Origin: a virus | Strand: one strand, 5' to 3' | DNA length: 24,689 nt | Virus genome (UHGV): UHGV-1601690 | Part shown: positions 1-24,689 of the stretch, piece after piece | How positions within the stretch are numbered: position 1 is the stretch's first letter | Layout of the letters: every line of letters begins with the position of its first letter | Program-made: the position numbers and the translations under genes | Notes under the pieces: model-generated | The model's database searches: none | Told to the model about the DNA's origin: nothing | Seen by the model: the letters and a program-made list of their open reading frames with translations, nothing else

Positions 1-220
1 TTATCTATGATGATCTGCTCCCATTCTTCGAATGCCCGGTCGCGGACGCCCTGGGGAACACTGTTAGTTTTGAAATCGACGACCGTCCGCCATTTTCCGT
101 CAGGACGGTACATGCGCAGAGCTTTACTTCCCCCTTCCCTGCGCACCTCAACGTTATGCTTATCAGCAAACTCTTGCAATGCTCGTAGCGTCCCATGCTT
201 TACTGTGTAGTATCGCTTCT

Positions 221-661
221 TCAAGTTTTCTCTCCAGCCTGTGCCAAGGCTTCAACTTCCAAATCGTAAGACTCAAACTCATAGTCCTGGTCGTCAACCT
301 CTTCAGGCACTGGCAGTAAATGCCAGGCTGAGTATATCTGGCCATTATCAAAACGCTCCTGGCTGTAGAGCGTCGCGGCTATGAGTGTTAGCGCCGGGCG
401 GTCATAACGGTAAAATTTGCGAACGTCACGGTCAACGAGACGACCGAAATTACCATAACCGCGCTCCAGTAATAATTTTTTAATTTCCGGCCAGTATGGG
501 CCATAGCTGCGGTACAGGCGGGGATTTTTCAGTAATCGCCCGCGTAGCCCTGACAGGAAGAAATCAACGTATTCGTCTTCTGTCTTTCCTAACAACGCTG
601 TACGGAGTACCGCCTCAAGATATGTTTTATTCGGTTTTATTGTATCAGATAGTGTGGCCAT
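221..661 (-). CDS. Hypothetical 146-aa protein immediately downstream of darB; by position this is the P1 ulx slot (Dar accessory protein)
   Basis: ORF in the six-frame track with ATG at 659-661; sits 33 nt downstream of the darB stop on the same strand, with a CGCCCGG/CCGGGCG stem-loop (671-688) in the spacer. Assignment is by synteny only. Confidence 0.55.
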   Translation of the reverse strand: MATLSDTIKPNKTYLEAVLRTALLGKTEDEYVDFFLSGLRGRLLKNPRLYRSYGPYWPEIKKLLLERGYGNFGRLVDRDVRKFYRYDRPALTLIAATLYSQERFDNGQIYSAWHLLPVPEEVDDQDYEFESYDLEVEALAQAGEKT

Positions 662-694
662 ATTATGCGACGCCCGGCGAACCGGGCGCTCCTG

Positions 695-3600
695 TTATGC
701 GTATTGTTGGATGACGGCCAGAACGTCCGCCACGTTGTGTTTTGTCTCGATAATCCACCAGTTGCCCGGGAAATCGCTGTTCTTCGCCTTCGCTGGCAGC
801 CAGCGAGCGCCGAATTTCGCCTTGATTGCGTCTTTCGCACGGAAAAGAACGCCTTTCATGCCTGAGGCTTCCTGAAGCCCAAATACCTCGCCAGCGGCGA
901 ATTTTGGTGCGTACATCATCTTCAGGTCGGCGGTGGATACGCGATAATTCAGACCAAGAGACTGAGCTATGCTGGTGGCATCACCCTGTATTGATGATAA
1001 CTCTTCTTGTTTCTCGTTTCTGGCGGCAATTTCTTCCTCCGTGATGTTGCCAAGGGCCAGGTTTATCCGATCAGCGTCGGCCTGTTTCTCTTCATCGGTG
1101 CGCCCGGCAAGAACCGTGTTAATTCTCTGCAATATCTCCACATGATTCTTGCGCATGCTGAGCAATTCCGGCGTAACCTCGTTAAGATCCACCAGCCCAA
1201 GGATGGCAAGGTCGGAAAACATTGATACCAGGTTGTAGGTCATGCGATAGCTGAGTTGGCCATAGGCTGATGGCAACTGCACCGCATCCATTTGATAGGC
1301 ATCCATAAATTTAGAGCCGTCGTTTACGACATCCGCAATTGCAGGTGTGATTTTCCCTGTGGTGGCGGCCTCCCTGATTGCTGTTACCCACGATTGAGTC
1401 AGTGCGGCGACTGCATGATTCAGATTGGCTTCCCGTTCTGCTGCGATGCGCGCGCTTGCTGCGTCCATTGCCTGCTTGATCTCGGCTTTATTGCTGTAAA
1501 TGCCAATGGTGCCAAACTGTGCTGTGGTGATCTCATAATCTGACGCCCGGAACTCATGGGTACCGAAAATGGCATTGGTGACCTCAAGTTCAGAATCCCC
1601 GTTACGAGTAGCCCCCTGGCTTGTTTTCTCCGGCATTTTTGCGATCGCATCCGCTATTTTCTCCTGAATTGCTTCAGGGGATAGCGTATCTCCGTATGAC
1701 GCGATTACATCGCCATAATTGGAGCCAAACAATTCAACCAGGAATGTTTCTGCCGAACGGATCTGGCGGTTATTCCCTTCCGACATCATACCAAGCACCC
1801 ATTTTGCAATTGACGACTTCAGCGCGCCGTCACGGCGATCCGGGTAAACCGCATGCTTCAGTGGGTCCGTATAGGTACCAACAAAATCAATGCTATAGCC
1901 TGACTCTGTAGTCTGAACGCCGTATGAGTCAGTGATTTTGATCATGCCGCGCTGCTGGAAACGGTAGAAATCGTCACAGGAAATGATGTCGTTAATCCCG
2001 GCGATGGAGACGCCACCACTGATTTTCTGCATAACAGCATCTTCATCGGGAGTTACATCCACCTGTTTATCCAGCGTCTTCACATCCCAGTTACCCGATT
2101 TGGTGCCTTTGAAGGTAAAGATGATCTCCACATCTGCGCGCTGGCTGTCGAAGTCCAGCGACTTAATGCGAACGATATCACCAGCACAATCATAGTATTG
2201 GCCTACACGCCATGAGCGATCGCCGATAACAAGGAACTCACTCGCATGGTTAACCAGGTCAGGATCAACATCCAGAATGCCTTTATTTATTGCATCCTCC
2301 ACCAGCGGGCGCAGGCGTTTGATATCCGTCGCGGCCTTCTGAGTACGGTTCAATAATTTCTCATAGCGGGAGATGGCTTGAGTGATATTAGCCTTGCGCT
2401 GAATGGCGCTTTTCAACGACGCGCGATACTGTGCTAACAACGTACGGTCTGTGTGATGGACGCTACCCCAGCGGGCCTTCCAGTCTGCATTATCAGCTGC
2501 TTTGGCCATTACCGCCTGTTTGAATTTAGCTACCTCGGCGGTGGTCTTTTCAAGTTCCGCTTTACTTCGCTCTAATTCAGCGGTAAGAGCCGCAACATCC
2601 TCGCCAGCTGCATGTTGCGCCTTGATGTAGTTCTGAAGGTCGATAGCGGCCTGTTCTTTCTGGCGGGCGCGTTGCACGGCTTTCGCCTTATCCATTTGAA
2701 CCTGCATCATTGCCAGACGTTCGCCATCATCCTTAGCGGTATACATCTGCATTTCGATCATATCGTTGGCGTCGGCGTTCTCCATTTCTGACTTATCTGA
2801 ACGGAGGATATCGGAGATCCAGCCTGCTTTACGCTTCAGCGTCTTCAGTCGGTATTCATCGAAAGAACCCTTGCCGCAGTAGTAGTGAACGCGAACGCTT
2901 GCACGGTTGGAGCCAACTCGGGCACCGCGACCGTTTCGTTGCGCAATACTGGCTGGAGTCCATGGCAACGTCAGATGATGGATGTCAGTCGTTCCTCGAT
3001 GCAGGTTGATTCCCACCTCTGCCTTTTTGTTGCAGATGATGATCGGAGTCCGGCCCTCCTGGAAGTCGGCTGCAATCTTTTCCAGACCGCCCAACGACAT
3101 TTCATTTTGCTGCGCGATATAGGCGTCATACAGAGCCATTTGCTCGTTGTATTTCGCTATCTGTGCATCTGTTGGTTCATCCGGTAACTCTTTCGGCGGT
3201 TTAACCGCTTTCAGTTTCTTACCGGTTTTACCTGCCTCGGCAACCGTCTGAGCATTCAGTATCCCCACCTTTGAAGGTTCAAGGTTAAGAGCATTGCAGA
3301 TAATGCGCTTGAGCTTCTGGTGCTGCGTTTTTTCATCGGTGAAGATGATTTGCTTACCTTCCGGGAAAAACTCCTTCAGCGTGGCAATCAGCTTCGCGTA
3401 TTTGGGCGTAACGGGGTGAGTTACGGTCTGTTCGTCAATGCCAAACCTGGCCAGGCGCTTATTCACTTCCTGCTCGAACGCTTCCGGAACCTGCAACTGA
3501 ATAAACTCGCCCTTATCTATCAGGGAGTATTGCGATTGCTGCGTGATTGAATCATCACTGTCGTCGTCTTCGCTGGTGGCTTGTTTAGGCAAACTGTCCG

Positions 3601-6600
3601 CCAGCTGCTGCACCGCATCGGCGTACTCCGGCAGGAAACGATAGGTGATCCGGCGATAGTACAGGTCCATGTCAGTACATACGCGGTCCATATCCCTGAT
3701 TATTGAGAAGATCGGACGGGCTTTCTCGTGCTCAATCACGCCGTCTTCATTGACCGAGGTCGTTACGCCATTGTTGGCTTTGGCCGCCGCTTCCGCCTGC
3801 TGACGCAATTCTTCATACGCCGCCAGTTGTTCTTCAGTAAGTGGTGCATCCTGCTGGTGTTCGTCCAGCTCCGGGATCTCCACGGTATCCTTAACGTCTT
3901 CCGCCGTTTTAAGCGTTACCCAGCGATGGAATATACCGCGCAGCGCATCAAGGTTTTCAAAGCCCACCAGCGCCATTTTTTCTTCAACTTCACCGCTAAT
4001 TTTCTGTACCGTTTCCAGCCTGGTCTTGCCGAAGAATTTAACGAAGTCATCAGGACCGTAGATCCCCATGTTCTGCCAGTATTCCTTCGGCAGAACATGA
4101 GAAAGCATGTTGTATGCATCGATCGGGGTGTTAACGACTGGCGTTGCAGTCAGGAGAACCGGCCCGCGCCCACCATTCTTTTTCATCAGGTACGCGTTTT
4201 TAATTGCCATATCTCGCGCCGATTGCGCCACCGCGCTGGTGGGCAGATAGGCCAGTTGTGACGCTTCGCGACCATTTTTATAGCTATTGCGGTAGTTGTG
4301 ACCTTCGTCAGCGATCACACTATCGAAGCCCATATCCTCAAAGTACGGATACTTCTCTGCTTTTTCGGTGCCGGTATCTGAATACTCCGACAATACCCGG
4401 CGACGCGCGGCCTCTTTGCGGTGGGAGTCGGAGTCCATTGCGCTGGCTACGCGTCCAGCGGCAACGAAGTCATAAAGCATATCCTGTGCATGCTCATCTA
4501 CGGTGTCATCACGTAGCGGAATGCGGGCGTATTGTTCTTTGGTAAACACGACTGCACGGTAATTTGAGTGCGGGATCGCGTTCATCCGCGCCGTGATAGT
4601 GGCTTCATCTGCCAGCTTAAGAGCATCGCGCATAACTGGAGTGCCATCAGTACCAAGAACAGGTTTACCGTTCTCATCGAGCACCTGCACCTGGCGAATC
4701 TGATCGCCATCCATCAGCACATCAAGACCGACGAACAGGTAGTTACTGAATGCCTCTTCACTCAGGAATTCTTTTGCTTCGTAATACCAGTTTTCCAGCA
4801 CTGATTTAGGCACTACATACGCAGTACGGGTGGAGCGACCGTTCTCATAGTTGAACGCCTCAAGCGCCAGCGCGGTCGTGGTTTTACCCAGCCCGGTGCC
4901 GAAGCCCAGGATGCCGCGCCCATCTTCGGACAGTCGGCGCACCTCGCTATTCTGGTAATCAAATGGCTGGCGCTTACCGCTTAATCCCTTCAACCCAAGC
5001 GGATCGCCAGAGTGTTCATACGGGATATTGCTATTGAACACATCGTTGTATTTGGCAACCAGCTCATCGTAGCGATCGTGCGTCTTGATCCACTTATTGA
5101 ACTGGTCCTCAAGCAGTGCCATCTGCTCGCGGTAGCCGTTCGCCGTCGCGCTATCTTTGCCACCGATACGCGCACCATTGAGATACTTTTCCAGCTGTGC
5201 CGGGAACCCGGTCGCGTTTTCACCTGATTTACGGTCCCACTCGTAGCGAATCTCACCTGTTTCTTTATCCTTGCGCTGGACGACACCGTATCGGTGCCCG
5301 ACGAACAGACCATCACCACCGTGATAGGTGTCAGAAACCATTTCGTCGCCTTCCAGCTGCACTGACTGCACATAGCGCAGATCCGGATAGCCGTTTTCCT
5401 GCAAAAATTCCAGAATGACGGAACGGTCGAACCAACGGCTATTGAGCTTAAACCGGATATTCTCTGCTGGCGTCTTGATGCGCTTCTCTTCGATAGCTGC
5501 CAGCTGATTAAGGACGTTGTTCTTTACTGGACCGTCGGGGAGTGTGGCGAGGAATTCCTGTTTTGGAGCCACTATCTCGTTAATGTCGCCGCTGGTGGCG
5601 CGGGCGAACGGAACAATCCCGCCATACGGTGAAACCGCAATACCAGGGGTGCTGGCCAATAAATTAAGCAACTCTTCATCACTGGCTGGCAGTTCGCCGG
5701 TAAACGCAAGGCGGAAATCATCGAGCTGGATTGGATCGCGGGTGAGATCGCTATAGAGATAACGCAGGGTGTCCTGATAGCTGGTGGAGTCATAACTTGC
5801 GCTGGAATCATGCGTAACCAGCTTCCCTGTCAGCTCGTCAGAAATAGTGCCATCCAGCTTAATTGCACCACGGAAAGCAAACCAGGCGCGCGCACCGCTC
5901 CCCGACAATTTCGCTATCGGACCGCGACCGGGGTTACCAAAACGGTCAATCTCTGCCTGCAAACGGGATACCAGAGAAAGGCGCTGCTGTTCGATTTGTT
6001 CAGCACTATGCCCGGCGGCCTTCATGTCCTGATATTCAATTAACATCCGGCCAATCATCGCCCCGCGATACAAGCGTTCACGGTATTTTTCAGGCTGGCT
6101 GTTAATCCAGTCCACCAGCTGCACCATATCGTCGCTGATTGATGTGGTGTACTTATCGCGGACATTTGCCATCTGGGTAAATGTCATGCCGAGACGGCCT
6201 TCTGTTGTAGTCAGGTTACGCTGAAGAGCCTCCCAGCTATCCGCGCCATAACTGGCAGCATCGATCTTAAGTTCCTTCCCGGCATCAGCTTCAATCCAGC
6301 GACCACCAGCATATTTTTGCCATACGCCATTAATCAGGCGCATTTCCCCTTCACCAACAACGTCTGCGGTCGGTGACGGTTCAGCCATATCGAGCAAAGA
6401 CCAGTCGATACGGCTTTCGAAACGATGAATCAGCTTCGCTTTAAGAGCCTGGTTATCAATCTGACCGTCGGCACGAACCTCAATACGCCCCTGGAAGCCC
6501 TTTTCCTGGGTGCCATGAACAAACCGGCGGCCGTCCTTTTCAAACCACTTGCCAGAAATAAACGTTGGCCAAAGCACATTTGCCGATTCGAGAGTGCTTT

Positions 6601-7462
6601 CATCCACCAGGGGGATTTTCTCAGCCATCTCTGCCGGATGTTTGCGCATCAGCACCACATCAACAACTGTACTGGTCCCGTTTGCGTCAAAAGTACCGGT
6701 AGGCAAGCGGTGGGCACCAAGAAATTCAGCTTTCCGTGATAGGCGCAGGCGTAACCGCTTCATGTTTGAACCTGAAACAATGGACGGCGGCACAATCACG
6801 CACATGAATCCGCCTGGCTTTATCTTGTCCAGCATGCGGAGCATGAAGTAAGAACCCATGTCCGTTTCTTCTGCGTAAGGCTTATCGATGTTGCGTGTGT
6901 TATCACGACCACCGAACGGAACGTTACCCACAACATGGTCGAATGAATCGTTAGGCGTGCTTACAGCCAGTTGTTCGAACGGAGAAATCTGTACGCTGTC
7001 TTCCGGGTGCAACAGCTGGTTTATACGACCGGAAACACTGCTGATCTCAGTCGCGGTCATCACCGTACCAACCGGTTTTGTCTCATTAAAAACGCCGGTT
7101 CCCGCCGATGGTTCCAGAGTGTTACCTACGTCCGCGCCGTAGAGCTTCATGATCTCCCAGACACCTTCAGCGATCGGCTTTGGTGTGTAATATTCGGAGA
7201 CGGACCCGCCAATGCCGCCTTCACCGGTGTACCCAGCCAGGATCTGGCGCTGTTCATCTGTCAGTGTCGCGCCGTCCACCAGCGAATTAAGCAAATCTAT
7301 CGCCTTCTGATTCGCCTCACGGCGCAGTCGGTCATAGCTTTTGCCTTCCACCTTTTCCACGCCGTATTTAATCGGCGCTCGGTGAGATGTTATTGCCCTA
7401 ATGTATTTCAATATTTCGCTGACACTTGAACAGCGAAACACCCCCATATATAGCTTGTTCAT
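695..7462 (-). CDS. darB: DarB-type giant anti-restriction protein: N-terminal N6-adenine methyltransferase domain fused to an SF2 helicase
   Basis: Single 2255-aa ORF, the length I recall for P1 DarB. ATG at 7460-7462 preceded by AAGGA. Methyltransferase motif I EPSAGTG (about 7090-7120) and motif IV GNVPF (6914-6928). Helicase motif I GFGTGLGKTT (4877-4906), motif II DEGH (4298-4309), plus TATP and QRNGRGAR motifs further on. Confidence 0.9.
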   Translation of the reverse strand: MNKLYMGVFRCSSVSEILKYIRAITSHRAPIKYGVEKVEGKSYDRLRREANQKAIDLLNSLVDGATLTDEQRQILAGYTGEGGIGGSVSEYYTPKPIAEGVWEIMKLYGADVGNTLEPSAGTGVFNETKPVGTVMTATEISSVSGRINQLLHPEDSVQISPFEQLAVSTPNDSFDHVVGNVPFGGRDNTRNIDKPYAEETDMGSYFMLRMLDKIKPGGFMCVIVPPSIVSGSNMKRLRLRLSRKAEFLGAHRLPTGTFDANGTSTVVDVVLMRKHPAEMAEKIPLVDESTLESANVLWPTFISGKWFEKDGRRFVHGTQEKGFQGRIEVRADGQIDNQALKAKLIHRFESRIDWSLLDMAEPSPTADVVGEGEMRLINGVWQKYAGGRWIEADAGKELKIDAASYGADSWEALQRNLTTTEGRLGMTFTQMANVRDKYTTSISDDMVQLVDWINSQPEKYRERLYRGAMIGRMLIEYQDMKAAGHSAEQIEQQRLSLVSRLQAEIDRFGNPGRGPIAKLSGSGARAWFAFRGAIKLDGTISDELTGKLVTHDSSASYDSTSYQDTLRYLYSDLTRDPIQLDDFRLAFTGELPASDEELLNLLASTPGIAVSPYGGIVPFARATSGDINEIVAPKQEFLATLPDGPVKNNVLNQLAAIEEKRIKTPAENIRFKLNSRWFDRSVILEFLQENGYPDLRYVQSVQLEGDEMVSDTYHGGDGLFVGHRYGVVQRKDKETGEIRYEWDRKSGENATGFPAQLEKYLNGARIGGKDSATANGYREQMALLEDQFNKWIKTHDRYDELVAKYNDVFNSNIPYEHSGDPLGLKGLSGKRQPFDYQNSEVRRLSEDGRGILGFGTGLGKTTTALALEAFNYENGRSTRTAYVVPKSVLENWYYEAKEFLSEEAFSNYLFVGLDVLMDGDQIRQVQVLDENGKPVLGTDGTPVMRDALKLADEATITARMNAIPHSNYRAVVFTKEQYARIPLRDDTVDEHAQDMLYDFVAAGRVASAMDSDSHRKEAARRRVLSEYSDTGTEKAEKYPYFEDMGFDSVIADEGHNYRNSYKNGREASQLAYLPTSAVAQSARDMAIKNAYLMKKNGGRGPVLLTATPVVNTPIDAYNMLSHVLPKEYWQNMGIYGPDDFVKFFGKTRLETVQKISGEVEEKMALVGFENLDALRGIFHRWVTLKTAEDVKDTVEIPELDEHQQDAPLTEEQLAAYEELRQQAEAAAKANNGVTTSVNEDGVIEHEKARPIFSIIRDMDRVCTDMDLYYRRITYRFLPEYADAVQQLADSLPKQATSEDDDSDDSITQQSQYSLIDKGEFIQLQVPEAFEQEVNKRLARFGIDEQTVTHPVTPKYAKLIATLKEFFPEGKQIIFTDEKTQHQKLKRIICNALNLEPSKVGILNAQTVAEAGKTGKKLKAVKPPKELPDEPTDAQIAKYNEQMALYDAYIAQQNEMSLGGLEKIAADFQEGRTPIIICNKKAEVGINLHRGTTDIHHLTLPWTPASIAQRNGRGARVGSNRASVRVHYYCGKGSFDEYRLKTLKRKAGWISDILRSDKSEMENADANDMIEMQMYTAKDDGERLAMMQVQMDKAKAVQRARQKEQAAIDLQNYIKAQHAAGEDVAALTAELERSKAELEKTTAEVAKFKQAVMAKAADNADWKARWGSVHHTDRTLLAQYRASLKSAIQRKANITQAISRYEKLLNRTQKAATDIKRLRPLVEDAINKGILDVDPDLVNHASEFLVIGDRSWRVGQYYDCAGDIVRIKSLDFDSQRADVEIIFTFKGTKSGNWDVKTLDKQVDVTPDEDAVMQKISGGVSIAGINDIISCDDFYRFQQRGMIKITDSYGVQTTESGYSIDFVGTYTDPLKHAVYPDRRDGALKSSIAKWVLGMMSEGNNRQIRSAETFLVELFGSNYGDVIASYGDTLSPEAIQEKIADAIAKMPEKTSQGATRNGDSELEVTNAIFGTHEFRASDYEITTAQFGTIGIYSNKAEIKQAMDAASARIAAEREANLNHAVAALTQSWVTAIREAATTGKITPAIADVVNDGSKFMDAYQMDAVQLPSAYGQLSYRMTYNLVSMFSDLAILGLVDLNEVTPELLSMRKNHVEILQRINTVLAGRTDEEKQADADRINLALGNITEEEIAARNEKQEELSSIQGDATSIAQSLGLNYRVSTADLKMMYAPKFAAGEVFGLQEASGMKGVLFRAKDAIKAKFGARWLPAKAKNSDFPGNWWIIETKHNVADVLAVIQQYA

Positions 7463-7473
7463 TGGTAATCCTT

Positions 7474-7490
7474 AACAAGTGACTAGTGTT
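7474..7490. promoter_or_regulatory. Near-palindromic element AACAAGTGACTAGTGTT in the divergent darB/prt intergenic region; candidate late-promoter element
   Basis: The 9-mer AACAAGTGA recurs about 100 nt upstream of lyz (minus strand, 12498-12506). In both places it is followed about 7 nt later by a TANNNT-like hexamer. Confidence 0.3.
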
Positions 7491-7529
7491 AAATTTCCGT
7501 TCAAACACGATGCGAATTATTCTAATTAA

Positions 7530-9260
<1,731 letters not shown>

Positions 9261-10528
9261 ACGGCAAACATTCCCAATTCACAGAGTCCGACCTAAACCA
9301 CATGAAGCGGCTTAGGAATTACAGACTCTCCAAGGGCTAACACTGCCAGCCCGGCAGCTTTTATATTACGGGCCGCGTTAATATCACGATCATGCTCTGC
9401 GCCACATTCCGGGCAGTGCCATTTACGAATATTAAGAGGCATTTTTTGCATGGTGAAGCCGCAACTGCTGCAACGTTTGGAAGAAGGGAAATACTGGTCG
9501 ATAGCGACAATGCTACGTCCACCCCATTCTCCTTTGTACTGGAGTTGGCGTACAAGTTCGCTCCAGCCTGTGTCAGCTATTGCTTTAGACAGCTTCGGGT
9601 TACGGATCATGTTTTTCACTTTAAGGGATTCAACGCAAACAACTTGGTTTTCGTTAATCAGTTTGCGGGACAACTTATGCAGGTTATCCATCCGACAATC
9701 GACTATTCTCGCGTGGAGGCGGGCAACCTTTAAACGTGCTTTGGCGCGGTTCTTTGAGCCTTTTTGTTTCTTGCTCAATCTGCGCTGTAACACTGCTAAT
9801 CGCTTCGCGTATTTAGCGTTGTGTCGAGGATTGCCAGTTTTAAAACCGGTATCGGTGACGAACAAATCTTTTAAACCAATATCAATGCCGACCGTGGAAA
9901 CGGTGATCGGCAGTGATACAGGCTCAAACTCGCAGAGACAGGATACAAAATATCGTCCGGCAGCATCCCTGGTGATAGTGACAGTGGATGGAGCAGACGG
10001 CAACGGACGGCTCCAGCGAACATCTAACGGCTCTTTGCCATGTACAGCTTGCCGTCACGGTATTTAAATGCGCTGGCAGTTAGTTCTGCGGCCTGTTTAT
10101 GCCGCTTGCTCTTAAAAACTGGGTATGCAGCACGCCCGGCGAAAAAGTTAGCAAAAGCCGTTTGTTGGTGGCGCAGAGACTGCTGGAGGGGGACGCAGGA
10201 AACGTCATTCAGCCAGGCGAATTCTGGTTCTTTTTTCAGTGCCGTTAATTTGGCGCTGGCTTGTGCATAGCCGACCCTCTCATGGCGTGCGTAGTACGCA
10301 TCGGTGCGCCAGCGAAGGAGGCTGTTATAGACAAAACGCACACACCCAAAAGTCCGGGCTAATAGCTCGGTTTGTTCGGGAGTTGGATAGAATCGATATT
10401 TATAGGCACGCTTCATGTTCTATATAATACATTGAAACTAATGAGTATATAAATGAATACACGGACGAAAATGTTATCAAAGCCAATATACCAACAGACA
10501 TTAGGTAAGGTAGCTGGAGGGCAATATA
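9261..10528 (-). mobile_element. tnpB-only IS200/IS605-family insertion between prt and pro (ends not determined; coordinates are the surrounding intergenic limits)
   Basis: No Y1 tnpA-sized ORF on either side. Only 32 nt separate the convergent prt and tnpB stops, so the right end must abut or overlap the prt 3' end. Confidence 0.5.
9293..10416 (-). pseudogene. tnpB: tnpB (IS200/IS605-family OrfB, RNA-guided nuclease family), split by a frameshift
   Basis: N-terminal fragment 10024-10416 (MKRAYKYRFYPTPEQTELL...) and C-terminal fragment 9293-10003 (RuvC-like region and CxxC...CxxC zinc finger, KRCSSCG...HCPECG) lie in different frames. The C-terminal frame is open upstream and reads PLDVRWSRPLPSAPSTVT, continuous with the N-terminal fragment if one base is restored near 10027-10033. 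Confidence 0.85.
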
Positions 10529-11548
10529 ATGACTGATGTTTTGAAAACGGTCACTGACCGCTTTTGTCTCTATAGCAATGCTCGAAAAGGTCGCCAGAAC
10601 GGGCGACAGTATGTATTAAGCGCGGTTAAGACCATGCTTGAAAGCAAGGAAACTCAGGAAGGTTTACGCCTTGGAGAGCTTTTCGGCTATTACGGTCACG
10701 GTCGCCGACAGCTGACCGGCAAACTGGAAGTACCAGAAACCAGCGTAATCATGGTGGAAGGTCGCCCGGTCATAATCGACAATGTTCCAGCGTGCCGAAC
10801 AGTGGCTATATCTGTTGACGACAACGGCATCGTTACCCATACACAGGAAATTCTTAATACAGAGCCGGGGAAAATCGTCGCCGCGATGATCGAAAGCCGT
10901 GCTGGTGGCTGGAGCTGGGCCACTGGCGGGCGCGAGTCCGGGAAAATCGCTGTAACCACCAGCTTCCATGGTGTGGATTATGTGACAACGCCGAACTATA
11001 TAAGTCTGGATCATCCTGCCAGCGCCGGAATGTTTGAAAGCGCGGATTCTAAATCTTTACTGGCAGAGTCCCTGGCGGCGCATGGGTACTCCGACGAGTC
11101 AGTGCAGGCCGTTATATCCCATTACGGCAAAATGGCTGAACTGGAAATGATGGTGGAGGCGACAGAGCGTACGGCAGAACTGGAGACCGCACTACTCGAA
11201 AGCCAGGGCCGCCACCTCGAAGCAATGGCCAAGATCGCAGATGCTGAAGCGCGAATTGCTTTGCTGGAGGAAACAGCGGGTATCCGCGACGATGTGCTGG
11301 CAGCAATGCAAGACGAACTGGATAACCTCCCGATCTTCGTCTCCGCCGCCCAAAAAGACGCATTCCGCCTCAAAGAACCTGGTGATGCAAAAATCGTTGC
11401 CACACTTTTCGAATCTCTGATCAAAGTTGGCGCGCGCAACTTGCCTGTCACTAAGAAAATTAAAGAGGTTCCGCAAGCGGCTAACGTCCAGGCACCGCGT
11501 GAGACAAGCATCATCACGTTTAATAATTCAATCAATCCGTTCAAATAA
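10529..11548 (+). CDS. pro: Putative prohead protease/scaffold (P1 Pro position)
   Basis: 339-aa ORF, ATG preceded by GGAGGG. C-terminal third is coiled-coil-like (AELEMMVEATERTAELETALLES...). Assignment by synteny. Confidence 0.55.
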   Translation: MTDVLKTVTDRFCLYSNARKGRQNGRQYVLSAVKTMLESKETQEGLRLGELFGYYGHGRRQLTGKLEVPETSVIMVEGRPVIIDNVPACRTVAISVDDNGIVTHTQEILNTEPGKIVAAMIESRAGGWSWATGGRESGKIAVTTSFHGVDYVTTPNYISLDHPASAGMFESADSKSLLAESLAAHGYSDESVQAVISHYGKMAELEMMVEATERTAELETALLESQGRHLEAMAKIADAEARIALLEETAGIRDDVLAAMQDELDNLPIFVSAAQKDAFRLKEPGDAKIVATLFESLIKVGARNLPVTKKIKEVPQAANVQAPRETSIITFNNSINPFK

Positions 11549-11561
11549 CCACCAAAAATAA

Positions 11562-11587
11562 CCCCGGCGGCTGCCGGGGTTCTCGTT
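11562..11587. terminator. Bidirectional rho-independent terminator between pro and the lyz-side genes
   Basis: Stem CCCCGGC / loop GGCT / stem GCCGGGG (11562-11579), followed by TTCTCGTT on the plus strand and by TTATTTTTGG on the minus strand. Confidence 0.6.
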
Positions 11588-11595
11588 AACTATTA

Positions 11596-11847
11596 TCACC
11601 TTCGTCTGCGTGCCATATATTTGCGCACCGCGCGGCGTGGACAATCTGAAGCGGTTTCTTTCTGCTGCATCAATCTCGCGGCCATGCTCAAAAATGTCAG
11701 GCACAGCCGAAGCCCAGCATACAATAGCGGTTCCAGTGGCCACGTTTCATTAAGCACATATACCGCCATGAAAATCGAGTCGAAAACTATCGCTGCCAGC
11801 GATAACTTCATTGTCGAAAGTCTGCGGAGCTGCCGGAGTTTATTCAT
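11596..11847 (-). CDS. Small two-TMD membrane protein with a basic C-terminus, holin/pinholin-like, overlapping the lyz stop
   Basis: 83-aa ORF; ATG at 11845-11847 overlaps the lyz 3' end by 8 nt. Hydrophobic segments LSLAAIVFDSIFMAVYVL and PLLYAGLRLCLTFLSMAA, then RRAVRKYMARRRR. Confidence 0.4.
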   Translation of the reverse strand: MNKLRQLRRLSTMKLSLAAIVFDSIFMAVYVLNETWPLEPLLYAGLRLCLTFLSMAARLMQQKETASDCPRRAVRKYMARRRR

Positions 11848-12397
11848 TGACCAGTCCCGTCAGGCAAAGCAGGCGTTCTTTTTCACGGCGAATCTTTAAA
11901 CCTCGCAGGGGCACGCCGTTACTGTTCACAAAATCAGGGAGATGGTTACACATATTCACCCATTCCCCTTTCTGCGCCCACTTGTGGATGGACGTTTCGA
12001 CTCGCATGCCTCGCGCTTTGCTGTAGTAGGTCCGTAAGCTATTGCATCCCATATTGAATGCCGCGCTTGTCATTGCACTGAAGGCATTATCGGGCATGTC
12101 TTTGCCCCGGAAGTGCTGATTAATACAGCGTTCAGCGATCAGGATATTCTTTTCCCAATCAGCGGCGATTTGCTGGTCGGTTTTTCGCACACCCGGCGTT
12201 ACCCCGTGTGTATTACCGATCCCGTCAGTCCATACCCCCGCCGGGCACATGTATGGATCACGTCGGCAACCTTCAGCGTTTCCGATAAGCTCAAGCCCCG
12301 CCTGGTTGGTTCGCACATTGCCATTACCCATCACGATGGTAATCATCACCGCGATAGCGCAAATTGCACCGCCTCCTGCGGCTGTTTTTCCCTTCAT
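11840..12397 (-). CDS. lyz: SAR (signal-arrest-release) endolysin, T4-lysozyme-like muramidase
   Basis: N-terminus MKGKTAAGGGAICAIAVMITIVMGNG is a Gly/Ala-rich SAR domain and matches my recollection of P1 Lyz. Catalytic region ELIGNAEGCRRDPYMCPAGVWTDGIGNTHG. Internal ATG at 12395-12397 gives 185 aa; the longer 218-aa track ORF is an upstream extension. Confidence 0.9.
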   Translation of the reverse strand: MKGKTAAGGGAICAIAVMITIVMGNGNVRTNQAGLELIGNAEGCRRDPYMCPAGVWTDGIGNTHGVTPGVRKTDQQIAADWEKNILIAERCINQHFRGKDMPDNAFSAMTSAAFNMGCNSLRTYYSKARGMRVETSIHKWAQKGEWVNMCNHLPDFVNSNGVPLRGLKIRREKERLLCLTGLVNE

Positions 12398-12530
12398 AAA
12401 GACCTCATAAGCGAATTTTTTACGCTCCAGGACAAACACCCATTCACAGCCATTACCGACTGACTCGATCCCTTTAGAAGGCACAGGATAATGCAAATCA
12501 CTTGTTAGCTACGTTTCAAAGATATACATT

Positions 12531-12547
12531 ATTGCTCTAATTAATTT
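12531..12547 (+). promoter_or_regulatory. Candidate P1 C1-repressor operator 20 nt upstream of ssb
   Basis: ATTGCTCTAATTAATTT matches the remembered C1 operator consensus ATTGCTCTAATAAATTT at 16 of 17 positions. It overlaps the expected ssb promoter. Confidence 0.45.
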
Positions 12548-12566
12548 ATTTTATTAGGTAAGATAA

Positions 12567-13055
12567 GTGGCACAACGCGGTGTAAACAAAGTCATCCTGA
12601 TTGGTACCCTGGGGCAAGACCCGGAGATCAGGTATATACCAAATGGCGGAGCGGTCGGAAGACTCAGCATCGCAACGAATGAATCATGGCGCGACAAGCA
12701 AACGGGCCAACAGAAAGAGCAAACAGAATGGCATAAAGTCGTTTTGTTCGGAAAACTTGCTGAAATTGCGAGTGAGTATTTACGAAAAGGTTCTCAGGTC
12801 TACATCGAAGGGAAACTTAAAACCCGTAAGTGGACAGATGAGGCCGGTGTAGAACGCTACACGACGGAAATTATCGTCAGCCAGGGCGGCACCATGCAAA
12901 TGATCGGCGCTCGCCGTGACGATTCACAGTCCACAAATGGCTGGGGGCAATCAAACCAACCTCAAAACCACCAGCAATACAGTGGCGGCGGTAAACCTCA
13001 GAGCAACGCCAATAACGAACCTCCAATGGACTTTGAAGACGATATTCCATTTTGA
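12567..13055 (+). CDS. ssb: Single-stranded DNA-binding protein
   Basis: 162 aa, GTG start. OB-fold N-terminus [20 protein letters not shown]...[14 protein letters not shown], Gly/Gln-rich linker, acidic tail ending DDIPF as in E. coli SSB. Confidence 0.93.
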
Positions 13056-13106
13056 GAGGGCTGAAAGTTGCTCGATTACTTAAAAATAACTTTACCTAAT
13101 TGGTGT

Positions 13107-13132
13107 AAAAAAATGGGCGCAACAAAGCGCCC
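13107..13132 (-). terminator. Rho-independent terminator downstream of the porin gene
   Basis: Stem GGGCGC / loop AACAAA / stem GCGCCC (13115-13132); on the minus strand the stem is followed by a run of seven T (13107-13113). Confidence 0.6.
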
Positions 13133-13188
13133 CAACAATAGAGTTTCAAATTAATAAAAGGGTAATAAATAACATGAAGTTAAATTGA

Positions 13189-13303
13189 GAAGAGGCAATT
13201 TTATTGCCTCTTCAAAGGTGGCATGAGGGTGCCACCTATATGCGGGCAGTGACATCACTCCCTTCCCGCATATTCTTACCTACCAAAATTAGAATTGGTA
13301 GGT
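13189..13303. repeat. Cluster of four perfect inverted repeats in the porin 3' region
   Basis: GAAGAGGCAAT-TTT-ATTGCCTCTTC (13189-13213); GGTGGCA...TGCCACC (13217-13236); ATATGCGGG...CCCGCATAT (13238-13273); ACCTACCAA...TTGGTAGGT (13278-13303, spanning the porin stop). Confidence 0.6.
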
Positions 13304-14436
13304 CATACCAACAGCAACGATGTTGTCGGTTGCAACCTCAGATGCTTTGGTAAATTCACTTTCATCAATCAGGTTGATCTTGTAGTCAACGAAAGCGGAC
13401 ATATTTTTGTTGAAGTAATAAGTCGCGCCTACGTCGATGTATTCAACTAGATCCTGGTTACCGAACGCACCAATATTTTCACCGCGAGAGTGCAGGTAAG
13501 CGATGGACGGACGCAGGCCGAAATCAAACTGGTATTGAGCAACAGCTTCAAAGTTTTTCGCTTTGTTTGCGATAAAGTCATCACCGAAGACTGTCATATT
13601 CTGAGTTTCAGAATAAGTTGCAGCCAGGTAAATGTTGTTTGCGTCATATTTCAGACCAGTAGCCCATACTTCAGCTGTTTTACCAGAAGCATTCAGAGAG
13701 CTTGCATTAGCATAGGATACCTGTCCATCAGTACGGTCAGATTTTGCATAAGTTGCGCCAATGCCAAATCCTTCATAATCATAAGTAGCTGACAGACCGA
13801 AGCCATCACCATTAGATTCAACTACGTCGCGGCCTTTCCAGTTGTTCACTTTTGCAGCACTATCATTTTTACCCTGATACTGCAAAGCAAAGTTCAGACC
13901 ATCAACCAAGCCGAAGAAATCATTGTTACGATAGGTCGCGACGCCAGTAGCACGCTGGGTCATAAATACATCAGTCTGAGTCCAGGTATCTCCACCAAAC
14001 TCCGGCAGCACGTCAGTCCAAGCGCCAACATCATACGCTACACCGTAGTTGCGACCATAGTCGAGCGAACCATAATCGCCAAAGCGAAGCCCTGCAAACG
14101 CAAGACGAGTTTTGTCTTTATCAGAACCTTCAGTTTCAGTACGGTTACCTTTAAATTCGTACTCCCACTGACCAAAACCGGTTAACTGGTCATTAATCTG
14201 AGTTTCACCTTTGAAACCAAGACGCATGTAGGTCTTGTCGCCATCTTTAAACCCATACGAGCATAAGTTTTATCCCCGTCATCACTAGCTGAAGAAGAGA
14301 AGTAATGCTCTGCATTAACTTTGCCGTACAGATCCAGTTTGTTACCGTCTTTGTTATAGATTTCTGCCGCTTGTGCAGACATTGCCATCAGGACTGATGC
14401 TGCAACCGCAGAAAGTGCCACTGTGATTTTTTTCAT
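13289..14436 (-). pseudogene. OmpC/OmpF/NmpC-family general porin (phage-borne cargo), interrupted by a frameshift
   Basis: Signal peptide plus mature N-terminus ([40 protein letters not shown]...) in ORF 14182-14436; remainder of the barrel to the C-terminal ...VGMTYQF in ORF 13289-14227, in a different frame. Confidence 0.85.
14210..14280. repeat. Diverged 35-nt direct repeat at the porin frameshift
   Basis: Minus-strand copy A gacggggataaaacttatgctcgtatgggtttaaag ([12 protein letters not shown]) is followed directly by copy B gatggcgacaagacctacatgcgtcttggtttcaaa ([12 protein letters not shown]). The copies differ mainly at third codon positions, and the 35-nt offset shifts the frame. Confidence 0.7.
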
Positions 14437-14547
14437 TTTTTTGCCCTTTAGATTGAACTTTTCAGTAGAAAAGAGGTCACTGCGGACAAATGTTTATCTT
14501 TTTTGGATTCGTGTTTCAAGTTTTGCAAATAAAAATCAAGGTATTTT

Positions 14548-14563
14548 TGTGATCAAAATCACA
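14548..14563. promoter_or_regulatory. Perfect CRP (cAMP receptor protein) consensus site upstream of the porin gene
   Basis: TGTGA-TCAAAA-TCACA, both half-sites perfect with a 6-bp spacer, about 112-127 nt upstream of the porin ATG inside a roughly 740-bp AT-rich non-coding block (14437-15175). Confidence 0.45.
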
Positions 14564-15175
14564 AATAATAACCTTGAAAACCCAATGGACTATTAGAAAA
14601 ATCTCAATTCACAGAATAAAAATTGACAAAATAGAACAAAACACAATCAACAATAAGCACAAAAGACAAACAATTAAATTAGCACAAAAATAATAACTGC
14701 AAAAATAGATAGCCTGTTAATTAATAGGGTTTTAATGGATGTGGATTTGAAATCTACTTAAAAAGTAGAGTCAAATTAATTACTGTCGATTGGGTATTAA
14801 ACTGAATCTATATTGTGAGAGTTAAAGACGATGTGTTTTAGTTATACATGTTATTCCCTAAAATGGAGTAGTCTCATCGAATTCTGATTAATAACGAGCT
14901 AAGCCAATTCATTTTAGTATGTGTATATCTTTACCCTCTGAATATGCAATGACGAAGAGATATTAAACAATATGTAGCTTCAGGATTGACTCTGGAAGAA
15001 TTAAAAGATCGGCTAAAGTGTTCAATATGTGGTGAGCGAAACGCAAAAATTAAAATTTTTTGATCTAACATATTAGGCAATAGCTTGCTTCCATAACCTA
15101 AAGCAAGCCACTACGCGTTTACTTTAAGTACACAATTAACATATCAGAACAGATTATTTGTGCACTATCAGGGAG

Positions 15176-15481
15176 TTAATATACGATCTGGTCTACATGA
15201 TCCCCAAAATCATCGTCGTCCTCATCGCCACCCTCTACTGCTGGCCAATCGACAAACCAGCCAGCGTAAAGATGCAGCGTTCGGAGAACATCACTTGCGG
15301 GAGCATCAAGGGTGTTAACGAATCCCATATAGCTATTGGGATTTGCCCCAGCTATGGCTTCAGCGATCATGTCCTCGGTAATGTCACCGGAGATAATGCT
15401 TAAACGCCCGGAAACTTCTTCATTATCATCAAATTCGATAATGGCATCTCCGCCTAATGGCGCTGCGATTTTAATCTGCAT
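15176..15481 (-). CDS. Very acidic 101-aa protein, last gene of the darA operon
   Basis: Start overlaps the ddrB 3' end by 11 nt. About 22 Asp/Glu against 3 Lys/Arg; C-terminus EGGDEDDDDFGDHVDQIVY. Confidence 0.6.
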   Translation of the reverse strand: MQIKIAAPLGGDAIIEFDDNEEVSGRLSIISGDITEDMIAEAIAGANPNSYMGFVNTLDAPASDVLRTLHLYAGWFVDWPAVEGGDEDDDDFGDHVDQIVY

Positions 15482-18458
15482 TATTTAGCTCCTTTGCCAC
15501 ACCTAATAACAGTTCCAGCAATCCGTCACCATTCATCAGTGATGCGGCAGCGGCCTCTTTGTCATGATACAACTGAAGAGCCATAGAGAATACTTCCGTT
15601 GCTGATGTTTTTGAAATAGTCGGTGCTTTCTGCCGAATTTTCCCGGAGTTACTCACTGAGGCTGGCGGGTATACCTTCGCCATATAAATATTACTCAATC
15701 GAGATCTGAAGCACCATTCAGGCTTGCCACGCCCACCGATATTGACGAAAGATGGCTTATCCCCTTCAACATTGGCCTTCAGGAATGATCGGGCTTTCTC
15801 TAACAAACCAGGGTTACTGTACTCAAGATGATGACCCAGCTCGTGCCACAGTGCACTTGCATTTTCATCGTTCAAATTGACAGCAACAACACCATTAAGA
15901 TTTGCATATGCCCTTCCCTGGTGGTGAACCACCTTTGATAAGGTCGAAATTTTACCGCCGGTCAGGCGATAAATATCAGCAAGTTCCTTGCGCAGGTCTA
16001 TCCCACCATTCTGTCCAGCGCGGGCTTCTTCCACTTCTTCCGTGATAAAAGAGTCGGCCCACTCAAGAGCTTTTTCTTCAGATACGGATGAGTTTGCGAT
16101 CGCACTGTTCATGGCAGATAACACTTTCTCGTGGACCGAACCCATACTTCGCTGATTCATTTGCCAGCGTGTCTGCGGGTTATATGAGAATCGCTTAAGT
16201 AGTTGGTCAAGCTGCTCAAGTTCTTCTTCACTGACATACCTTTTAGCCTCACCAATAATGCCAGGGAGAATATTGCCGTTAGGATTAAACGCTCGCGAAA
16301 GGAAGAGTTTCAGCGCCCCCATGCCCTCCGATGCTTCAATATCACCAATAACCCGGTTAACAATGGCCGCACTCTTCGGATTAGCATCCGCCAACGCTCT
16401 GGCTACAATTTGCAGGGACGATACGACCTCACGCTGCATATCCGTCCTGATCTCATCAATAAACTCTGGCGTTATGCCGTGCTCTTTAAGGATATCCCTG
16501 CCTTCCGCCGTTACCCCATCGATATCACCGACATGTTTATTAACCCGACTTTGCAATGCCTTAAATGCCTTCAGAATTCCACGGGCATCATCCGCTTTAC
16601 TAACGGCCTTCCTGAATGCTGGCAAGAAGTCTGAGTTAACCTCATTTTGTTGATCGGCCCACTGAATGGAGGCTTCTTTCATCTCGTCCAGAGTCAGATC
16701 ACCCAACGCAGTATGGTCTGTGAATATGAGCGACAACCTCTGAACCATTTCTGCCAATGGTGATGCCGAATGCGCCGCGCTAAGGAATGCTTTCACCCTG
16801 GTTGGGCGAATGGAAAACCAGTCAATAGCTGGTGGCATATCTCCGTTTTTTATCGCCTGCGCTATCTCGTCAAAGCCATCGCGCCCAAGGGAGGATGCGT
16901 GATTTAACAAGCCGCGAAGTAACGAATTGCTGATACCGAATAATCGGCACCATTTTTTCACGTCGGCAACAGGCATTCGAACAAAATGCGCAAGCACTTG
17001 TACAAGCTGTTCATCTTGGGGATCTGTACGGGAAAGCAGCCTGATCAGATGAATAATGTCTTTGATGCCGGATGCCCGATGTAATAGCAAACTGGTATAT
17101 GGAGCAACACCGTTGTAACTACCGCCGGAAACGGACTCGAAAAGACCGCCGGATATCCCTTGCATGCCTTCGTTTTCCAGTTCCTGAGACACCTGGCGAA
17201 GGATATCCTGTAACGACACATCACCACCGCCAAACATATCCCCCAGCGCCTGGCCCTGGTGCTGTAACTCATCATTGATACGTTGAGCCATCAATTTAAA
17301 AGCGGTGGCCATACGCTTCGCGCTACGGTTATTCGCGACGATGAACAACGCGAGAGCTTTCACTTCCGGGGCTGTTTCGCTGAACATATCCCCCTGAGCA
17401 ATAACATCGGTAATATGTTGGCCTGACTCCTTCGATTGCCTTACCAGGTCTACCGCATCTTTCAATGCCGCCAGCGCCTTTTTATCGAGGCTATCCGCTG
17501 TCTCAATGCCATCAACAATAGTTGTCACAGCCTGCTTGTGCGCTTCTCCTGATAAAGCCTGCATCTGGACAAAATCATTGGCTGCCGCATTAAGCGCCGT
17601 CAGAACATTACGCATATCCGGATCAGCTTCTTCTGCAACCATCCTTACCAGGCGCGCATCCTTATATGCCTTGGCAAAGATCGCGTTTTGTATACGGTCT
17701 ACAAGTTGCCGTGTTGGTCGCCCATCTTCCGTTACAAGGCCAGCAGCCTGTGTGGCACCAACTTGCGTCATGAATCCGCGAATAAACGCGTCATTACTGC
17801 GGCTAAGCAGATCTCCGCTTTCTGATGGGTTAAACAGCGCCATCATCGCCGGAGTTATGCTGTCAGCATCAACAAAAGCCTTTTCACTGGCTGCCATTTC
17901 CTGAAGATCAGAAATATTTGAGTCCTTGGCAAACTGAACGCGGTCAACCTTAGTTAACCGGCGGCGCACCAGTACCGGAGCCGCCATTGATTCAACCTTT
18001 TCAGGTCGTATGCCGAATTCGGTCGCATGATCAATCAGGTACTCACGATACCGATCCGCATTGCCGTCCTGATAGGCTTTGATGATCCCCATGGTCCGTC
18101 CATTACCTGACTCAACGGCATTGTCCTCACCAATTATCGGCGCGCCATGGCTGGATAAACCGGAATCGGTAAGCTGGGCAGGACGCAAATCCTTGGATAT
18201 CTGGTTGACCTGAAGAAGACTGGATGCGCGGGTCCGGTCGCGCGGCTGAAGTTCCTGGGGATAGTCAGGGTTAATTTTCCCGTCCAGAGTATTGGATACC
18301 AAAAGAGCTGAGGCATCGACGATATCAAACGCTGTTTTTACCTCGTCTCCCTTCGCTGTCACCACATACGAAACCCGCCCGTAATTGGGCAGGTTTTTTA
18401 GCAGCTCGATCAGCGTTTCTATGCTGGTGGCCATTACCACCTGATCGCTTAAGCTCAT
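15471..18458 (-). CDS. ddrB: DdrB-like large Dar accessory protein
   Basis: 995-aa ORF downstream of ddrA in the darA operon; size and position match remembered P1 DdrB. Contains an HELGHH (HExxH) motif at 15828-15845. Confidence 0.75.
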   Translation of the reverse strand: MSLSDQVVMATSIETLIELLKNLPNYGRVSYVVTAKGDEVKTAFDIVDASALLVSNTLDGKINPDYPQELQPRDRTRASSLLQVNQISKDLRPAQLTDSGLSSHGAPIIGEDNAVESGNGRTMGIIKAYQDGNADRYREYLIDHATEFGIRPEKVESMAAPVLVRRRLTKVDRVQFAKDSNISDLQEMAASEKAFVDADSITPAMMALFNPSESGDLLSRSNDAFIRGFMTQVGATQAAGLVTEDGRPTRQLVDRIQNAIFAKAYKDARLVRMVAEEADPDMRNVLTALNAAANDFVQMQALSGEAHKQAVTTIVDGIETADSLDKKALAALKDAVDLVRQSKESGQHITDVIAQGDMFSETAPEVKALALFIVANNRSAKRMATAFKLMAQRINDELQHQGQALGDMFGGGDVSLQDILRQVSQELENEGMQGISGGLFESVSGGSYNGVAPYTSLLLHRASGIKDIIHLIRLLSRTDPQDEQLVQVLAHFVRMPVADVKKWCRLFGISNSLLRGLLNHASSLGRDGFDEIAQAIKNGDMPPAIDWFSIRPTRVKAFLSAAHSASPLAEMVQRLSLIFTDHTALGDLTLDEMKEASIQWADQQNEVNSDFLPAFRKAVSKADDARGILKAFKALQSRVNKHVGDIDGVTAEGRDILKEHGITPEFIDEIRTDMQREVVSSLQIVARALADANPKSAAIVNRVIGDIEASEGMGALKLFLSRAFNPNGNILPGIIGEAKRYVSEEELEQLDQLLKRFSYNPQTRWQMNQRSMGSVHEKVLSAMNSAIANSSVSEEKALEWADSFITEEVEEARAGQNGGIDLRKELADIYRLTGGKISTLSKVVHHQGRAYANLNGVVAVNLNDENASALWHELGHHLEYSNPGLLEKARSFLKANVEGDKPSFVNIGGRGKPEWCFRSRLSNIYMAKVYPPASVSNSGKIRQKAPTISKTSATEVFSMALQLYHDKEAAAASLMNGDGLLELLLGVAKELNNAD

Positions 18459-18470
18459 CCCTGTTACGCC

Positions 18471-18836
18471 TTATTCTGCCTCTTTAATGTTGGCGGCTAT
18501 CCATGCCGCCGTGTGCTGTTTAACCTGGTCCAGGTCGATGTATGTGCCAACATATTGACTCAAGTCCTGTAACGTACCGATAAATGCATCAGTGCTCTGA
18601 TCGACGAATTTATCAGCCAGGAAATCAGCAACCAGTTTTGGCACACCATCATGTACCGAAGGTTGTTTTTCCTCGCCACTACCGCTGCCGGACGCGCCGT
18701 ACCCCATCTGTTGCATGATCTGGTCAATTTCATCGCTGATATCCAGCAACTCCATGCCACTCGCGGTCGCCGCTTTGGACATCAGAGCATCCAACTTATC
18801 GCTGAGATCCATTAACTCAATAGCTGATAGTGTCAT
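18471..18836 (-). CDS. ddrA: DdrA-like small acidic Dar accessory protein
   Basis: 121-aa ORF; start overlaps the darA stop by 4 nt. Assignment by operon position. Confidence 0.7.
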   Translation of the reverse strand: MTLSAIELMDLSDKLDALMSKAATASGMELLDISDEIDQIMQQMGYGASGSGSGEEKQPSVHDGVPKLVADFLADKFVDQSTDAFIGTLQDLSQYVGTYIDLDQVKQHTAAWIAANIKEAE

Positions 18837-20752
18837 GCCGCTACCCCCGCTTTCTGGATTGCTACCAACAGATCAGCCAGGTGGCGAGCTGCGCCGTTAA
18901 CCAGCTCTTCGTTTTCCTCAAAACGTTCGGCAGCCTGAAGGGATGCAATCGCTTCCCGGACATTGCCCCGGGCGTTACGGATCTCCGCCATGTCAGTGCT
19001 TTGCATATCCATCACGTTATTGAGATATTCAATGGCTTTATTAGCCTCTGCATCTGCTTCGCTAACCGTTTCATCAGGCTGTGCCGGGGCCGGTTCTGGC
19101 TGAGTAATCTCACCGACTTCGGCCTGCAATGCATTGATCATGCTCTGCAACATTTTCTCGGTGCCAGCGCCACCCGGAAACGCAATATTGGGGAAAGTTT
19201 TTTGAAACTGAGTTTTCAGCATTACGCGGAACTCGTCTGGTGAGCTGGTGGCCAGCTCCAGAGCTTTTTGTGCATATTTGCCAAACGGACCATTAGTAAG
19301 TGTCTTCGCCAGGAAGTCGAAAGAATCCTCGCGAGGCAATAACTTCAGGTCGTACTCACTCATTTGCTGATCAGAAAGCGGGGTATCATAAGTAGCAATG
19401 CCGTAGCGTGCATATTCATAATACGGATCACCTTCATCAGGGCGCGGCAGAATTGCTTTGTTACCTTCAGGTATTGCGCCAGGGGCCGCCGGACGCATTT
19501 GCAGAGCATATCGATATGCACCTACAGAGACTTCTGGTTCAGGCGAAGAGCTACCGGTATCCTCCGCTGGTTCAGGTTCGACGTTTTCCGGTTTATGTTC
19601 TTCTGGTTGGACCAGATATTCCGATACATTACCCGCTTTATAGGCTTTAAACAGCTTGCCGATCGCATCTGCCATGTCCACACCCTGTATGGATTTAGCC
19701 TTGATCATGTATACGCTGCCATCCGGGTCGGTTAACTGGATATACCCTTCGCCATCCCCAATGAATTGCTTCATTGATGCACCATTACTGAGCGTCGCTT
19801 CCCCGTCCATATGCATACGATTTTTGATACTGGCAAGGCGATCCGTCAGCGCGCGAGAGTGCCCACCAGTCATCCCCGCTGGAGCAATGGTATCGCGCCC
19901 ACCAGTGCGATTGAGCTGATCAATCTCCGTCTGCAAACGCTCATTCTCTTCATAAAGAGAATCCGCTTCCGATGCAACAGCGTTAATTTTCTGCTCCAGA
20001 TCTGCCTTCTGCCCTTCTACCGCTGCCACCTGATCCGCGAGGTCGCTCATGGCATCCTCTTTCTGGTCACTGTCAGCCTGTAGTTGGGTTATTTCATCAA
20101 CAAGGGCTTTTTTCTTCTTCTGCGCACGCTGGAATTTTGCCGAGTTTTTCTCTGCAAGGTTGGCAAGTTTCATGGTGACCTGCGCCAGCGTCATATCACG
20201 TCCACTCATCGGAGCAACGGTGTGAGTAACGTCTTTTTTATTCAGTAAGAACTGGAAAGCAACCAGCGTATCGCTATTGGTGATCCGGTTTTCCGCTGTC
20301 GGGCTATGAAACAGAATGCTGATAGTCTGACCATCACTGAGCGGAATAATGGCTGGCAAGACCGGCAGCCCGTTAACGTTACGTGCCCGGCCAATTTCAG
20401 CGCCGCCGATCGCGCGCGCGCCGCTCTGGGCCACATCCCCCGTTTTATCACTCCCCGCAGAGATTCCGGTACCATTCAGCTTCTGGTTCAATGCCCGGAC
20501 AAATGCCTGCATGGTCCGGTGTAACTGCAAACGAGTAGAACTAATCGCCTCCAGTAAATCCGTAGCACACCAGTGGATCGGCGTGTCATAGAAGAACGTA
20601 GCCTCGATTTCCTCCAGGGTGTTGGATTCCGTCATCAGATAGCGGTCCTCACCGGCCATTAATGCGCGATATTCATCATCAGTCACTGGCGGGGGAAGCA
20701 CGTCAAGCCCAGGCTTGAGCGTCACCCCTTTATTGATATTGAACTGTTCCAT
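18833..20752 (-). CDS. darA: DarA-like capsid-internal anti-restriction protein
   Basis: 639-aa ORF, ATG preceded by AGGAAA. Shares a segment with the upstream hdf product (LANLAEKNSAKFQ vs AARKNSAKFQ). Size matches remembered P1 DarA. Confidence 0.8.
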   Translation of the reverse strand: MEQFNINKGVTLKPGLDVLPPPVTDDEYRALMAGEDRYLMTESNTLEEIEATFFYDTPIHWCATDLLEAISSTRLQLHRTMQAFVRALNQKLNGTGISAGSDKTGDVAQSGARAIGGAEIGRARNVNGLPVLPAIIPLSDGQTISILFHSPTAENRITNSDTLVAFQFLLNKKDVTHTVAPMSGRDMTLAQVTMKLANLAEKNSAKFQRAQKKKKALVDEITQLQADSDQKEDAMSDLADQVAAVEGQKADLEQKINAVASEADSLYEENERLQTEIDQLNRTGGRDTIAPAGMTGGHSRALTDRLASIKNRMHMDGEATLSNGASMKQFIGDGEGYIQLTDPDGSVYMIKAKSIQGVDMADAIGKLFKAYKAGNVSEYLVQPEEHKPENVEPEPAEDTGSSSPEPEVSVGAYRYALQMRPAAPGAIPEGNKAILPRPDEGDPYYEYARYGIATYDTPLSDQQMSEYDLKLLPREDSFDFLAKTLTNGPFGKYAQKALELATSSPDEFRVMLKTQFQKTFPNIAFPGGAGTEKMLQSMINALQAEVGEITQPEPAPAQPDETVSEADAEANKAIEYLNNVMDMQSTDMAEIRNARGNVREAIASLQAAERFEENEELVNGAARHLADLLVAIQKAGVAA

Positions 20753-20753
20753 G

Positions 20754-21365
20754 TTAATTTCCTGCTTTCAGTTGCTTAAGACGACGTTTGAGTTCGCCAT
20801 TCCGTGCCTTTTCGTTATTGAGTCGGCCCGTCTCCTTATCCAGCTTCGCCCGCAAATCAGTGATCTGCTGTTGATTGAAAGACACCGAATTCTGCGCGGA
20901 CTTATAAGCGGCAACCACCTGAGCATTCCGCTGTTTTGCTTCTTGCAGGCGCTGAAAGTTGGATTTAACTGCCGGTTTCTTGTCTACCGGATTGGCAACA
21001 CGCTTCGCTTTGGCGATCAGTGATTTCTGGAATTTTGCGGAGTTTTTGCGGGCCGCCTGTCCCATGGCGGTACCAAGCGTCTTGATATCCGGCGACTGAG
21101 CGTTAGGAATAGCTTTTCCATTCAGTTTCACAGACGATATATCGCCAGTATCGTTTACCTGTATGGCAAGAATTTGTCCGTCGTTAAGAACCAGCTTTGC
21201 GGTTTTAACTTTAACGCCATCTTTCGTTGTTGCGCGGTTGCTGGAGTCAACCTCAATTACCGTAACCCCGGTTTTATTGATCGCCGCGATAAGGGATTTC
21301 AGCCCCTTTTCATTAACCTGGTCAAAATCGACCGTTGCATACTTATTTTTCGTCATCTGACACAT
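20754..21365 (-). CDS. hdf: Hdf-like protein (homologue of a DarA fragment)
   Basis: 203-aa ORF with local similarity to DarA (NSAKFQ region) and a coiled-coil-like C-terminus. The second ATG at 21356, preceded by AGGA, is the more likely start. Confidence 0.7.
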   Translation of the reverse strand: MCQMTKNKYATVDFDQVNEKGLKSLIAAINKTGVTVIEVDSSNRATTKDGVKVKTAKLVLNDGQILAIQVNDTGDISSVKLNGKAIPNAQSPDIKTLGTAMGQAARKNSAKFQKSLIAKAKRVANPVDKKPAVKSNFQRLQEAKQRNAQVVAAYKSAQNSVSFNQQQITDLRAKLDKETGRLNNEKARNGELKRRLKQLKAGN

Positions 21366-21786
21366 CCTGTGCGAGATTTATTACGTAACTTCTGCGGATT
21401 TGCTGAGTAACAGGGAAAATCCGATACAACGGGTTAATGAACGAGTCACCATGCGTAACCATGACGTTGAAATGCCACAGCCGTTCTCCTTTACCCATAT
21501 ATTCAGTGGGTATGTACAACCATTCACTGTTTTCGCCCTGTTCAGCCGACGTCAGACAACGTTGTTCGCCTTCAATCACTGTCGTTGGCTTCTGAACATC
21601 GCGGATCCAATATCTGACCGTTGCGCCGCGCAAAAACGGGAATTTAGACCGGTATTTGAACGGCACCCGGATGAAGCCCTGTTTAATTTCCACATCACCA
21701 AGTTCTAAATGCGTGATGTCCTTGCGTTTTAGCAAATAGCGATCGGCTAAGGCTAACGCAAGAACGCATACACCCCAGCCAATCAT
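21343..21786 (-). CDS. lydB: LydB-like holin antagonist
   Basis: 147-aa ORF overlapping the lydA stop by 4 nt. Assignment by position in the P1 lydA-lydB-darA operon. Confidence 0.65.
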   Translation of the reverse strand: MIGWGVCVLALALADRYLLKRKDITHLELGDVEIKQGFIRVPFKYRSKFPFLRGATVRYWIRDVQKPTTVIEGEQRCLTSAEQGENSEWLYIPTEYMGKGERLWHFNVMVTHGDSFINPLYRIFPVTQQIRRSYVINLAQDVSDDEK

Positions 21787-22112
21787 TTCCCACCTCCCTT
21801 TTTCACCAAACTTGTAAGAACATTCAGAATGCTATCGATATTCACTCGTTTCATCCCTGAAATCACCTCATGACCGTTATTGCTGGCTATCGTTACCATT
21901 AAGTACGTAATTGATAACTCCCAGCCCTCGTGTTGCCCCAATAGGTACGCCACCGCGCCAGCTGTCACTGCAACAAAGATCTCCGTAACCAATCCCAACA
22001 AATTGCCAGACTGGCGACCATCTCGGACATCCATCAGGAACGTGCCTATCCCACCAATTACTGAAAGCAGGAGCGCAATAGCAACTGGAGCTAATTCCTG
22101 TGTGTCAAGCAC
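21783..22112 (-). CDS. lydA: LydA-like holin
   Basis: 109-aa ORF, GTG start preceded by GGAGGG. Two to three hydrophobic helices (LAPVAIALLLSVIGGIGTFLM; LLGLVTEIFVAVTAGAVAYLLG) and a basic C-terminus. Confidence 0.7.
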   Translation of the reverse strand: MLDTQELAPVAIALLLSVIGGIGTFLMDVRDGRQSGNLLGLVTEIFVAVTAGAVAYLLGQHEGWELSITYLMVTIASNNGHEVISGMKRVNIDSILNVLTSLVKKGGGK

Positions 22113-22181
22113 AAGTTCCCTCCTACGTTGTCAGGAGGTAATGGTATGCAAAGTAACTTCTCAACCGGTCATGTTGCTTGA

Positions 22182-22213
22182 CATCCTCCACGTCCTTTAG
22201 AGCGTGGAGGATG
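22182..22213. repeat. Perfect 11-bp-stem hairpin adjacent to the start of the intron-like region
   Basis: CATCCTCCACG - TCCTTTAGAG - CGTGGAGGATG; ends at 22213, and GTGCG begins at 22215. Confidence 0.75.
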
Positions 22214-22214
22214 T

Positions 22215-23060
22215 GTGCGCCCAGCATGGGCGCGATCTTGGAGGTGAAAGCCCTCCCGCGAGCTGACCACAGCGAGCGAAATGAAGTGCAACTGCGTGAG
22301 GGCGACCGGGCGTGGGGAGGAAGCACGGAATGAACCCGTGAGCCGATGAACGAGAATCGGATATGAGGCGCGATGGAGCAAGGCGAGCAGGCACATCACT
22401 GCGAAGCTTTCGTGGTCAAGTCGAAGTCGCGCAGATCCGACGGTTGTGCGGGGAAGGATCGCGTTCTTACCTGGGGAGTTCTCGCCTCATGCCTGAAAGG
22501 GCAACGTCGTAAGACGGAGCGAGAAGTCAGCAGAGGCCGTTGTAGTCAGGACTCCGACGAAGGGCCGAACGAGAAGGAAAGCCAGAAGATATGACTCTTG
22601 ACAGGACATTGCGTCAGAAGCCGGGGAAGCCCGGTACGGACCCGCATGCCGGGTGGTGTGGCAGGGGCGCAGCCCTTGTGCTCCCCCCTATGCCGATCAA
22701 GCAGAACATTGTGCTGGGCCTCTGACGCAGCTCCTTGATGGTCTTGGCATCGTGCTTAAGTGGATTGGTGTCGTCCCTGATAGGATCATGGAGGCAGAAT
22801 GAAACTCAAAAATCCGGGATAGCACGCAAAACAGGCTGCACAAAAAGCGCAGGTTGCGTAGGAGTGAAATCCCGCTCCCAAAAAATGGTGCAGAAGTTGC
22901 GGCAGTGGTCATCCGACGCACTGGAAAATAACAAACCCGCCGTGACCAGAATCGGAGGCCTGAGGGAGTGACCGAAAAACCGGACAACCCAGGCAGCAAA
23001 TACCCGCTGGATGAGGCATGGTTCCGGCAGATAATACCGAAAACCGCCAGACACACTGGA
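22215..23060 (+). ncRNA. Candidate 5' fragment of a group II intron (domains I-III and start of IV), truncated
   Basis: Starts GTGCGCCCAGCATGGGCGCG (compare the remembered Ll.LtrB 5' end GUGCGCCCAGAUAGGG). About 850 nt that look GC-rich by eye, with stops in all frames and many short helices; ends abruptly where AT-rich DNA begins near 23060. No reverse-transcriptase ORF or domain V present. Confidence 0.4.
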
Positions 23061-23117
23061 TAATCAGTAGAAATAATCCATTAAAGTTATTATAATAATT
23101 GGTCACATTATTATATT

Positions 23118-23681
23118 ATGCTGAACAATAGAAATATGACTATTAATGAACTTAAAGACTGTATTCACTATGAAGTAATTGGTAGCGAGCGTCCTTTCTC
23201 TTGGCGAAAAGCAATTGTTCGCGCAATAAAACATAGAAGAGTTCGTTATTTATTTTGGTGGCGCATATCAAAATATCTTTTTGATAAAGGCGGATACAGG
23301 CGAAAGGTTGCAGGGAAAATAGAACGCTTCATTCTTGACAAATACAATGTAACCGTTCCCTTAACGGTAAATATAGGGAAAGGGTTTGACATATCTTATC
23401 TCAATGGCGTTGTTATCGCTCACAAAGTCACAATCGGTGAAAATTGTTCAATTAAGCCCGGAGTAACTATTGGACTTCGCGGGGAATTTAATGACATGGA
23501 TATTGTTATAGGAGATAATGTGACCATTGGTTGTAATGCCACCATTCTTGGTGGCAAAGTGCGTATAGGAAACAATGTCACAATAGGTGCTCATGCATTG
23601 GTATTGCATGATATTCCTGATGATTCAACATTCATCACTAAATTTCAGTCTGAAGTTATCTGCTCGTCCTCCCGCACATAA
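23118..23681 (+). CDS. Hexapeptide-repeat (left-handed beta-helix) acetyltransferase, probable polysaccharide O-acetyltransferase; AT-rich cargo
   Basis: 187-aa ORF with consecutive hexapeptide repeats ([24 protein letters not shown]...[35 protein letters not shown]). AT-rich by eye, preceded by an AT-rich promoter-like stretch containing TATAAT. Start may be the second ATG at 23136. The 3' end overlaps the tfa 3' end convergently. Confidence 0.8.
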
Positions 23682-24262
23682 CCCTGATTCATCAGCTCTG
23701 GCCATACGATATCCGGAGCTGTACTGGTATCAATTCGACTCACTAATACTCTGTATTTTCTCCAGGAGTCCAGTTGTGAATTTTCCTCGTTTGTTGCTAT
23801 TTCAAGATTAACTGCGTCCTGCAGAATTGCGATGTTATCTGTTGCCTCCTGGATCAACCTTGCCTTTTTCTCTTCCGCTTCCCGTATCCGAAACAGTTTT
23901 TCTGCTTCCTCATCCTTCACCCAGGATACGCCGTCCCACTTCTGATACTCCCCTGCTGGCGACAACCAGGTGACATTCTCTGGTAGCGGTCCGGGTTCAG
24001 AAATAAACAACGCGTCCCCCGATGCCACCTCATAGACCGTTTTACCACGATGGTCTTCAACAATATTCCACGATTCATTTTCACTGTTGAAAACTGCCAC
24101 AAAGCCAGTAGGAATTTCCGGTGGGGCGATATCTGTAGAATTAGCTGGCAGCCCTGTATGAGGTGGAATATATGCGTCATCTTCACCAATAAACTCATTA
24201 GTTCCGGCCAGCAGGTTATAAATTTTTACTGTACGTGATTGTTCACTCATTCTGAATGCCAT
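23645..24262 (-). CDS. Tail fibre assembly chaperone (Tfa / P1 U-like)
   Basis: 205-aa ORF with a Tfa-type C-terminal region (DIVWPEL...). Its ATG overlaps the tail-fibre stop (TAATG). The last few codons run into the AT-rich cassette. Confidence 0.85.
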
Positions 24263-24689
24263 TATGCAAGCCTCACAATATAATTAAATGCGATGTTTTT
24301 AACGGTGTTTTCCGCGTTACCAGCAGCATTAACGGTGATGGTATGTCCATGTGAACCAATCGCAACAGAGTGCGTATGAGCGCCAATACCAACTGTATGT
24401 GCATGCGCCCCTGCACTTGCAGCAGTGCCTGATACTGAGTGGGTGTGTGCACCAGAAGAAGGCACTGTTCCATTCCCCACGACCGTGCCACTTGATGAAC
24501 CATCAAGCCAGTCGAAATTCATACCTCCACTGTTTGGTCTCCTTAATGGAACGGTATGAGTATGTGCGCCAGCACTATTTGCAGTACCAGATACATTGTG
24601 GGTATGTGCACCTGTGTTATTCGTTGGTTTAGTACCGTAATCAAACGACGATGTGGTTTTCGTCCCCAAATCCGTACTGGATGCGCTGG
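24262..24689 (-). CDS. Tail fibre protein, C-terminal receptor-binding part (5' end beyond the window)
   Basis: Frame is open to the window edge. Repeated GAHTH(S/T)V(S/P) motifs ([21 protein letters not shown]...[21 protein letters not shown]) are typical of Mu S / P1 S / lambdoid side tail-fibre C-termini. Confidence 0.8.

Follow-up and report, generated by a model that had tools for sequence, protein, structure and literature searches.

A P1-like darB-ulx gene pair and its Dar partners in a punavirus genome segment

The darB-ulx locus

The window analysed here (the whole 24,689-nt stretch from virus genome UHGV-1601690) is a P1/P7-type punavirus segment. Positions 221 to 7462 had been described in a first-pass annotation as a giant methyltransferase-helicase fusion of the DarB type with a downstream partner gene, and two genes are indeed found there, both on the minus strand (as are all features given below with coordinates). 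Re-translation returned the giant open reading frame (695..7462, ATG start, 2255 aa, 251 kDa), followed after 33 nt, the same spacing as in P1, by a 146-aa frame (221..661). The larger product is not just DarB-type but DarB itself: BLASTP against P1 DarB (AAQ13985 / YP_006479) gave 2229/2255 identities (98.8%, 26 differences, gaps = 0), DarB of P7 (AAQ07489) has the same 2255-aa length and differs at 28 positions, and PHROG 1685 matches over the full length. The partner is Ulx, which is identical to P1 Ulx (AAQ13984) at 145 of 146 residues (the single substitution is H101Q) and matches PHROG 1629 (“Ulx-like anti-restriction”, E 2e-65). At the DNA level, 8 kb are 98-99% identical to P1, P7, SJ46, RCS47 and related phages. 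Comparison of sequences thus shows the region to be darB-ulx from a punavirus of the P1/P7 kind, a type of phage that is maintained as a plasmid.

The differences from P1 darB at the codon level are mostly silent: 95 are synonymous and only 26 non-synonymous, so darB is not a chance reading frame. The dN/dS of about 0.09 (a rough estimate from counts of codon differences) indicates strong purifying selection relative to P1. These counts, together with the full-length 2229/2255 match, also led us to reject a pseudogene reading.

The surroundings of the pair follow P1 as well. The gene order lxc-ulx-darB/prt-pro is the same, with darB divergent from prt-pro, and ulx overlaps lxc by 4 nt. Upstream of darB, the intergenic region shows 99% identity with P1 and P7; it contains a predicted sigma-70 promoter, PdarB (7516..7545; 9/12 match in a consensus scan), in the position of the PdarB annotated in P1, and a ribosome-binding site, AAGGA, lies 7 nt upstream of the ATG. 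The genes for the Dar partners, on which packaging of DarB depends in P1 (PMC9024508, PMC12810830), are all intact within 15471..21365: ddrB (15471-18458; 980/995 residues identical to P1), ddrA (18471-18836; 117/121), darA (18833-20752; 629/639) and hdf (20754-21365; 200/203). Other genes in the window are damaged: tnpB is split and a porin gene carries a frameshift. There is also an insertion between prt and pro.

Between darB and ulx lies a short element (670..693) made up of AGGAG (689-693) and then an 8-bp GC hairpin (670-689) with a TTCG loop, which leaves 9 nt to the ATG of ulx (659-661). Its predicted RNA fold has an energy of -18.1 kcal/mol, with a z-score of only -0.95, and is no more stable than shuffled sequence. 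One distant locus (L003) has AGGAG, hairpin and ATG in the same arrangement, with a stem that differs in sequence; two others (L004 and L007) do not have this arrangement. The gene order is more widely kept: all 6 of the distant loci examined have a homologue of Ulx as the next gene downstream of darB (Ulx HMM, E 1e-11 to 1e-81), as the literature had already pointed out for this linkage. Ulx itself ends in an acidic tail (net charge -10 over the last 29 aa).

Domain architecture of DarB

All of the methyltransferase and SF2 helicase motifs that had been read from the letters were found again on re-translation: EPSAGTG (aa 117), GNVPF (aa 179), GLGKTT (aa 857), DEGH (aa 1052), TATP (aa 1105) and QRNGRGAR (aa 1508). 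A profile search for the two domains, proposed as a check at that stage, matched both in Pfam above the curated cut-offs: N6_Mtase (aa 145-291) and the Eco57I methyltransferase (aa 166-244) on one side, and SNF2-rel_dom (PF00176, aa 849-912, 42.6 bits against a cut-off of 24.9), ResIII (aa 833-904) and Helicase_C (PF00271, aa 1455-1517) on the other.

The protein begins with the counterpart of the capsid-targeting signal (aa 1-30; 7373..7462) that was defined experimentally in P1 (Gonzales et al. 2022, PMC9024508), where residues 6-10 are needed for packaging. The window protein is identical to P1 at 29 of these 30 residues, including residues 6-10; the difference, S5Y, adjoins them and is private to the window allele in comparison with P1 and P7. 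Its position next to the packaging residues is a point against carrying P1 function over to this allele. An LPD36-type helical N-domain follows (aa 51-100; 7163..7312; described by Iyer et al. 2017, PMC5512222), and then the gamma-class N6-adenine DNA methyltransferase domain (aa 101-350; 6413..7162) with motif I (E117-PSAGTG) and motif IV (N180-V-P-F183); the methyltransferase region gave weak matches in the PDB to EcoKI HsdM chains. The linker between methyltransferase and helicase (aa 351-800; 5063..6412) is moderately conserved in the family profile. No Pfam model matched aa 290-830 even at E<=10, and none matched the linker of 20 diverse relatives either.

The ATPase (aa 801-1550; 2813..5062) has two lobes with helical inserts, and its key residues form Walker A (G857-LGK860-T), D1052-EGH, T1105-ATP and Q1508-RNGRGAR. 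On these sequence features (an N-lobe and a Helicase_C lobe, motifs I, II, III and VI, helical inserts) the helicase is assigned to the SWI2/SNF2 branch of SF2, and the DarB family profile matched INO80, SMARCA and SsoRad54 chains in the PDB at E 1e-9 to 1e-5.

Conservation was assessed in a set of 39 proteins, the window DarB and 38 relatives, with overall identities of about 30-50% and 14-31% in the C-terminal third. The relatives came from an exhaustive search of 1.84 billion representatives; a word-indexed search had given mostly near-identical E. coli and Salmonella fragments. In the LPD36 region, the motifs Y78-x-G80-x-G82-G83 and E90-Y-Y-T93-P94 (the TP motif) are invariant in 39/39. 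Methyltransferase residues N180 and P182 are likewise invariant in all 39, with F at position 183 in 37 and Y in two. In the ATPase, K860, D1052, E1053, H1055, Q1508, G1511, R1512 and R1515 are also invariant in all 39. NVPF was considered as a degenerate or defective motif IV and rejected, as it is the family consensus (V in 28/39). Invariance of both motif sets across such diverged members argues that both activities are needed; judged by sequence, it is probable that the adenine methyltransferase is active, as is the SNF2-type ATPase.

The C-terminal third

The C-terminal 750 aa or so had been singled out as unexplained by known motifs, and after HMM, profile and fold searches they still are. 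No Pfam model matched aa 1531-2255 at E<=10, and NCBIfam, PHROGs and PDB (searched with the single sequence and the family profile) returned nothing credible; a Pfam scan of 20 diverse DarB relatives found nothing outside the methyltransferase and helicase. Among the 1.84 billion representatives, this region (aa ~1531-2255) was confined to the C-terminal end of DarB-like proteins 2000-2570 aa long. The structure prediction suggested at first pass gave a confident AlphaFold model (pLDDT 88) in which no known catalytic fold was recognised.

The model divides the region into four parts. Directly after the helicase (aa 1551-1735; 2258..2812; block pLDDT mostly 92-98), the motifs N1562-ADA and LLAxDPEE are followed by a coiled-coil stalk built from three long helices that run antiparallel (aa 1579-1619, 1623-1665 and 1670-1726), and it is in this segment that substitutions relative to P1 are densest. 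A Foldseek search of the PDB with the 725-aa model found only coiled-coil look-alikes (SMC, JetC, colicin E3, HlyD), none at E<=1e-3. As such matches swamped the search, aa 1735-2255 were re-modelled without the stalk, again confidently. A small beta-barrel of the SH3/BAH/Tudor/KOW type (aa 1736-1805; 2048..2257) is followed by a family-specific alpha/beta and helical region (aa 1806-2168; 959..2047) that contains Y1873-P-D and an invariant G1913 and is variable and rich in indels over aa 1950-2150. The last part is a small conserved alpha/beta domain (aa 2169-2255; 698..958; net charge +5) whose conserved residues are D2198, G2201, G2204, L2206, K2214 and W2235-W2236. The last ~450 residues found no convincing match in Pfam, PDB or viral models (BFVD). 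An HsdS-like target-recognition domain of type I restriction-modification (R-M), with its fold set between long conserved helices, was tried as an identity for the C-terminal third and rejected for want of a match to that fold; no target-recognition domain was identified in DarB.

Function and proposed mechanism

Both genes have long been known: in P1, the annotation of darB and ulx dates from 2004, and genetic work on them goes back to 1987.

The phage head of P1 contains about 40 copies of DarB, which has a mass of 251 kDa (virion proteome, PMC9024508). Its loading is directed by the N-terminal ~30 residues (PMC9024508) and needs Hdf, DarA, DdrB and Ulx (PMC9024508, PMC12810830). DarB is described as being ejected with the DNA and protecting that same molecule in cis (PMC9024508, PMC12707154, PMC12810830); the type I restriction that it counters, as known for P1 only, is of the EcoK and EcoB types (Iida 1987 and Piya 2017, via PMC9024508, PMC12707154 and PMC12810830). 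By near-identity to the P1 proteins, packaging and type I protection would extend to the window DarB. The mechanism has been called undefined, and DarB has never been demonstrated to methylate DNA (PMC11109961, PMC9009780); plasmid assays of darB are confounded by the 11 Chi sites that it contains (PMC11109961).

A methylase-helicase dyad hypothesis has been put forward for proteins of this kind (PMC5512222). Along these lines, an SNF2 motor would carry DarB along the entering DNA while the protein methylates adenines with low sequence specificity. A single methyl group in a type I target would leave a hemimethylated site, which type I enzymes would modify rather than cut. Points against the scheme are that EcoK and EcoB differ in the sequences that they recognise, for which a sequence-specific methylase could not account, and that DarB has no identified target-recognition domain. 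The C-terminal third and Ulx would be non-catalytic and serve packaging, oligomerisation or docking. We regard this scheme as a plausible but tentative account. It is also conceivable, though we think it unlikely, that the C-terminal third and Ulx form a new module that recognises and neutralises the type I complex or BREX PglX-type methyltransferases; if so, this module would be the actual determinant of antirestriction specificity instead of a packaging or scaffold element.

The motor could also act in another way. A DNA-bound SNF2 remodeller might strip type I or BREX-type complexes from DNA, or block their loading or translocation, with the methyltransferase fold kept mainly as a DNA/SAM-binding or base-flipping anchor. 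Some SNF2-type ATPases, among them RapA (cited in PMC5512222) and Mot1, are known to remove proteins from DNA, the family shows no variation in the ATPase motifs, and the stalk with its SH3/Tudor-like barrel is similar to the Tudor domains with which UvrD and PcrA end and which dock proteins. The Dar system moreover works against type I enzymes whose specificities are unrelated and also against StySA-BREX, a range that suits interference with the enzyme assembly better than methylation of sites (PMC9009780); the action on StySA is credited to DarA/DarAB and not to DarB alone. However, N180, P182 and F183 of the methyltransferase and its SAM-binding motif I are conserved as strictly as the ATPase motifs, which would be unexpected for a mere anchor, and blocked or stalled type I translocation normally leads to cleavage instead of averting it. 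We consider such a remodeller unlikely.

Two further readings dispense with catalysis or with function altogether. That DarB and other Dar proteins coat or occlude the entering DNA, making the enzymatic motifs irrelevant to antirestriction, would suit the cis-only action, the “physical obstruction” hypothesis summarised in PMC12707154, and the suggestion from cryo-EM of a possible complex of Dar proteins, near DarA-Hdf, that interacts with DNA (PMC12810830). Yet some 40 copies are too few to cover about 94 kb of DNA, the protein is acidic overall (net charge -51, pI 5.4), and at least 20 catalytic residues are invariant over 39 diverged homologues, indicating selection on catalysis; passive shielding is very improbable. 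Even harder to credit is a darB that decays without function in a defective prophage-plasmid: the split tnpB, frameshifted porin and prt-pro insertion would agree with it, but darB is a full-length, uninterrupted 6.8-kb frame under strong purifying selection relative to P1, with its promoter region and ribosome-binding site conserved and all Dar partner genes intact. Taken as a whole, a darB-ulx identity with function carried over from P1 is very probably the best explanation of the locus, DNA-riding methylation being its tentative mechanism.

Identifying the genes adds nothing new, as darB-ulx is an ordinary, already known pair. What the element appears from its sequence to carry is a complete, apparently functional Dar system, and this bears on its movement between E. 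coli strains with type I R-M. The conserved residues (for example N180, K860, D1052, Y1873-P-D, G1913, D2198 and W2235-W2236) together with the models offer concrete targets for mutagenesis.

Comparison with known systems

The closest counterparts are those of P1 and P7. Their DarB has the same length, neighbours, promoter region and Dar partner genes, and the window protein differs from it by point substitutions only; Ulx of P1 and OlxA of P7 share the 146-aa length and the position downstream of darB, with one substitution in the window Ulx. PHROG 10089 (“DarB-like antirestriction”) aligns with aa 91-295 of DarB and with further stretches. Further away, the dyads of polyvalent proteins in phages and conjugative elements (Iyer et al. 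2017, PMC5512222) share with DarB a core of LPD36, an EcoKI/TaqI-like N6A methyltransferase and an SNF2 ATPase. In these proteins, for example those of ~3,800-4,600 aa in Bcep22-like and PEp14-like podophages, this set stands, unlike in DarB, among many other effector domains. The sequence search did not recover polyvalent proteins as sharing the P1-type C-terminal third, the matches being confined to proteins of 2000-2570 aa.

Type III and Type ISP R-M enzymes and DISARM (DrmD/DrmMI) also combine an SF2 motor with a gamma-class adenine methyltransferase on DNA, an analogy proposed for the dyad in PMC5512222. Membership of DarB in DISARM DrmD or Dpd DpdE was rejected (NCBIfam scores of 43.5 against 610 bits and 31.2 against 500 bits, in the C-lobe only). 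In comparison with these systems DarB has neither a nuclease domain nor a recognisable target-recognition domain, and it comes from the virion and acts for the invader, not for the host.

Gene content and identity with phage P1

The interval 221-7462 had been described in the first-pass annotation as a DarB-type methyltransferase-helicase fusion with a downstream partner gene, a description that stands with one correction: the range comprises two genes, both on the minus strand. darB occupies 695-7462 (2255 codons, ATG start, AAGGA ribosome-binding site), and ulx lies downstream on the same strand at 221-661 (146 codons). Re-translation recovered every motif that had been reported: EPSAGTG at DarB aa 117, GNVPF at aa 179, GLGKTT at aa 857, DEGH at aa 1052, TATP at aa 1105 and QRNGRGAR at aa 1508. 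The claimed methyltransferase and helicase domains were borne out by Pfam models scoring above curated cut-offs: an N6-adenine methyltransferase (N6_Mtase, Eco57I) at aa 145-291, a SNF2/ResIII N-lobe at aa 833-912 and a Helicase_C lobe at aa 1455-1517. No Pfam match was found for aa 290-830 or aa 1531-2255 in a search to E<=10.

Protein alignment agrees with the DarB interpretation: 2229 of 2255 residues are identical to P1 DarB, ungapped, as are 145 of 146 in Ulx. By megablast, 18 phage records (P1, P7, SJ46, RCS47 and JL22 among them) span 80% or more of the first 8 kb, all at 98-99% identity, and the matched genes bear the annotations darB, ulx, lxc and prt. Upstream of darB, the sequence that holds the annotated promoters PdarB and LPpro matches P1 and P7 at 99% identity. 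The entire 24.7-kb window is a P1/P7-type segment: lxc (truncated by the window start), ulx and darB come first, with prt and pro divergent, followed beyond pro by lyz, ssb, a porin gene (as in P7), hxr, ddrB, ddrA, darA, hdf, lydB and lydA. Judged by sequence, the partner Dar genes are intact, with identities to P1 of 980/995 (ddrB), 117/121 (ddrA), 629/639 (darA) and 200/203 (hdf).

Conservation across the DarB family

Conservation was assessed in an alignment of the window DarB with 38 full-length relatives. It is strong at aa 50-350 (LPD36 and methyltransferase) and aa 800-1550 (SNF2), middling at aa 350-800 and weak at aa 1550-1950; aa 1950-2150 are highly variable, and conservation returns at aa 2150-2250. 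Residues identical in 39 of 39 members include Y78, G80 and G82 of LPD36 (G83 is G in 38), E90, T93 and P94 of the TP motif, P118 and G123 of methyltransferase motif I, N180 and P182 of motif IV (position 183 is F in 37 and Y in 2), and G857, G859, K860, D1052, E1053, H1055, A1106, T1107, Q1508, G1511, R1512 and R1515 of the ATPase. Invariance of catalytic residues in a family whose members share only 30-50% overall identity gives good grounds to regard both enzymatic activities as functionally required. Reading 'NVPF' as a degenerate NPPF was rejected: V181 is the family norm (28/39).

Some relatives carry additional sequence. In P0099 (a homologue at 5001-12392 of distant locus L005) and P0138, an intein-like insertion of 350-364 aa, with a LAGLIDADG_3 homing-endonuclease domain and the terminus ...VTHN, sits right after the Walker A lysine (the K860 equivalent). 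Four others, P0112 (from L008), P0102, P0105 and P0128, have 118-559 aa of extra N-terminal domains before the equivalent of the capsid-targeting signal, including a PF18823 'InPase' domain in P0112, so packaging signals or added effector functions may differ in those lineages.

The C-terminal third of DarB

The C-terminal third had been noted as unexplained by motifs, and it still has no known family: across 21 family members Pfam gave no match to it, a Foldseek search of the PDB brought up only coiled-coil look-alikes and nothing at E<=1e-3, and a BFVD search yielded nothing significant. The region now has defined limits and a structural model, and its restriction to the DarB family is shown. 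An exhaustive phmmer search with aa 1531-2255 against 1.84 billion representative proteins gave 101 matches, and the distant full-length ones are all proteins of 2000-2570 aa aligned at their own C-terminus, which marks the region as a DarB-family-specific module and not a mobile domain.

Structure prediction of this region, which had been suggested earlier, was carried out with AlphaFold2 and the family alignment and gave confident models (mean pLDDT 87.7 and pTM 0.60 for aa 1531-2255; 88.1 and 0.70 for aa 1735-2255). The predicted fold starts with two short helices bearing conserved NADA and LLAxDPEE motifs, continues with three long antiparallel helices (aa 1579-1619, 1623-1665 and 1670-1726) and a beta-barrel (aa ~1743-1805), and then passes through an alpha/beta and helical region with Y1873-P-D and the invariant G1913, a long helix (aa 1992-2035) and a helical bundle, to a small alpha/beta domain at aa 2171-2252 (D2198, G2201, G2204, L2206, K2214, W2235-W2236). 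Our reading of the model is a non-catalytic-looking stalk-plus-docking module whose barrel would be a generic interaction fold; the other ~450 residues had no convincing relative of known structure in the PDB or BFVD searches.

Five proteins from public E. coli assemblies (P0006, P0007, P0013, P0018 and P0019) are chimeric ORFs that end in the last 460-590 DarB residues at 98-99% identity, the other part being DarA N-/C-terminal domains (PF18789/PF18788), a ddrB-ParB domain (PF18763) or PF21379. P0007 was found on 12 contigs, the longest 88 kb. Such ORFs may have arisen by deletions in P1-like plasmids that joined same-strand dar genes, or they may be assembly artefacts.

Linkage of darB and ulx

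In all six distant DarB loci fetched (L003-L008), where the DarB C-terminal thirds are ~25-34% identical to the window's, a Ulx homologue follows darB immediately on the same strand with a gap of 0-35 nt. An HMM built from three Ulx sequences recovers the four others (E 1e-11 to 1e-26), the window Ulx is 51% and 32% identical to two full-length homologues (BLASTP), and a core motif, NPxxYR(S/A/T)(F/Y)G(P/A/G)(Y/W)W, is conserved. Several of these loci also have portal and pro genes, and a ddrB-ParB gene, close by. Since the linkage was previously noted in Thermus 'Lalka' phages (PMC11437467), the six loci confirm a known association and are no discovery.

The darB-ulx junction (659-697, minus strand) reads darB stop, AGGAG, an 8-bp GC hairpin, 9 nt and the ulx ATG; if the hairpin folds, the Shine-Dalgarno would reach a normal distance from the ulx start codon. 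The hairpin is not more stable than shuffled sequence (z -0.95). The same layout with another stem sequence occurs in L003 (~12910-12946), whose full-length DarB is 46% identical, and L004 and L007 have short ribosome-binding sites of the ordinary kind.

Other features of the window

In P1, prt and pro overlap; in the window, an insertion of ~1.27 kb (9261-10528) that P1 and P7 lack falls precisely at their junction. With it, Prt ends in GNDIDNCPP* instead of GNDND*, and pro is no longer coupled to prt. The minus strand of the insertion encodes an IS605-type tnpB in two separate ORFs, one at 10024-10416 (HTH_OrfB_IS605) and the other at 9293-10003 (OrfB_IS605 and Cas12f1-like TNB); no tnpA was seen. 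Phage vB_EcoM-673R5 has a 99% identical sequence at this site, and identity with Gifsy-1 gipA is 79%. The OmpC/NmpC-type porin gene (13289-14436, minus strand, as in P7) lies in a region of low GC (0.36-0.43) and is interrupted, relative to P7 nmpC, by a 35-bp insertion, GGTTTAAAGATGGCGACAAGACCTACATGCGTCTT, resembling a patch or partial duplication from another porin allele. What remains is a signal-peptide ORF of 84 aa and, apart from it, one of 312 aa, which makes the porin gene a probable pseudogene.

Similarity to P1/P7 stops at ~22180 (window 22180-24689), and JL22 is the only phage matching as far as the window end. A hexapeptide-repeat acyltransferase (PF00132; 23118-23681, plus strand) takes the place where cin was expected, and a tail-fibre assembly protein (Caudo_TAP; 23645-24262) and a tail-fibre repeat protein (24262-24669) are encoded on the minus strand. 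The C1 repressor operator consensus, ATTGCTCTAATAAATTT, has two plus-strand matches: 7392-7408, within the darB 5' end (3 mismatches; annotated in P7 as the hypothetical Op(pro)), and 12531-12547, upstream of ssb (1 mismatch), which is the known Ossb.

Possible mechanism and relation to the P1 Dar system

In P1, DarB (250 kDa) resides inside the head at ~40 copies per virion and is loaded after the other five Dar proteins; the first 30 residues suffice for capsid targeting of a reporter, and residues 6-10 are required (PMC9024508). The substitution S5Y (codon 5, window 7448-7450) adjoins these residues and is private to the window allele, P1 and P7 reading MNKLSMGV. DarB incorporation is assisted by Ulx and DdrB, and loss of any of the three renders P1 sensitive to EcoB and EcoK (PMC9024508 Table 1; PMC12810830). 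Dar works exclusively in cis, on the DNA that shares its virion (PMC12707154). By analogy, the window's DarB would be packaged through its N-terminal signal, would need Hdf, DarA, DdrB and Ulx, and would protect in cis against EcoK and EcoB.

The mechanism of DarB/Dar is explicitly termed undefined in published work (PMC11109961, PMC9009780). Iyer et al. took DarB as archetype for an LPD36-methyltransferase-SNF2 'dyad' and proposed that injected DNA is methylated in a translocation-coupled manner (PMC5512222). We tentatively prefer motor-coupled, low-specificity N6-adenine methylation of entering DNA: the SNF2 motor would carry DarB along the entering duplex while the methyltransferase places N6-methyladenine with low specificity, and one methyl group in a type I site would leave it hemimethylated, so that the type I enzyme would perform maintenance methylation instead of cutting. 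Such methylation would account for protection against enzymes with unrelated recognition sequences. That the SNF2 motor instead evicts or blocks the restriction complex seems rather unlikely, and passive shielding of the DNA is improbable. Least plausible is a non-functional copy: darB differs from P1 darB by 95 synonymous and 26 non-synonymous codons, and by the rough dN/dS of ~0.09 estimated from those counts the gene is under purifying selection and is no remnant.

Functional assays carry an important caveat: Skutel et al. found that plasmid-borne darB alleviates EcoKI restriction by way of its DNA, Chi sites plus an EcoKI site, independently of the protein, making Chi enrichment a confounder of darB plasmid assays (PMC11109961). 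Chi sites (GCTGGTGG) number 18 in 24.7 kb against 0.68 expected, spanning 971-19251; 11 of them, in both orientations, fall within darB (971-7283), equal to the published count for P1 darB. The EcoKI site (AACN6GTGC) occurs once in the window, at 143-155, against ~3.5 expected.

Identity, domain content, catalytic-residue conservation, the family-specific C-terminal module and the conserved linkage to ulx are established by the present analysis. The feature is, on the evidence of the alignments, the already-known darB-ulx module of P1, in an allele ~1% diverged from the reference.

Follow-up and report, generated by a model that had tools for sequence, protein, structure and literature searches.

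A tnpB-only IS200/IS605-type insertion between prt and pro of a P1-like phage-plasmid, with a disrupted nuclease gene and an intact guide-RNA scaffold

Phage-plasmids are a group important for the spread of resistance genes, and the locus considered here raises a simple question about one of them: what is a split TnpB gene doing between prt and pro, and can it still act? The stretch of DNA that we analysed (the window, 24.7 kb) is a segment of a P1-like (Punavirus) phage-plasmid. In P1, the portal gene prt shares 8 nt (ATGACTGA) with the head-processing gene pro, and the late promoter LPpro lies upstream of both. The original prediction, made from the letters of the window, was that tnpB had come to lie antisense between two genes that are neighbours in P1, and the comparison with the 8-nt overlap there bears this out. 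Features of the locus are collected in Table 1.

Table 1. Features of the locus (positions are those of the window).
Feature	Position	Strand	Basis or remark
darB	695-7462	minus	
prt	7539-9260	plus	
tnpB region	between prt and pro	minus	
pro	10529-11548	plus	
lysozyme, ssb, darA/ddrB region	beyond pro, in window order		
Whole insertion element, tnpB-only, IS200/IS605 type	9241-10528	minus	1288 bp; P1 comparison and right-end conservation
Right end encoding the predicted guide-RNA (omega RNA) scaffold	9241-9365	minus	covariance model; overlaps tnpB 3' end
Guide-equivalent flank, TATCGTTTCCCTCTTTAAAG	9221-9240	minus	directly 3' of right end; antisense to prt 3' end and native pro Shine-Dalgarno (SD) sequence
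New prt 3' end derived from element, ATT GAC AAT TGT CCG CCA TAA	9240-9260	plus	
tnpB 3' fragment, residues 129-376, RuvC and zinc-ribbon, stop 9295-9293	9293-10039	minus	tblastn, Pfam; without its own start codon
tnpB 5' fragment, residues 1-129 plus Arg, then TAG 10026-10024	10024-10416	minus	130-aa ORF; HTH_OrfB_IS605; tblastn
Surviving single GCAAAGA unit (site of 7-bp deletion)	10032-10038	minus	alignments to the p50579417_1 copy and five other P1-lineage copies
Left end	10417-10528	minus	first ~13 nt alone resemble relatives; subterminal hairpin absent
Promoter-like site TTTATA-18-TATAAT toward pro	10399-10428	plus	consensus scan; low confidence
Element-borne SD-like GGAGGG	10516-10521	plus	7 nt upstream of pro ATG; read from sequence
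Target/TAM tetranucleotide TCAT	10529-10532	minus	complement of ATGA; conserved at left-end boundary, 46 independent insertions

Alignment of the prt-pro region to P1, the check that the original prediction had proposed, gives clean boundaries and no duplication of the target at the ends of the element. Uninterrupted P1 reads ...CGATA followed directly by ATGACTGA..., and in the window the same two stretches are parted by TTGAC...CAATATA; with longer flanks, GGGAAACGATA adjoins ATGACTGATG in P1, and in the window the element, running from TTGACAATTG to GGGCAATATA, lies between them. The left limit had been placed at 9261, but is at 9241, 20 nt inside the present prt ORF. The element is 1288 bp long in the window and 1295 bp long in relatives that have it intact. 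Read along its own strand, it follows TCAT; the complementary ATGA consists of the pro start codon and one further base. Its right-end limit, ...GTCAA, is fixed without recourse to P1, because the flanks of dozens of independent copies diverge right after GTCAA: across ~70 distinct copies from Enterobacterales, Halomonas, Zobellella, Nonomuraea and viral contigs, conservation stops at ...GAGCAGTCAA and the flanks differ from there on.

The TnpB domains (HTH, RuvC and zinc-ribbon) are present, and insertion 3' of a tetranucleotide without duplication is as in tnpB-only IS200/IS605 elements; as to the subterminal hairpins at both ends on which a Y1 TnpA acts, the left end has no stable one. The lack of a tnpA noted at the outset is confirmed, since tblastn with IS200C TnpA returned only noise with E>1 and detected no Y1 tnpA in the 24.7-kb window (best E 1.7). 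Copies without tnpA are the non-autonomous majority, so this absence is expected (bioRxiv 10.1101/2023.03.14.532601). Judged by its sequence, the element is a tnpB-only, non-autonomous IS200/IS605-type insertion in a P1-like phage-plasmid.

At this site, 39 complete E. coli records and 25 PLSDB plasmids carry an intact element that encodes a 376-aa TnpB, and P1, P7, RCS47 and SJ46 have none. A set of relatives that all carry the gene intact here, without insertion boundaries, would speak against an insertion; the first half of that picture holds, in that an intact gene occupies this position in many relatives, and the second does not, for boundaries exist and so do insertion-free genomes. The interpretation as an insertion therefore stands, because relatives with intact tnpB still show the boundaries, and P1, P7, RCS47, SJ46 and 447 E. 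coli genomes are without the element. Plasmid p50579417_1 (NZ_CP033882; TnpB WP_001312284.1) has the element at the same site, with the same ends and ~99.7% identity. The public P1-like plasmid copies are annotated as intact, whereas the window copy is short of 7 bp and bears two substitutions of its own. As far as these comparisons reach, the insertion is old and shared, with the 7-bp deletion alone private to the window.

The GenBank record of vB_EcoM-673R5 labels the P1-lineage copy ISEc42, a name that genome-survey papers use for E. coli copies; the element of the window is only ~80% identical to the chromosomal copies that we retrieved. The vB_EcoM-673R5 record, the only 'phage' entry to contain the element, describes a phage-like plasmid that was predicted and not isolated as a virion (bioRxiv 10.1101/2022.06.29.498070). 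Two relatives allow a direct comparison: an ISEc42-labelled E. coli copy between ybhB and bioA, and gipA of Gifsy-1. Both have a 376-aa TnpB, right end and scaffold, and TCAT, as here, and both sit antisense and exactly on a start codon, of ybhB and of a gpU homologue, respectively. They differ from the element of the window in nucleotide sequence (~79–81% identity), and their left ends keep a perfect subterminal hairpin that the P1-lineage left end lacks.

This loss bears on mobility. Folded as DNA, the P1-lineage left end gives -2.5 kcal/mol (z +1.06), and a Citrobacter relative has a perfect 8-bp hairpin; the right end does form a hairpin, in which two of the pairs are G-T. Because the left-end hairpin needed by TnpA is missing, the element is probably immobile across the whole P1 lineage. 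In PLSDB, the interior of the left end occurs in 25 Escherichia plasmids only, all 100% identical and all at the prt/pro site, and neither PLSDB nor the other loci that we retrieved hold a P1-type left-end interior at another site. Since this interior sits at one site only, the distribution points to one insertion event followed by inheritance. For the reconstructed empty site, the best insertion-free plasmid matched at 99.5% over 600 nt and none had flanks identical to those of the window; a direct trace of recent homing or excision is therefore lacking.

The original prediction also expected the right end, with its guide-RNA scaffold, to run into the 3' end of prt. A covariance model built from 52 sequences, with every P1-lineage copy excluded, finds the scaffold as a full-length match at 9241–9365 on the minus strand (128.3 bits, E 6.5e-42), and prt extends to 9260, so that the two overlap as anticipated. 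The right-end consensus has five helices, with compensatory changes in 20 of 33 pairs among 53 non-redundant right ends, and the RNA of the window folds at -54.2 kcal/mol (z -4.7). By these results, the scaffold gene is still intact in the window. At the gathering threshold, Rfam reports no guide-RNA family within the element. A permissive search matched RAGATH-18 (RF03064) at 9271–9336 on the minus strand with 21.8 bits (E 0.39; gathering threshold 44.9). RNAs of this family guide a group of IS607 TnpBs whose TAM, AGGAG, is translation-initiation-like (PMC11061315). The scaffold of the window shares with them a GGAG...UGAA internal-loop architecture; however, its protein is ISDra2-like and outside the IS607 clade, and its scaffold overlaps coding sequence, which RAGATH-18 RNAs do not (PMC11061315). 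With a score far below the gathering threshold, we reject membership and regard the likeness as one of architecture.

A wider pattern emerged in the placement of relatives that use TCAT. Left-end boundaries were set by a motif-anchored rule, checked by eye and against five annotated records; an automatic finder based on the strongest hairpin failed at many loci and was dropped. Among 46 independent TCAT insertions (one of them a spurious boundary call), 38 have a TAM whose complement forms the ATG of an ORF, 60 codons or longer, on the opposite strand, compared with 29.5% of random TCAT sites in the same loci (binomial p ~1e-13). In all five annotated cases the TAM is the exact annotated start codon: pro in P1, ybhB in E. 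coli, trbC in a Citrobacter plasmid, the gpU homologue in Gifsy-1 and traX in a Serratia plasmid. A strict SD complement lies at +3 to +16 of the right-end flank in 21 of 37 events versus 8.8% of control sites (Fisher p ~9e-13), and 28 of 37 TCAT-type elements carry an SD complement of their own at the same offset in the left end. Sister elements that use TTAT or TTAC show neither feature (long ORF in 3/17, SD complement in 0/11).

Two explanations of this pattern are possible. It may reflect selection for harmless sites, helped by the surrogate SD, or the elements may truly prefer to insert there. An SD does not by itself account for the pattern, because Halomonas-type members have no SD mimic and still sit on start codons. 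Where members sit on start codons, their guides would always be aimed at translation-initiation regions, and with an SD complement of the element's own at the same spacing, the displaced gene would keep a ribosome-binding site.

What, then, has the insertion done to its neighbours? The suggestion that it altered the C-terminus of Prt is correct: the protein ends ...GNDIDNCPP* in the window and ...GNDND* in P1, with IDNCPP in place of ND. The pro gene keeps its ATG, but its native upstream context is severed, and 1.3 kb of antisense-oriented DNA now lies between the two late genes. The native SD of pro, AGAGGGA (9227–9233, plus strand), is thereby 1.3 kb from the ATG. Over the two strands together, nine terminator-like hairpins were counted where 1.6 would be expected; eight of them are on the plus strand in or beside the element, including one at 9343–9357, just after prt. 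The promoter scan gave two sites against 2.1 expected in shuffled sequence, a chance-level count that says nothing of function.

This arrangement invites the reading that the element is kept since the phage depends on it, with the remodelled, AT-rich left end as a co-opted regulatory cassette that supplies an SD, and perhaps a promoter, for pro and with tnpB as dispensable cargo. Several observations agree with it: GGAGGG stands 7 nt ahead of the ATG, the TTTATA-18-TATAAT site is directed at pro, the interior of the left end occurs in this lineage alone and is 100% identical among 25 plasmids, several independent inactivations of tnpB have left the left end in place, and an SD complement occupies the same position in 28 of 37 related elements. 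Nevertheless, we consider dependence unlikely, given that promoter-like sites are no more numerous than in shuffled sequence, that copies ~99.7% identical are too recent for conservation to mean selection, and that an element that does not excise will stay whether or not it is useful.

It is in tnpB that the window copy departs from its relatives. The break near 10027–10033 and the 32 nt between the tnpB stop (9293–9295) and the prt stop (9258–9260), both described at the outset, were confirmed, the former by tblastn with an intact relative. Residues 1–130 of that relative map to 10416–10027 and residues 129–376 to 10039–9296, each with 99.2% identity, matching minus-strand ORFs at 10416–10024 (130 aa) and 10003–9293 (236 aa). 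Pfam assigns HTH_OrfB_IS605 to the 5' ORF (E 5e-22) and OrfB_IS605 (E 2e-25) and Cas12f1-like_TNB (E 5e-24) to the 3' ORF. An intact copy encodes a TnpB of 376 aa. This intact allele aligns over residues 3–365 to TnpB of ISDra2 from Deinococcus radiodurans (8EXA, 8BF8, 8H1J; E 7e-77) with the RuvC D/E/D conserved, and in the 3' fragment the motifs GIDIG, VESLK and HDRDINAARN supply D/E/D and align to ISDra2 TnpB. A TldR-type nuclease-dead repressor was considered and rejected, as the intact allele retains its D/E/D motifs and the defect is a frameshift.

The lesion itself is not the single-base loss first supposed but a 7-bp deletion of one unit of GCAAAGAGCAAAGA, with an equal effect on the frame. 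Against the p50579417_1 copy (L004), the element shows one 7-nt gap and three substitutions. Intact copies read ATGGCAAAGAGCAAAGAGCCG, with GCAAAGA twice in tandem, and the window reads ATGGCAAAGAGCCGTTAG, in which a single unit is followed directly by the stop. Both heptamers are kept in 6/6 other P1-lineage copies aligned. No one-heptamer form was found elsewhere, whether in 39 complete E. coli records (at least 95% identity), the PLSDB copies or the six aligned loci; for the E. coli records, all of those among the matches listed align over 1298 nt to the 1291-nt query. The repeat arises from the codon choice for an A-K-S-K-E peptide that is conserved family-wide and aligns gap-free to ISDra2 TnpB, and because this peptide is conserved and continuous with ISDra2 TnpB, the long form is the ancestral one. 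Slippage between the tandem heptamers is the likeliest cause of the deletion. The two private tnpB substitutions of the window are at 9632 and 9571, the latter turning the conserved DAGW into DTGW.

Other copies have suffered damage of their own. CP100027.1 has zero mismatches to the window over 1838 nt besides the 7 bp, and its alignment stops inside tnpB at ~9763 of the window; past that point lnu(G) is annotated, a sign that tnpB was disrupted there in another way. One further copy (L142) has a 2-bp insertion in tnpB, and another (L002) has two indels there in an error-rich record. Decay of tnpB thus recurs in the P1 lineage.

We entertained the possibility that the 7-bp deletion is an artefact of sequencing or assembly and that the gene is intact as in its relatives. 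It is true that every other P1-lineage copy that we examined has both heptamers, that over 1838 nt these 7 bp alone set CP100027.1, the closest relative, apart from the window, and that errors are plain to see in one public record of the element (L002), where many genes are split. An artefact is nonetheless improbable: the exact loss of one of two heptamer units is classic replication slippage, unlike homopolymer-type read errors, the window copy has two more private substitutions in tnpB, and tnpB lesions arise independently in other copies. A switch, by reversible phase variation of the heptamer or by programmed ribosomal frameshifting that yields full-length TnpB, would suit a lesion inside a tandem repeat where the frames overlap by only a few codons, yet we give it hardly any credence, as there are just two repeat units, explained by codon choice for A-K-S-K-E, the one unit left after deletion does not favour reversion by slippage, TAG follows immediately, no other copy has the short form, and no slippery heptamer or downstream structure was seen by eye in the sequence; programmed frameshifting in particular was rejected for the immediate stop and the lack of such a visible site or structure.

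A true deletion by slippage would leave the window with a protein truncated at residue 130, ahead of RuvC, the RuvC motifs lying in a frame that has no start codon. Since TnpB stops before RuvC, this locus should be unable to cut, and the nuclease of the window is, to judge from its reading frames, dead.

Intact copies have a different outlook, which follows from the guide. TnpB acts with an RNA transcribed through the right end, of which the 16–20 nt beyond that end are the guide, and cuts where the TAM and a match to the guide occur together, that is, at the empty site (PMC8612924; bioRxiv 10.1101/2023.03.14.532601). We took the guide length of 16–20 nt from ISDra2 TnpB (PMC8612924). On the minus strand, the prt/pro junction of P1 reads TCAT+TATCGTTTCCCTCTTTAAAG. 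At the occupied site of the window, TCAT is followed by TATATTGCCC, the left end, and the guide matches at positions 1–3 only. The combination of TAM and guide match is hence found in the empty site and lacking from the occupied one. Among 491 complete E. coli genomes that have this junction, it is uninterrupted in 447. With a guide that fits the P1 junction in its empty state, intact copies are predicted to cut relatives that lack the insertion, ~90% of those that are P1-like, and the window copy would not be able to. Nuclease activity, guide length and the need for a TAM are here inferred for the P1-lineage TnpB from its homologues.

ISDra2 is the natural point of comparison for this prediction. 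As in that element, the sequence encoding the guide RNA runs from the 3' end of tnpB through the right end, insertion is 3' of a short motif without duplication, and the logic of homing is the same, with TAM and guide together at the empty site only. The motif differs, TTGAT there and TCAT (often TTCAT) here, and the element of the window has no tnpA partner, a broken ORF and a left end that has lost its hairpin.

Taken together, these data favour one ancestral insertion, intact copies with a predicted capacity for homing, a dead nuclease in the window and a probably immobile passenger, a scenario to which we assign a probability of about 0.85 as a whole. The element would have entered once, when a Y1 TnpA, presumably acting in trans, moved it into the forebear of one sub-lineage of P1-like phage-plasmids. 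Its point of entry would have been 3' of a bottom-strand TCAT, precisely where the final prt codons give way to the pro ATG. By the published TnpB mechanism, an intact copy would make a nuclease from its 376-aa TnpB and its right-end RNA. TAM and guide occur together nowhere but at a prt/pro junction without the insertion, so this nuclease would cut P1-like genomes that lack the element, with homing or the exclusion of competitors as the outcome. Slippage of the heptamer would then have removed 7 bp in the copy of the window, cutting TnpB at residue 130 and leaving the RNA scaffold gene intact, so that this copy would now be a fixed, decaying passenger.

A broader proposal, which we make tentatively and at somewhat less than even odds, is that the TCAT-using branch of TnpB is a 'start-codon squatter' that settles antisense at the junction of SD/spacer and ATG, and that the intact P1 copies serve as a weapon or gene drive directed at the insertion-free ~90% of P1-like phage-plasmids. 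If this is true, the element could sit inside the essential prt-pro late operon. In the searchable literature we found nothing relevant on a TnpB with a TCAT TAM, on TnpB at a start codon or ribosome-binding site, or on TnpB of P1-like phage-plasmids.

The original prediction was right in substance: this is an ordinary, already annotated kind of element in a decaying state. The window itself matters little, as it holds a pseudogenised common selfish element whose insertion is annotated in dozens of public plasmids. What our analysis adds are the precise boundaries, the type of lesion, an intact guide-RNA gene, its predicted target and the start-codon pattern. The intact copies, whose guide fits the prt/pro junction in all relatives without the insertion, offer a natural and testable case of a predicted RNA-guided nuclease acting between competing phage-plasmids. 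Placement on start codons across the family, together with a surrogate ribosome-binding site, suggests how such elements may settle in operons without killing the downstream gene. For annotation, a tnpB beside a start codon need not imply that the gene is inactivated, and the pattern bears also on how TnpB targets are chosen.

Sites occupied by the TCAT-type members of this tnpB family fall mostly on start codons. The start codon of a gene on the opposite strand is the exact site of insertion in 38 of the 46 independent events that we counted, one of which is a spurious boundary call (loci L003-L169 among the relatives; window 10516-10532), and annotated cases place the element at this exact position without exception (5/5). 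The left ends of these members bear a surrogate Shine-Dalgarno complement, and the complement of the native Shine-Dalgarno sequence is held in their right-end flanks. This start-codon and Shine-Dalgarno pattern is not shared by the TTAT/TTAC-type sister elements.

The right end bears on the upstream host gene. Its terminus TCAA reads TTGA on the opposite strand and gives that gene its stop codon in a Serratia plasmid (L169, 2381-2384); in typical relatives, a stop lies no more than six codons from the right end in two of the three frames. At window 9241-9260 it is the third frame that is read from the right end, and Prt gains IDNCPP*.

Additional features of the window are collected in the table below. 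The guide-RNA covariance model matches the putative solo right-end hairpin weakly (14.7 bits, rough E 0.002), and the 5' part of a group II intron immediately adjoins it. The intron appears truncated, because the sequence following this 5' part yielded no Rfam match to domain V/VI and no long reverse-transcriptase ORF. The intron fragment and tail-fibre assembly genes flank the acyltransferase gene. The porin ORF, located within the phage-plasmid and annotated as ompC in related plasmids, is without its signal-peptide end, Porin_1 coverage starting only at position 31.

Further features identified in the window
Feature	Position	Strand	Basis
Solo IS200/IS605 right-end-like hairpin, CCTCCACGCTCTAAAGGACGTGGAGGATGTCAA, terminus ...GATGTCAA	22178-22216	minus	sequence resemblance
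Group II intron 5' part, begins GTGCGCCC...	22217-22565	plus	Rfam D1-D4 models, 96.9 and 41.6 bits
OmpC-like porin ORF	13289-14227	minus	Porin_1, profile positions 31-337 of 337
Hexapeptide-repeat acyltransferase gene	23118-23681	plus	

Some insertion-bearing P1-like plasmids also carry IS200C, with a Y1 tnpA, approximately 1.1 kb from the tnpB element and between pro and the lysis genes (plasmid p50579417_1, L004, 908-1366); this insertion is absent from the window.

Alignment of the window to its closest relative, CP100027.1, ends within tnpB at about the equivalent of window 9763, and the lincosamide resistance gene lnu(G) is annotated past the break. Together, these observations point to a second disruption of tnpB, independent of that in the window.

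Follow-up and report, generated by a model that had tools for sequence, protein, structure and literature searches.

The gene downstream of the SAR endolysin gene in a P1-like phage-plasmid is very probably the pinholin gene lydD, and its product may belong to a wider family, DUF7940

The small membrane-protein gene at positions 11596-11847 (minus strand) of the window, by which we mean the whole stretch of 24,689 nucleotides analysed here, is very probably lydD, the pinholin gene of P1/P7-type phages. The initial annotation had described its product, from the DNA letters, as a pinholin-type partner of the SAR endolysin, and the published experiments on P1/P7 LydD support that description (PMC9025707). 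The finding is correct but already known: annotation of lydD goes back to the P1 genome of 2004, and its role as a pinholin was demonstrated in 2022. The present analysis also ties a Pfam domain with no assigned function, DUF7940, to this experimentally studied lysis protein, the domain being found at the holin position of varied lysis cassettes. In E. coli and Salmonella, resistance genes are commonly carried by P1-like phage-plasmids, which makes it practically useful to have the lysis genes of these elements annotated correctly.

The lyz-lydD operon and the lydD reading frame

The source of the window is, to judge from its sequence, a P1/P7-like phage-plasmid. The whole window shows about 98% DNA identity to phages P1 and P7 and 98–99% identity to many E. 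coli phage-plasmids, and the synteny pro-lydD-lyz-ssb is kept relative to P1/P7. An 83-codon frame directly 3' of the endolysin gene lyz was found exactly as the initial annotation had it, with an ATG start, and comparison with the P1 genes 3' of lyz, which had been proposed as a check, identified it as the annotated lydD of P1 and P7. In both phages (AF234172 and AF503408, respectively) the same frame is annotated lydD, 'putative holin', and lies between lyz and the convergent pro/proB. LydD encoded here is identical to P1 and P7 LydD (AAQ13988.1 and AAQ07492.1) at 83/83 residues and matches PHROG 21930, 'holin', with an E value of 2.7e-58 (residues 1-83 on an 84-position profile). The protein has 83 residues against 84 in P1/P7, a change of CGA to TGA having removed the fifth terminal Arg. 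Because the P1 codon for this Arg is TGA here, the gene ends in three different tandem stops, TGA TAA TAG (11590-11598, minus strand). The exact 83-residue sequence occurs on at least 1000 contigs, where its NCBI name is 'holin', and it is therefore a common natural allele.

A word-indexed protein search with LydD returned only P1-like relatives of at least 77% identity together with frameshifted variants. At 90% identity LydD is grouped with Lyz in a chimeric cluster whose representative is a 185-residue lysozyme, which is why the homology search missed the LydD cluster. In three database proteins lydD is frameshifted, at differing points, into the lydE frame or the third frame. Programmed frameshifting from lydD into lydE was considered for these proteins and rejected, since the junctions fall at different positions, each in one or two sequences, and have the appearance of mutations or of errors in sequencing.

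In the late lyz operon lydD comes second, the order being the promoter LPlyz, lyz, lydD and a terminator. P1 and P7 share this promoter and terminator, the 8-nt overlap of lydD with lyz and the convergent pro gene. LPlyz (12485-12503, minus strand) is an Lpa-dependent late promoter with -10 and -22 elements that drives the operon, and it matches the P1 AF234172 feature at 19/19 positions. The gene lyz (11840-12397, minus strand) codes for a SAR endolysin of 185 residues, a T4-type phage lysozyme with an N-terminal Gly/Ala-rich signal-anchor-release segment. The protein is 98.9% identical to P7 Lyz over 185 residues and matches Pfam Phage_lysozyme (3.2e-22), and its N-terminal hydrophobic peak lies at residues 7-23 with 47% Gly/Ala/Ser/Thr. 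A 218-codon version of lyz starting at TTG was discarded as a merely mechanical maximum ORF. An overlap of 8 nt between lydD and the lyz stop, described earlier, was confirmed by direct reading: lyz ends at 11840, and the bases ATGAATAA (11840-11847, minus strand) are shared by the two genes at what would be a translational-coupling junction. A weak GGGA Shine-Dalgarno-like element stands 7 nt upstream. The overlap is also 8 nt in P1 and in the Klebsiella relative, and 4 nt (ATGA) in the Salmonella relatives.

The operon had been said to end at a bidirectional terminator at 11562-11587. Terminator scanning and folding located an intrinsic terminator hairpin at 11560-11581 (minus strand), with a 9-bp GC-rich stem, a 4-nt loop and then ATTTTTGG, which lies 15 nt past the end of lydD and between lydD and the convergent pro. 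The hairpin itself was thus recovered at slightly different coordinates, and the claim of bidirectionality held only in part. On the plus strand the hairpin folds at -18 kcal/mol, better than 200 of 200 shuffles; a 56-nt segment of the minus strand folds at -19.5 kcal/mol (z -2.1), and 8 of 200 shuffles fold as well. A proper T-run follows the stem on the minus strand only, the plus strand having CTCGTT, so that as an intrinsic terminator the hairpin is good for the lyz-lydD transcript but weaker for that of the convergent pro.

The pattern of substitutions points to purifying selection on the lydD frame. Over codons 1-79 all of the nucleotide differences from P1 (7/7) and from P7 (10/10) are synonymous. 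P1-like elements of Salmonella and Klebsiella encode LydD proteins that are 77–80% identical, with the frame open over its full length, and comparison with these relatives gave 36–44 synonymous against 24–29 non-synonymous differences. A chance ORF is ruled out by the substitution pattern together with the keeping of the frame in relatives of 77–80% identity. The pairing of lyz with lydD and their overlap are conserved in the Salmonella and Klebsiella elements and in a relative of 45% identity. In the Salmonella and Klebsiella relatives (L003-L007, 3233-3763, minus strand) the 3' end of lydD overlaps a convergent ProQ-domain gene by 23 nt, and a RepL-type replication gene (repL) follows; these neighbours differ from the terminator-pro arrangement of P1.

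A second frame, lydE, has 71 codons with a GTG start (11528-11743, minus strand) and lies out of frame in the 3' half of lydD. It is extremely improbable that lydE is the coding gene here, or that lydD and lydE are a holin/antiholin pair made from overlapping frames. The P1 annotation of lydE as 'putative antiholin' speaks for such a reading, as does a transcriptome paper that lists lydE as up-regulated in a dksA host, but RNA-seq reads over lydE are indistinguishable from lydD mRNA. The substitutions show selection on the lydD frame only: in the overlap 3/3 differences from P1 and 6/6 from P7 are non-synonymous in lydE and synonymous in lydD. The lydE frame is also interrupted, by a premature stop in P7, where it is unannotated, and in the Salmonella and Klebsiella relatives, where it ends after 32 or 43 codons and has little sequence similarity. 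In the window it passes through the terminator hairpin and the T-run and ends 21 nt inside pro, so that the terminated transcript would be without a lydE stop codon. Searches of the lydE translation found no Pfam match and no hydrophobic segment, and no phenotype was reported from its deletion (PMC9025707) or from CRISPRi knock-down (PMC10695390). The frame is neither conserved nor visibly selected and is probably non-coding; it still stands as 'putative antiholin' in P1 reference records and shows no sign of being a gene.

LydD as a membrane protein and as a pinholin

The two hydrophobic helices and the strongly basic C-terminus ascribed to the protein in the initial annotation were both recovered. 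Hydropathy analysis (Kyte-Doolittle, 17-residue window) placed TMD1 at about residues 15-32 with a score of 2.10, and TMD2 at about residues 41-57 with a weaker, moderate score of 1.63 and a central Arg47. Residues 58-83 contain 10 basic and 2 acidic residues (net +8), the N-terminal residues 1-14 contain 5 basic residues, and the loop at 33-40, NETWPLEP, contains 2 acidic residues. This distribution of charges would fit an N-in/C-in topology under the positive-inside rule. The predicted layout, with two TMDs, N-in/C-in ends and a short periplasmic loop, is that of class II holins. AlphaFold2, given five homologues, modelled the protein as a helix-turn-helix (H3-35 and H40-82) with modest confidence (mean pLDDT 67.7). 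Stable insertion of helix 2 into the membrane is a prediction, because of the TMD2 score and the central Arg. Met1 and Met13 are both invariant among the P1-like homologues. A dual start at Met13, a device by which S21-type pinholin genes yield both holin and antiholin, was considered and seems unlikely, as no ribosome-binding site or Shine-Dalgarno-like sequence was seen ahead of Met13; in the wider family position 13 is merely hydrophobic (L/I/V/M), and the N-terminal residues before it belong to the conserved domain.

A small inner-membrane protein encoded beside a SAR endolysin is the setting of a pinholin, and it is found here in LydD, with its two predicted TMDs, and Lyz, with its anchor and lysozyme domain. 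Studies of P1/P7 LydD have reported that lysis of E. coli is faster and more complete with a plasmid carrying lyz and lydD than with lyz by itself, no other phage protein being needed (PMC9025707). Inducible expression in E. coli had been proposed in the initial annotation as a check of lethality, and such an experiment has been published for the essentially identical P1/P7 protein: when lydD was induced alone, growth stopped and viable counts (cfu) dropped, and the cells were not lysed (PMC9025707). Experiments also showed that lydD together with the cytoplasmic lambda endolysin R gave no lysis, either from plasmids, where cell death alone was seen, or in P1 with lyz replaced by R (PMC9025707). 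A lydA mutant of P1 forms plaques, and a lydA lydD double mutant forms none (PMC9025707). Since LydD speeds the action of Lyz, kills alone, fails with lambda R and suffices without LydA, its assignment as a pinholin is supported, and it was already known. In addition, lysis by wild-type P1 shows the shortening and rounding typical of pinholin/SAR-endolysin pairs, with polar rupture once lydC and lydD are inactivated (PMC9025707). LydD is accordingly very probably a pinholin, the 'pin' in this name being based on genetic and morphological evidence from the 84-residue protein of P1/P7.

The contribution of LydD depends on conditions. LydA acts as the main holin in liquid culture with shaking, where LydD has an accessory part (PMC9025707). 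P1 without lydA does not lyse E. coli in liquid culture despite an intact lydD (PMC9025707), and LydD is therefore conditional or accessory. A genome-wide CRISPRi screen has reported lydD to be non-essential (EOP about 1) and lyz to be essential (EOP 0.05) (PMC10695390).

The sequence of events in a cell may be pictured as follows. Ribosomes that end translation of lyz would re-initiate on lydD, so that both proteins would be made together late in infection. LydD, as a helical hairpin whose two ends face the cytoplasm, would insert into the inner membrane and build up there, and many small lesions would then collapse the proton-motive force. Depolarisation would free the membrane-tethered Lyz from the bilayer, and the enzyme would refold to its active form all around the cell. 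The LydD lesions would be too small for a folded cytoplasmic endolysin. The pore would probably be lined by the conserved polar face of LydD helix 2 (Y43, R47, T51, S54 and R58), possibly paired with D23 of helix 1.

The behaviour of LydD with lambda R also bears on an alternative to the pinholin reading, in which LydD would be a canonical large-hole holin that redundantly duplicates the function of LydA. Two TMDs, N-in/C-in ends and a basic C-terminus make up the class II holin layout too, the database name of LydD is simply 'holin', and DUF7940 relatives adjoin endolysins without an obvious SAR segment (Muramidase, DUF5675 and an M15-like peptidase). However, the failure of P1 carrying R in place of lyz to lyse on LydD alone, and the death without lysis given by the R and lydD plasmids, are not what such a holin would give (PMC9025707). 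LydA and LydC, the class II holins of P1, are likewise small two-TMD lysis proteins that serve the same endolysin as LydD, but their genes lie 10 kb away, within the dar operon or next to it, and they are unrelated to LydD in sequence, with no cross-match to either. Unlike LydD, they support cytoplasmic R (PMC9025707) and therefore form large holes. The large-hole reading of LydD is highly improbable and has already been largely refuted.

A further reading is that LydD makes no lesion and has instead a releasing or regulatory role, comparable to that of the Mu 'releasin' gp25 or of an antiholin, in which it extracts the SAR domain of Lyz by protein contact or modulates LydA. Releasins were reportedly described by Chamblee et al. 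in 2022 (mBio). The small contribution of LydD in liquid culture without LydA, and the variation of its effect with host and growth condition, would suit such a role (PMC9025707). Its N-terminus carries a charge of +5, and in phage 21 added N-terminal charge turns the pinholin into an inhibitor (PMC9025707). The drop in colony-forming units caused by LydD alone nevertheless fits a membrane lesion and is unexpected for a pure release factor (PMC9025707). The lydA lydD double mutant is plaque-less while the lydA single mutant is plaque-forming, and LydD therefore promotes lysis and does not inhibit it (PMC9025707). A lesion-free LydD is thus very unlikely.

The prototype pinholin, S21 68 of lambdoid phage 21, resembles LydD in its small size, its two TMDs and its basic C-terminus in the cytoplasm, and its gene too adjoins that of a SAR endolysin. 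Both are also lethal alone and support SAR but not cytoplasmic endolysins (PMC9025707). Comparison of the LydD-family alignment with S21 71, whose query sequence was checked and is 100% identical to phage 21 OL657228, showed no homology (hhalign probability 0.2%), and LydD has no match among the Pfam holin families. The order of helix hydrophobicity is reversed, with 2.10 for TMD1 and 1.63 for TMD2 of LydD against 0.49 and 2.02 for S21. Gly/Ala/Ser/Thr residues make up 29% of TMD1 in LydD and 65% in S21, and the weakly hydrophobic, SAR-type TMD1 is not found in LydD. A small-xxx-small zipper is present in TMD2 of S21 but absent from residues 41-59 of LydD, and the absence of a glycine zipper has been reported by the authors of the P1 study too (PMC9025707). 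Ahead of TMD1 there are five positive charges in LydD and one in S21 68. The order of the genes differs as well: in lambdoid cassettes the holin gene precedes the endolysin gene, whereas lydD follows it. LydD thus clearly departs from the anatomy of S21, on which the mechanistic model of pinholins is founded, and the authors of the P1 study came to the same view (PMC9025707). Formation of pinholes by the S21 route, with TMD1 moving out of the membrane, is therefore unlikely for LydD. LydD works like a pinholin but is outside the S21 family, and the term 'pinholin' covers at least two unrelated designs.

Relation of LydD to DUF7940 and PHROG 1356

LydD matches Pfam DUF7940 (PF25612) with 22.9 bits and an E value of 1.3e-4 (residues 5-62 on positions 7-63 of the 63-position profile), which is below the gathering threshold of 27 bits. 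Among 1.84 billion representative proteins, only 14 were matched by a profile of P1-type LydD sequences, including ten proteins of 54–82 residues with E values of 8e-18 to 4e-4. DUF7940 was matched by 12 of the 13 aligned relatives (best 5.2e-13) and PHROG 1356, 'holin', by 10 of the 13. An intermediate protein, 45% identical to LydD and scoring 49.5 bits against DUF7940, is encoded by another P1-like element of 94 kb, where its gene follows a SAR-type lysozyme gene with an 8-nt overlap. In the LydD-family alignment, with both helices covered, A19, D23, E34, Y43, R47, T51, A57 and R58 are invariant, and the conserved residues of helix 2 fall within an arc of 120 degrees on a helical wheel. By way of the intermediate sequences and the shared invariant residues, LydD can be recognised as a divergent relative of DUF7940. 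Proteins of DUF7940/PHROG 1356 are of the same length class as LydD and have the same two-helix layout. Compared with the distant relatives, LydD has lost an N-terminal 'IPNW' motif and gained a long Arg/Lys-rich tail that is absent from them.

The DUF7940 gene abuts or overlaps a peptidoglycan-hydrolase gene in 8/8 viral loci examined, which came from single-protein queries. The neighbouring hydrolase belongs to Phage_lysozyme in four loci (one of them a single in-frame ORF), to Muramidase in one and to DUF5675 in two, and has a weak M15-peptidase match in one. When an alignment of five LydD-family sequences was used as the locus query, 600 pattern matches were obtained and none was confirmed. 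A literature search found no paper that mentions DUF7940 by name, and LydD is the only member with a published function. A search of PDB sequences with the LydD-family profile gave no match at E values up to 1.

These results tentatively suggest that LydD is the sole experimentally characterised member of a larger, unrecognised family of lysis proteins, DUF7940/PHROG 1356, a view that we hold as plausible though not quite probable. The members would be membrane proteins of two helices, the first holding an invariant Asp and the second an invariant Tyr-Arg-Thr-Ser-Arg face, and their genes lie directly next to endolysin genes of various enzyme types, in one case in frame with a SAR lysozyme. 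Permeabilisation or depolarisation of the membrane would take a route other than that of the phage 21 pinholin, with no SAR-type TMD1, no glycine zipper and charges inside the bilayer. If this is true, a new name as a pinholin/holin class could be given to DUF7940, and P1 genetics would be an entry point to its mechanism.

Other features of the DUF7940 cassettes were also observed. In locus L013 one ORF of 241 codons (2501-3226, plus strand) holds DUF7940 (residues 2-67) in frame with a SAR-type Phage_lysozyme domain (residues 108-230), and it is either a natural holin-like/endolysin fusion or a gene pair with an internal start. Apparent spanin genes usually follow the DUF7940 cassettes, as seen by eye in the ORF translations. 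In seven loci (L009-L013, L016 and L021) a putative protein of single-TMD coiled-coil type, also recognised by eye, is encoded within the 0.3–0.5 kb upstream of the endolysin/DUF7940 pair. Three of these upstream single-TMD-like proteins were searched against Pfam and gave no match. This upstream protein may serve the DUF7940 cassettes as their true holin or as a factor of releasin type.

Other lysis genes in the window and differences from P1 and P7

The genes lydA and lydB, placed about 10 kb away in the initial annotation, were found at 21343-22112, 9.5–10.3 kb from lydD. The gene lydA (21783-22112, minus strand), which codes for the canonical holin of the unlinked dar operon and partner of the same endolysin, has a product of 109 residues that is 100% identical to P1/P7 LydA. 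The adjoining lydB (about 21343-21786, minus strand) codes for an antiholin, the LydA antagonist, of 147 residues and 99.3% identity to P7 LydB. Both genes and the dar operon are driven by the late promoter LPdar (22141-22159, minus strand), a 19/19 match to P1 LPdar. The gene at the endolysin had been regarded as a second holin-type gene of the phage. It is of holin type, but the count needs correction, since P1 has three such genes (lydA, lydC and lydD), though lydC is missing from its usual place here. Neither lydC nor cin was found in the window by tblastn, and both are absent from their P1/P7 position; the visible lysis set therefore consists of Lyz, LydD, LydA and LydB. In this lineage LydD would act beside LydA and LydB, apparently without LydC.

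Homology to P1/P7 ends just past LPdar, at 22179, and the next 2.5 kb hold a group II intron fragment, a hexapeptide acetyltransferase gene and tail-fibre genes. The intron fragment is a 5' portion (D1-D4) within 22180-23117 (plus strand) at the P1/P7 lydC/cin site, with Rfam matches at 22296-22466 and 22484-22565 (96.9 and 41.6 bits), and no ORF for an intron-encoded protein was found in it. About 30 E. coli plasmids or chromosomes carry the same arrangement at 99.9% identity. The hexapeptide-repeat acetyltransferase gene (23118-23681, plus strand; RefSeq 'serine acetyltransferase') is flanked by the intron fragment and a tail-fibre assembly gene and is absent from P1/P7.

Two further features lie closer to the operon. 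An insertion of about 1.28 kb separates prt/proA from pro/proB, which overlap by 8 nt in P7. It carries a split TnpB-type gene (IS200/IS605 OrfB; 9293-10416, minus strand), with HTH_OrfB_IS605 at 10024-10416 and OrfB_IS605 plus a Cas12f1-like TNB domain at 9293-10003. The insertion alters the C-terminus of the portal-region ORF and splits apart two essential head genes. An nmpC/ompC-like porin gene of the P7 type (13292-14436, minus strand) aligns as two overlapping pieces, residues 1-68 and 53-371, which suggests a short duplication or a frameshift near 14233-14245, and the gene is possibly a pseudogene.

Follow-up and report, generated by a model that had tools for sequence, protein, structure and literature searches.

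The intergenic gap analyzed here separates two divergent genes in a 24,689-nt stretch of viral DNA (UHGV virus genome UHGV-1601690), which is referred to as the window. To the left, the endolysin gene lyz is encoded by the minus strand (11840-12397; the ORF was taken from the ATG that matches P1 lyz, in agreement with the P1 and P7 annotation), and to the right the gene of the phage single-stranded DNA-binding protein, ssb, is encoded by the plus strand (12567-13055; 162 aa, GTG start), with ~98% nucleotide identity to the ssb genes of P1 and P7. Within this gap, positions 12531-12547 of the plus strand read ATTGCTCTAATTAATTT, a 17-mer whose last base is located 20 nt before the G of the ssb start codon, i.e., with 19 nt in between. 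The ssb ribosome-binding site, TTATTAGGT, is found downstream of it (12551-12559, plus strand; positions 5703-5711 of the ssb-P1 record AF125376.2). On the other side of the 17-mer, the minus strand carries the late Lpa-dependent promoter of lyz, LPlyz (12485-12503), which consists of a AAGTGATTT box, a gap of 4 nt and TATCCT, is annotated in P1 and P7, and fits the P1 late-promoter set. When a rightward promoter of the Lpa type (a AAGTGACTT box, 4 nt and TANNNT) was searched for before ssb, none was found, and the leftward LPlyz was the only one.

A 0.8-kb query around the site matched 19 phage records with 97-99% identity (P1, P7, SJ46, RCS47, JL22 and others), and with the entire window, matches of 98% identity to P7, JL22 and P1 covered 77-85% of the sequence. 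More than 1000 plasmid records were matched as well, the majority of them from E. coli and Salmonella; the best was 99.1% identical. Since both phages and plasmids were matched, the window is a segment of a P1/P7-type phage-plasmid. Its genes are, in this order, lxc (3′ end), darB, portal, pro, lydD, lyz, ssb, the porin gene, hxr, ddrB, ddrA, darA, hdf, lydB, lydA, lydC, cin and the tail-fibre genes. Compared with P1, P7 and JL22, the window has ~1.27 kb of additional sequence (~9246-10516), inserted exactly at the portal/pro junction, and ~18 nt of this junction are repeated on either side of the insertion. Its minus strand encodes a TnpB/InsQ protein of the IS200/IS605 type (RNA-guided endonuclease family). 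The gene is broken into two ORFs in the window (10024-10416 and 9293-10003), while an intact 376-aa TnpB gene with 7 bases more is found in related E. coli plasmids, and therefore the copy of the window is probably frameshifted. Downstream of ssb, the window has an nmpC/ompD-type porin gene (13289-14436, minus strand), as do P7 and JL22; the gene is absent from P1, which has isaA and IS1 instead. Relative to P7 and JL22, this porin gene carries a 35-nt insertion at ~14215-14249, which resembles a divergent duplicate of the 35 nt next to it and splits the gene into two ORFs of 312 aa and 84 aa, so that it is likely to be either a recombinant allele or a pseudogene. At its right end (22180-24689), where cin and the variable tail-fibre sequences are located, the window is collinear with neither P1 nor P7. 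The JL22 match extends to the last position of the window but is locally collinear only up to 22179; the best plasmid match, CP100027, aligns across the full window. This end corresponds to the host-range region that is known to be mosaic in P1-like elements.

The sequence-only reading had taken the 17-mer for an operator-like site of the P1 immunity repressor C1, 20 nt upstream of the ssb GTG, and had compared it with a 17-bp operator consensus. Both its coordinates and its sequence were borne out. When the 20 operators annotated in P1 (AF234172) were compared column by column, the most frequent bases gave ATTGCTCTAATAAATTT. Zhang et al. (2021, PMC8546580) cite exactly this string as the published consensus of the asymmetric 17-bp operator, and the consensus used in the sequence-only reading was hence the right one. 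As had been claimed, ATTGCTCTAATTAATTT matches it at 16 of 17 positions, and the sole deviation is a T for A at position 12, a base that is also present at this position in the P1 operators Oref, Orlf and Oppp. The invariant core of the operator is TGCTCTAAT, and an example of a core mutant would be the change of TGCTCTAAT to TGAGATAAT.

Comparison with the P1 operator list, one of the checks proposed along with the sequence-only reading, revealed that the site itself is annotated there. The 17-mer is 100% identical to Op21 in the P1 record AF125376.2 (5683-5699), to Ossb in the P1 genome AF234172/NC_005856 (21015-21031, a protein_bind feature) and to Op(ssb) in the P7 genome AF503408 (24773-24789), and in all of them it occupies the same context as in the window, i.e., the gap between lyz and ssb. 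The site thus shares both its sequence and its genomic context with a defined operator. In the GenBank features, Op21 is described as the binding site of the major P1 repressor, C1, and Ossb as a monovalent, C1-controlled operator; AF125376.2 places a "promoter of ssb-P1" directly upstream of Op21, and the ribosome-binding site and ssb-P1 downstream of it. The AF234172 annotation refers to GenBank M25412 for Op21. The first description of this operator is reportedly that of Citron, Velleman and Schuster in 1989 (J Biol Chem 264:3611), who are credited with C1 binding there. In a gap-free alignment of 111 nt (window 12470-12580), a single difference from P1 was found, at 12481, outside every annotated element, and the operator was identical in all four aligned sequences. 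Hence, the P1 regulatory region does not differ from that of the window in any annotated element: the 17-mer, the -35 and -10 hexamers of the ssb promoter P2ssb, the ribosome-binding site, the GTG start and the divergent LPlyz are the same. P7 shares with the window the operator and the gene order lyz, operator, ssb and nmpC-type porin gene, and two of its bases are different in the part of the ssb leader that follows the operator.

The gap-free alignment also served to transfer the promoter hexamers from the AF234172 annotation to the window. The sigma-70 promoter P2ssb (formerly Pr21) has its -35 hexamer, TTGTTA, at 12502-12507 (plus strand; AF234172 20986-20991) and, after a 17-nt spacer, its -10 hexamer, TACATT, at 12525-12530 (plus strand; AF234172 21009-21014, also read from the sequence). 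The operator begins at the base right after this -10 hexamer and therefore covers the region in which the start site is expected. Calculated from the P2ssb -10 hexamer rather than from a mapped start, it spans approximately positions -6 to +11. A second sigma-70 promoter on the plus strand, P1ssb, is marked "predicted" in AF234172 (12536-12564; -35 TCTAAT at 12536-12541, -10 TAAGAT at 12559-12564), and its -35 hexamer is contained in the operator. The overlap with a promoter that marks C1 operators was therefore found here, in that the site abuts the P2ssb -10 and overlaps the predicted P1ssb -35, with the promoter taken from annotation. The sequence-only reading had placed the site over the ssb promoter, which holds insofar as the expected start is covered, but the operator begins after the -10 and lies off the P2ssb hexamers. 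P2ssb (TTGTTA-17-TACATT) fits only 8 of 12 consensus positions and was for that reason absent from a generic sigma-70 scan, so that the promoter rests on its annotation and on its conservation in the Cronobacter phage JK004.

Conservation of the operator was analyzed at two distances. Among P1-like plasmids, a 201-nt query around the site recovered 500 records with at least 95.5% identity. In four of the most divergent ones (95.5-96.5% over the 201 nt), the operator was unchanged in three, and the fourth carried a single A13G change, which places at position 13 the same base that is found in the real operator Oref. JK004 is a distant P1-like phage whose Ssb is 63% identical and whose C1 homologue is 76% identical. 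Here, a site that is unannotated in the record, ATTGCTCTAATAATTAT (MZ188976 83412-83428), was found 22 nt before the ssb GTG, compared with 20 nt in the window. The two sites share the core ATTGCTCTAAT, the orientation and the spacing to a CTTGTT -35-like motif, which is 32 nt upstream of the operator in both, whereas their 3′ halves differ (AATTAT in JK004, TAATTT in the window). The remaining intergenic region is not conserved: the lyz-ssb gap of JK004 is mostly unalignable, and no identical non-coding block is longer than TTATTGCTCTAAT. Furthermore, a matrix scan at a threshold of at least 14 bits detected 21 operator-like sites in JK004 and 21 in P1, mostly before genes. The presence of these sites in JK004 together with a C1 homologue indicates that the repressor and its dispersed regulon have been conserved together.

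For a quantitative comparison, a log-odds matrix was built from the other 19 annotated P1 operators, with Ossb left out and with Omat re-oriented beforehand, as it is on the wrong strand in AF234172. With this leave-one-out matrix the site scored 26.3 bits, which is in the upper part of the span covered by real operators of P1 (6.5-28.4 bits), whereas the best matches in 300 dinucleotide-preserving shuffles had a mean of 12.4 and a maximum of 22.3 bits. A position-weight-matrix scan had been proposed as a check on the sequence-only reading, and in it the site surpassed every shuffle. When mismatches to the consensus were counted instead, 0.15 matches with at most three mismatches were expected in the window and two were found, one of them with a single mismatch. 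The site therefore matches the 17-bp consensus of the P1/P7 C1 operators both by identity (16/17) and by score. It could be argued that the 17-mer is an AT-rich word without any regulatory role that arose by chance in an AT-rich region; the lyz-ssb gap is indeed AT-rich, weak matches do occur randomly, and the second-best match of the window (16.5 bits) was reached by 24 of the 300 shuffles. The score of 26.3 bits is above all of them, however, the 17-mer is identical to an annotated operator, and JK004 keeps the core and the spacing even though the surrounding non-coding sequence has diverged. A chance match was rejected on the score and on the 0.15 expected matches, and its probability is practically nil.

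Alternatively, the 17-mer could have been kept as part of the ssb promoter, the 5′ leader or a translation signal, and not for C1 binding, because the expected start, a predicted -35 hexamer and the beginning of the ssb mRNA leader all overlap with it. This is extremely improbable, since the 17-bp word recurs ~20 times in P1 and ~20 times in JK004 before unrelated genes, and such a dispersed recurrence argues for a common DNA-binding protein rather than for ssb-specific signals; in addition, C1 is given as the protein that binds here in the annotation of both P1 and P7. The mycobacteriophages L5 and L1 offer a likeness, in that a single repressor, gp71, likewise has many dispersed asymmetric sites, the "stoperators" (PMC1934351), but protein and motif are unrelated to C1 and its operator, and the comparison is an analogy only. 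The same work also describes asymmetric multi-site repressors such as that of L5 as stopping elongation, which would be in line with a further reading, namely that C1 at the operator acts additionally or even mainly leftward, as a roadblock to transcripts from a promoter Plyz, keeping lyz silent in lysogens. In the P1 annotation, Plyz is a predicted sigma-70 promoter on the minus strand (-10 at ~12560-12565 and -35 at ~12581-12586, inside the start of ssb), and its transcripts would need to cross the operator. Plyz is only a predicted promoter, however. In addition, a late Lpa-dependent promoter, LPlyz, serves lyz from a position downstream of the operator, and C1 already controls it indirectly via Olpa. 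As no roadblock of this kind was found reported for P1 either, we consider such an action at the operator very unlikely.

The reading that we favour, with a probability of about 0.94, is that the site is the monovalent C1 operator Op21 (Ossb) of a P1/P7-type phage-plasmid, which would keep ssb silent in the lysogen. Op21/Ossb, the ssb promoter and the control of ssb by C1 are already known and were described between 1989 and 2004. Lehnherr et al. reportedly concluded in 1999 that the immunity proteins control ssb-P1 tightly, with full repression in lysogens; their study of its regulation is cited in PMC3208561. The P7 annotation of Op(ssb) states that it "controls expression of ssb". In the rt-qPCR analysis of Ronayne et al. 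(2016, PMC4713147), P1 ssb was strongly induced once C1.100 had been inactivated by heat, and in the same work ssb is grouped with dmt and kilA as C1 repressor-controlled genes. The proposal of the sequence-only reading that the phage SSB is under immunity control is supported by both the P7 annotation and these rt-qPCR data. The binding of C1 to Op21 and the induction of ssb, as known from the P1 literature and the GenBank annotation, would then carry over to the window.

In the lysogen, C1 would bind the asymmetric 17-bp site with the help of its co-repressor Lxc, and the bound repressor would sterically exclude the RNA polymerase from the start region of P2ssb, so that ssb would remain silent in the prophage-plasmid state. 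Start-site occlusion is the most likely mode of repression. Once C1 is inactivated by Coi, by Ant or, for c1ts alleles, by heat, P2ssb would be freed and ssb would be transcribed with the rest of the C1 regulon. For P1, operator-bound C1 is known to be stabilized by Lxc, and repression to be lifted by Coi or Ant (PMC8546580). The c1 gene was not found within the window. The phage records with a C1 match that share the ssb region encode C1 with 65-100% identity; of the phages matched around the site, only Ro157c2YLVW is missing among them. From these relatives a cognate c1 is assumed to be present in the same replicon as the window. The left end of the window (1-224, minus strand) carries the 3′ end of lxc (formerly bof), the gene of the C1 co-repressor, ~12 kb from the ssb operator.

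The 17-mer before ssb had also been held to be the only match of its kind in the window. It is the sole strong one, but both the consensus and the matrix scans detected a weaker operator-like site, ATTGCCCTAATGTATTT, at 7392-7408 (plus strand; three mismatches, 16.5 bits, a score that 8% of the shuffles reached). This site belongs to the 5′-terminal part of darB, precedes the start of the portal gene by 131 nt, and coincides exactly with the "hypothetical monovalent C1-controlled operator Op(pro)" of the P7 annotation; in P1 it is unannotated. ATTGCCCTAATGTATTT is identical in P1, P7 and JL22, which says little because the site is within darB. The darB-portal gap of JK004 contains a near-consensus operator, ATTGCTCTAATAAATCT (27.2 bits; MZ188976 77919-77935), and by analogy with it a real, weak operator at 7392-7408 is plausible. 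We hold it possible, although on the doubtful side, that 7392-7408 is a second functional C1 operator and, as a separate matter, that C1 bound to Ossb blocks leftward read-through to lyz. Two further observations concern the P1 genome itself. Between cre and c8, AF234172 carries an unannotated operator-like sequence on the plus strand (1485-1501), ATTGCTATAATTATTTG, with 18.7 bits. The number of P1 operators is quoted as 22 (PMC8546580), and ATTGCTATAATTATTTG and the equivalent of Op(pro) would bring the 20 annotated ones to this figure. In addition, Omat (AF234172 2628-2645) is annotated on the minus strand with 18 nt but reads like an operator on the plus strand (CATGCACTAATAAATAT), so that the GenBank entry is probably mistaken here.

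If the site at 7392-7408 were a true operator, C1 would directly damp the transcription of head-morphogenesis genes or of the anti-restriction gene darB, besides its action via Lpa. As for the operator before ssb, its presence would mean that the P1 immunity wiring of ssb is intact in this phage-plasmid, and its recognition helps to annotate the many P1-like plasmids of the Enterobacteriaceae.

Follow-up and report, generated by a model that had tools for sequence, protein, structure and literature searches.

The porin gene carried as cargo by the phage-plasmid analysed here has probably been turned from an intact gene of the P7 nmpC type into a pseudogene by a real, recent and host-templated insertion, through a template switch or short-patch illegitimate recombination. 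By sequence comparison, the foreign DNA is only a patch of 30-52 nt that would derive from the ompC gene of the host chromosome and not from another phage porin. The window (the whole stretch of 24,689 nt of the virus genome UHGV-1601690) is part of a phage-plasmid of the P1/P7 family (Punavirus) and, for the greater part of its length, aligns to P7, P1 and many IncY-type Escherichia coli plasmids. Its genes follow the order lxc-olxA-darB-proA-proB-lydD-lyz-ssb-nmpC-odaA-prt-odaC-darA-odaE-lydB-lydA, in which the porin occupies the P7-type nmpC cargo position between ssb and odaA/hxr-prt(ddrB).

Structure of the disrupted porin gene

The porin gene lies on the minus strand (13289-14436, start at 14436) between ssb and odaA/hxr, in the same order as in P7, and is broken into two ORFs in different frames; its identity to P7 nmpC is 98.2% over 1.6 kb. 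The features of the locus are given below, all on the minus strand.

13289..14436, minus: disrupted cargo porin gene of the P7 nmpC type (OmpC-subfamily general porin); 98.2% identical to the P7 nmpC region, with Porin_1 and NCBIfam OmpC-subfamily matches for the reconstructed protein
14368..14436, minus: signal-peptide coding part, 23 codons, same as the P7 stretch annotated sig_peptide
14182..14436, minus: N-terminal fragment ORF, 84 aa (signal peptide, strand 1, loop L1 and an out-of-frame tail), Porin_1 profile positions 1-37
13289..14227, minus: C-terminal fragment ORF, 312 aa, without signal peptide and in the -1 frame relative to the N-terminal ORF, Porin_1 profile positions 31-337
14246..14280, minus: nmpC's own segment (copy 1), a paralogue of the inserted patch, ending at the illegitimate left junction GGTTT|AAAG (14249/14248), from sequence comparison
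14214..14248, minus: 35-nt insertion AAAGATGGCGACAAGACCTACATGCGTCTTGGTTT, whose removal restores an intact 1113-nt allele with 0 mismatches
14198..14249, minus: 52-nt stretch TAAAGATGGCGACAAGACCTACATGCGTCTTGGTTTCAAAGGTGAAACTCAG matching, at 100% identity, a minority ompC allele of the E. coli chromosome; it comprises the donor tract and the shared block
14198..14218, minus: 21-nt block GGTTTCAAAGGTGAAACTCAG that nmpC has in common with the donor ompC; it forms the right-hand (homologous) junction and is the longest exact identity of the two genes
14245..14251, minus: TTTAAAG, a heptamer of the X XXY YYZ kind that is in phase, arises at the left junction and overlaps GGGTTTA; candidate site for trace -1 frameshifting only
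13115..13132, minus: terminator-like GC hairpin with a T-run downstream of the porin gene, from a consensus scan only

The preliminary description of this DNA had proposed a porin with signal peptide split into two frames, and the profile searches agree with it. Against Pfam PF00267 (Porin_1, cut-off 23.7 bits), the 84-aa piece scored 39.3 bits and the 312-aa piece 452.5 bits, and their matches overlap by exactly the duplicated piece; the reconstructed protein covers positions 1-337 of the profile with 494.6 bits and also passes the cut-off of NCBIfam NF007841 for the OmpC subfamily (531.7 versus 484). A single continuous ORF spanning the signal peptide and the whole barrel is absent from the window and was obtained only after in-silico removal of 14214-14248. 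The 35-nt tandem direct repeat with different synonymous codons was likewise confirmed: copy 1 (14280-14246) directly abuts the second copy (14245-14211), 23 of the 35 bases are identical and the differences fall mostly at synonymous third positions. The coordinates of the split needed a slight correction, to an insert at 14214..14248 with the frame change at 14248/14249. Screening upstream of the porin for a minus-strand sigma-70-like promoter gave none at the scan threshold, with counts at chance level, which says nothing on expression.

Insertion into a known intact allele

Alignment to P7, JL22 and phi456 revealed exactly 35 extra bases in the window, with nmpC-like flanks on both sides, and the seven alleles that were fetched all read ...CGT(A/C/T)TGGG(T/A)TTCAAAGG... 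a single time. Every match of a 241-nt probe across the site, among 114 plasmid and 549 E. coli records, spans 206 nt (241-35). Together with the 52-nt exact match to ompC described below, this puts the observation well outside the reach of chance. Once 14214-14248 are taken out, the 1113-nt ORF and 1566 nt of gene plus flanks show 0 mismatches to pYLPI7b (NZ_CP074035.1, WP_000724561.1), and this intact allele of the P7 nmpC type is present on many P1-like plasmids. The gene is composed of nmpC nucleotides 1-188, 35 nt of ompC and nmpC from nucleotide 189 to the end, the recipient sequence having suffered no loss. Considering that no other change was found in the 1566 nt, the insertion appears to be recent.

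These observations contradict the view that two different porin alleles were joined at this point, since both halves share their closest relatives. When the two parts were aligned separately, the 3' part (13100-14209) was 100% identical over 1110 nt to 19 plasmids among the matches listed, and the 5' part (14246-14700, 455 nt) showed one difference in many of these plasmids, the two matches abutting exactly there; the same plasmids are thus recovered on both sides, an outcome that the preliminary description had itself named as refuting its two-allele model. The related suggestion that a 35-nt deletion would restore an intact mosaic porin was right on the intact ORF (0 mismatches) but not on the mosaic, as the restored gene is an ordinary allele; a mosaic product (A->M, M->L) would arise only from deleting the first copy and not the patch. 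Two further statements fared better, namely that local replication slippage is not the source, the second copy coming from a different porin gene, and that the porin gene would be inactivated, its ORF being split in two frames.

Origin of the inserted bases

The second copy is identical to ompC at 35 of 35 positions, compared to 23 of 35 for the neighbouring nmpC copy. The match to ompC extends over 52 of 52 nt, 30 of these bases being absent from nmpC, and the 52-mer was found at 100% identity in the chromosomal ompC of 55 of the 5426 E. coli genomes and never on plasmids, while most of the other E. coli genomes differ from it by one or two bases. The donor allele carries ...GACTCTAAAGATGGCGACAAGACCTACATGCGTCTTGGTTTC.... 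Among genuine plasmid porins no 52-mer was detected, the best 'plasmid' matches being Mb-sized records with ompC at 96-98%. An exact 27-mer of the patch was not found in IMG/VR and occurred in three GTDB species representatives, in chromosomal ompC-like genes matching only 29-45 nt. Another porin allele of the P1/P7 family was rejected as donor because the 27-mer and the 52-mer are both missing from all seven fetched alleles and from the true plasmids.

The two ends of the patch are of different kinds. On the right, the last five inserted bases and the 16 that follow make up the 21-nt block shared by both genes, for which the next-longest identity blocks measure 17 and 14 nt in an overall identity of 66%. 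After ...CAG the window reads as nmpC (ATTAATGAC) and not as ompC (GTTACTGAT). An example of a chimeric 31-mer of the type ompC-specific, shared and nmpC-specific is CGTCTTGGTTTCAAAGGTGAAACTCAGATTAATG. The left junction (14249/14248), GGTTT followed by AAAGATGG, has only 0-1 nt of strict microhomology, or, with a 1-nt gap permitted, 5 nt (TAAAG compared with T[C]AAAG). The re-entry point was also considered as the best nmpC match for the left end of the ompC tract and rejected as not distinctive, since AAAG is found 10 times in nmpC and other positions offer better 8-12-mers; it is simply the site closest to the 21-nt block.

We infer that the element and the donor ompC allele resided in one cell, an arrangement documented only for strain ECNB21-M121, which holds both this allele and a P1-like nmpC plasmid. 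The patch would then serve as a host fingerprint, predicting that the element lived in the approximately 1% of E. coli with that ompC allele and that the host ompC reads ...TCCGATAACGACTCTAAAGATGGCGACAAGACCTACATGCGTCTTGGTTTCAAAGGT..., as in strain H9Ecoli.

Related elements and a second insertion at the same site

Between proA and proB the window carries an IS605-family tnpB (9246-10516; HTH_OrfB_IS605, OrfB_IS605 and Cas12f1-like TNB domains), where P7 has nothing. This gene is split into two minus-strand ORFs (10024-10416 and 9293-10003) by the loss of one copy of the 7-nt tandem repeat GCTCTTT near 10029, as compared to CP100027.1, the closest complete relative. The tnpB element of CP100027.1 itself contains an additional 4.1-kb insertion (10270-14368; window 9763-9770) that carries the lincosamide resistance gene lnu(G) and a permease, with an 8-bp overlap at its alignment flanks. 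A look-up of the allele-specific 130-aa tnpB product recovered at least 11 contigs of the window's lineage in Logan and ENA assemblies, and because the same split allele occurs on these contigs from several samples it can be regarded as an inherited lineage marker.

Among these sister contigs, L018 and L021 have the wild-type junction and are as close to the window as L019 (ENA ERZ773505 NODE_1081, a 5.7x metagenome contig), which shows 2 mismatches to the window in 11.7 kb; a further contig, L022, is 100% identical over 9.1 kb and ends before the porin junction. In the porin of L019 (5908-7128, corresponding to about 14249 of the window), 108 nt copied from the ompC allele that served as donor in the window are inserted in frame, and at the nmpC site affected there. 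This gene (P0001) consists of nmpC nucleotides 1-184, the 108 nt and the remaining nmpC, and its predicted product of 406 aa has a duplicated strand1-L1-strand2 unit. The insertion region shares 128 nt of exact identity with the window's donor allele, and the 128-mer occurs at 99% identity or more, always on the chromosome, in those same 55 E. coli genomes among the 5426 (exactly in 54). The right junction falls in the same 21-nt block, while the left junction, ATGG followed by TTTACAAC, comes after nmpC nucleotide 184 rather than 188. The two porins share the 7-nt tnpB deletion of their elements, the donor allele and the right junction, but the L019 insertion differs in its length (108 nt), in being in frame and in its left junction. 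A simple deletion in L019 would leave ATGGTTTAAAG, a 34-nt remnant, instead of the ATGGGTTTAAAG (35 nt) of the window, which suggests that the two insertions are independent events of the same type. Such a second independent event in a sister element in turn suggests that ompC sequence repeatedly enters through the 21-nt identity island when this host and this plasmid are paired.

No insertion like that of the window or of L019 was found in any other public record searched. The window junction was absent from phages, plasmids, complete E. coli genomes, JGI metagenomes and IMG/VR, making it a singleton allele; chimeric ompC/nmpC patterns were not detected in JGI metagenomes and IMG/VR, and an exact protein look-up had neither the 84-aa nor the 312-aa product on record. 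Four porin relatives of odd length (P0005, P0010, P0121 and P0122) were evaluated as ompC patches and rejected, being self-duplications or altered N-termini. P0005, a P7-type allele, has TEGSD twice in tandem and P0010, a DLP12-type NmpC, has a 42-aa repeat, both near the N-terminus, and the N-terminal part of the porin gene seems prone to duplication events of several kinds.

Alternative explanations

A sequencing or assembly artefact, in which ompC reads or chimeric molecules entered the nmpC consensus of a real element with an intact porin, is unlikely, even though the allele is a singleton, the 21-mer common to ompC and nmpC can tangle a k=21 graph and the only other case comes from a 5.7x metagenome contig. 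The left junctions (GGGTTT followed by AAAGATGG in the window and ATGG followed by TTTACAAC in L019) are spanned by no k-mer of either gene, and for this reason an assembly graph cannot create them; physical molecules dominating the coverage would be needed. Moreover, the window has no stray indels relative to five close relatives (CP100027.1, L018, L019, L021 and L022) over 9-20 kb, all its other P7-homologous ORFs are full length, and two assemblies with different junctions but the same rare donor allele are not expected from random chimeras.

It is less probable still that the window allele is an L019-like 108-nt in-frame allele that underwent a secondary internal deletion, that is, one founding ompC capture followed by decay. 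The near identity of both sequences over 11.7 kb, the common donor allele and right junction speak for a single capture, and events of this type are described as very rare. However, 77 nt would have to be replaced by GTTT, and the equally close sisters L018 and L021 have the wild-type junction.

Because the insertion shifts the frame and leaves a stub and a body without signal peptide, no functional porin would be expected: the gene is predicted to be a pseudogene that yields a secreted 84-aa stub and a 312-aa body. Functional recoding, by which a -1 slip at T TTA AAG would produce a porin of full length whose loop L1 contains 12 inserted residues and would keep the gene alive, is very improbable. 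The junction does read G GGT TTA AAG with in-phase slippery heptamers; the heptamer keeps the phase of the upstream ORF and sits where a -1 shift reaches the downstream ORF (the 312-aa body), which uses the -1 frame; and a small hairpin (CAAGAC/GTCTTG) begins 7 nt downstream. Nevertheless, the downstream fold is no better than shuffled sequences (z -0.05 to -1.1), and the heptamer was made by the mutation and shows no conservation, all relatives reading TTTCAAAG. Heptamers without a stimulator in E. coli reach only 2-10 times a background of 0.055% (PMC4066793). Rescue by -1 frameshifting was consequently rejected for its lack of a stimulatory structure and low expected efficiency. For annotation, the porin is best described as a fresh pseudogene of a known cargo gene, and neither as a mosaic nor as a new porin.

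A local tandem duplication by slippage with later divergence of the copies is hardly credible, despite the tandem arrangement and the plain self-duplications known in the porin family (P0005, P0010), since it would place 12 differences in 35 nt and none in the other 1566 nt, and the second copy is ompC base for base. Just as little credence can be given to the joining, out of frame, of two phage porin alleles that differ in ancestry, one supplying the 5' part and the other the 3' part: the tandem copies use different codons, yet each part has its matches in the same plasmids, at 100% or with a single difference, and the foreign tract, of at most 52 nt, comes from chromosomal ompC. Repeats of the type made by diversity-generating retroelements were dismissed on sequence grounds, since the differences show no adenine specificity and copy 2 has exactly the ompC sequence.

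Repeated loss of the porin and other features of the element

The same cargo porin is interrupted in several relatives. In CP100027.1, IS10/ISVsa5 is inserted at the 9-bp target TGCTCTGCA (window 14306-14314), and IS3-family elements interrupt the gene at two different sites, in pET6.1-IncY (L014) and in the chromosome of PK8241 (L015). The nmpC of prophage DLP12 in E. coli K-12 is inactivated as well, by IS5. An interruption of nmpC by IS10 has been described in pSvP1 (PMC6906374). Since the same porin was independently destroyed in pSvP1, CP100027.1, pET6.1-IncY and PK8241, its loss is common. Together with the second insertion in L019, these IS hits indicate that P1-like plasmids, a good many of which come from multidrug-resistant or livestock isolates, repeatedly alter or lose the cargo porin.

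The region beyond lydA (22163-24689) has no match to P7 or P1, which have lydC, cin and the invertible C-segment there. It encodes a 187-aa hexapeptide-repeat acetyltransferase (23118-23681, plus strand) that scores below every NCBIfam equivalog cut-off, with serine or sugar O-acetyltransferases as best matches, and may represent a surface-modifying conversion gene. Its ORF overlaps a tail-fibre assembly gene (Caudo_TAP, 23645-24262, minus strand), which is followed by a tail-fibre gene (24262-24669, minus strand). Additionally, several complete E. coli genomes, among them NZ_CP032426.1, NZ_CP007592.1 and NZ_CP080139.1, have the P7-type nmpC region on the chromosome and not on a plasmid, at 98.6% over the probe, which suggests that these regions belong to integrated P1-like elements.

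Proposed mechanism and comparison with known systems

The host-templated insertion that we favour can be outlined as follows. In a lysogen with the minority ompC allele, a nascent DNA end, or alternatively a stray single strand of ompC, would at a replication fork or a break pair with nmpC by way of the 21-nt block. Approximately 35 nt of ompC (108 nt in L019) would then be copied or carried into nmpC, and the other end would be joined out of register, generating the essentially illegitimate left junction. The outcome would be one homologous anchor of 21 nt and one illegitimate junction, for which a template switch at the fork, the integration of an annealed strand, and break repair with end joining are all candidate routes.

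A broader proposal, which we put forward tentatively and with considerable doubt, is that the 21-nt island is a natural hotspot at which host porin sequence is repeatedly written into the prophage nmpC by short-patch templated insertion, giving null (35 nt) and in-frame surface-loop/hairpin (108 nt) alleles that are possibly kept by selection from phages, antibiotics or immunity. If this proposal holds, it would be the first natural and recurrent process resembling SPDIR (short-patch double illegitimate recombination) recorded in E. coli, and a chromosome-to-phage path by which porins diversify.

Regarding known alleles, P7 nmpC (AF503408, AAQ07495.1) occupies the same ssb-odaA/hxr locus and is 98.2% identical, whereas the window allele differs by the ompC-derived 35 nt and the frameshift; without its 35 extra nt, the window allele is 100% identical to that of pYLPI7b (WP_000724561.1). 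The lambdoid phage porins Lc (PA-2) and NmpC (DLP12) are likewise phage-borne members of the OmpC family but belong to another phage family and another locus, and the protein matches named 'outer membrane porin protein LC' are 72-73% identical. The IS-inactivated nmpC elements have the same cargo porin knocked out, in their case by transposon insertion and here by a host-templated microindel.

The event is a known but rarely documented kind of mutation, resulting in a new allele and no new kind of system. Homology-facilitated illegitimate recombination, reportedly described by de Vries and Wackernagel in 2002, inserts foreign DNA by one homologous anchor and one illegitimate junction. It is said to involve incoming DNA during natural transformation and anchors of hundreds of bp, in contrast to the window event, which would be intracellular, with a 21-nt anchor and a tiny patch.

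In SPDIR, according to a preprint, ectopic single strands anneal at microhomologies with tolerance of gaps and mismatches and become part of the nascent strand, leaving microindels that can be traced to their template (bioRxiv 10.1101/2024.07.02.601687). The preprint also states that such templated microindels have been measured almost only in reporter assays in Acinetobacter and that natural reports are lacking (bioRxiv 10.1101/2024.07.02.601687). The mutation pattern in the window fits this published description: a short ectopic tract is traceable base for base to a template elsewhere and the outcome is a microindel. SPDIR junctions lie at microhomologies in which gaps can occur, as is also given in a second preprint (bioRxiv 10.1101/2023.11.22.568220). 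With regard to the junctions, the right one has 21 nt of identity and the left one 1 nt under strict comparison or the 1-nt-gapped TAAAG, in DNA that is homeologous (66%) and not fully heterologous. The differences from SPDIR are that the template here is a 66%-identical paralogue, that one anchor is a perfect 21-nt match, above typical microhomology, and that the recipient is a phage-plasmid in E. coli. SPDIR has its template and target in one cell, depends on single strands and replication and is limited by RecJ/ExoX; DprA and RecFOR also belong to its genetics. Overall, the disrupted porin gene offers a clean natural example of a templated microindel, its patch being assignable base for base to one particular ompC allele of the host.

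Follow-up and report, generated by a model that had tools for sequence, protein, structure and literature searches.

The closest described counterpart of the promoter treated here is PnmpC of Escherichia coli K-12, located in prophage DLP12, for which activation by Crp through two operators and repression by OmpR, IHF and MprA have been described (PMC11677980). The previously reported G start of PnmpC was confirmed by 5′RACE in that study, where the deleted promoter segment runs from −199 to −1, counted from the nmpC start codon (PMC11677980). Additionally, nmpC is among the known CRP targets listed in PMC3105977, and transcription of the Salmonella porin gene ompD is described in PMC5137417, citing Santiviago 2003, as activated by CRP. 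A porin gene on a temperate phage is also present in the lambdoid phage PA-2, whose lc gene is expressed from the prophage; PA-2 belongs to a different phage family from the P7-type element described below, with which it shares this kind of carriage. Protein 2 (Lc) of PA-2 is reportedly subject to catabolite repression, as told in the Schnaitman literature of the 1970s–80s.

The second described system is the slot between ssb and hxr in P1-like elements, which in P1 itself holds isaA, IS1 and isaB. It is named RD-2, one of five hot-spots of variation situated mainly at boundaries between average-GC and AT-rich loci, in PMC6906374, and variable region 2 in PMC9603915. The accounts of the slot in these two papers concern the same low-GC place with differing cargo and give its gene content; the mobile cassette, the P7-type filler, the IS1-target homologue and the isaB scar described below come from the present analysis. 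Earlier publications already cover CRP control of NmpC/OmpD porins as well as the variability of this P1 slot, and the current understanding of either is unchanged; what is now assigned is the function and origin of a 740-bp gap that carries no annotation in P7 or in the P7-type records examined.

The DNA analysed, here called the window, is a single-strand representation of 24,689 nt from virus genome UHGV-1601690. It represents a P1-like phage-plasmid of the P7 type; over 13000–15600 its identity to phage P7 (AF503408) is 98.8 %. The gene order in P7 is ssb, nmpC (the porin), an unannotated gap, odaA (the hxr homologue) and prt (the ddrB homologue). The interval under study, 14437–15175, is 99.9 % identical to the unannotated P7 gap and 95.8 % identical to phages JL22 and phi456, and it is at least 99 % identical in 37 E. 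coli records, the matching places being mostly plasmid-borne. Its right border is formed by the hxr/odaA homologue (15176–15481, minus strand), the last gene of the darA operon according to the ORF list and the P7 and P1 annotations. A sequence-only reading had judged the interval AT-rich by eye and free of ORFs of 60 aa or more. Both observations hold: GC across 14400–15200 is 0.255–0.34 in 200-nt windows, versus 0.42–0.53 in the flanks, and the longest ORFs are of 57 aa (14423–14596, plus strand), 49 aa (14931–15080, minus strand) and 39 aa (14574–14693, plus strand). No small ORF in the block is kept across the seven P7-type variants. A 39-aa ‘gp17’ annotated in JL22 was considered as a conserved ORF and rejected, as it is not common to the seven.

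The part of the interval next to the porin (14437–14627, minus strand) is alignable at the DNA level with PnmpC, and both lie upstream of NmpC-family porin genes; the intact P7 porin protein is 81 % identical to K-12 NmpC and 97 % identical to the porin of a chromosomal island in E. coli SCEC020001. A CRP-type site with an exact core, TGTGATCAAAATCACA (TGTGAT-N4-ATCACA), occupies 14548–14563, precisely where the sequence-only reading had placed a perfect CRP consensus, at 119 nt from the ATG. In K-12 nmpC the corresponding site, AGAGATCTACTTCACA, is found 118 nt from the ATG. The −35 element CTTGAAA is identical in the two promoters and stands 36 nt from the CRP site in both, and both leaders begin with GCAGTGAC. 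Thus the −35, the leader and the CRP position expected of an NmpC-type module are shared, with protein identities of 80–97 %. The two promoters differ in that the CRP core is perfect here whereas K-12 nmpC has AGAGA...TCACA, in their carrier (a P1-like phage-plasmid here, a lambdoid prophage in K-12) and in that nothing is shared upstream of about −120. The second Crp operator of K-12 and its OmpR, IHF and MprA operators were not located in the block, OmpR being sought by eye only and against an approximate consensus; the IHF core WATCAANNNNTTR has no match in the whole window. The porin-proximal DNA is a diverged homologue of the Crp-activated PnmpC of DLP12.

Resemblance to ompD is more distant. 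The OmpD-type porin belongs to the same subfamily as the porin treated here, which has 73 % identity to the homologue of Salmonella enterica subsp. arizonae, but the Salmonella ompD upstream region has no DNA-level homology to the P7-type promoter, and at OmpD-type loci the best CRP-like sites carry 2 mismatches and lie ~150 nt from the ATG. Such sites are TCCGATCAGGATCACA and GGCGATCTTGATCACA, in Enterobacter sp. RIT637 and S. enterica subsp. arizonae. Likewise, the porin upstream regions of other genera (80 loci) show no DNA homology and only scattered CRP-like sites with 2 mismatches.

The interval had also been described as the slot of IS1 in P1 and proposed as a possible cargo hotspot, and the comparison of relatives bears out both points. 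The slot, positioned between ssb and hxr/ddrB as RD-2 is, differs in content among P1, P7, JL22, SJ46, RCS47, Ro157c2YLVW, pHNBY4G-2, the MEW plasmid and p15.03CC_1. Its cargo is isaA-IS1-isaB in P1, the porin in the P7 type, hypothetical genes plus isaA in SJ46 and Ro157c2YLVW, and blaSHV-2 and IS26 in RCS47. In relatives the block itself attracts insertion sequences at three places. IS1 (IS1B, then IS26 and IS100) adjoins it at 14583 in a plasmid of a gull E. coli (NZ_JCATIJ010000003.1, 3148–3900), ISApl1 with mcr-1.1 adjoins it at the equivalent of ~14771 in p15.03CC_1 (NZ_AP027471.1, 1–2500), and the IS1 of P1 sits at the homologue of 14940.

The 739-bp interval is likely to be a mosaic of three pieces with different histories. 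Piece A (14437–14627, minus strand) comprises the 5′UTR and probably CRP-activated promoter of the porin and is shared with porin loci in chromosomal islands; piece B (14628–14920) is AT-rich noncoding filler, specific to P7-type P1-like elements by its database matches; and piece C (14921–15175) is P1 backbone by alignment to P1. What looks like one long control region is, in this reading, no more than the juxtaposition of three unrelated AT-rich pieces.

The boundary between the first two pieces is drawn by the chromosomal islands. The island of E. coli SCEC020001 matches the window at 97 % over 13065–14218 and at 90 % over 14242–14627, and three further islands match it from 13080/13108 up to 14552–14619. 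The left limit (13065–13108) falls just beyond the ssb stop (13055), and homology outside P1-like elements ends at 14552–14627. Because the island homology spans the terminator, the porin gene and 191 bp upstream and then stops, the mobile unit is a cassette of ~1.5 kb (13065–14627, minus strand), in which the 191-bp module moves together with the porin gene and its terminator. Such a compact unit of gene plus promoter is common to phage-plasmids and chromosomal islands. The porin-bearing islands are flanked by IS3, IS66, IS5, IS1 and TnpB remnants. The intrinsic terminator, GGGCGC-TTTGTT-GCGCCC followed by a run of seven T, was found by the terminator scan at 13115–13132 on the minus strand, 157 bp 3′ of the porin stop and within the island-shared cassette.

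The sequence-only reading held that the porin had come with a long, catabolite-responsive control region. That it came with a promoter of its own is upheld; the length is not, as only ~191 bp moves with the gene elsewhere. A single control region of the whole ~740 bp, which arrived with the porin and in which the distal A-tracts, repeats and hairpin serve catabolite or H-NS control, would be in keeping with the uniformly low GC of the block, with the constant company of pieces A and B in P7-type elements and with a conserved island inside piece B. Such an arrangement is nevertheless improbable, given that homology with other porin loci breaks off at the cassette end, that the relative cut by IS1 at 14583 keeps only the CRP site and promoter beside an intact porin, and that all of 14921–15175 is backbone present in P1, which has no porin. 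The hairpin that the single region would include moreover falls within the darA-operon terminator of the P1 record AJ000741, as detailed below, and is stable only as minus-strand RNA.

In P1, IS1 is flanked on both sides by a 9-bp duplication, TGCCCTCTG, and P1 from which IS1 has been subtracted aligns with ~14921–14952, a backbone stub that contains the homologue of the IS1 target, TACCCTCTG, at 14932–14940. The IS1 slot of P1 is therefore represented inside the block. IS1 was also considered as the exact boundary of the cassette and rejected in that role; it is a simple insertion that duplicated 9 bp and lies ~20 bp within the shared backbone. Immediately beyond the stub, at 14953–14954 (junction 14952/14955), comparison of junction sequences with those of relatives reveals a deletion scar: 609 bp are gone, and with them PisaB and the first two-thirds of isaB. 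The deletion is common to the window and P7; in pHNBY4G-2 and E. fergusonii plasmids the same porin and AT block are followed by an intact isaB of 606 bp and then by hxr. What is left of isaB here (14955–15063, plus strand) is its last 36 codons, RDIKQYVASGLTLEELKDRLKCSICGERNAKIKIF, and the stop, with 89–94 % identity to the 3′ end of P1 isaB; its frame was set by comparison with the isaB coordinates in P1.

Between this remnant and the hxr stop (15176) lies the structured 3′ end of the darA-ddrA-ddrB-hxr transcript (15078–15166, minus strand), which folds into hairpins at 15078–15113 and ~15122–15166. As minus-strand RNA, 15064–15175 folds at −34.5 kcal/mol (z = −4.0), while the plus strand reaches z = −0.7; the hairpin at 15078–15113 alone has 14 pairs on the minus strand, −17.1 kcal/mol and z = −4.4. 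An 8-bp-stem hairpin noticed earlier at 15084–15110 and counted there as part of the porin control region is present, its Watson–Crick stem being 15083–15090/15101–15108, 1–2 nt off those ends. Its assignment to the porin fails: in AJ000741 the counterpart of this region, as far as the hxr stop, is annotated as a ‘terminator’, and because of this match and its stability as minus-strand RNA only, the hairpin is assigned to the 3′ end of the darA-operon transcript. The hairpin at 15078–15113 has no U-tract, its tail being CUAAUAUG, and so fails the textbook definition of an intrinsic terminator; the terminator scan gave 0 matches in the block. The annotated terminator may work in another way or may only stabilize the 3′ end. 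Placed as it is, the structure separates the porin promoter from the late darA-operon transcript and could have an insulating role.

Piece B is confined to one kind of element. The query 14624–14931 matches 104 PLSDB plasmids from Escherichia, Klebsiella and Salmonella, and all of those whose surroundings were examined are P7-type P1-like elements. Likewise, P7-type flanks are found in 18 of the 18 IMG/VR contigs that hold the conserved core of piece B. No DNA like piece B occurs beside porin genes in 80 other species, and no donor was found in PLSDB, complete E. coli genomes, IMG/VR or a set of one genome per species; outside the P7 type the donor search returned only a weak low-complexity match to Cedecea. 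The A-tract and ACAA-rich repeats earlier noticed at 14620–14700 are real but weak, consisting of a degenerate tandem repeat at 14629–14689 (23-bp unit, 2.6 copies, 76 % matches) and a few imperfect direct repeats of 13–21 nt. The GC content of the block, 26–34 % and well below the host average, is the composition looked for in H-NS-silenced foreign DNA. The analysis turned up no function and no regulatory feature for piece B, which is probably only a spacer, a likely substrate for H-NS to judge from this composition, and a soft target for insertion sequences.

A feature of piece B for which the term filler does not account is an island of 60 bp at 14793–14852, with 3 variable columns among the seven variants versus 15–40 % variable columns around it. 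No recognizable promoter, ORF, RNA family or operator was seen within the island. Its conservation could mark piece B as an unannotated functional element, namely a divergent small RNA (compare micF at ompC and micC at ompN), a distal promoter or a platform for phage or host-factor binding. Divergent small RNA genes beside porin genes have precedent (PMC5745476), and the sigma-70 scan found one plus-strand promoter-like match, at 14574–14602. This is, however, fewer than the 3.7 expected from shuffles, and the features that define a MicF/MicC-type RNA are missing: the Rfam scan of 14300–15300 at E ≤ 1 returned a mir-153 noise match only (E = 0.89), no site resembles a terminator, and none of the ORFs is conserved. 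Few lineages are available, moreover, such that the island could reflect recombination history. An element of this kind is accordingly rated as improbable. A slightly better, though still small, chance is given to the broader proposal that piece B, and the island especially, may be functional as an H-NS-type nucleation site or binding platform that sets porin expression in the lysogen and doubles as a landing pad for IS1 and ISApl1-mcr-1. Were this so, it would provide a mechanistic explanation for the ssb–hxr slot as a cargo hotspot. A hairpin at 14751–14770 (z = −4.1 in the window) was considered as a conserved structure and rejected, one of its pairs being broken in the other six variants.

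The exact CRP core of piece A, TGTGA-N6-TCACA, has a single match in the 24.7 kb, versus 0.03 expected, and at least one match arose in 3 of 100 shuffles; with one mismatch allowed there is 1 match versus 0.83 expected, which is not above chance. The porin-proximal 220 nt were aligned from nine sources, comprising the window, two P7-type variants, four chromosomal islands, K-12 DLP12 nmpC and E. albertii. Invariant in all nine are the right half-site TCACA, CTTGAAA, part of the −10-like region, GCAGTG, AGTTCAA and the start codon. When seven independent lineages are compared in pairs, identity averages 0.81 for the half-sites, 0.42 for the 6-nt spacer and 0.43–0.49 for the 20 nt flanking the site on each side. 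Indels elsewhere leave one spacing untouched: in 9/9 sequences the CRP site is centred 36 nt from the T of TTGAAA. Among the seven P7-type variants 14437–14568 is 90–100 % invariant, and conservation falls directly upstream of the CRP site.

Retained half-sites around a variable spacer, at a fixed distance of 36 nt, form the footprint of a functional, phase-locked activator site, and the site at 14548–14563 is very probably functional. The sequence-only reading would have been contradicted by loss of the site in homologous porin upstream regions; it is instead conserved across seven lineages. In the SCEC020001 island, whose porin is the closest relative on a chromosome, the site is degraded to TTTGATTATGATCACG, so that strict conservation is not universal. 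That the perfect palindrome is merely a chance product of AT-rich, low-complexity DNA with no regulatory role is highly improbable, for although the block is A/T-rich, the spacer of the site is AT-only and the one-mismatch count is at expectation, the exact core is far rarer by chance, the half-sites persist in the seven lineages even though the flanking 20 nt have diverged by more than 50 %, their distance from the −35 never varies, and CRP is documented to act on the homologous K-12 promoter (PMC11677980, PMC3105977).

The site stands before a core promoter that appears too weak to fire well without an activator. The predicted −35, TTGAAA (14514–14519, minus strand), lies in a CTTGAAA that is invariant in 9/9 and has 5 of 6 consensus positions. 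The predicted −10, read from the sequence at 14490–14496 on the minus strand, is AAACAT with an 18-nt spacer or TAAACA with a 17-nt spacer; either has 3 of 6 consensus positions, the GAT.A..A columns are conserved, and the element scores too low to be called in the strict sigma-70 scan. That scan called no minus-strand promoter in the block, which counts as negative evidence, though it is expected for an activator-dependent promoter. The predicted 5′UTR, placed by homology and spacing, is 47 nt long (14437–14483, minus strand) and begins at the invariant GCAGTGAC with G 14483 as the predicted start; GCAGTG is invariant in the nine sequences and 14437–14483 is nearly invariant among P7-type variants. 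If transcription starts at this invariant G, a position that rests on homology and spacing, the centre of the CRP site is at about −72.5. Sites for class I activation by CRP are centred near −61.5, −72.5, −82.5 or −92.5 from the transcription start. The predicted −72.5 would therefore be a class I position, provided that G 14483 is the start.

Taken together, piece A is the porin's own promoter, probably responsive to sugar starvation through CRP. When glucose is low, cAMP-CRP would bind 14548–14563 and recruit RNA polymerase via the alpha C-terminal domain. Control by the C1 repressor of P1 was considered and rejected, as the C1 operator consensus has 0 matches in the block; in the whole window it matches only 12531–12547 and 7392–7408. 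The match at 12531–12547, the nearest to the block, differs from the consensus at one position and precedes ssb, at the place of the Op(ssb) annotated in P7; the one at 7392–7408 has three mismatches. Since no C1 operator is present in the block, the porin promoter should be active in the plasmid-prophage state, that is, in the lysogen. P7-type lysogens are thus predicted to alter their set of outer-membrane porins with carbon supply. A switch of this kind could have consequences for how permeable to antibiotics and how sensitive to phages the hosts are, and these hosts often carry mcr-1 or ESBL genes as well.

In the window itself the promoter is found without an intact product. The NmpC-family porin gene (13289–14436, minus strand), delimited by ORFs and by alignment to P7 nmpC and the JL22 porin, is frameshifted by a private 35-bp insertion at ~14219–14253, which splits it into ORFs of 84 aa and 312 aa; the frame shifts after codon 61 and a stop follows codon 84. 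If the insertion is real, the gene is dead. Neither P7 nor JL22 has the insertion, nor does any matching complete E. coli genome, any matching PLSDB plasmid or any of the 18 IMG/VR contigs. It encodes DGDKTYMRL in codons that differ from those of the neighbouring repeat-like sequence, and a 24-mer inside it is identical to part of an Enterobacter OmpC-type gene. These two properties give it a templated appearance, and it looks like either a patch templated from a paralogous porin or an assembly artefact. Separately, in two P7-type IMG/VR contigs homology begins only at 14306, and the porin is interrupted or truncated there. The description of pSvP1 in PMC6906374 places an IS10 in its nmpC.

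A further observation concerns the start of the porin coding sequence. Codons 5–7 (14416–14424), ACAGUGGCA, pair at every position with the 5′ seed, GCCACUGC, of RybB, a sigma-E small RNA. The pairing has an energy of −13.9 kcal/mol, a value equalled by 5 % of shuffled leaders. K-12 nmpC, a reported RybB target (PMC3333887), has the same pairing sequence.

Follow-up and report, generated by a model that had tools for sequence, protein, structure and literature searches.

The stretch of DNA analysed here, hereafter the window, comprises 24,689 nt of the viral genome UHGV-1601690, and its minus strand carries at 15176-15481 an ATG-to-TAA reading frame of 101 codons. This interval is 100% identical to odaA of P7 (AF503408), and 95% identical at the nucleotide level to hxr of P1, the name used below. 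With the P7 record as a whole the window shares only 98.8% identity over 7.3 kb, which marks it as a P7-like relative and not as that record itself. The encoded protein is 97% identical to P1 Hxr (YP_006490.1), its P7 counterpart being OdaA (AAQ07496.1), and gives a full-length match to PHROG 2292 (E 1.1e-58), with residues 1-101 aligned to profile positions 1-105. The features of the locus are collected in Table 1.

Table 1. Features of the hxr locus, with their positions in the window and the basis of each assignment
Feature	Position	Strand	Basis or remark
hxr/odaA coding sequence, 101 aa + stop	15176..15481	-	ORF list, P7/P1 identity, PHROG 2292, composition, pN/pS
Overlap of ddrB 3' end and hxr start, 11 nt	15471..15481	-	ddrB stop TAA at 15471-15473
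Shine-Dalgarno sequence AAGGAG, 7 nt upstream of the hxr ATG, within ddrB	15489..15494	-	read from sequence
Late promoter LPdar, -22 box AAGTTACTT, -10 box TACCAT	22141..22159	-	base-for-base identical to annotated P1 LPdar
Two stable hairpins 3' of the hxr stop, operon end	15077..15166	-	RNA fold -34.5 kcal/mol, z -4.3
Hxr core, residues 1-80, net charge -10	15242..15481	-	predicted; AF2 block with pLDDT 68-88
Hxr tail, residues 81-101, 9 acidic/0 basic, tip I-V-Y	15179..15241	-	predicted; pLDDT < 50 at 83-101
D-E-D-D-D-D tract (GAT/GAC/GAG codons)	15209..15226	-	sequence; variants in 75 IMG/VR loci
ddrB, long form, 995 aa	15471..18458	-	Pfam ddrB-ParB, E 8.5e-40 at aa 36-167
H-E-L-G-H, DdrB aa 872-876, predicted zincin metallopeptidase motif	15831..15845	-	conserved motif
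DdrB aa 901-950, candidate Hxr docking surface	15609..15758	-	charge profile, +9

A preliminary description of the locus had given the product as roughly 22 acidic against 3 basic residues, and the count agrees exactly (15 Asp and 7 Glu; 1 Lys and 2 Arg). The computed net charge is about -19 at pH 7 and the pI at most 4.05, and Hxr is the most acidic product among the 37 reading frames of at least 80 aa in the window. Its acidic residues fall into three patches within the first 80 residues and a tail, AVEGGDEDDDDFGDHVDQIVY. The same description spoke of a C-terminus formed by an Asp run; the run itself is present, but since it occupies residues 86-91, the very C-terminus is hydrophobic (..VDQIVY) and not acidic.

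The reading frame is a real gene and more than a chance occurrence. Among 81 close relatives the 80 codons of the core are found in 22 DNA haplotypes that encode only 10 protein variants, and the resulting pN/pS of 0.15 points to purifying selection on this part of the protein. Frameshifted or truncated hxr alleles occur sporadically in public E. coli assemblies (proteins P0005, P0006, P0008 and P0009). For several, the point of divergence is the Asp-codon repeat, its vicinity or the region of residues 60-67. Sequencing errors may account for these alleles, or they may be genuine pseudogenes. In the P7 record odaA is annotated as "unknown protein function", and in the P1 record hxr is annotated as "possible repressor; homolog of Xre". 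The earlier remark that this is not a characterised P1 protein is thus right in substance, although the gene had already received an annotation in both phages. A literature search on Hxr returned nothing beyond annotation and non-essentiality. The common annotation of the gene appears to be wrong.

Translational coupling to ddrB and a position at the distal end of the operon, both proposed at the outset, are borne out by the sequence. The hxr ATG (15479-15481) lies inside ddrB and starts 8 nt ahead of the ddrB TAA, and the overlap is accompanied by a Shine-Dalgarno sequence. This stop/start arrangement is kept in 100 of 100 related loci, with an overlap of 11 nt in 93 of them, 14 nt in three, 17 nt in one and 1 nt in three. 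A programmed frameshift that would fuse DdrB to Hxr was considered and dropped, because a TAA in the hxr frame stands two codons before the ATG and no fused version occurs in the 100 loci. The late promoter LPdar drives the series lydA-lydB-hdf-darA-ddrA-ddrB-hxr (in P7, hdf is named odaE, ddrA odaC and ddrB prt). At the other end, the P1 record AJ000741 carries an annotated terminator 30-103 nt past ORFVIII, which is the place of the two hairpins found here. A simple terminator scan called none 3' of hxr in the window; in diverged relatives a canonical GC-rich hairpin directly follows the hxr stop, with a T run in three of them (L004, L006 and L009). Taken together, LPdar upstream and the hairpins and terminator downstream identify hxr as the last gene of the late operon.

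Beyond the hxr stop the relatives part company. In RCS47, SJ46 and other P1-like phages the nucleotide homology to the window ends exactly at this stop codon (15176-15178), and what lies 3' of hxr differs from one genome to the next: the gene is followed by isaB and IS1 in P1, by a porin gene in P7 and immediately by ssb in L006. The 3' end of hxr thus marks the border of a variable or cargo region. In the window, the nmpC/ompD-type porin gene (13289-14436, minus strand) is broken into pieces in different frames, an N-terminal one of 84 aa (14182-14436) and one of 312 aa (13289-14227), where AF503408 has a single NmpC precursor of 371 aa; the alignment of this region to P7 breaks at 14218-14242. 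Furthermore, about 1.27 kb (9246-10516), between the portal (prt/proA) and head-processing (pro/proB) genes, has no counterpart in the P1 and P7 reference records. This insertion carries a split TnpB of the IS200/IS605 type, consisting of an HTH_OrfB_IS605 part (130 aa) and an OrfB_IS605 plus Cas12f1-like TNB part (236 aa), and it is found at 99.3% identity in many E. coli P1-like plasmids.

The structure of Hxr was predicted with AF2. A first model, built on 5 near-identical sequences, was too poor (pLDDT 61) and was replaced by one based on 9 sequences, with a mean pLDDT of 74. According to this model, Hxr is predicted to consist of a compact core of 80 residues, arranged as beta-beta-beta-alpha-(two short bridges)-alpha-beta, followed by a disordered acidic tail of about 20 residues with a hydrophobic tip. 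The core is nearly invariant among close relatives, and nearly all the variation of Hxr among near-identical phages sits in the tail; in particular, the number of Asp residues in the run behind the G-G-D-E motif varies, mostly between 4 and 8, across 75 IMG/VR loci. A structural search with the model returned no relative and no significant neighbour. Sequence searches gave 0 families at E <= 10 in Pfam, 0 at E <= 10 in NCBIfam, and no match at E <= 10 among PDB chain sequences. The modelled fold is consequently one without detectable relatives.

These results bear directly on the P1 GenBank label, according to which Hxr would be an Xre-type repressor. In favour of the label there is only the P1 annotation note, which gives an identity of 28% to a phage Xre across some 58 residues. 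Neither HTH_3 nor any other Pfam or NCBIfam family matches at E <= 10. The model predicts three N-terminal strands, two helices and a final strand in place of a five-helix bundle; as these two helices are the only ones and lie 17 residues apart, no helix-turn-helix is formed. No HTH proteins occur among the structural neighbours of Hxr, none of which is significant. Moreover, DNA binding is irreconcilable with a net charge of about -19, the protein presents no electropositive surface, and the gene, coupled to ddrB, is part of a late operon of structural genes. The repressor label is thus effectively refuted, and we give it a negligible probability. The P7 label of unknown function is accurate and the P1 Xre/repressor label unsupported.

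An exhaustive HMMER search of 1.84 billion representatives yielded only 18 matches to Hxr. They include about seven homologues of 96-100 aa (31-45% identity) and one tandem duplication. Three matches of this search, P0021, P0024 and P0026 (HMMER E 4e-7 to 7e-4, with 4-9 stretches each), are long tandem-repeat surface-type proteins that lack the W..WP and tail features of Hxr, and they were treated as summed weak matches. A wider profile search added only a few homologues, which carry no Pfam domains and many of which lie on contigs of about 80-100 kb. Wherever the context could be read, the homologues are confined to P1-like contigs, and the family therefore appears to be restricted to P1-like phage-plasmids. 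Homologues with 31-47% identity to Hxr are still encoded right after the ddrB(-ParB) gene, with overlapping stop and start, and are followed by a terminator. In one P7-like metagenomic phage (L009, 8205-8759; P0015), Hxr is tandemly duplicated into a protein of 184 aa with two cores and one acidic tail, and the duplicated gene still overlaps the ddrB stop.

Acidity is kept across the family down to about 30-40% identity, with 20-23 acidic against 3-6 basic residues. The tails measure 21-25 residues, of which 9-11 are acidic and 0 basic, and they end in IVY, FVY, LLY, IIY, IVN, VVN, DVN, EIN or PIH. A tip of two hydrophobic residues and Y or N thus recurs in most of the family, the most divergent members ending otherwise. 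In other words, the acidity and the architecture of the tail are conserved while its sequence drifts.

The upstream partner in the coupling, DdrB, exists in two forms. Alignment of the long form, present in the window, reveals a conserved N-terminal half, a variable middle and a conserved C-terminal domain with the motif WHExGHH. It has been proposed that DdrB carries a C-terminal zincin peptidase, which may autoprocess the protein before packaging (Iyer et al., PMC5512222). The invariance of W-H-E-x-G-H-H in 7 diverged C-domains supports this assignment, and the motif is its sole basis here, as searches of the C-domain against PDB profiles and Pfam gave no meaningful match. Just past the HExxH motif lies the only strongly basic 50-aa stretch of DdrB (aa 901-950), and several basic residues recur at this position in the diverged C-domains. 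The short form, of about 445-462 aa, ends where the conserved N-terminal part ends and lacks the HExxH domain. It is found in many P1-like phage-plasmids (Enterobacter, Pantoea, Erwinia and others) and in IMG/VR contigs (L097-L100 and L105-L166, for example L097 3965-5347). No trace of the C-terminal half was seen downstream in the short-DdrB loci examined in detail; in L097 the next gene is a lysozyme gene.

The presence of hxr follows the form of DdrB. The comparison covered 148 related loci with enough downstream sequence, 99 with long and 49 with short DdrB. The Hxr HMM scores in 96 of the 99 long-DdrB loci and in 0 of 50 short-DdrB loci. The three HMM-negative long loci carry, in the same overlapping position, reading frames of 100-118 aa with 15-23 acidic against 2-6 basic residues, two of which keep the "..FEWP..EIN" features; similarly divergent versions of Hxr occur in Serratia and Rosenbergiella loci. 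A model-free test, in which any reading frame of 70-200 aa with a net charge <= -8 and a start between -40 and +300 nt from the ddrB stop was accepted, found such an acidic frame in 99/99 long and 0/49 short DdrB loci, counts that overstate the number of independent events since many of the 148 loci are near-duplicates. A simple NJ tree built on the DdrB N-domain shows the two forms interleaved, which implies at least 9 switches between them.

The two proteins also diverge together. Pairwise identity of Hxr correlates with that of the DdrB C-domain (r 0.99; partial correlation 0.94 when the N-domain is controlled for), whereas the partial correlation with the N-domain is -0.20 when the C-domain is controlled for. 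Two loci (L006 and L090) illustrate the pattern: relative to the window they retain 92% identity in the N-part of DdrB and only 47-48% in its C-part and 44-47% in Hxr. Judging from these comparisons, the variable middle of DdrB, the HExxH domain and Hxr form a cassette that appears to be gained, lost and exchanged as a unit, while the ParB-like N-terminal effector that carries it is conserved.

The small gene is thus located downstream of ddrB, co-translated with it, and co-varies with the C-terminal module independently of the N-part, though the two are physically linked. A conserved N-part, an exchangeable C-part and a co-varying small gene downstream are the signature of an effector with its immunity protein or chaperone, and on this ground we propose that Hxr may be the cognate partner, of immunity or chaperone type, of the C-terminal module of DdrB. 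The proposal is tentative, and we hold it at somewhat below even chance. Colicin and pyocin immunity proteins, polymorphic toxin cassettes and type III chaperones share such an arrangement; the likeness is one of logic and not of homology. Given the adjacency of the two sequences, their joint gain and loss and correlated divergence could also come from linkage and cassette recombination rather than from interaction.

A different place for Hxr would be the phage head. It would then be a seventh Dar or internal head protein, packaged, co-injected and missed by proteomics, and could serve as an acidic spacer or counter-charge beside the basic Hdf or the DNA, or aid the ejection of DdrB or DarB. 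Encoded between LPdar and the terminator, hxr does belong to the late darA operon, as expected of the Dar class, together with six packaged proteins. Among these, DdrA is likewise small and acidic (121 aa, net -14) and Hdf strongly basic. The LC-MS/MS table of P1 virion proteins contains DdrB, DdrA, DarA, Hdf, Ulx and DarB and does not list Hxr, but its authors note that small low-copy proteins are missed (PMC9024508). Hxr has only three tryptic sites (K4, R26 and R67) and yields very few tryptic peptides, of which one is of convenient size (residues 5-26), so that its absence from the proteome is weak evidence. Recent reviews and structural work also count six Dar proteins. The distribution of the gene speaks against packaging as well: all short-DdrB phages that retain hdf, darA and ddrA do so without hxr, which indicates that Hxr is not generally required for Dar or head assembly. 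On balance, we consider it unlikely that Hxr is a packaged head protein.

A role of Hxr as chaperone of the basic Hdf, suggested by the opposite charges of the two proteins (-19 and +21), was set aside: short-DdrB phages keep hdf without hxr, which makes a dedicated Hdf-Hxr pairing unlikely. No protein of the operon other than Hdf/odaE (20754-21365, minus strand; 203 aa, pI 10.2) is strongly basic.

It had initially been suggested that Hxr is a DNA mimic, whose negative surface or tail would block type I restriction-modification or some other defence protein that binds DNA, much as Ocr and ArdA do. The extreme and conserved negative charge and the location in an anti-restriction operon agree with this suggestion. 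DNA mimics are, moreover, notoriously undetectable by sequence, and a tail that is acidic and disordered could stand in for single-stranded nucleic acid, as do the tails of SSB and T7 gp2.5. None of the lines of evidence followed here lends it support. Hxr resembles no solved DNA mimic in sequence or fold: for Ocr, there is no Pfam or PDB sequence match and no elongated, all-helical fold resembling bent B-DNA is predicted, and for ArdA there is no domain in Pfam, no PDB sequence match and no structural match. Structure prediction, named at the outset as a check for a DNA-like distribution of charge, shows a compact beta/alpha core and a floppy tail in place of a rigid, DNA-shaped array of carboxylates. 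The gene stands behind a late promoter, and late expression would be of anti-restriction use only if Hxr were packaged; the protein has not been detected in virions, where the scarcity of its tryptic peptides makes it hard to see. Dar protection is described as acting in cis only (PMC12707154), whereas a decoy would act in trans, and hxr is missing whenever the C-terminal half of DdrB is absent. A mimic role is thus quite improbable. The argument from acidity applies at least equally to DdrA (18471-18836, minus strand), which has 21 acidic against 7 basic residues, a pI of 4.1 and no Pfam domain, and which, unlike Hxr, is detected in P1 virions.

The other guess made at the outset, that of a capsid-packaging chaperone, fits the comparative data much better than mimicry, owing to the strict tie to the C-terminal half of DdrB, and it comes close to the partner role proposed above, in which the escort would be one possible activity. 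In this role, Hxr would be made late in infection, in step with DdrB, by virtue of translational coupling. Its acidic core and flexible acidic tail would bind the C-terminal half of DdrB, for which the +9 segment beside HExxH is a candidate docking site. Binding would keep the C-terminal module inert or assembly-competent in the producing cell, and Hxr would thereby control the maturation of DdrB or its loading into proheads, while itself remaining mostly outside the virion. The logic would be that of the immunity protein or chaperone of a polymorphic or injected effector, and neither that of a repressor nor that of an Ocr-type decoy. CRISPRi knock-down of hxr causes no plating defect (PMC10695390); any harm that Hxr may restrain is consequently not lethal to phage growth under laboratory conditions.

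The wider interpretation, that the C-terminal half of DdrB and Hxr constitute a swappable effector with its cognate immunity protein or chaperone within a phage head-protein operon, is more doubtful, and we regard it as rather unlikely. If it were true, proteins injected by a myovirus together with its DNA would show an arrangement in the style of polymorphic toxins, and Hxr would be without precedent as a dedicated inhibitor or escort of a capsid-packaged polyvalent protein, on a fold without known relatives. Dar is the textbook example of proteins that enter the phage head and are injected along with the DNA to counter restriction, and P1 is under development as a vehicle for the delivery of protein and DNA. 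A partner role for Hxr would explain the existence of long and short forms of DdrB, would point to the C-terminal half of DdrB as an effector in its own right that is rapidly exchanged, and would offer a handle for engineering the cargo of the P1 head. Should Hxr have no such role, the finding shrinks to the corrected annotation of an accessory gene; many records of P1-like phages and plasmids have taken over the "putative repressor Hxr" label, which is apparently wrong.

Hxr shares features with several known systems. Like Ocr (T7 gp0.3) and ArdA, it is a small and strongly acidic product of a mobile element that faces type I restriction; in contrast to them, its gene is late and not early, its predicted shape is neither elongated nor DNA-like, and the Dar system to which its operon belongs acts in cis. 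The tails of SSB, T7 gp2.5 and T4 gp32 are, like that of Hxr, disordered, rich in Asp and Glu, devoid of basic residues and terminated by a short hydrophobic tip. The SSB-type D-D-D-I-P-F tip is absent from Hxr, which ends in I-V-Y or I-V-N, the terminal aromatic residue not being conserved in the family, and Hxr lacks the OB fold of these proteins.

Class I chaperones of type III secretion systems (T3SS) resemble Hxr in their small size, low pI, mixed alpha/beta core and location beside the gene of the delivered protein, and also in their apparent absence from the delivered cargo. None of them occurs among the listed structural neighbours of Hxr, which is about 30 residues shorter, and a disordered acidic tail is no feature of these chaperones. 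The immunity proteins of colicins, pyocins and polymorphic toxins are, like Hxr, small and acidic, encoded just downstream of an exchangeable C-part and co-translated with it; in these systems the small gene and the C-part swap and diverge together, as do hxr and the C-part of DdrB. Hxr has no sequence or fold similarity to these families, its binding to DdrB would be the counterpart of theirs to the toxin, and the protein concerned here is an internal protein of a phage head and not a secreted bacteriocin. The functional class proposed for Hxr is therefore a familiar one, and it is the setting that is new, namely that of a partner of a capsid-packaged polyvalent protein.

Follow-up and report, generated by a model that had tools for sequence, protein, structure and literature searches.

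The stretch of DNA analysed here (hereafter the window; 24,689 nucleotides of the virus genome UHGV-1601690) very probably comes from a lineage of P1-like (IncY) phage-plasmids that has lost the Cin/cix inversion switch of the C-segment, by which phage P1 can change between two tail-fibre tips. An earlier note on this DNA had proposed that the switch is replaced by foreign DNA, that the phage may have a fixed tail-fibre specificity, and that it traded host-range switching for conversion cargo. The first two proposals agree with the evidence set out below, and the third does not. The features on which the account is based are listed in Table 1.

Table 1. Features of the window around the lost switch (positions count from the first nucleotide of the window)
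Feature	Position	Strand	Basis and remarks
lydA holin gene	21783..22112	-	109-aa ORF, 98-99% identical to P1 lydA; holin in P1 and in the annotation of relatives
LPdar late promoter (-10 and -22 boxes)	22141..22159	-	Mapped from the P1 annotation (P1 locus 9642-9660, offset 12499); sequence identical to P1, upstream of lydA
Left breakpoint	22180	.	P1 homology up to 22179 = P1 nt 31252, 3' end of lydC; blastn and aligned sequences
Perfect 12-bp-stem palindrome ACATCCTCCACG-N10-CGTGGAGGATGT	22181..22214	.	Repeat search
Group II intron, protein gene deleted, 483 nt, both ends intact	22215..22697	+	GUGCG start, GAU end; Rfam
Decayed myovirus tape-measure gene fragment (pseudogene)	22698..23050	+	75% DNA identity to prophage tape-measure genes
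Acetyltransferase + tfa + fibre-tip cassette	23048..24689	.	Common to non-P1 phage-plasmids
Sigma-70-like promoter candidate for the acetyltransferase	23068..23096	+	TAGAAA-17-TATAAT, 10/12 positions; consensus match only
Hexapeptide (left-handed beta-helix) acetyltransferase, 181 aa, 35-40% GC	23136..23681	+	Pfam, PHROG
Tail fibre assembly protein gene (tfa), sole copy	23645..24262	-	Caudo_TAP PF02413 E=3e-39, 134.7 bits; phrog_105 E=1e-92
C-terminal tip of the single tail-fibre gene, running off the window	24262..24689	-	Pfam Phage_fiber repeats

The backbone of the window is that of P1. Positions 14955-22179 are 98% identical to P1 by blastn and collinear with it, which places the element among the Punavirus phage-plasmids, and the minus-strand genes ddrB, ddrA, darA, hdf, lydB and lydA in the right-hand 10 kb keep the P1 arrangement. 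Relatives of the window carry IncY repA/parAB as well as the P1 tail, baseplate and head genes. In P1 (NC_005856), lydA is followed by the LPdar promoter, lydC, cin with its enhancer, cixL, Sv', U', U, Sv, cixR, Sc and R; the earlier note was right to place cin and the inverted fibre and tfa copies in this interval, which also contains lydC. In the window, lydA is the last backbone gene ahead of the breakpoint, the match to P1 ends at 22179, and there is no lydC, cin, cixL, Sv' or U', which confirms that other DNA has taken the place of the switch. When the P1-like phage vB_EcoM-Ro157c2YLVW (NC_050153) is used as the reference, homology with the window stops at 22173.

A switch of the Cin/Gin/Hin type requires a serine invertase, two inverted cix sites, and duplicated, inverted fibre C-termini with tfa, and the window holds none of the three. 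Searches by tblastn with P1 Cin, LydC and U' returned no homologue from the window, the sole match of the LydC query being its paralogue lydA, at 31%. The absence of a recombinase-sized reading frame, reported in the earlier note, was borne out, as the largest frames at 22113-23117 reach at most 119 aa and lack any Pfam domain, compared with the 186 aa of Cin. These small frames also go without annotation in RefSeq relatives, and were rejected as genes; the whole interval is empty in the RefSeq annotation of more than 30 relatives. Neither long inverted repeats nor a second fibre copy were found in the window, and the second inverted tfa that had been reported missing is indeed missing from it. 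No cix-like site was detected in the window at up to four mismatches, including the surroundings of the junctions at 22180, 23050 and 23660. Base composition further marks the interval. GC content steps up from 0.49 to 0.62 near 22200, drops to 0.35 near 23050, and climbs again beyond about 23700. The sharp junctions noticed earlier near 22213, 23060 and 23660 are thus real, and could be refined to 22214/22215 (exactly the 5' end of the intron), to 23048 (the cassette boundary), and to 23645-23681, where the 3' ends of the acetyltransferase and tfa genes overlap.

As the window ends inside the fibre gene, statements about the DNA past its edge rest on relatives that are 97.8-100% identical to it in the overlap. 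These are the locus L094, identical to the window at 100% over 21700-24689, and the complete 97.6-kb plasmid pHYEC7-mcr1 (NZ_KX518745), identical at 97.8% over 10528-24689. The fibre gene of both contains an exact 20/20 cixR at the Sc/Sv junction, at window-equivalent positions of about 26911-26930, some 2.2 kb past the window. The 96% identity to P1 S extends beyond the cixR crossover for 143 nt and drops sharply thereafter, which puts the right-hand recombination junction just inside Sv. The orphan cixR in the fibre gene of these relatives argues for a past switch that has been lost, leaving a specificity that would now be fixed. A different history would be that the lineage never had the switch, with the fixed fibre being ancestral and P1 having gained cin and the C-segment later. 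Many P1-like plasmids do lack a P1-type cin, and among the 562 plasmids matching a P1 lydA-lydC-cin-cixL query, 143 cover at least 80% of it. Against this stand the exact cixR followed by P1 Sv-type sequence, a C-terminal U' relic retained beside lydA in Ro157c2YLVW, phage JL22 (ON018986) as an intact cin-bearing intermediate, and the replacement DNA itself, which is an obvious mosaic of relics. Since the cixR fossil, the U' relic and JL22 argue for loss of the switch and not for its ancestral absence, we regard this alternative as very unlikely.

The right-hand part of the mosaic is a cassette with 94-95% identity to myovirus-type phage-plasmids of 47-49 kb (L013); this match starts at 23048 and extends about 205 nt beyond the end of the window. 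The cassette contains the AT-rich acetyltransferase gene that the earlier note had recognised correctly. The product belongs to the hexapeptide superfamily (Pfam Hexapep PF00132, E=4e-14, 51.9 bits against a cut-off of 27) and matches phrog_2154, a phage family without assigned function, over its full length (E=1.5e-77). The best NCBIfam matches of this protein all lie far below their cut-offs (EpsC 81 vs 150; CysE TIGR01172 72 vs 210.65; WcaB 62.5 vs 194.65), and the CysE (serine acetyltransferase) chains of the PDB align over the C-terminal domain alone, without the N-terminal SATase helical domain. Because of these scores, which fall short of the curated equivalog cut-offs, and of the restricted alignment, the name "serine acetyltransferase" was rejected as a naming artefact. 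The tfa gene, of the Tfa/U type, is convergent with the acetyltransferase gene, their 3' ends overlapping by 37 nt; it abuts the fibre gene at 24262, and is present as a single copy in both the window and pHYEC7-mcr1. Inside the tfa coding sequence, a minus-strand match to Rfam IS009 at 23721-23919 is below threshold (75.9 bits vs a gathering score of 117), and most likely arises because the gene is homologous to tfa genes of cryptic prophages, and not from a small RNA. The fibre tip in the window is 100% identical to amino acids 1199-1340 of the pHYEC7-mcr1 fibre. In the relatives, the fibre has 1339 aa, and its N-terminal part is P1 Sc with the 143 nt past cixR.

The position of the acetyltransferase bears on the claim that host-range switching was given up for a lysogenic-conversion gene in the place of the switch. 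The gene is AT-rich, is preceded by a promoter-like site, and sits where P1 has the inverted half of the C-segment, all of which would suit such a trade. However, in JL22 an acetyltransferase coexists with cin and Sv'-U'. Its acetyltransferase, 37% identical to that of the window, lies between two convergent tfa genes, in an interval that corresponds to the cin-invertible segment of P1. The gene is also tied to tfa in non-P1 phages without any switch. Among 77 informative IMG/VR loci that carry a phrog_2154 acetyltransferase, tfa lies at most about 100 nt downstream on the opposite strand in 61, in four divergent allele groups. The two genes are likewise convergent in Hafnia phage yong2 and Citrobacter phiNP, while in the P2-like ESSI2 phages the acetyltransferase is found beside the integrase instead. 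The acetyltransferase and tfa alleles were also observed to co-vary, for example 95% identity of the one with 98% of the other, and 90% with 81%. The linkage to tfa in switch-less phages, and the presence of both cin and the acetyltransferase in JL22, indicate that the gene arrives with the fibre/tfa module and was not exchanged for cin. The proposed trade, to which we give very little credence, is therefore not sustained.

Under the preferred reading, namely loss of the switch with acquisition of a fibre/tfa module, the acetyltransferase would be a moron-like gene with its own candidate promoter. Glycan O-acetyltransferases are known from temperate phages; NeuO of the K1 prophage CUS-3 is a hexapeptide-repeat enzyme of this kind that serves lysogenic conversion. 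Like the acetyltransferase of the window, NeuO and Oac of phage Sf6 are each the product of a small gene that adjoins the receptor-binding module in a temperate phage. NeuO shares with it the hexapeptide repeats, whereas Oac belongs to a different, membrane-bound family. The match of the window protein to polysialic acid O-acetyltransferase is marginal (E=9e-4). By analogy with prophage-encoded glycan acetyltransferases (PMC13123978), it is most likely predicted to O-acetylate a surface glycan or polysaccharide in lysogens, a role put forward in the context of the AT-rich composition, the promoter-like site and the conserved synteny with tfa. A further reading can be advanced tentatively. Instead of a random moron, the phrog_2154 acetyltransferase may represent a conserved companion of the tfa/receptor-binding module, the two moving together between unrelated temperate phages. 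In lysogens, its target may be the glycan that the linked fibre tip recognises, and acetylation of this glycan would block superinfection by phages with the same tip. This reading draws on the close convergence with tfa in most of the IMG/VR loci and across their allele groups. It spans P1-like elements, 48-kb phage-plasmids, Hafnia phage yong2 and Citrobacter phiNP, and at least one cassette exchange included the fibre tip.

Between the left breakpoint and the cassette, the window contains a palindrome, an intron and a relic. The palindrome was considered as a transcription terminator and rejected, as no T run follows the stem-loop. A similar hairpin follows IS605-family tnpB genes in two other loci, L006 (the sister P1-like plasmid pMB17626_2) and L007 (an E. 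coli chromosome). In L007, a full-length intron lies directly after such a hairpin at the end of a tnpB element, which identifies the palindrome as the homing site. The intron of the window has group II domains D1-D4 (Rfam group-II-D1D4-3, RF02001, 96.9 bits vs a gathering score of 32; group-II-D1D4-1, RF01998, 41.6 vs 35), with a 5' end of the GUGYG type and a 3' end of the AY type. Its 5' part is 98% identical to L007 3529-3948, the first 420 nt of the full-length intron, and its 3' part 94% identical to L007 5293-5360, the last 68 nt, the two parts meeting at a 6-nt GCCCGG repeat. The full-length intron of L007 measures 1.83 kb and encodes an RT-maturase with RVT_1 and GIIM domains and no endonuclease domain. 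The window copy thus consists of the joined ends of such an intron, with about 1.35 kb deleted, including the RT-maturase gene, of which some 14 codons are left. In pMB17626_2, the uninterrupted site reads GGAGGATGT/CAAGCAG (the slash marks the point of interruption), from which a precise insertion follows.

The catalytic state of the intron can be judged from its fold. Domains 5 and 6 were located by folding, as Rfam RF00029 misses them in the full-length copy as well as in the window copy. The full-length intron shows a canonical D5 (a 10-bp lower helix, a 2-nt bulge and a 3-bp upper helix) and a D6 with a bulged A. In the window copy, the base of domain 5 is truncated and a G-to-A change creates a mismatch in the upper helix; since the deletion damaged domain 5, the intron is probably inert. 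Its features recall bacterial group II introns that home beside inverted repeats (class C behaviour; PMC1702495). It begins with GUGCG, ends with AU, matches the D1-D4 families and lies directly 3' of a stem-loop, and the RT-maturase of its full-length relative lacks an endonuclease domain. In contrast to those introns, the copy in the window is without its protein gene and without part of domain 5, and the stem-loop beside it does not represent a terminator. No name from the literature (E.c.I series) could be assigned to it. In L007, the element end at 3415-3528 places the full-length intron exactly at the 3' end of the IS605-family tnpB element, after the hairpin and GGATGT, and a sub-threshold RAGATH-18 match lies upstream of that intron. 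The same element end is present without an intron at L006 2180-2258, and this intron lineage seems to home into it.

The earlier mention of a GC-rich intron-like fragment in the interval was correct as far as a group II intron derivative is concerned, but the GC-rich stretch also holds a separate pseudogene fragment. By tblastn, positions 22698-23050 correspond to amino acids 713-840 of a 1336-aa tape-measure protein, in two frames and with in-frame stops. An origin of this relic in the 48-kb phage-plasmid that shares the cassette was ruled out, as no similarity was found.

It could also be supposed that the switch is still present, either just past the window edge or elsewhere on the replicon, all the more so because the window breaks off within the fibre gene. 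In the 7 kb past the edge in L094, the remainder of the fibre gene (4,020 nt in all) comes first, and the genes after it occupy the places that R, gene 16, bplA and sit have in P1. P1 Cin gave no tblastn match in the window, L003, L094 or the complete pHYEC7-mcr1, and neither LydC nor U' has a homologue in the complete plasmid by the same method. Serine invertases of any kind were also absent from the window, from these 7 kb of L094 and from the complete pHYEC7-mcr1; of the queries used in this search, Cin came from the P1 record and can be relied on, and Gin and Hin are approximate and supportive only. A second cix-like site, sought at up to four mismatches, was found in neither pHYEC7-mcr1 nor L094, so that the count is one site in each of these, none in the window and two in P1. 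Relatives also match the P1 lydA-cin query over lydA only. A switch located elsewhere is thereby largely refuted, and appears extremely improbable. With no invertase and one cix site, inversion is impossible in these relatives. One fibre gene, one tfa and a single orphan cixR are what they carry in place of the invertible segment, which supports the fixed tail-fibre specificity proposed earlier and makes a fixed host range the probable consequence. An assembly artefact or chimeric contig, for which nothing but the sharp composition steps would speak, has next to no probability, as the same junctions are shared, at 97-100% identity, by at least 35 complete plasmids that were sequenced independently and by IMG/VR contigs that come from several countries and hosts.

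The most probable history of the loss of the switch is as follows. The DNA that starts at the 3' end of lydC and takes in cin, cixL, Sv', U', U and most of Sv was replaced by a mosaic made of an IS605-end-like palindrome, the tape-measure relic, and a mobile cassette with the acetyltransferase, the convergent tfa and a new fibre tip. The group II intron later homed into the palindrome, and then lost its RT gene through a 1.35-kb deletion between GCCCGG repeats, by which domain 5 was also damaged. The phage would now possess one fixed fibre, in which P1 Sc is fused to a non-P1 tip, and one chaperone.

The arrangement is widespread. The whole architecture, including the intron remnant, occurs in at least 35-37 PLSDB plasmids, 31 RefSeq E. 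coli genomes and several IMG/VR contigs, and in an evenly spaced sample of the 562 plasmids about one row in eight matches over lydA only, as the window does. The core finding is already known, as this is a common and published variant of P1-like phage-plasmids. The region of lydC, cin, Sv', U', U and S is listed with seven others as hypervariable in a set of 54 P1-like phage-plasmids (PMC9603915), and P1-like plasmids with an altered cin and no complete C-segment, in which host-range switching is presumably lost, have been described (PMC6906374). The main text of the mBio 2022 paper holds no data on vB_EcoM-613R2. What is mildly new is descriptive only, and concerns the remnant and the empty site of the intron, the tape-measure relic, the orphan cixR and the linkage of the acetyltransferase to tfa in a cassette.

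Compared with known systems, the window is like the P1 C-segment with its Cin-cix switch (of the Gin/Hin/Pin/Min family) in backbone and position, with lydA on one side and R-S on the other, in the Sc part of the fibre, and, in its relatives, in the exact cixR. It differs in having no cin, cixL, Sv'/U' or lydC, and in its one fibre tip and one tfa, with which no inversion is possible. The plasmid pHYEC7-mcr1 and about 35 other IncY P1/P7-like plasmids share the order lydA, palindrome, intron, relic, acetyltransferase, tfa and fibre at 97-100% identity, and differ from the window only in cargo elsewhere (mcr-1, IS elements) and in lacking its extra tnpB insertion and its porin frameshift. JL22 and Ro157c2YLVW are also P1-like and also have a hexapeptide acetyltransferase convergent to a lambda-type tfa by the fibre gene, but their acetyltransferase is only 37% identical to that of the window, and they have neither the intron nor the tape-measure relic. 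In JL22, where cin and Sv'-U' are still present, U and part of S are replaced by a "serine acetyltransferase" and tfa, the role of the former being described as "still unknown" (PMC9603915). Ro157c2YLVW is also without cin (PMC9603915), and in contrast to the window retains the U' relic. This relic (L001 7543-7878; amino acids 77-178, 62.5% identity) directly adjoins lydA, which suggests that a JL22-like ancestor independently lost lydC-cin-Sv' by deletion.

The current understanding of P1 biology is unchanged by these results, the value of which is practical and lies in annotation. P1-like phage-plasmids play an important part in carrying resistance genes such as mcr-1 and blaCTX-M, and it is the fibre module on which their host range depends; a single fixed tip without a switch in a common sublineage helps to predict which hosts can be reached. 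For annotation, "serine acetyltransferase" is unsupported, the unannotated 0.9 kb consists of an intron remnant and a tape-measure relic, and an orphan cixR is present in the relatives.

Several further observations concern the window and its relatives outside the lost switch. Relative to pHYEC7-mcr1, the window carries a 1.28-kb insertion at 9246-10527, between the portal and head-processing genes. This insertion holds an IS605-family tnpB in two reading frames, 10024-10416 (HTH) and 9293-10003 (OrfB_IS605 and TNB), which is probably frameshifted. The hairpin motif is absent from the insertion; it occurs once in the window, at 22181-22214, and the palindrome was therefore rejected as an end of the window's own tnpB element. 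In the intron-less pMB17626_2, a macro-domain protein gene (L006 7581-8483) is inserted between tfa and a different tail-fibre gene. A porin gene of the OmpC/NmpC type lies at 13289-14436 on the minus strand of the window, and its tblastn segments (amino acids 1-68 and 53-371) fall in different frames, which indicates a frameshift near 14240; in pHYEC7-mcr1, this porin is intact, at 370 aa.

Follow-up and report, generated by a model that had tools for sequence, protein, structure and literature searches.

The accepted homing sites of class C (group IIC) introns are terminators and integron attC sites, chosen by hairpin shape. The described members closest to the intron considered here, GsI-IIC, E.r.I1 and O.i.I1, have a small ribozyme and lie just 3′ of a DNA stem-loop, with an IBS1 of 4-6 nt and an IBS3 of a single nucleotide; their proteins, as exemplified by the GsI-IIC reverse transcriptase (RT) and the E. 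rectale group IIC maturase, comprise RT and maturase domains only. ORF-less group II introns exist as well, and a missing ORF is compatible with group II membership. Class C also includes a sublineage, the group IIC-attC introns, that homes to the folded, single-stranded hairpin of another mobile element, and IIC is the class associated with integrons (PMC7923331). A different pairing of ribozyme and transposon is found in IStrons, in which a group I intron is combined with IS200/IS605 or IS607 elements carrying TnpB (bioRxiv 10.1101/2023.11.20.567912). The splice sites of the group I ribozyme are the transposon ends in these elements, and the whole element splices out.

The window, a 24,689-nt stretch of viral DNA, holds a related arrangement. 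Its interval 22182-23060 is a composite of three parts, namely the end hairpin of an IS609-type transposon, a class C intron without an ORF, and a scrap of a phage tail tape-measure gene. As in other class C introns, the ribozyme is small (the full-length relative has about 376 nt ahead of its ORF), the protein of that relative is confined to RT and maturase domains, and the insertion lies just 3′ of a stem-loop, in a setting that matches the recognition geometry of the E.r. RNP-DNA structure (PMC10190682). Unlike them, the window copy has no ORF, lacks parts of domains IV and V, and follows a stem-loop that is a transposon end without a T-run and not a terminator. The target also distinguishes it from group IIC-attC introns, because it is the subterminal hairpin of an IS200/IS605 element, 3 nt before the end, and has no attC and no integron features. 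The combination of an intron with a TnpB transposon, presumably on one transcript and with the intron near the right end and the guide-RNA region, recalls the IStrons; here, however, the ribozyme is of group II, it is situated 3 nt inside the right end, and the retroelement appears to be a separate parasite nested in that end (or, at the related locus L020, in the left end). Naturally ORF-less group II introns similarly keep their ribozyme ends without an RT gene, whereas the window copy owes its state to a recent deletion that also harmed domain V, shows neutral decay and is restricted to a single locus. It is very probable that the locus represents an internally deleted, ORF-less class C intron within the remnant of an IS609-type right end, which would have arisen by insertion and internal deletion and is now a relic.

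Intron boundaries and class

When compared by BLAST with complete E. coli genomes, the 879-nt interval resolves into two parts, 22187-22634 and 22702-23050. The first shares 97.8% identity with the 5′ portion of an intron on the chromosome of E. coli MFDS1019527 (locus L002) that is full-length and has an ltrA annotation, and 62 nt between the two parts align to the final bases of the same intron, which comprise its domain V, domain VI and 3′ end. Against the phage collection the interval has no match; its matches are plasmids and E. coli genomes.

An earlier note on this DNA had recognized a GTGCG start beside a hairpin, and this observation stands, as GTGCGCCCAGCATGGGCGCG begins at 22215, one T past the stem. 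The group II identity proposed there was likewise confirmed when the Rfam covariance models were run. Two D1-D4 models score above their gathering thresholds: RF02001 matches 22296-22466 with 96.9 bits (threshold 32; E 7e-19), and RF01998 matches 22484-22565 with 41.6 bits (threshold 35). With both scores above curated thresholds, the assignment to group II is secure and well outside what chance would give. Taken alone, the minimum-energy fold of the intron (z = -1.44) is uninformative.

The extent of the intron can be read from empty sites. Three P1-like plasmids, among them pMB17626_2 (L007), share the same neighbourhood without the intron and read ...GCTTGACATCCTCCACGtcctttagggCGTGGAGGATGT/CAAGCAGAACATTGTG..., where the slash marks the insertion point; in the notation of the hairpin, these sister plasmids have ...CATCCTCCACG-loop-CGTGGAGGATGT/CAAGCAG... 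Relative to the empty sites at L007 and L010, 483 nt are inserted in the window precisely at that point and with no target-site duplication, which is the signature of group II reverse splicing. The intron is thus 483 nt long (22215-22697), and not about 850 nt as had been supposed. Domain V, previously reported as missing, is present by homology together with domain VI: an nhmmer profile of the 3′ ends of 77 relatives, from which the window was left out, matches 22629-22697 (E 2.3e-14), and the match ends at the last position of the model, which is the 3′ splice site. A family-specific profile is needed for this purpose because the general Rfam domain V/VI model, RF00029, is too weak, giving 17.4 bits against a threshold of 40. 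The bulged branch-point adenosine resides at 22690, 7 nt before the 3′ splice site. Thus, in place of a 5′ fragment that ends abruptly, there is an intron with both ends exact from which a 1350-nt deletion has taken the interior of domain IV; the remnant of this domain aligns with positions 4405-4448 of L002. The features of the locus are collected in the table.

Table. Features of the intron locus and its immediate surroundings, in window coordinates
Feature	Coordinates	Strand	Basis or remark
Palindrome left arm, TGCTTGACATCCTCCACG, containing the left stem 22182-22192	22175-22192	+	Extent of the palindrome without the intron
Hairpin loop, TCCTTTAGAG	22193-22202	+	Homologous to the IS609-type right-end loop (L005, L009, L002, L094)
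Hairpin right arm, CGTGGAGGATGT	22203-22214	+	Corresponds to the 3′ arm of an IS609-type right-end hairpin, together with the T of TCAA
ORF-less class C (group IIC) intron, GTGCG to GCCGAT, 483 nt	22215-22697	+	Empty site, Rfam, identity to L002
EBS1 (ACATC), domain I terminal loop	22393-22397	+	Complements GATGT at 22210-22214; terminal loop in the RF02001 alignment
Candidate EBS3, a G of the coordination loop (GUA[A/G]AU)	22434	+	Partner is C22698, with which the 3′ exon begins
Domain IV remnant	22591-22634	+	Start codon and first ~14 codons of the deleted RT/maturase gene, including the CCGGGGAAGCCCGG hairpin
Domain V, damaged	22627-22656	+	AAGCCCGGUACGG... versus CCGCC[C/U/G]GGUGCGG... in 77 aligned full-length relatives
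Deletion junction, GCCCGG	22629-22634	+	Sole surviving repeat copy, common to the domain IVa hairpin and the domain V 5′ strand
Domain VI and 3′ end	22660-22697	+	Family alignment: covarying distal stems, conserved CCCCUAUGCCGAU end; profile match ends at 22697
3′ exon start, CAA, the last three bases of the terminal TCAA; C22698 is IBS3	22698-22700	+	Copies diverge right after CAA
Decayed P2-like phage tail tape-measure fragment, with stops and frameshifts	22701-23060	+	Residues about 713-840 of 1336
AT-rich spacer before the serine acetyltransferase gene	23061-23117	+	GC 24% over 23048-23117

Judged by comparison with its relatives, the window intron belongs to bacterial class C (group IIC). 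The earlier proposal of a hairpin-adjacent class C insertion is borne out by the similarity of the RT, by EBS/IBS pairing and its covariation, and by the hairpin sites of the relatives, to which the CGC triad of domain V in the full-length relatives can be added. The protein encoded at L002 (456 aa) contains the Pfam domains RVT_1 and GIIM and has no endonuclease (HNH) domain; the maturase of the full-length E. coli copy has the accession WP_000186915.1. Against solved structures, it scores 433 bits with the GsI-IIC RT (6ar1, group IIC) and 313 bits with the E. rectale maturase (7uim, group IIC), versus 149 bits with 6me0 (group IIB) and 134 bits with LtrA (group IIA). Eighty relatives with 60-86% protein identity were fetched and their flanks inspected, and about 50 of the 80 sit directly behind a GC-rich hairpin and T-run, the classic terminator position of class C introns.

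Exon recognition can be followed in the same set. Across about 60 relatives, the EBS1 loop changes together with the terminal 4-6 nt of the 5′ exon (TGAAAA with TTTTCA, TCCAA with TTGGA, and GGGT with ACCC, among others), and this joint change identifies the EBS1-IBS1 interaction; IBS1 in the window is GATGT (22210-22214), the 5′ exon bases paired by the intron. The EBS3 candidate pairs with the first base of the 3′ exon in 47 of 59 relatives (A-T in 21, G-C in 15 and G-T in 11), in agreement with the geometry of the E. rectale RNP-DNA structure (PMC10190682), and the covariation scan for EBS3 yields a plausible column with 80% pairing that is not decisive. The family domain V reads CCGCC[C/U/G]GG...CC[G/A/C]GGUGG, with one fully compensatory pair (C-G, U-A or G-C) and with the CGC triad in all 77 aligned full-length relatives, L002 included. 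A kinship with RmInt1-like introns, suggested by some 60 Sinorhizobium matches, was rejected, as these matches span only the conserved 100 nt of domains V-VI.

The hairpin and the introns at transposon ends

The perfect 11-bp stem described earlier is present at 22182-22192 and 22203-22213 (CATCCTCCACG with CGTGGAGGATG), enclosing a loop of 10 nt and followed by a single T. Its size had been understated, since removal of the intron gives an 18-bp perfect palindrome. The hairpin (22175-22214) belongs to an IS609-type (IS200/IS605) right end, of which it is the terminal hairpin, left as a remnant and not as a full transposon; the view of it as a terminator or as P1 sequence does not hold. The 39 nt preceding the L002 intron have 100% matches in thousands of E. 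coli chromosomes and constitute the end of the K-12 insQ/tnpB element beside ydcO (...GGGATCCACGTCCTTCAGGGCGTGGAGGATGTCAA, followed by tatcgg), which we take to be IS609 of the IS200/IS605 family. A further tnpB element, carried on 60-kb plasmids (L009; the gene product is TnpB according to Pfam), ends in TCCACGTCCTTTAGGGCGTGGAGGATGTCAA, and a block of 31 nt is identical between the P1-plasmid site and the ends of the tnpB elements at L009 and L005. In five unrelated contexts homology halts right after CAA (GTCAA), as is expected of a transposon boundary, and the intron hence lies between the T and the CAA of the terminal TCAA. The transposon-end block flanks the intron in four unrelated contexts, and the L002 intron occupies the same position, between T and CAA, in an IS609 copy on its chromosome. 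In eleven such ends from several phyla, GGAATC and GAGGATGT on the flanks are conserved and the stem covaries: in the hairpin alignment, 93.9% of cells are paired, four of nine pairs show double changes, and the covariation score was reached by none of 500 shuffles.

Only the terminal 31-35 nt of the transposon are kept in the window; tnpA, tnpB and the left end are absent. Genuine IS609-type ends form an imperfect hairpin (ATCCACG with CGTGGAGGAT) that has a 3-nt bulge, and the plasmid empty site has the 18-bp perfect palindrome (TGCTTGACATCCTCCACG...CGTGGAGGATGTCAAGCA). The right arm of this palindrome consists of the transposon end plus 3 nt of tape-measure flank. Its left arm, which is foreign to a normal IS609 end, is an inverted copy of the right arm and has its outer TGCTT in common with P1, which reads GTTGCTTAAGAGG. 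We infer that the left arm arose by a fold-back copy that was joined to P1 via microhomology. On F-type plasmids (L004) a similar perfected arm is found after ccdB, which hints at something more systematic.

The 13 relatives nearest to the E. coli intron are without exception situated at IS200/IS605-type hairpins, not at terminators. A neighbour-joining tree of 63 intron proteins places these 13 in a single group, nested among terminator-targeting introns (bootstrap 100/100). Seven of them, the E. coli copy included, have a tnpB or tnpA gene no more than about 120 nt away: a gene with a TnpB domain ends at most ~120 nt upstream at L013, L015, L019 and L025, and a gene for an IS200-type Y1 transposase does so at L021 and L022. 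At L020, the intron resides in a left-end-type hairpin with tnpB downstream. Another five loci (L012, L014, L018, L023 and L024) have hairpin sequences shared with the tnpB/tnpA-linked loci of the clade; four of these, L012, L014, L018 and L024, are placed in the IS-end group by hairpin sequence only, a tblastn search with InsQ having found no tnpB beside them and the upstream ORFs of L012 and L014 having no Pfam match. Within the clade, EBS1 follows differing exon ends (GATGT, GGTTA and GTGTT), and those right-end members that have GATGT have CAA as the 3′ exon.

The orientation of the intron is that of tnpB, which would imply co-transcription with the guide-RNA region of the transposon. TnpA recognizes a subterminal hairpin together with a cleavage motif, and the TnpB guide RNA is made up of a scaffold followed by a guide at the right end. 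An intron at this position would be expected to come between the TnpA hairpin and its cleavage motif, and between the guide-RNA scaffold and the guide. Conceivably, and we put this forward tentatively, the 13 introns represent a monophyletic class C lineage, distributed over several phyla, whose homing has switched from terminators to the subterminal hairpins of IS200/IS605 (TnpA/TnpB) elements, on the sense strand and 3 nt before the right-end boundary. If so, the intron would be a parasite of the transposon that could block its excision, travel along with it and tie guide-RNA maturation to splicing. A clade at IS200/IS605 end hairpins with a co-changing EBS1 would amount to a third class of class C target, and would provide a natural example of a retroelement lodged in that end of TnpB transposons which encodes the guide RNA. 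Class C introns and IS200/IS605 transposons both depend on single-stranded lagging-strand DNA, and the pair may lend itself to experiments on whether a ribozyme retroelement and an RNA-guided transposon conflict or cooperate. In the searchable literature, the coverage of which is incomplete, no description of a group II intron in an IS605, IS609, IS200 or TnpB context was found, and a class C homing preference for IS200/IS605 ends seems to be undescribed; the closest parallels are the attC-targeting class C introns and the group I IStrons. The window copy itself is an ordinary and most likely dead retroelement scar, precisely defined.

Internal deletion and alternative readings of the locus

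A direct repeat, GCCCGG, is found at positions 4443 and 5793 of L002; the window has one copy, 1350 nt having been removed. Lost with this segment were the RT/maturase gene beyond codon 14, the 3′ half of domain IV and a conserved CGAA linker. The window copy contains no RT ORF, as the earlier note had stated. A 44-aa ORF at 22591-22725, which has no Pfam match, is the stump of the deleted RT/maturase gene. On the minus strand, a 119-aa ORF (22697-23056) was considered as a gene and set aside, as it has no Pfam match and is antisense to the tape-measure fragment.

Domain V has been damaged as well. Its first two bases, CC in all 77 aligned full-length relatives, are AA in the window, so that the triad region reads AAGCC instead of the CCGCC of the family and an A faces a G; at 22636, a further invariant base of the domain has changed from G to A. 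The losses amount to two basal pairs and one upper pair, and the predicted stability of the domain declines from -20.4 to -13.9 kcal/mol. The surviving GCCCGG is needed both by the domain IVa hairpin (CCGGGGAAGCCCGG) and by the 5′ strand of domain V, and in the minimum-energy fold of the whole RNA the IVa hairpin forms and domain V does not. The coordination loop is altered at 22432, where a C stands in place of a T invariant among 58 relatives. Domain I, EBS1, EBS3 and domain VI remain intact, as does most of domain V, and some residual or maturase-assisted splicing is conceivable.

The identical deletion junction occurs in the 97% copies L092, L093 and L095, that is, in all copies examined. 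These copies, on a chromosome (L092) and on plasmids (L093 and L095), are 2-3% diverged and also have the G to A change, and L092 and L093 bear small deletions in domain I in addition. A junction and a base change common to diverged copies point to one deletion event and to decay since. The intron has diverged by 2.1-2.3% and the adjacent pseudogene by 2.0-2.3%, values that reflect only about 10 and 7 substitutions, and this equality makes an inert relic the most likely status of the intron. Among 5426 E. coli genomes and the PLSDB plasmids, the deleted form is confined to this one locus, in 31 of the genomes and 35 of the plasmids. Full-length intact copies are present in 3 of the 5426 genomes, and the copy on an IncHI plasmid (L094) has a broken ORF. 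The window intron is most likely, on these sequence comparisons, an immobile and splicing-defective relic that is carried by about 30-35 P1-like E. coli plasmids, of which p204A1-114K is an example.

A more active role for the intron can be envisaged, in that both splice sites, EBS1, EBS3, the branch-point A of domain VI and most of domain V are kept, full-length relatives are present in E. coli, and trans-mobilised ORF-less group II introns are known elsewhere. The window copy would then be a functional mini-intron that splices alone or with a maturase provided in trans by a full-length copy, and that is perhaps mobile. We regard this as unlikely, given that two basal bases and one upper-helix base that are invariant in domain V have changed, that a single GCCCGG must serve two helices in an RNA whose minimum-energy fold has no domain V, and that the 3′ half of domain IV is missing. 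The pattern of variation argues in the same direction, as the divergence is that of the neighbouring pseudogene, sister copies have suffered further small deletions in domain I, the deleted form is known from one locus only, and intact full-length copies are limited to 3 of 5426 genomes, the plasmid copy L094 having its ORF broken.

The remaining alternatives concern the nature of the sequence and of its hairpin. That the interval is a 5′ group II fragment of about 850 nt, cut before the RT ORF and domain V and ending at an AT-rich junction, would accord with the GTGCG start, the D1-D4 Rfam matches, the absence of an RT ORF and the 17.4 bits of RF00029, which are under the threshold of 40. It has nevertheless become highly improbable: the alignment with the empty site gives a 483-nt insertion and refutes it, 22629-22697 fits the family domain V-VI profile at E 2.3e-14, and 22701-23060 is tape-measure sequence that intron-less plasmids also possess. 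Very unlikely, too, is the notion that an ordinary Rho-independent terminator of the phage received a class C insertion behind it and resembles a transposon end incidentally. Class C introns do usually follow terminators, as do most of the fetched relatives, and the stem is GC-rich and at least 11 bp long, but no T-run comes after it and neither P1 nor P7 has the sequence here, which together led to the rejection of a P1 terminator. Furthermore, tnpB elements end in the same 31 nt and the homology halts exactly at TCAA, the same block accompanies the intron in four unrelated contexts, and the 13 closest relatives are all found at IS200/IS605-type hairpins, with tnpB or tnpA near seven of them.

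For a class C intron that was inserted into a transposon end and later deleted internally, the following history can be proposed. The transposon-end hairpin would have been folded in single-stranded DNA, and a full-length intron would have entered this DNA by reverse splicing, guided by the shape of the stem, by EBS1-IBS1 pairing (ACAUC with GAUGU) and by EBS3-IBS3 pairing (G with C). It would then have been copied by its own endonuclease-less RT. A later deletion may have removed the RT/maturase gene and the 3′ half of domain IV, leaving six bases to be used by both the IVa hairpin and domain V; alternatively, the deletion may have preceded the insertion, an ORF-less copy then having been mobilised in trans. 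What remains would be a relic that has lost its mobility, has probably lost splicing, and is inherited passively with the plasmid.

The joint between P1 backbone and cargo

The left boundary of the cargo insertion had been placed at this locus, correctly so: homology to P1 and P7 extends through lydB, lydA and the LPdar promoter (22141-22159) to 22179, the position of the lydC stop in P1, and foreign DNA comes after it. Where P1 has lydC, cin and the invertible C segment, the window has the transposon-end remnant, the intron and the tape-measure scrap, followed by the cargo genes in the order serine acetyltransferase, tail-fibre assembly and tail fibre. The transposon-end remnant is the joint between the P1 backbone and the foreign tail-fibre/acetyltransferase module.

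The last 360 nt of the interval (22701-23060), formerly counted as intron, are a frameshifted fragment of a tape-measure pseudogene. A tblastn comparison aligns them on the plus strand in two frames, with stop codons inside (E 1.6e-17), and 22702-23050 has about 75% nucleotide identity to annotated phage tail tape-measure genes (L003). The tape-measure sequence is also found in plasmids without the intron, and the fragment presumably flanked the transposon end. The intron, the IS end and the tape-measure scrap can be viewed as scars of a swap in which the lydC-cin-invertible tail-fibre region gave way to a fixed tail-fibre/acetyltransferase module. From 23048 on, this acetyltransferase/tail-fibre module is 95% identical to phage vB_EcoM-613R2.

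The joint between the P1 backbone and the cargo

At the point where the P1 backbone meets the cargo lies a perfect palindrome, which is read in the window with the intron taken out and directly in the intron-less sister plasmid pMB17626_2 (L007; see table). The right arm consists of the transposon end and 3 nt of flanking sequence. The left arm repeats it in inverted form, and the outermost 5 nt of this left arm coincide with P1 sequence. The inversion of the left arm and its overlap with P1 therefore suggest that the P1/cargo junction was formed by a fold-back or microhomology event. A perfected hairpin similar to that of the window lies straight after the ccdB stop codon of an F-type plasmid (L004). 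The intron behind this hairpin, 91% identical, stops after its first 211 nt. This arrangement recurs in about 50 similar records. The same perfected left arm is present here in a plasmid unrelated to the P1-like ones.

Comparison of window 22113-23117 with P1 31184-36480 reveals that lydC, cin, cixL/cixR and the invertible C segment are missing from the window, and for this reason the tail-fibre module of the window lineage is fixed rather than invertible. The LPdar late promoter is retained close to the palindrome. The acetyltransferase and tail-fibre assembly genes of the cargo are convergent, overlapping by 37 nt at the 3′ end of the latter, and in the intron-less sisters L007 and L010 the assembly gene is separated from the fibre gene by an additional macro-domain gene.

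Coordinates of features in the window and at related loci
Feature	Location	Strand	Remarks
Perfect palindrome	window 22175-22214 + 22698-22703; L007 2962-3007		18 bp; intron taken out in window
LPdar late promoter	window 22141-22159	-	~20 nt from palindrome
Serine acetyltransferase gene	window 23118-23681	+	hexapeptide-repeat
Tail-fibre assembly gene	window 23645-24262	-	
Perfected transposon-end hairpin + intron start	L004 2990-3211		F-type plasmid p503440_52
IS609-type left-end start + intron 3′ piece	L006 2470-2731		ygiV-parC intergenic region, E. coli chromosome
Apparent hybrid hairpin 5′ of intron copy	L008 2480-2762; L012 2088-2123		L008, ETEC plasmid
Weak RAGATH-18 matches	L002 3915-3958; L009 2915-2958; L009 4078-4121		
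Tandem intron insertion	L018 3957; L088 1007		

A substitution in the coordination loop

Within the GUA[A/G]AU coordination loop, adjoining the EBS3 candidate, position 22432 of the window is a C in place of a T that is invariant among 58 relatives. The sister copies L092 and L093 of the deleted intron retain the T, and the substitution is therefore a late mutation of the window lineage.

Related introns and transposon ends at other loci

In L006, the opening part of an IS609-type left end (ATCCGGTGCGCCGTAAGCC) is joined to the 3′-terminal 228 nt of an intron with 92-93% identity, and the piece ends in GCCGAT|CAA. Some 1400 E. coli genomes carry this fusion, which is the fossil of an IS609::intron with an internal deletion. 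The hairpin flanking the intron 5′ in L008 and L012 looks like a hybrid, with a left half of the left-end type and a right half of the right-end type, as though loss of the transposon's interior had joined its two similar end hairpins.

RAGATH-18 matches in the E. coli chromosomal locus (L002) and the plasmid-borne tnpB element (L009) score 28-30 bits, below the threshold of 44.9, and fall near the 3′ ends of the tnpB genes, within the final ~100 nt, which is consistent with a guide-RNA scaffold immediately upstream of the hairpin preceding the intron.

In L018 and L088, a second intron copy is placed directly 3′ of the end of another (...CCGAT). In L088, EBS1 (AUCG) fits the last bases of the upstream intron, and thus domain VI of that intron appears to serve as the target hairpin.

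Follow-up and report, generated by a model that had tools for sequence, protein, structure and literature searches.

We found that an acetyltransferase-like gene carried by a P1/P7-like phage-plasmid of E. coli is tied, physically and evolutionarily, to the tail-fibre tip and the tail-fibre assembly gene tfa, and that this tie holds in at least 5 phage backbones. The gene lies in the window, by which we mean the whole 24,689-nucleotide stretch of DNA analyzed (UHGV virus genome UHGV-1601690, itself part of such a phage-plasmid). As far as we could find, both this close linkage, in which the gene diverges in step with Tfa and the fibre tip, and the presence of tyrosine in place of histidine at the presumed catalytic position of the encoded protein are new.

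In 6 listed phage contexts the gene converges with tfa, and the 2 stop codons lie −36 to +44 nt apart. This tail-to-tail arrangement was identified in two P1-like elements, the window itself and phage JL22 (in the latter inside the cin-invertible segment); in a lambdoid prophage of ETEC H10407, with the order J-lom-stf-tfa; in a 47-kb phage-plasmid whose baseplate is of the P2 type; and in Hafnia phage yong2 and Citrobacter phage phiNP. Across 80 viral contigs and the named loci, a convergent Tfa gene adjoined most copies. The phage-borne members formed 18 clusters at 60% identity, with 9 being Tfa-convergent, 2 or 3 tail-fibre-convergent, 1 adjoining minor-tail or spike genes, and 2 cut by contig ends. 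Further arrangements included a degraded P2-like prophage, in which the gene fills the slot separating a fibre-gene remnant from the tail-sheath operon; a His-type relative from E. coli located at one end of a P2-like prophage; and ESSI2-type prophages, in which the homologue adjoins int instead of fibre genes. Identities of the gene product, Tfa, and the fibre tip (last 300 fibre residues) drop in step, running through 96/98/94%, 90/85/86–91%, and 53/58/74% to 40/49/30%. This pattern indicates that the 3 genes are co-inherited as one block, against a changing phage backbone and a changing remainder of the fibre. The linkage could mirror the common descent of one block, not selection for coupling.

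The surroundings of the gene in the window are consistent with the import of such a block. Several IncY phage-plasmids matched the stretch from 22100 to 24300 at 100% identity, and pHYEC7-mcr1 matched it at 99.9%. Homology to P1 (98.4%) spans darA-hdf-lydB-lydA and the late promoter region and ends at position 22179, at the 3' end of P1 lydC; in the comparison with P1, lydC, cin, cixL, Sv', and U' were absent. To the left of the imported block, and separating it from the P1 backbone, lies a truncated group II intron (22214–23047, plus strand), which starts with GTGCG at 22214 and matches RF02001 at 22296–22466 (96.9 bits) and RF01998 at 22484–22565 (41.6 bits). Only the 5' domains of the intron were identified, with no domain V/VI, no reverse-transcriptase ORF, and no long ORF, and a short hairpin also stands beside it in place of the missing P1 genes. 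The imported block (23048–24689), which runs past the right end of the window, contains, besides the acetyltransferase-like gene and its promoter-like site, tfa and the tip of the tail fibre. It shares 95.2% identity with Escherichia phage vB_EcoM-613R2 across 1642 nt, has no P1 homology, and was also found in the 47-kb phage-plasmid and in chromosomal prophages. The fibre part of the block (24262–24689, minus strand) is the 3' end of a tail-fibre gene of the Stf/S type with His-rich repeats (Phage_fiber repeat, E = 2.6e-9) that continues beyond the window; the full gene is 4020 nt in pHYEC7-mcr1 and has DNA homology to lambda stf. The preliminary description had placed the acetyltransferase gene where P1 has its inverted tail-fibre copies, and this placement holds, with P1 lydC, cin, and the Sv'/U' half of the C-segment replaced. 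Its view of the gene as a separate insert beside the P1 tfa had to be given up, the gene having arrived together with tfa and the fibre tip in one block.

The ORF listing gave the gene as 23118–23681 on the plus strand, encoding 187 aa from the first ATG. The conserved start is the ATG at 23136, which gives a coding sequence of 23136–23681 (plus strand) and 181 aa and is also the RefSeq start (WP_032163794); the ATG at 23118 is missing in the H10407-type variant. GC content was 0.335–0.41 over 23100–23700 versus approximately 0.5 in the flanks. A scan with the sigma-70 consensus identified a promoter-like site at 23068–23096 (plus strand) matching at 10 of 12 positions, with the −35 hexamer TAGAAA at 23068, a 17-nt spacer, and the −10 hexamer TATAAT at 23091–23096. 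Both hexamers lie inside the segment that gene variants A, B, and C share, and conservation begins exactly at the −35, with no alignment directly upstream of it. The AT-rich promoter that had been attributed to the gene is therefore upheld as a conserved sigma-70-like motif in a low-GC region, a motif match not being proof of activity. No terminator-like site was found on the plus strand 3' of the gene. The gene is oriented against the late tail-fibre operon. Taken together, its sequence features make it look like an independently transcribed cargo gene. A search for phase-variation repeats (TRF) returned a 2-copy 10-mer within the gene as the sole repeat, and a search for cix-like inverted repeats around the gene returned nothing beyond a 23-nt pair that is probably due to chance. 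Between 3 E. coli variants of the Tyr clade, to which the window's protein belongs, dN/dS was 0.05–0.11 at dS of 0.25–0.7; the gene is under strong purifying selection and is not decaying, from which we conclude that the protein is functional.

The neighbouring tfa (23645–24262, minus strand) encodes a lambda-type assembly/adhesin protein, Tfa, of 205 aa (Caudo_TAP [PF02413], E = 2.8e-39, 134.7 bits against a cut-off of 22.1) that is 77% identical to lambda Tfa, and its start codon abuts the stop of the fibre gene at 24262. The 3' overlap with the acetyltransferase-like gene, earlier put at about 37 nt, is exactly 37 nt (23645–23681). Seven other Tfa/U proteins, from lambda, JL22, phiNP, yong2, and P1 (U and U'), end 4–6 residues past an invariant Trp-Pro, whereas the Tfa proteins of the window and of 613R2 have a nonhomologous C-terminal extension of 13–15 residues past this motif. 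Comparison with P1 U, as the preliminary description had suggested, thus placed the extension outside P1 U and equally outside U', lambda Tfa, JL22, phiNP, and yong2. The last 12 tfa codons are antisense of the 3' end of the acetyltransferase gene. In the nonoverlapping variant of ETEC H10407, tfa ends in WPEL-TGA, with its stop 10 nt from that of the acetyltransferase gene; in the lineage leading to the variant in the window, a small indel removed this TGA. We also considered that the overlap had reshaped the acetyltransferase and rejected this; overlapping and nonoverlapping variants do not differ in the length of the acetyltransferase C-terminus, so tfa extended into the acetyltransferase gene and not the reverse. 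We regard the overlap as a by-product of the lost tfa stop, a tolerated accident rather than a designed feature.

The hexapeptide-repeat family named in the preliminary description was borne out by profile matches well beyond chance, and the left-handed beta-helix fold named there is the predicted one. Pfam Hexapep (PF00132) matched with 51.7 bits against a cut-off of 27 (E = 5e-14), and PHROG 2154, a phage protein family annotated as function unknown, matched over the full length (E = 7.5e-78, residues 5–186 on profile positions 2–184 of 185). The best NCBIfam match was EpsC (NF041874), with 81.1 bits against a cut-off of 150 and 141 of 168 profile positions covered. Scores for the WcaB models TIGR04016 and NF007564 were 62.4 bits (cut-offs of 194.65 and 196), those for the CysE models TIGR01172 and NF008349 were 72.1 bits (210.65) and 46.1 bits (397), and those for the Vat, MAT, and GAT models were 22–33 bits (300–475). 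The protein is under the cut-off of every curated acetyltransferase family tested (EpsC, CysE, WcaB, Vat, MAT, and GAT), and of the NeuO, WcaB, and CysE subfamilies proposed for it, it falls in none by their own criteria. Alignments and an AF2 model give it an N-terminal helical domain of the SAT/WcaB type, and its best PDB sequence matches are serine acetyltransferases (SATs; 1e-13). The AF2 monomer, built from a 50-sequence alignment, had a mean pLDDT of 73.5, with the N-terminal helices above 90, the repeat region at 56–73, and the C-terminus below 50. Foldseek against the PDB again returned SATs as best matches, at the nonsignificant level of E = 0.016 and TM 0.37 for a query model whose beta-helix part was poorly predicted, and the model was not used for active-site geometry. 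No transmembrane segment was identified in the protein (maximum Kyte-Doolittle hydropathy of 1.04).

All 4 cellular relatives examined (29–35% identity) lie in Wzy-dependent polysaccharide clusters, with 3 of them adjoining Wzy_C or Wzx/Wzy genes. The Pseudomonas luteola relative (P0068) overlaps the end of a Wzy_C gene and is surrounded by GT4, Capsule_synth, and ABC-transporter genes, P0071 sits in the order GT4-VanZ-gene-Wzx-Wzy-Wza, P0113 in the order Wzy_C-gene-GT4, and the Geobacter relative (P0103) adjoins GT4 genes and a UDP-glucose dehydrogenase gene. Enterobacterial His-type relatives in Pantoea and Citrobacter amalonaticus are chromosomal orphans. The closest cellular relatives belong to surface-polysaccharide clusters and not to housekeeping cysteine synthesis, which leaves the proposed link to surface polysaccharide in place. 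At one phage locus, L082, a neighbouring gene had hinted at an LPS-core substrate; this was dropped as too weak, its match to the LPS core heptosyltransferase RfaQ having E = 1.9e-4 and 20 bits versus a cut-off of 467, with no PDB match.

We tentatively favor a reading to which we give slightly less than an even chance, in which the gene encodes a cytoplasmic modifier of an envelope glycan that is expressed in the lysogen and hides the receptor of the fibres from the same block. The protein would be a soluble, cytoplasmic, and probably trimeric member of the left-handed beta-helix acyltransferase superfamily, placed in a phage-borne branch (PHROG 2154) of a family that would acetylate repeat units in surface-polysaccharide clusters. 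The gene would most likely be expressed in the lysogen and not alongside the virion genes, given its own sigma-70-type promoter motif and its orientation against the late tail-fibre operon. A sugar of an envelope glycan, whether LPS core, O-antigen, or another polysaccharide, would be modified on the cytoplasmic face, and the surface of the lysogen would then no longer present the structure bound by fibres of the same module. The outcome would be lysogenic conversion leading to superinfection exclusion, possibly with a change of serotype. Lambda-type Stf fibres have OmpC as their receptor, a protein beyond the reach of an acetyltransferase in the cytoplasm, and this counts against receptor masking. 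Further points against it are the multicopy genomes, in which carriage does not obviously bar another copy, the changes of His94 to Tyr and Gln114 to Pro, the scores under every curated acetyltransferase cut-off, and the poor beta-helix model with its nonsignificant fold search.

In CysE (E. coli numbering), we take Asp143 and His158 to be the catalytic pair and Asp157, Arg192, and His193 to be the serine-binding residues. Three HMMER alignments and a MAFFT alignment with E. coli CysE and WcaB placed Thr at the position of Asp143, Tyr at His158, Ser at Asp157, Met at Arg192, and Asp at His193 in the phage protein. The tyrosine, Tyr94 in 187-aa numbering, is encoded by the codon TAT at 23397–23399 (plus strand) and occupies the family's invariant, presumed catalytic, histidine position, which is also that of the CysE catalytic base. 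In the 50-sequence family alignment, position 94 was Tyr in all 9 members of the window's clade and His in all 41 other members. The Tyr clade reaches down to 52% identity and includes Hafnia phage yong2. Of 29 columns conserved at 80% or more in the His-type members, 25 were retained in the Tyr clade, and the only radical losses among the 29 were His94 to Tyr and Gln114 to Pro. The earlier reading of the sequence had overlooked the Tyr-for-His substitution. According to the NeuO structure paper, a catalytic histidine is common to all crystallized left-handed beta-helix transferases (PMC3046976). With the invariant histidine replaced by tyrosine, plain O-acetyltransferase activity cannot be assumed, and the sequences place the canonical O-acetyl transfer mechanism of the Tyr clade in doubt.

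This substitution is the main basis for an alternative that we consider possible, if rather unlikely, namely that the Tyr clade carries out no canonical O-acetyl transfer and is either a pseudoenzyme or an enzyme with different chemistry, still tied to the tail-fibre module. The ligand of a pseudoenzyme may be acetyl-CoA, an intermediate of glycan synthesis, or a protein of the host, and an enzyme with different chemistry may N-acylate an amino sugar with no general base; QdtC and WlbB, which N-acetylate sugars, need no catalytic base, which counts in its favor. The clean split between Tyr and His members and the 2 radical losses amid otherwise retained columns point the same way, and the strong selection on the gene argues that the change is not decay. 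Against it, the residues of the beta-helix coil scaffold, which line the CoA groove in relatives, are all kept, and the tyrosine might conceivably serve as the base. The most novel form of this reading, to which we give the same rather low probability as a whole, is that the Tyr clade would represent either a new catalytic solution in hexapeptide acyltransferases or a receptor-masking pseudoenzyme that binds or diverts a glycan intermediate instead of acetylating it.

Less probable again, and in our judgment improbable, is a glycan modification that serves the bacterial host only, through antigenicity, serum or immune evasion, or biofilm, and that plays no part in the adsorption of the gene's own phage type, with the position beside tfa being a permissive cargo site. 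The location of the cellular relatives in polysaccharide clusters suits this view as well, and the end of the fibre operon is a common cargo site, as seen in the P2-like prophage slot and, for a homologue beside int, in the ESSI2-type prophages. The Citrobacter rodentium phiNP homologue has been listed merely as "fitness" cargo (PMC6456863), which also speaks for a benefit to the host. However, the co-divergence with Tfa and the fibre tip and the narrow range of stop-to-stop distances are tighter than a generic cargo slot predicts.

Acetylation of a small molecule (a xenobiotic or antibiotic, Vat- or CatB-like) or a part in intracellular anti-phage defence or counter-defence is highly improbable. 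Weak matches to Vat streptogramin acetyltransferases (E of about 1e-5) favor the former, and the regions beside tail-fibre genes in P2-like phages are defence hot-spots, which favors the latter. The Vat, MAT, and GAT scores are nevertheless far below their cut-offs, the N-terminal domain is of the SAT/WcaB type, and no PADLOC-DB family matched the protein at E up to 0.01, so defence was dropped as a leading idea. A genuine CysE boosting cysteine synthesis, as the database name and the best PDB sequence matches would have it, is effectively refuted and hardly credible, with scores far under the CysE cut-offs, catalytic and serine-binding residues replaced, a length of only 181 aa where CysE has 273, a reduced N-terminal domain, and a missing C-terminal tail.

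The label "serine acetyltransferase" is used throughout RefSeq and GenBank; we rejected this identity, and the loss of the CysE catalytic and serine-binding residues makes the name a misannotation. Hundreds of records carry an annotation of the gene, and 2 papers mention it without assigning a function. In one of these, on JL22, the authors state that they do not know why the gene is there (PMC9603915); the other is the phiNP study cited above. A literature search for a characterized member of the phage family, with regard to activity, substrate, or adsorption phenotype, returned none.

Comparison with known systems shows where the gene is conventional and where it departs from them. P22 gtrABC beside the tailspike gene 9, T5 llp beside pb5, and cor of phi80 and N15 are separately transcribed receptor-disabling genes. 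A gene beside an adsorption gene is the very architecture on which our hypothesis relies, although these systems encode membrane glycosyltransferases or lipoproteins with demonstrated phenotypes, whereas the phage protein is a predicted cytoplasmic beta-helix. CysE provides the closest solved structures by sequence and the same architecture of helical domain and beta-helix, and it differs in the catalytic dyad and serine-binding residues that the phage protein lacks. WcaB (colanic acid) and EpsC, which with CysE gave the highest scores of the curated families, share the predicted layout of the phage protein, in which a short helical N-domain precedes the beta-helix coils, and the cellular relatives of the phage protein sit in Wzy-dependent clusters comparable to theirs; in contrast, WcaB keeps His-His at the active-site position, and the phage gene lies outside any polysaccharide cluster. 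The nearest phage counterparts, sacF of JL22 and sat of phiNP, belong to the same protein family (36–43% identity) and are tail-to-tail with tfa, but both are of the His type and the window's gene is of the Tyr type. JL22 differs further in having kept cin and the invertible segment, with sacF between U' and tfa, whereas the window is without cin and Sv'/U'.

The precedent of NeuO, invoked in the preliminary description, is valid: this prophage-borne left-handed beta-helix O-acetyltransferase acetylates the capsule, the polysaccharide that the phage uses as receptor, and thereby protects against killing by K1 phages (PMC3046976, PMC13001214). Like NeuO of prophage CUS-3, which acts on the polysialic acid of E. 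coli K1, the phage protein is prophage-borne and predicted to be soluble and of the beta-helix type, and its gene looks like cargo set apart from the virion operons. The 2 differ in that NeuO is MAT/GAT/NodL-like and the phage protein SAT/WcaB/EpsC-like with an N-terminal helical domain, and in that NeuO has a 5' heptanucleotide phase-variation repeat and a catalytic His, whereas the phage gene has no such repeat and encodes a Tyr. An association of prophage acetyltransferases with capsule loci has been described in Klebsiella (PMC13123978). Phage-borne surface-glycan acetyltransferases are a well-known kind of lysogenic-conversion cargo, and we file the gene under that kind, with a plausibly NeuO-like role and an unusual active site.

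We identified 277 copies of the gene in 245 of 5426 complete E. coli genomes (about 4.5%). Some genomes carried 2–3 copies, with a maximum of 3, so any exclusion is not obviously absolute. The gene is also present in P1/P7-like phage-plasmids that spread mcr-1 and ESBL genes, including pHYEC7-mcr1. The Tyr-for-His site lends itself to a clean test of how left-handed beta-helix transferases catalyze their reactions. If the proposed receptor-hiding role is true, the block of fibre tip, Tfa, and acetyltransferase would be a portable cassette that recognizes a receptor and then hides it, and such a cassette would shape the coexistence of phage-plasmids and prophages in strains, with relevance to phage therapy and plasmid epidemiology.

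The site that lydC and cin occupy in P1 holds a truncated group II intron in the window (22180-23047, + strand), of which only the 5' domains are present, identified by the Rfam matches RF02001 at 22296-22466 and RF01998 at 22484-22565. A GTGCG motif lies at 22214, and a GC-rich hairpin (approximately 22186-22211) is found ahead of the remnant. Neither domain V/VI nor a reverse-transcriptase ORF was identified within 22180-23047. The entire 880-nt remnant stretch was present only in approximately 35 P1-like plasmids. An internal segment of approximately 70 nt (22629-22698), presumably a conserved intron element, had 85-95% matches to plasmids of Sinorhizobium, Ralstonia, Burkholderia, and Vibrio.

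To the right of the remnant, 2 arms of a 23-nt inverted repeat with 83% complementarity were located, one at the -10 region of the acetyltransferase-like gene promoter (23089-23111) and the other inside the gene itself (23515-23537); this repeat probably arose by chance. Among complete E. coli genomes, 277 copies of the acetyltransferase-like gene were identified across 245 genomes, with some ETEC strains harboring 2 to 3 copies and IS1 interrupting the gene in 2 genomes (H75 and H84).

Elsewhere in the window, an IS200/IS605-type tnpB with OrfB_IS605 and Cas12f-like TNB domains on the - strand (9293-10416) is broken into 2 ORFs, 10024-10416 and 9293-10003, and is probably frameshifted. An OmpC/NmpC-type porin gene (13289-14436, - strand; Porin_1, E=1e-135) shares 98% identity with phage P7 nmpC. 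What looks like a short duplication disrupts its frame near 14230-14270, so that the portion encoding the N-terminus, including the signal peptide, is read in a different frame from the remainder. The 2255-aa ORF at 695-7462 (- strand) may be darB, judged by its position in the P1-like genome.

We identified homologues of the acetyltransferase-like gene in other phages. In the P1-like JL22 (L006, 1773-9140), cin and the invertible segment are both intact, and the distant homologue sacF lies within that segment, flanked by U' and tfa. The orientation of sacF consequently flips along with the tail-fibre switch. In the phage contig L082 (2365-4157), the homologue is convergent with an ORF weakly similar to the LPS core heptosyltransferase RfaQ/GT9 (E approximately 2e-4, far under the cut-off). 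This similarity gives a faint hint of a link to the LPS core.
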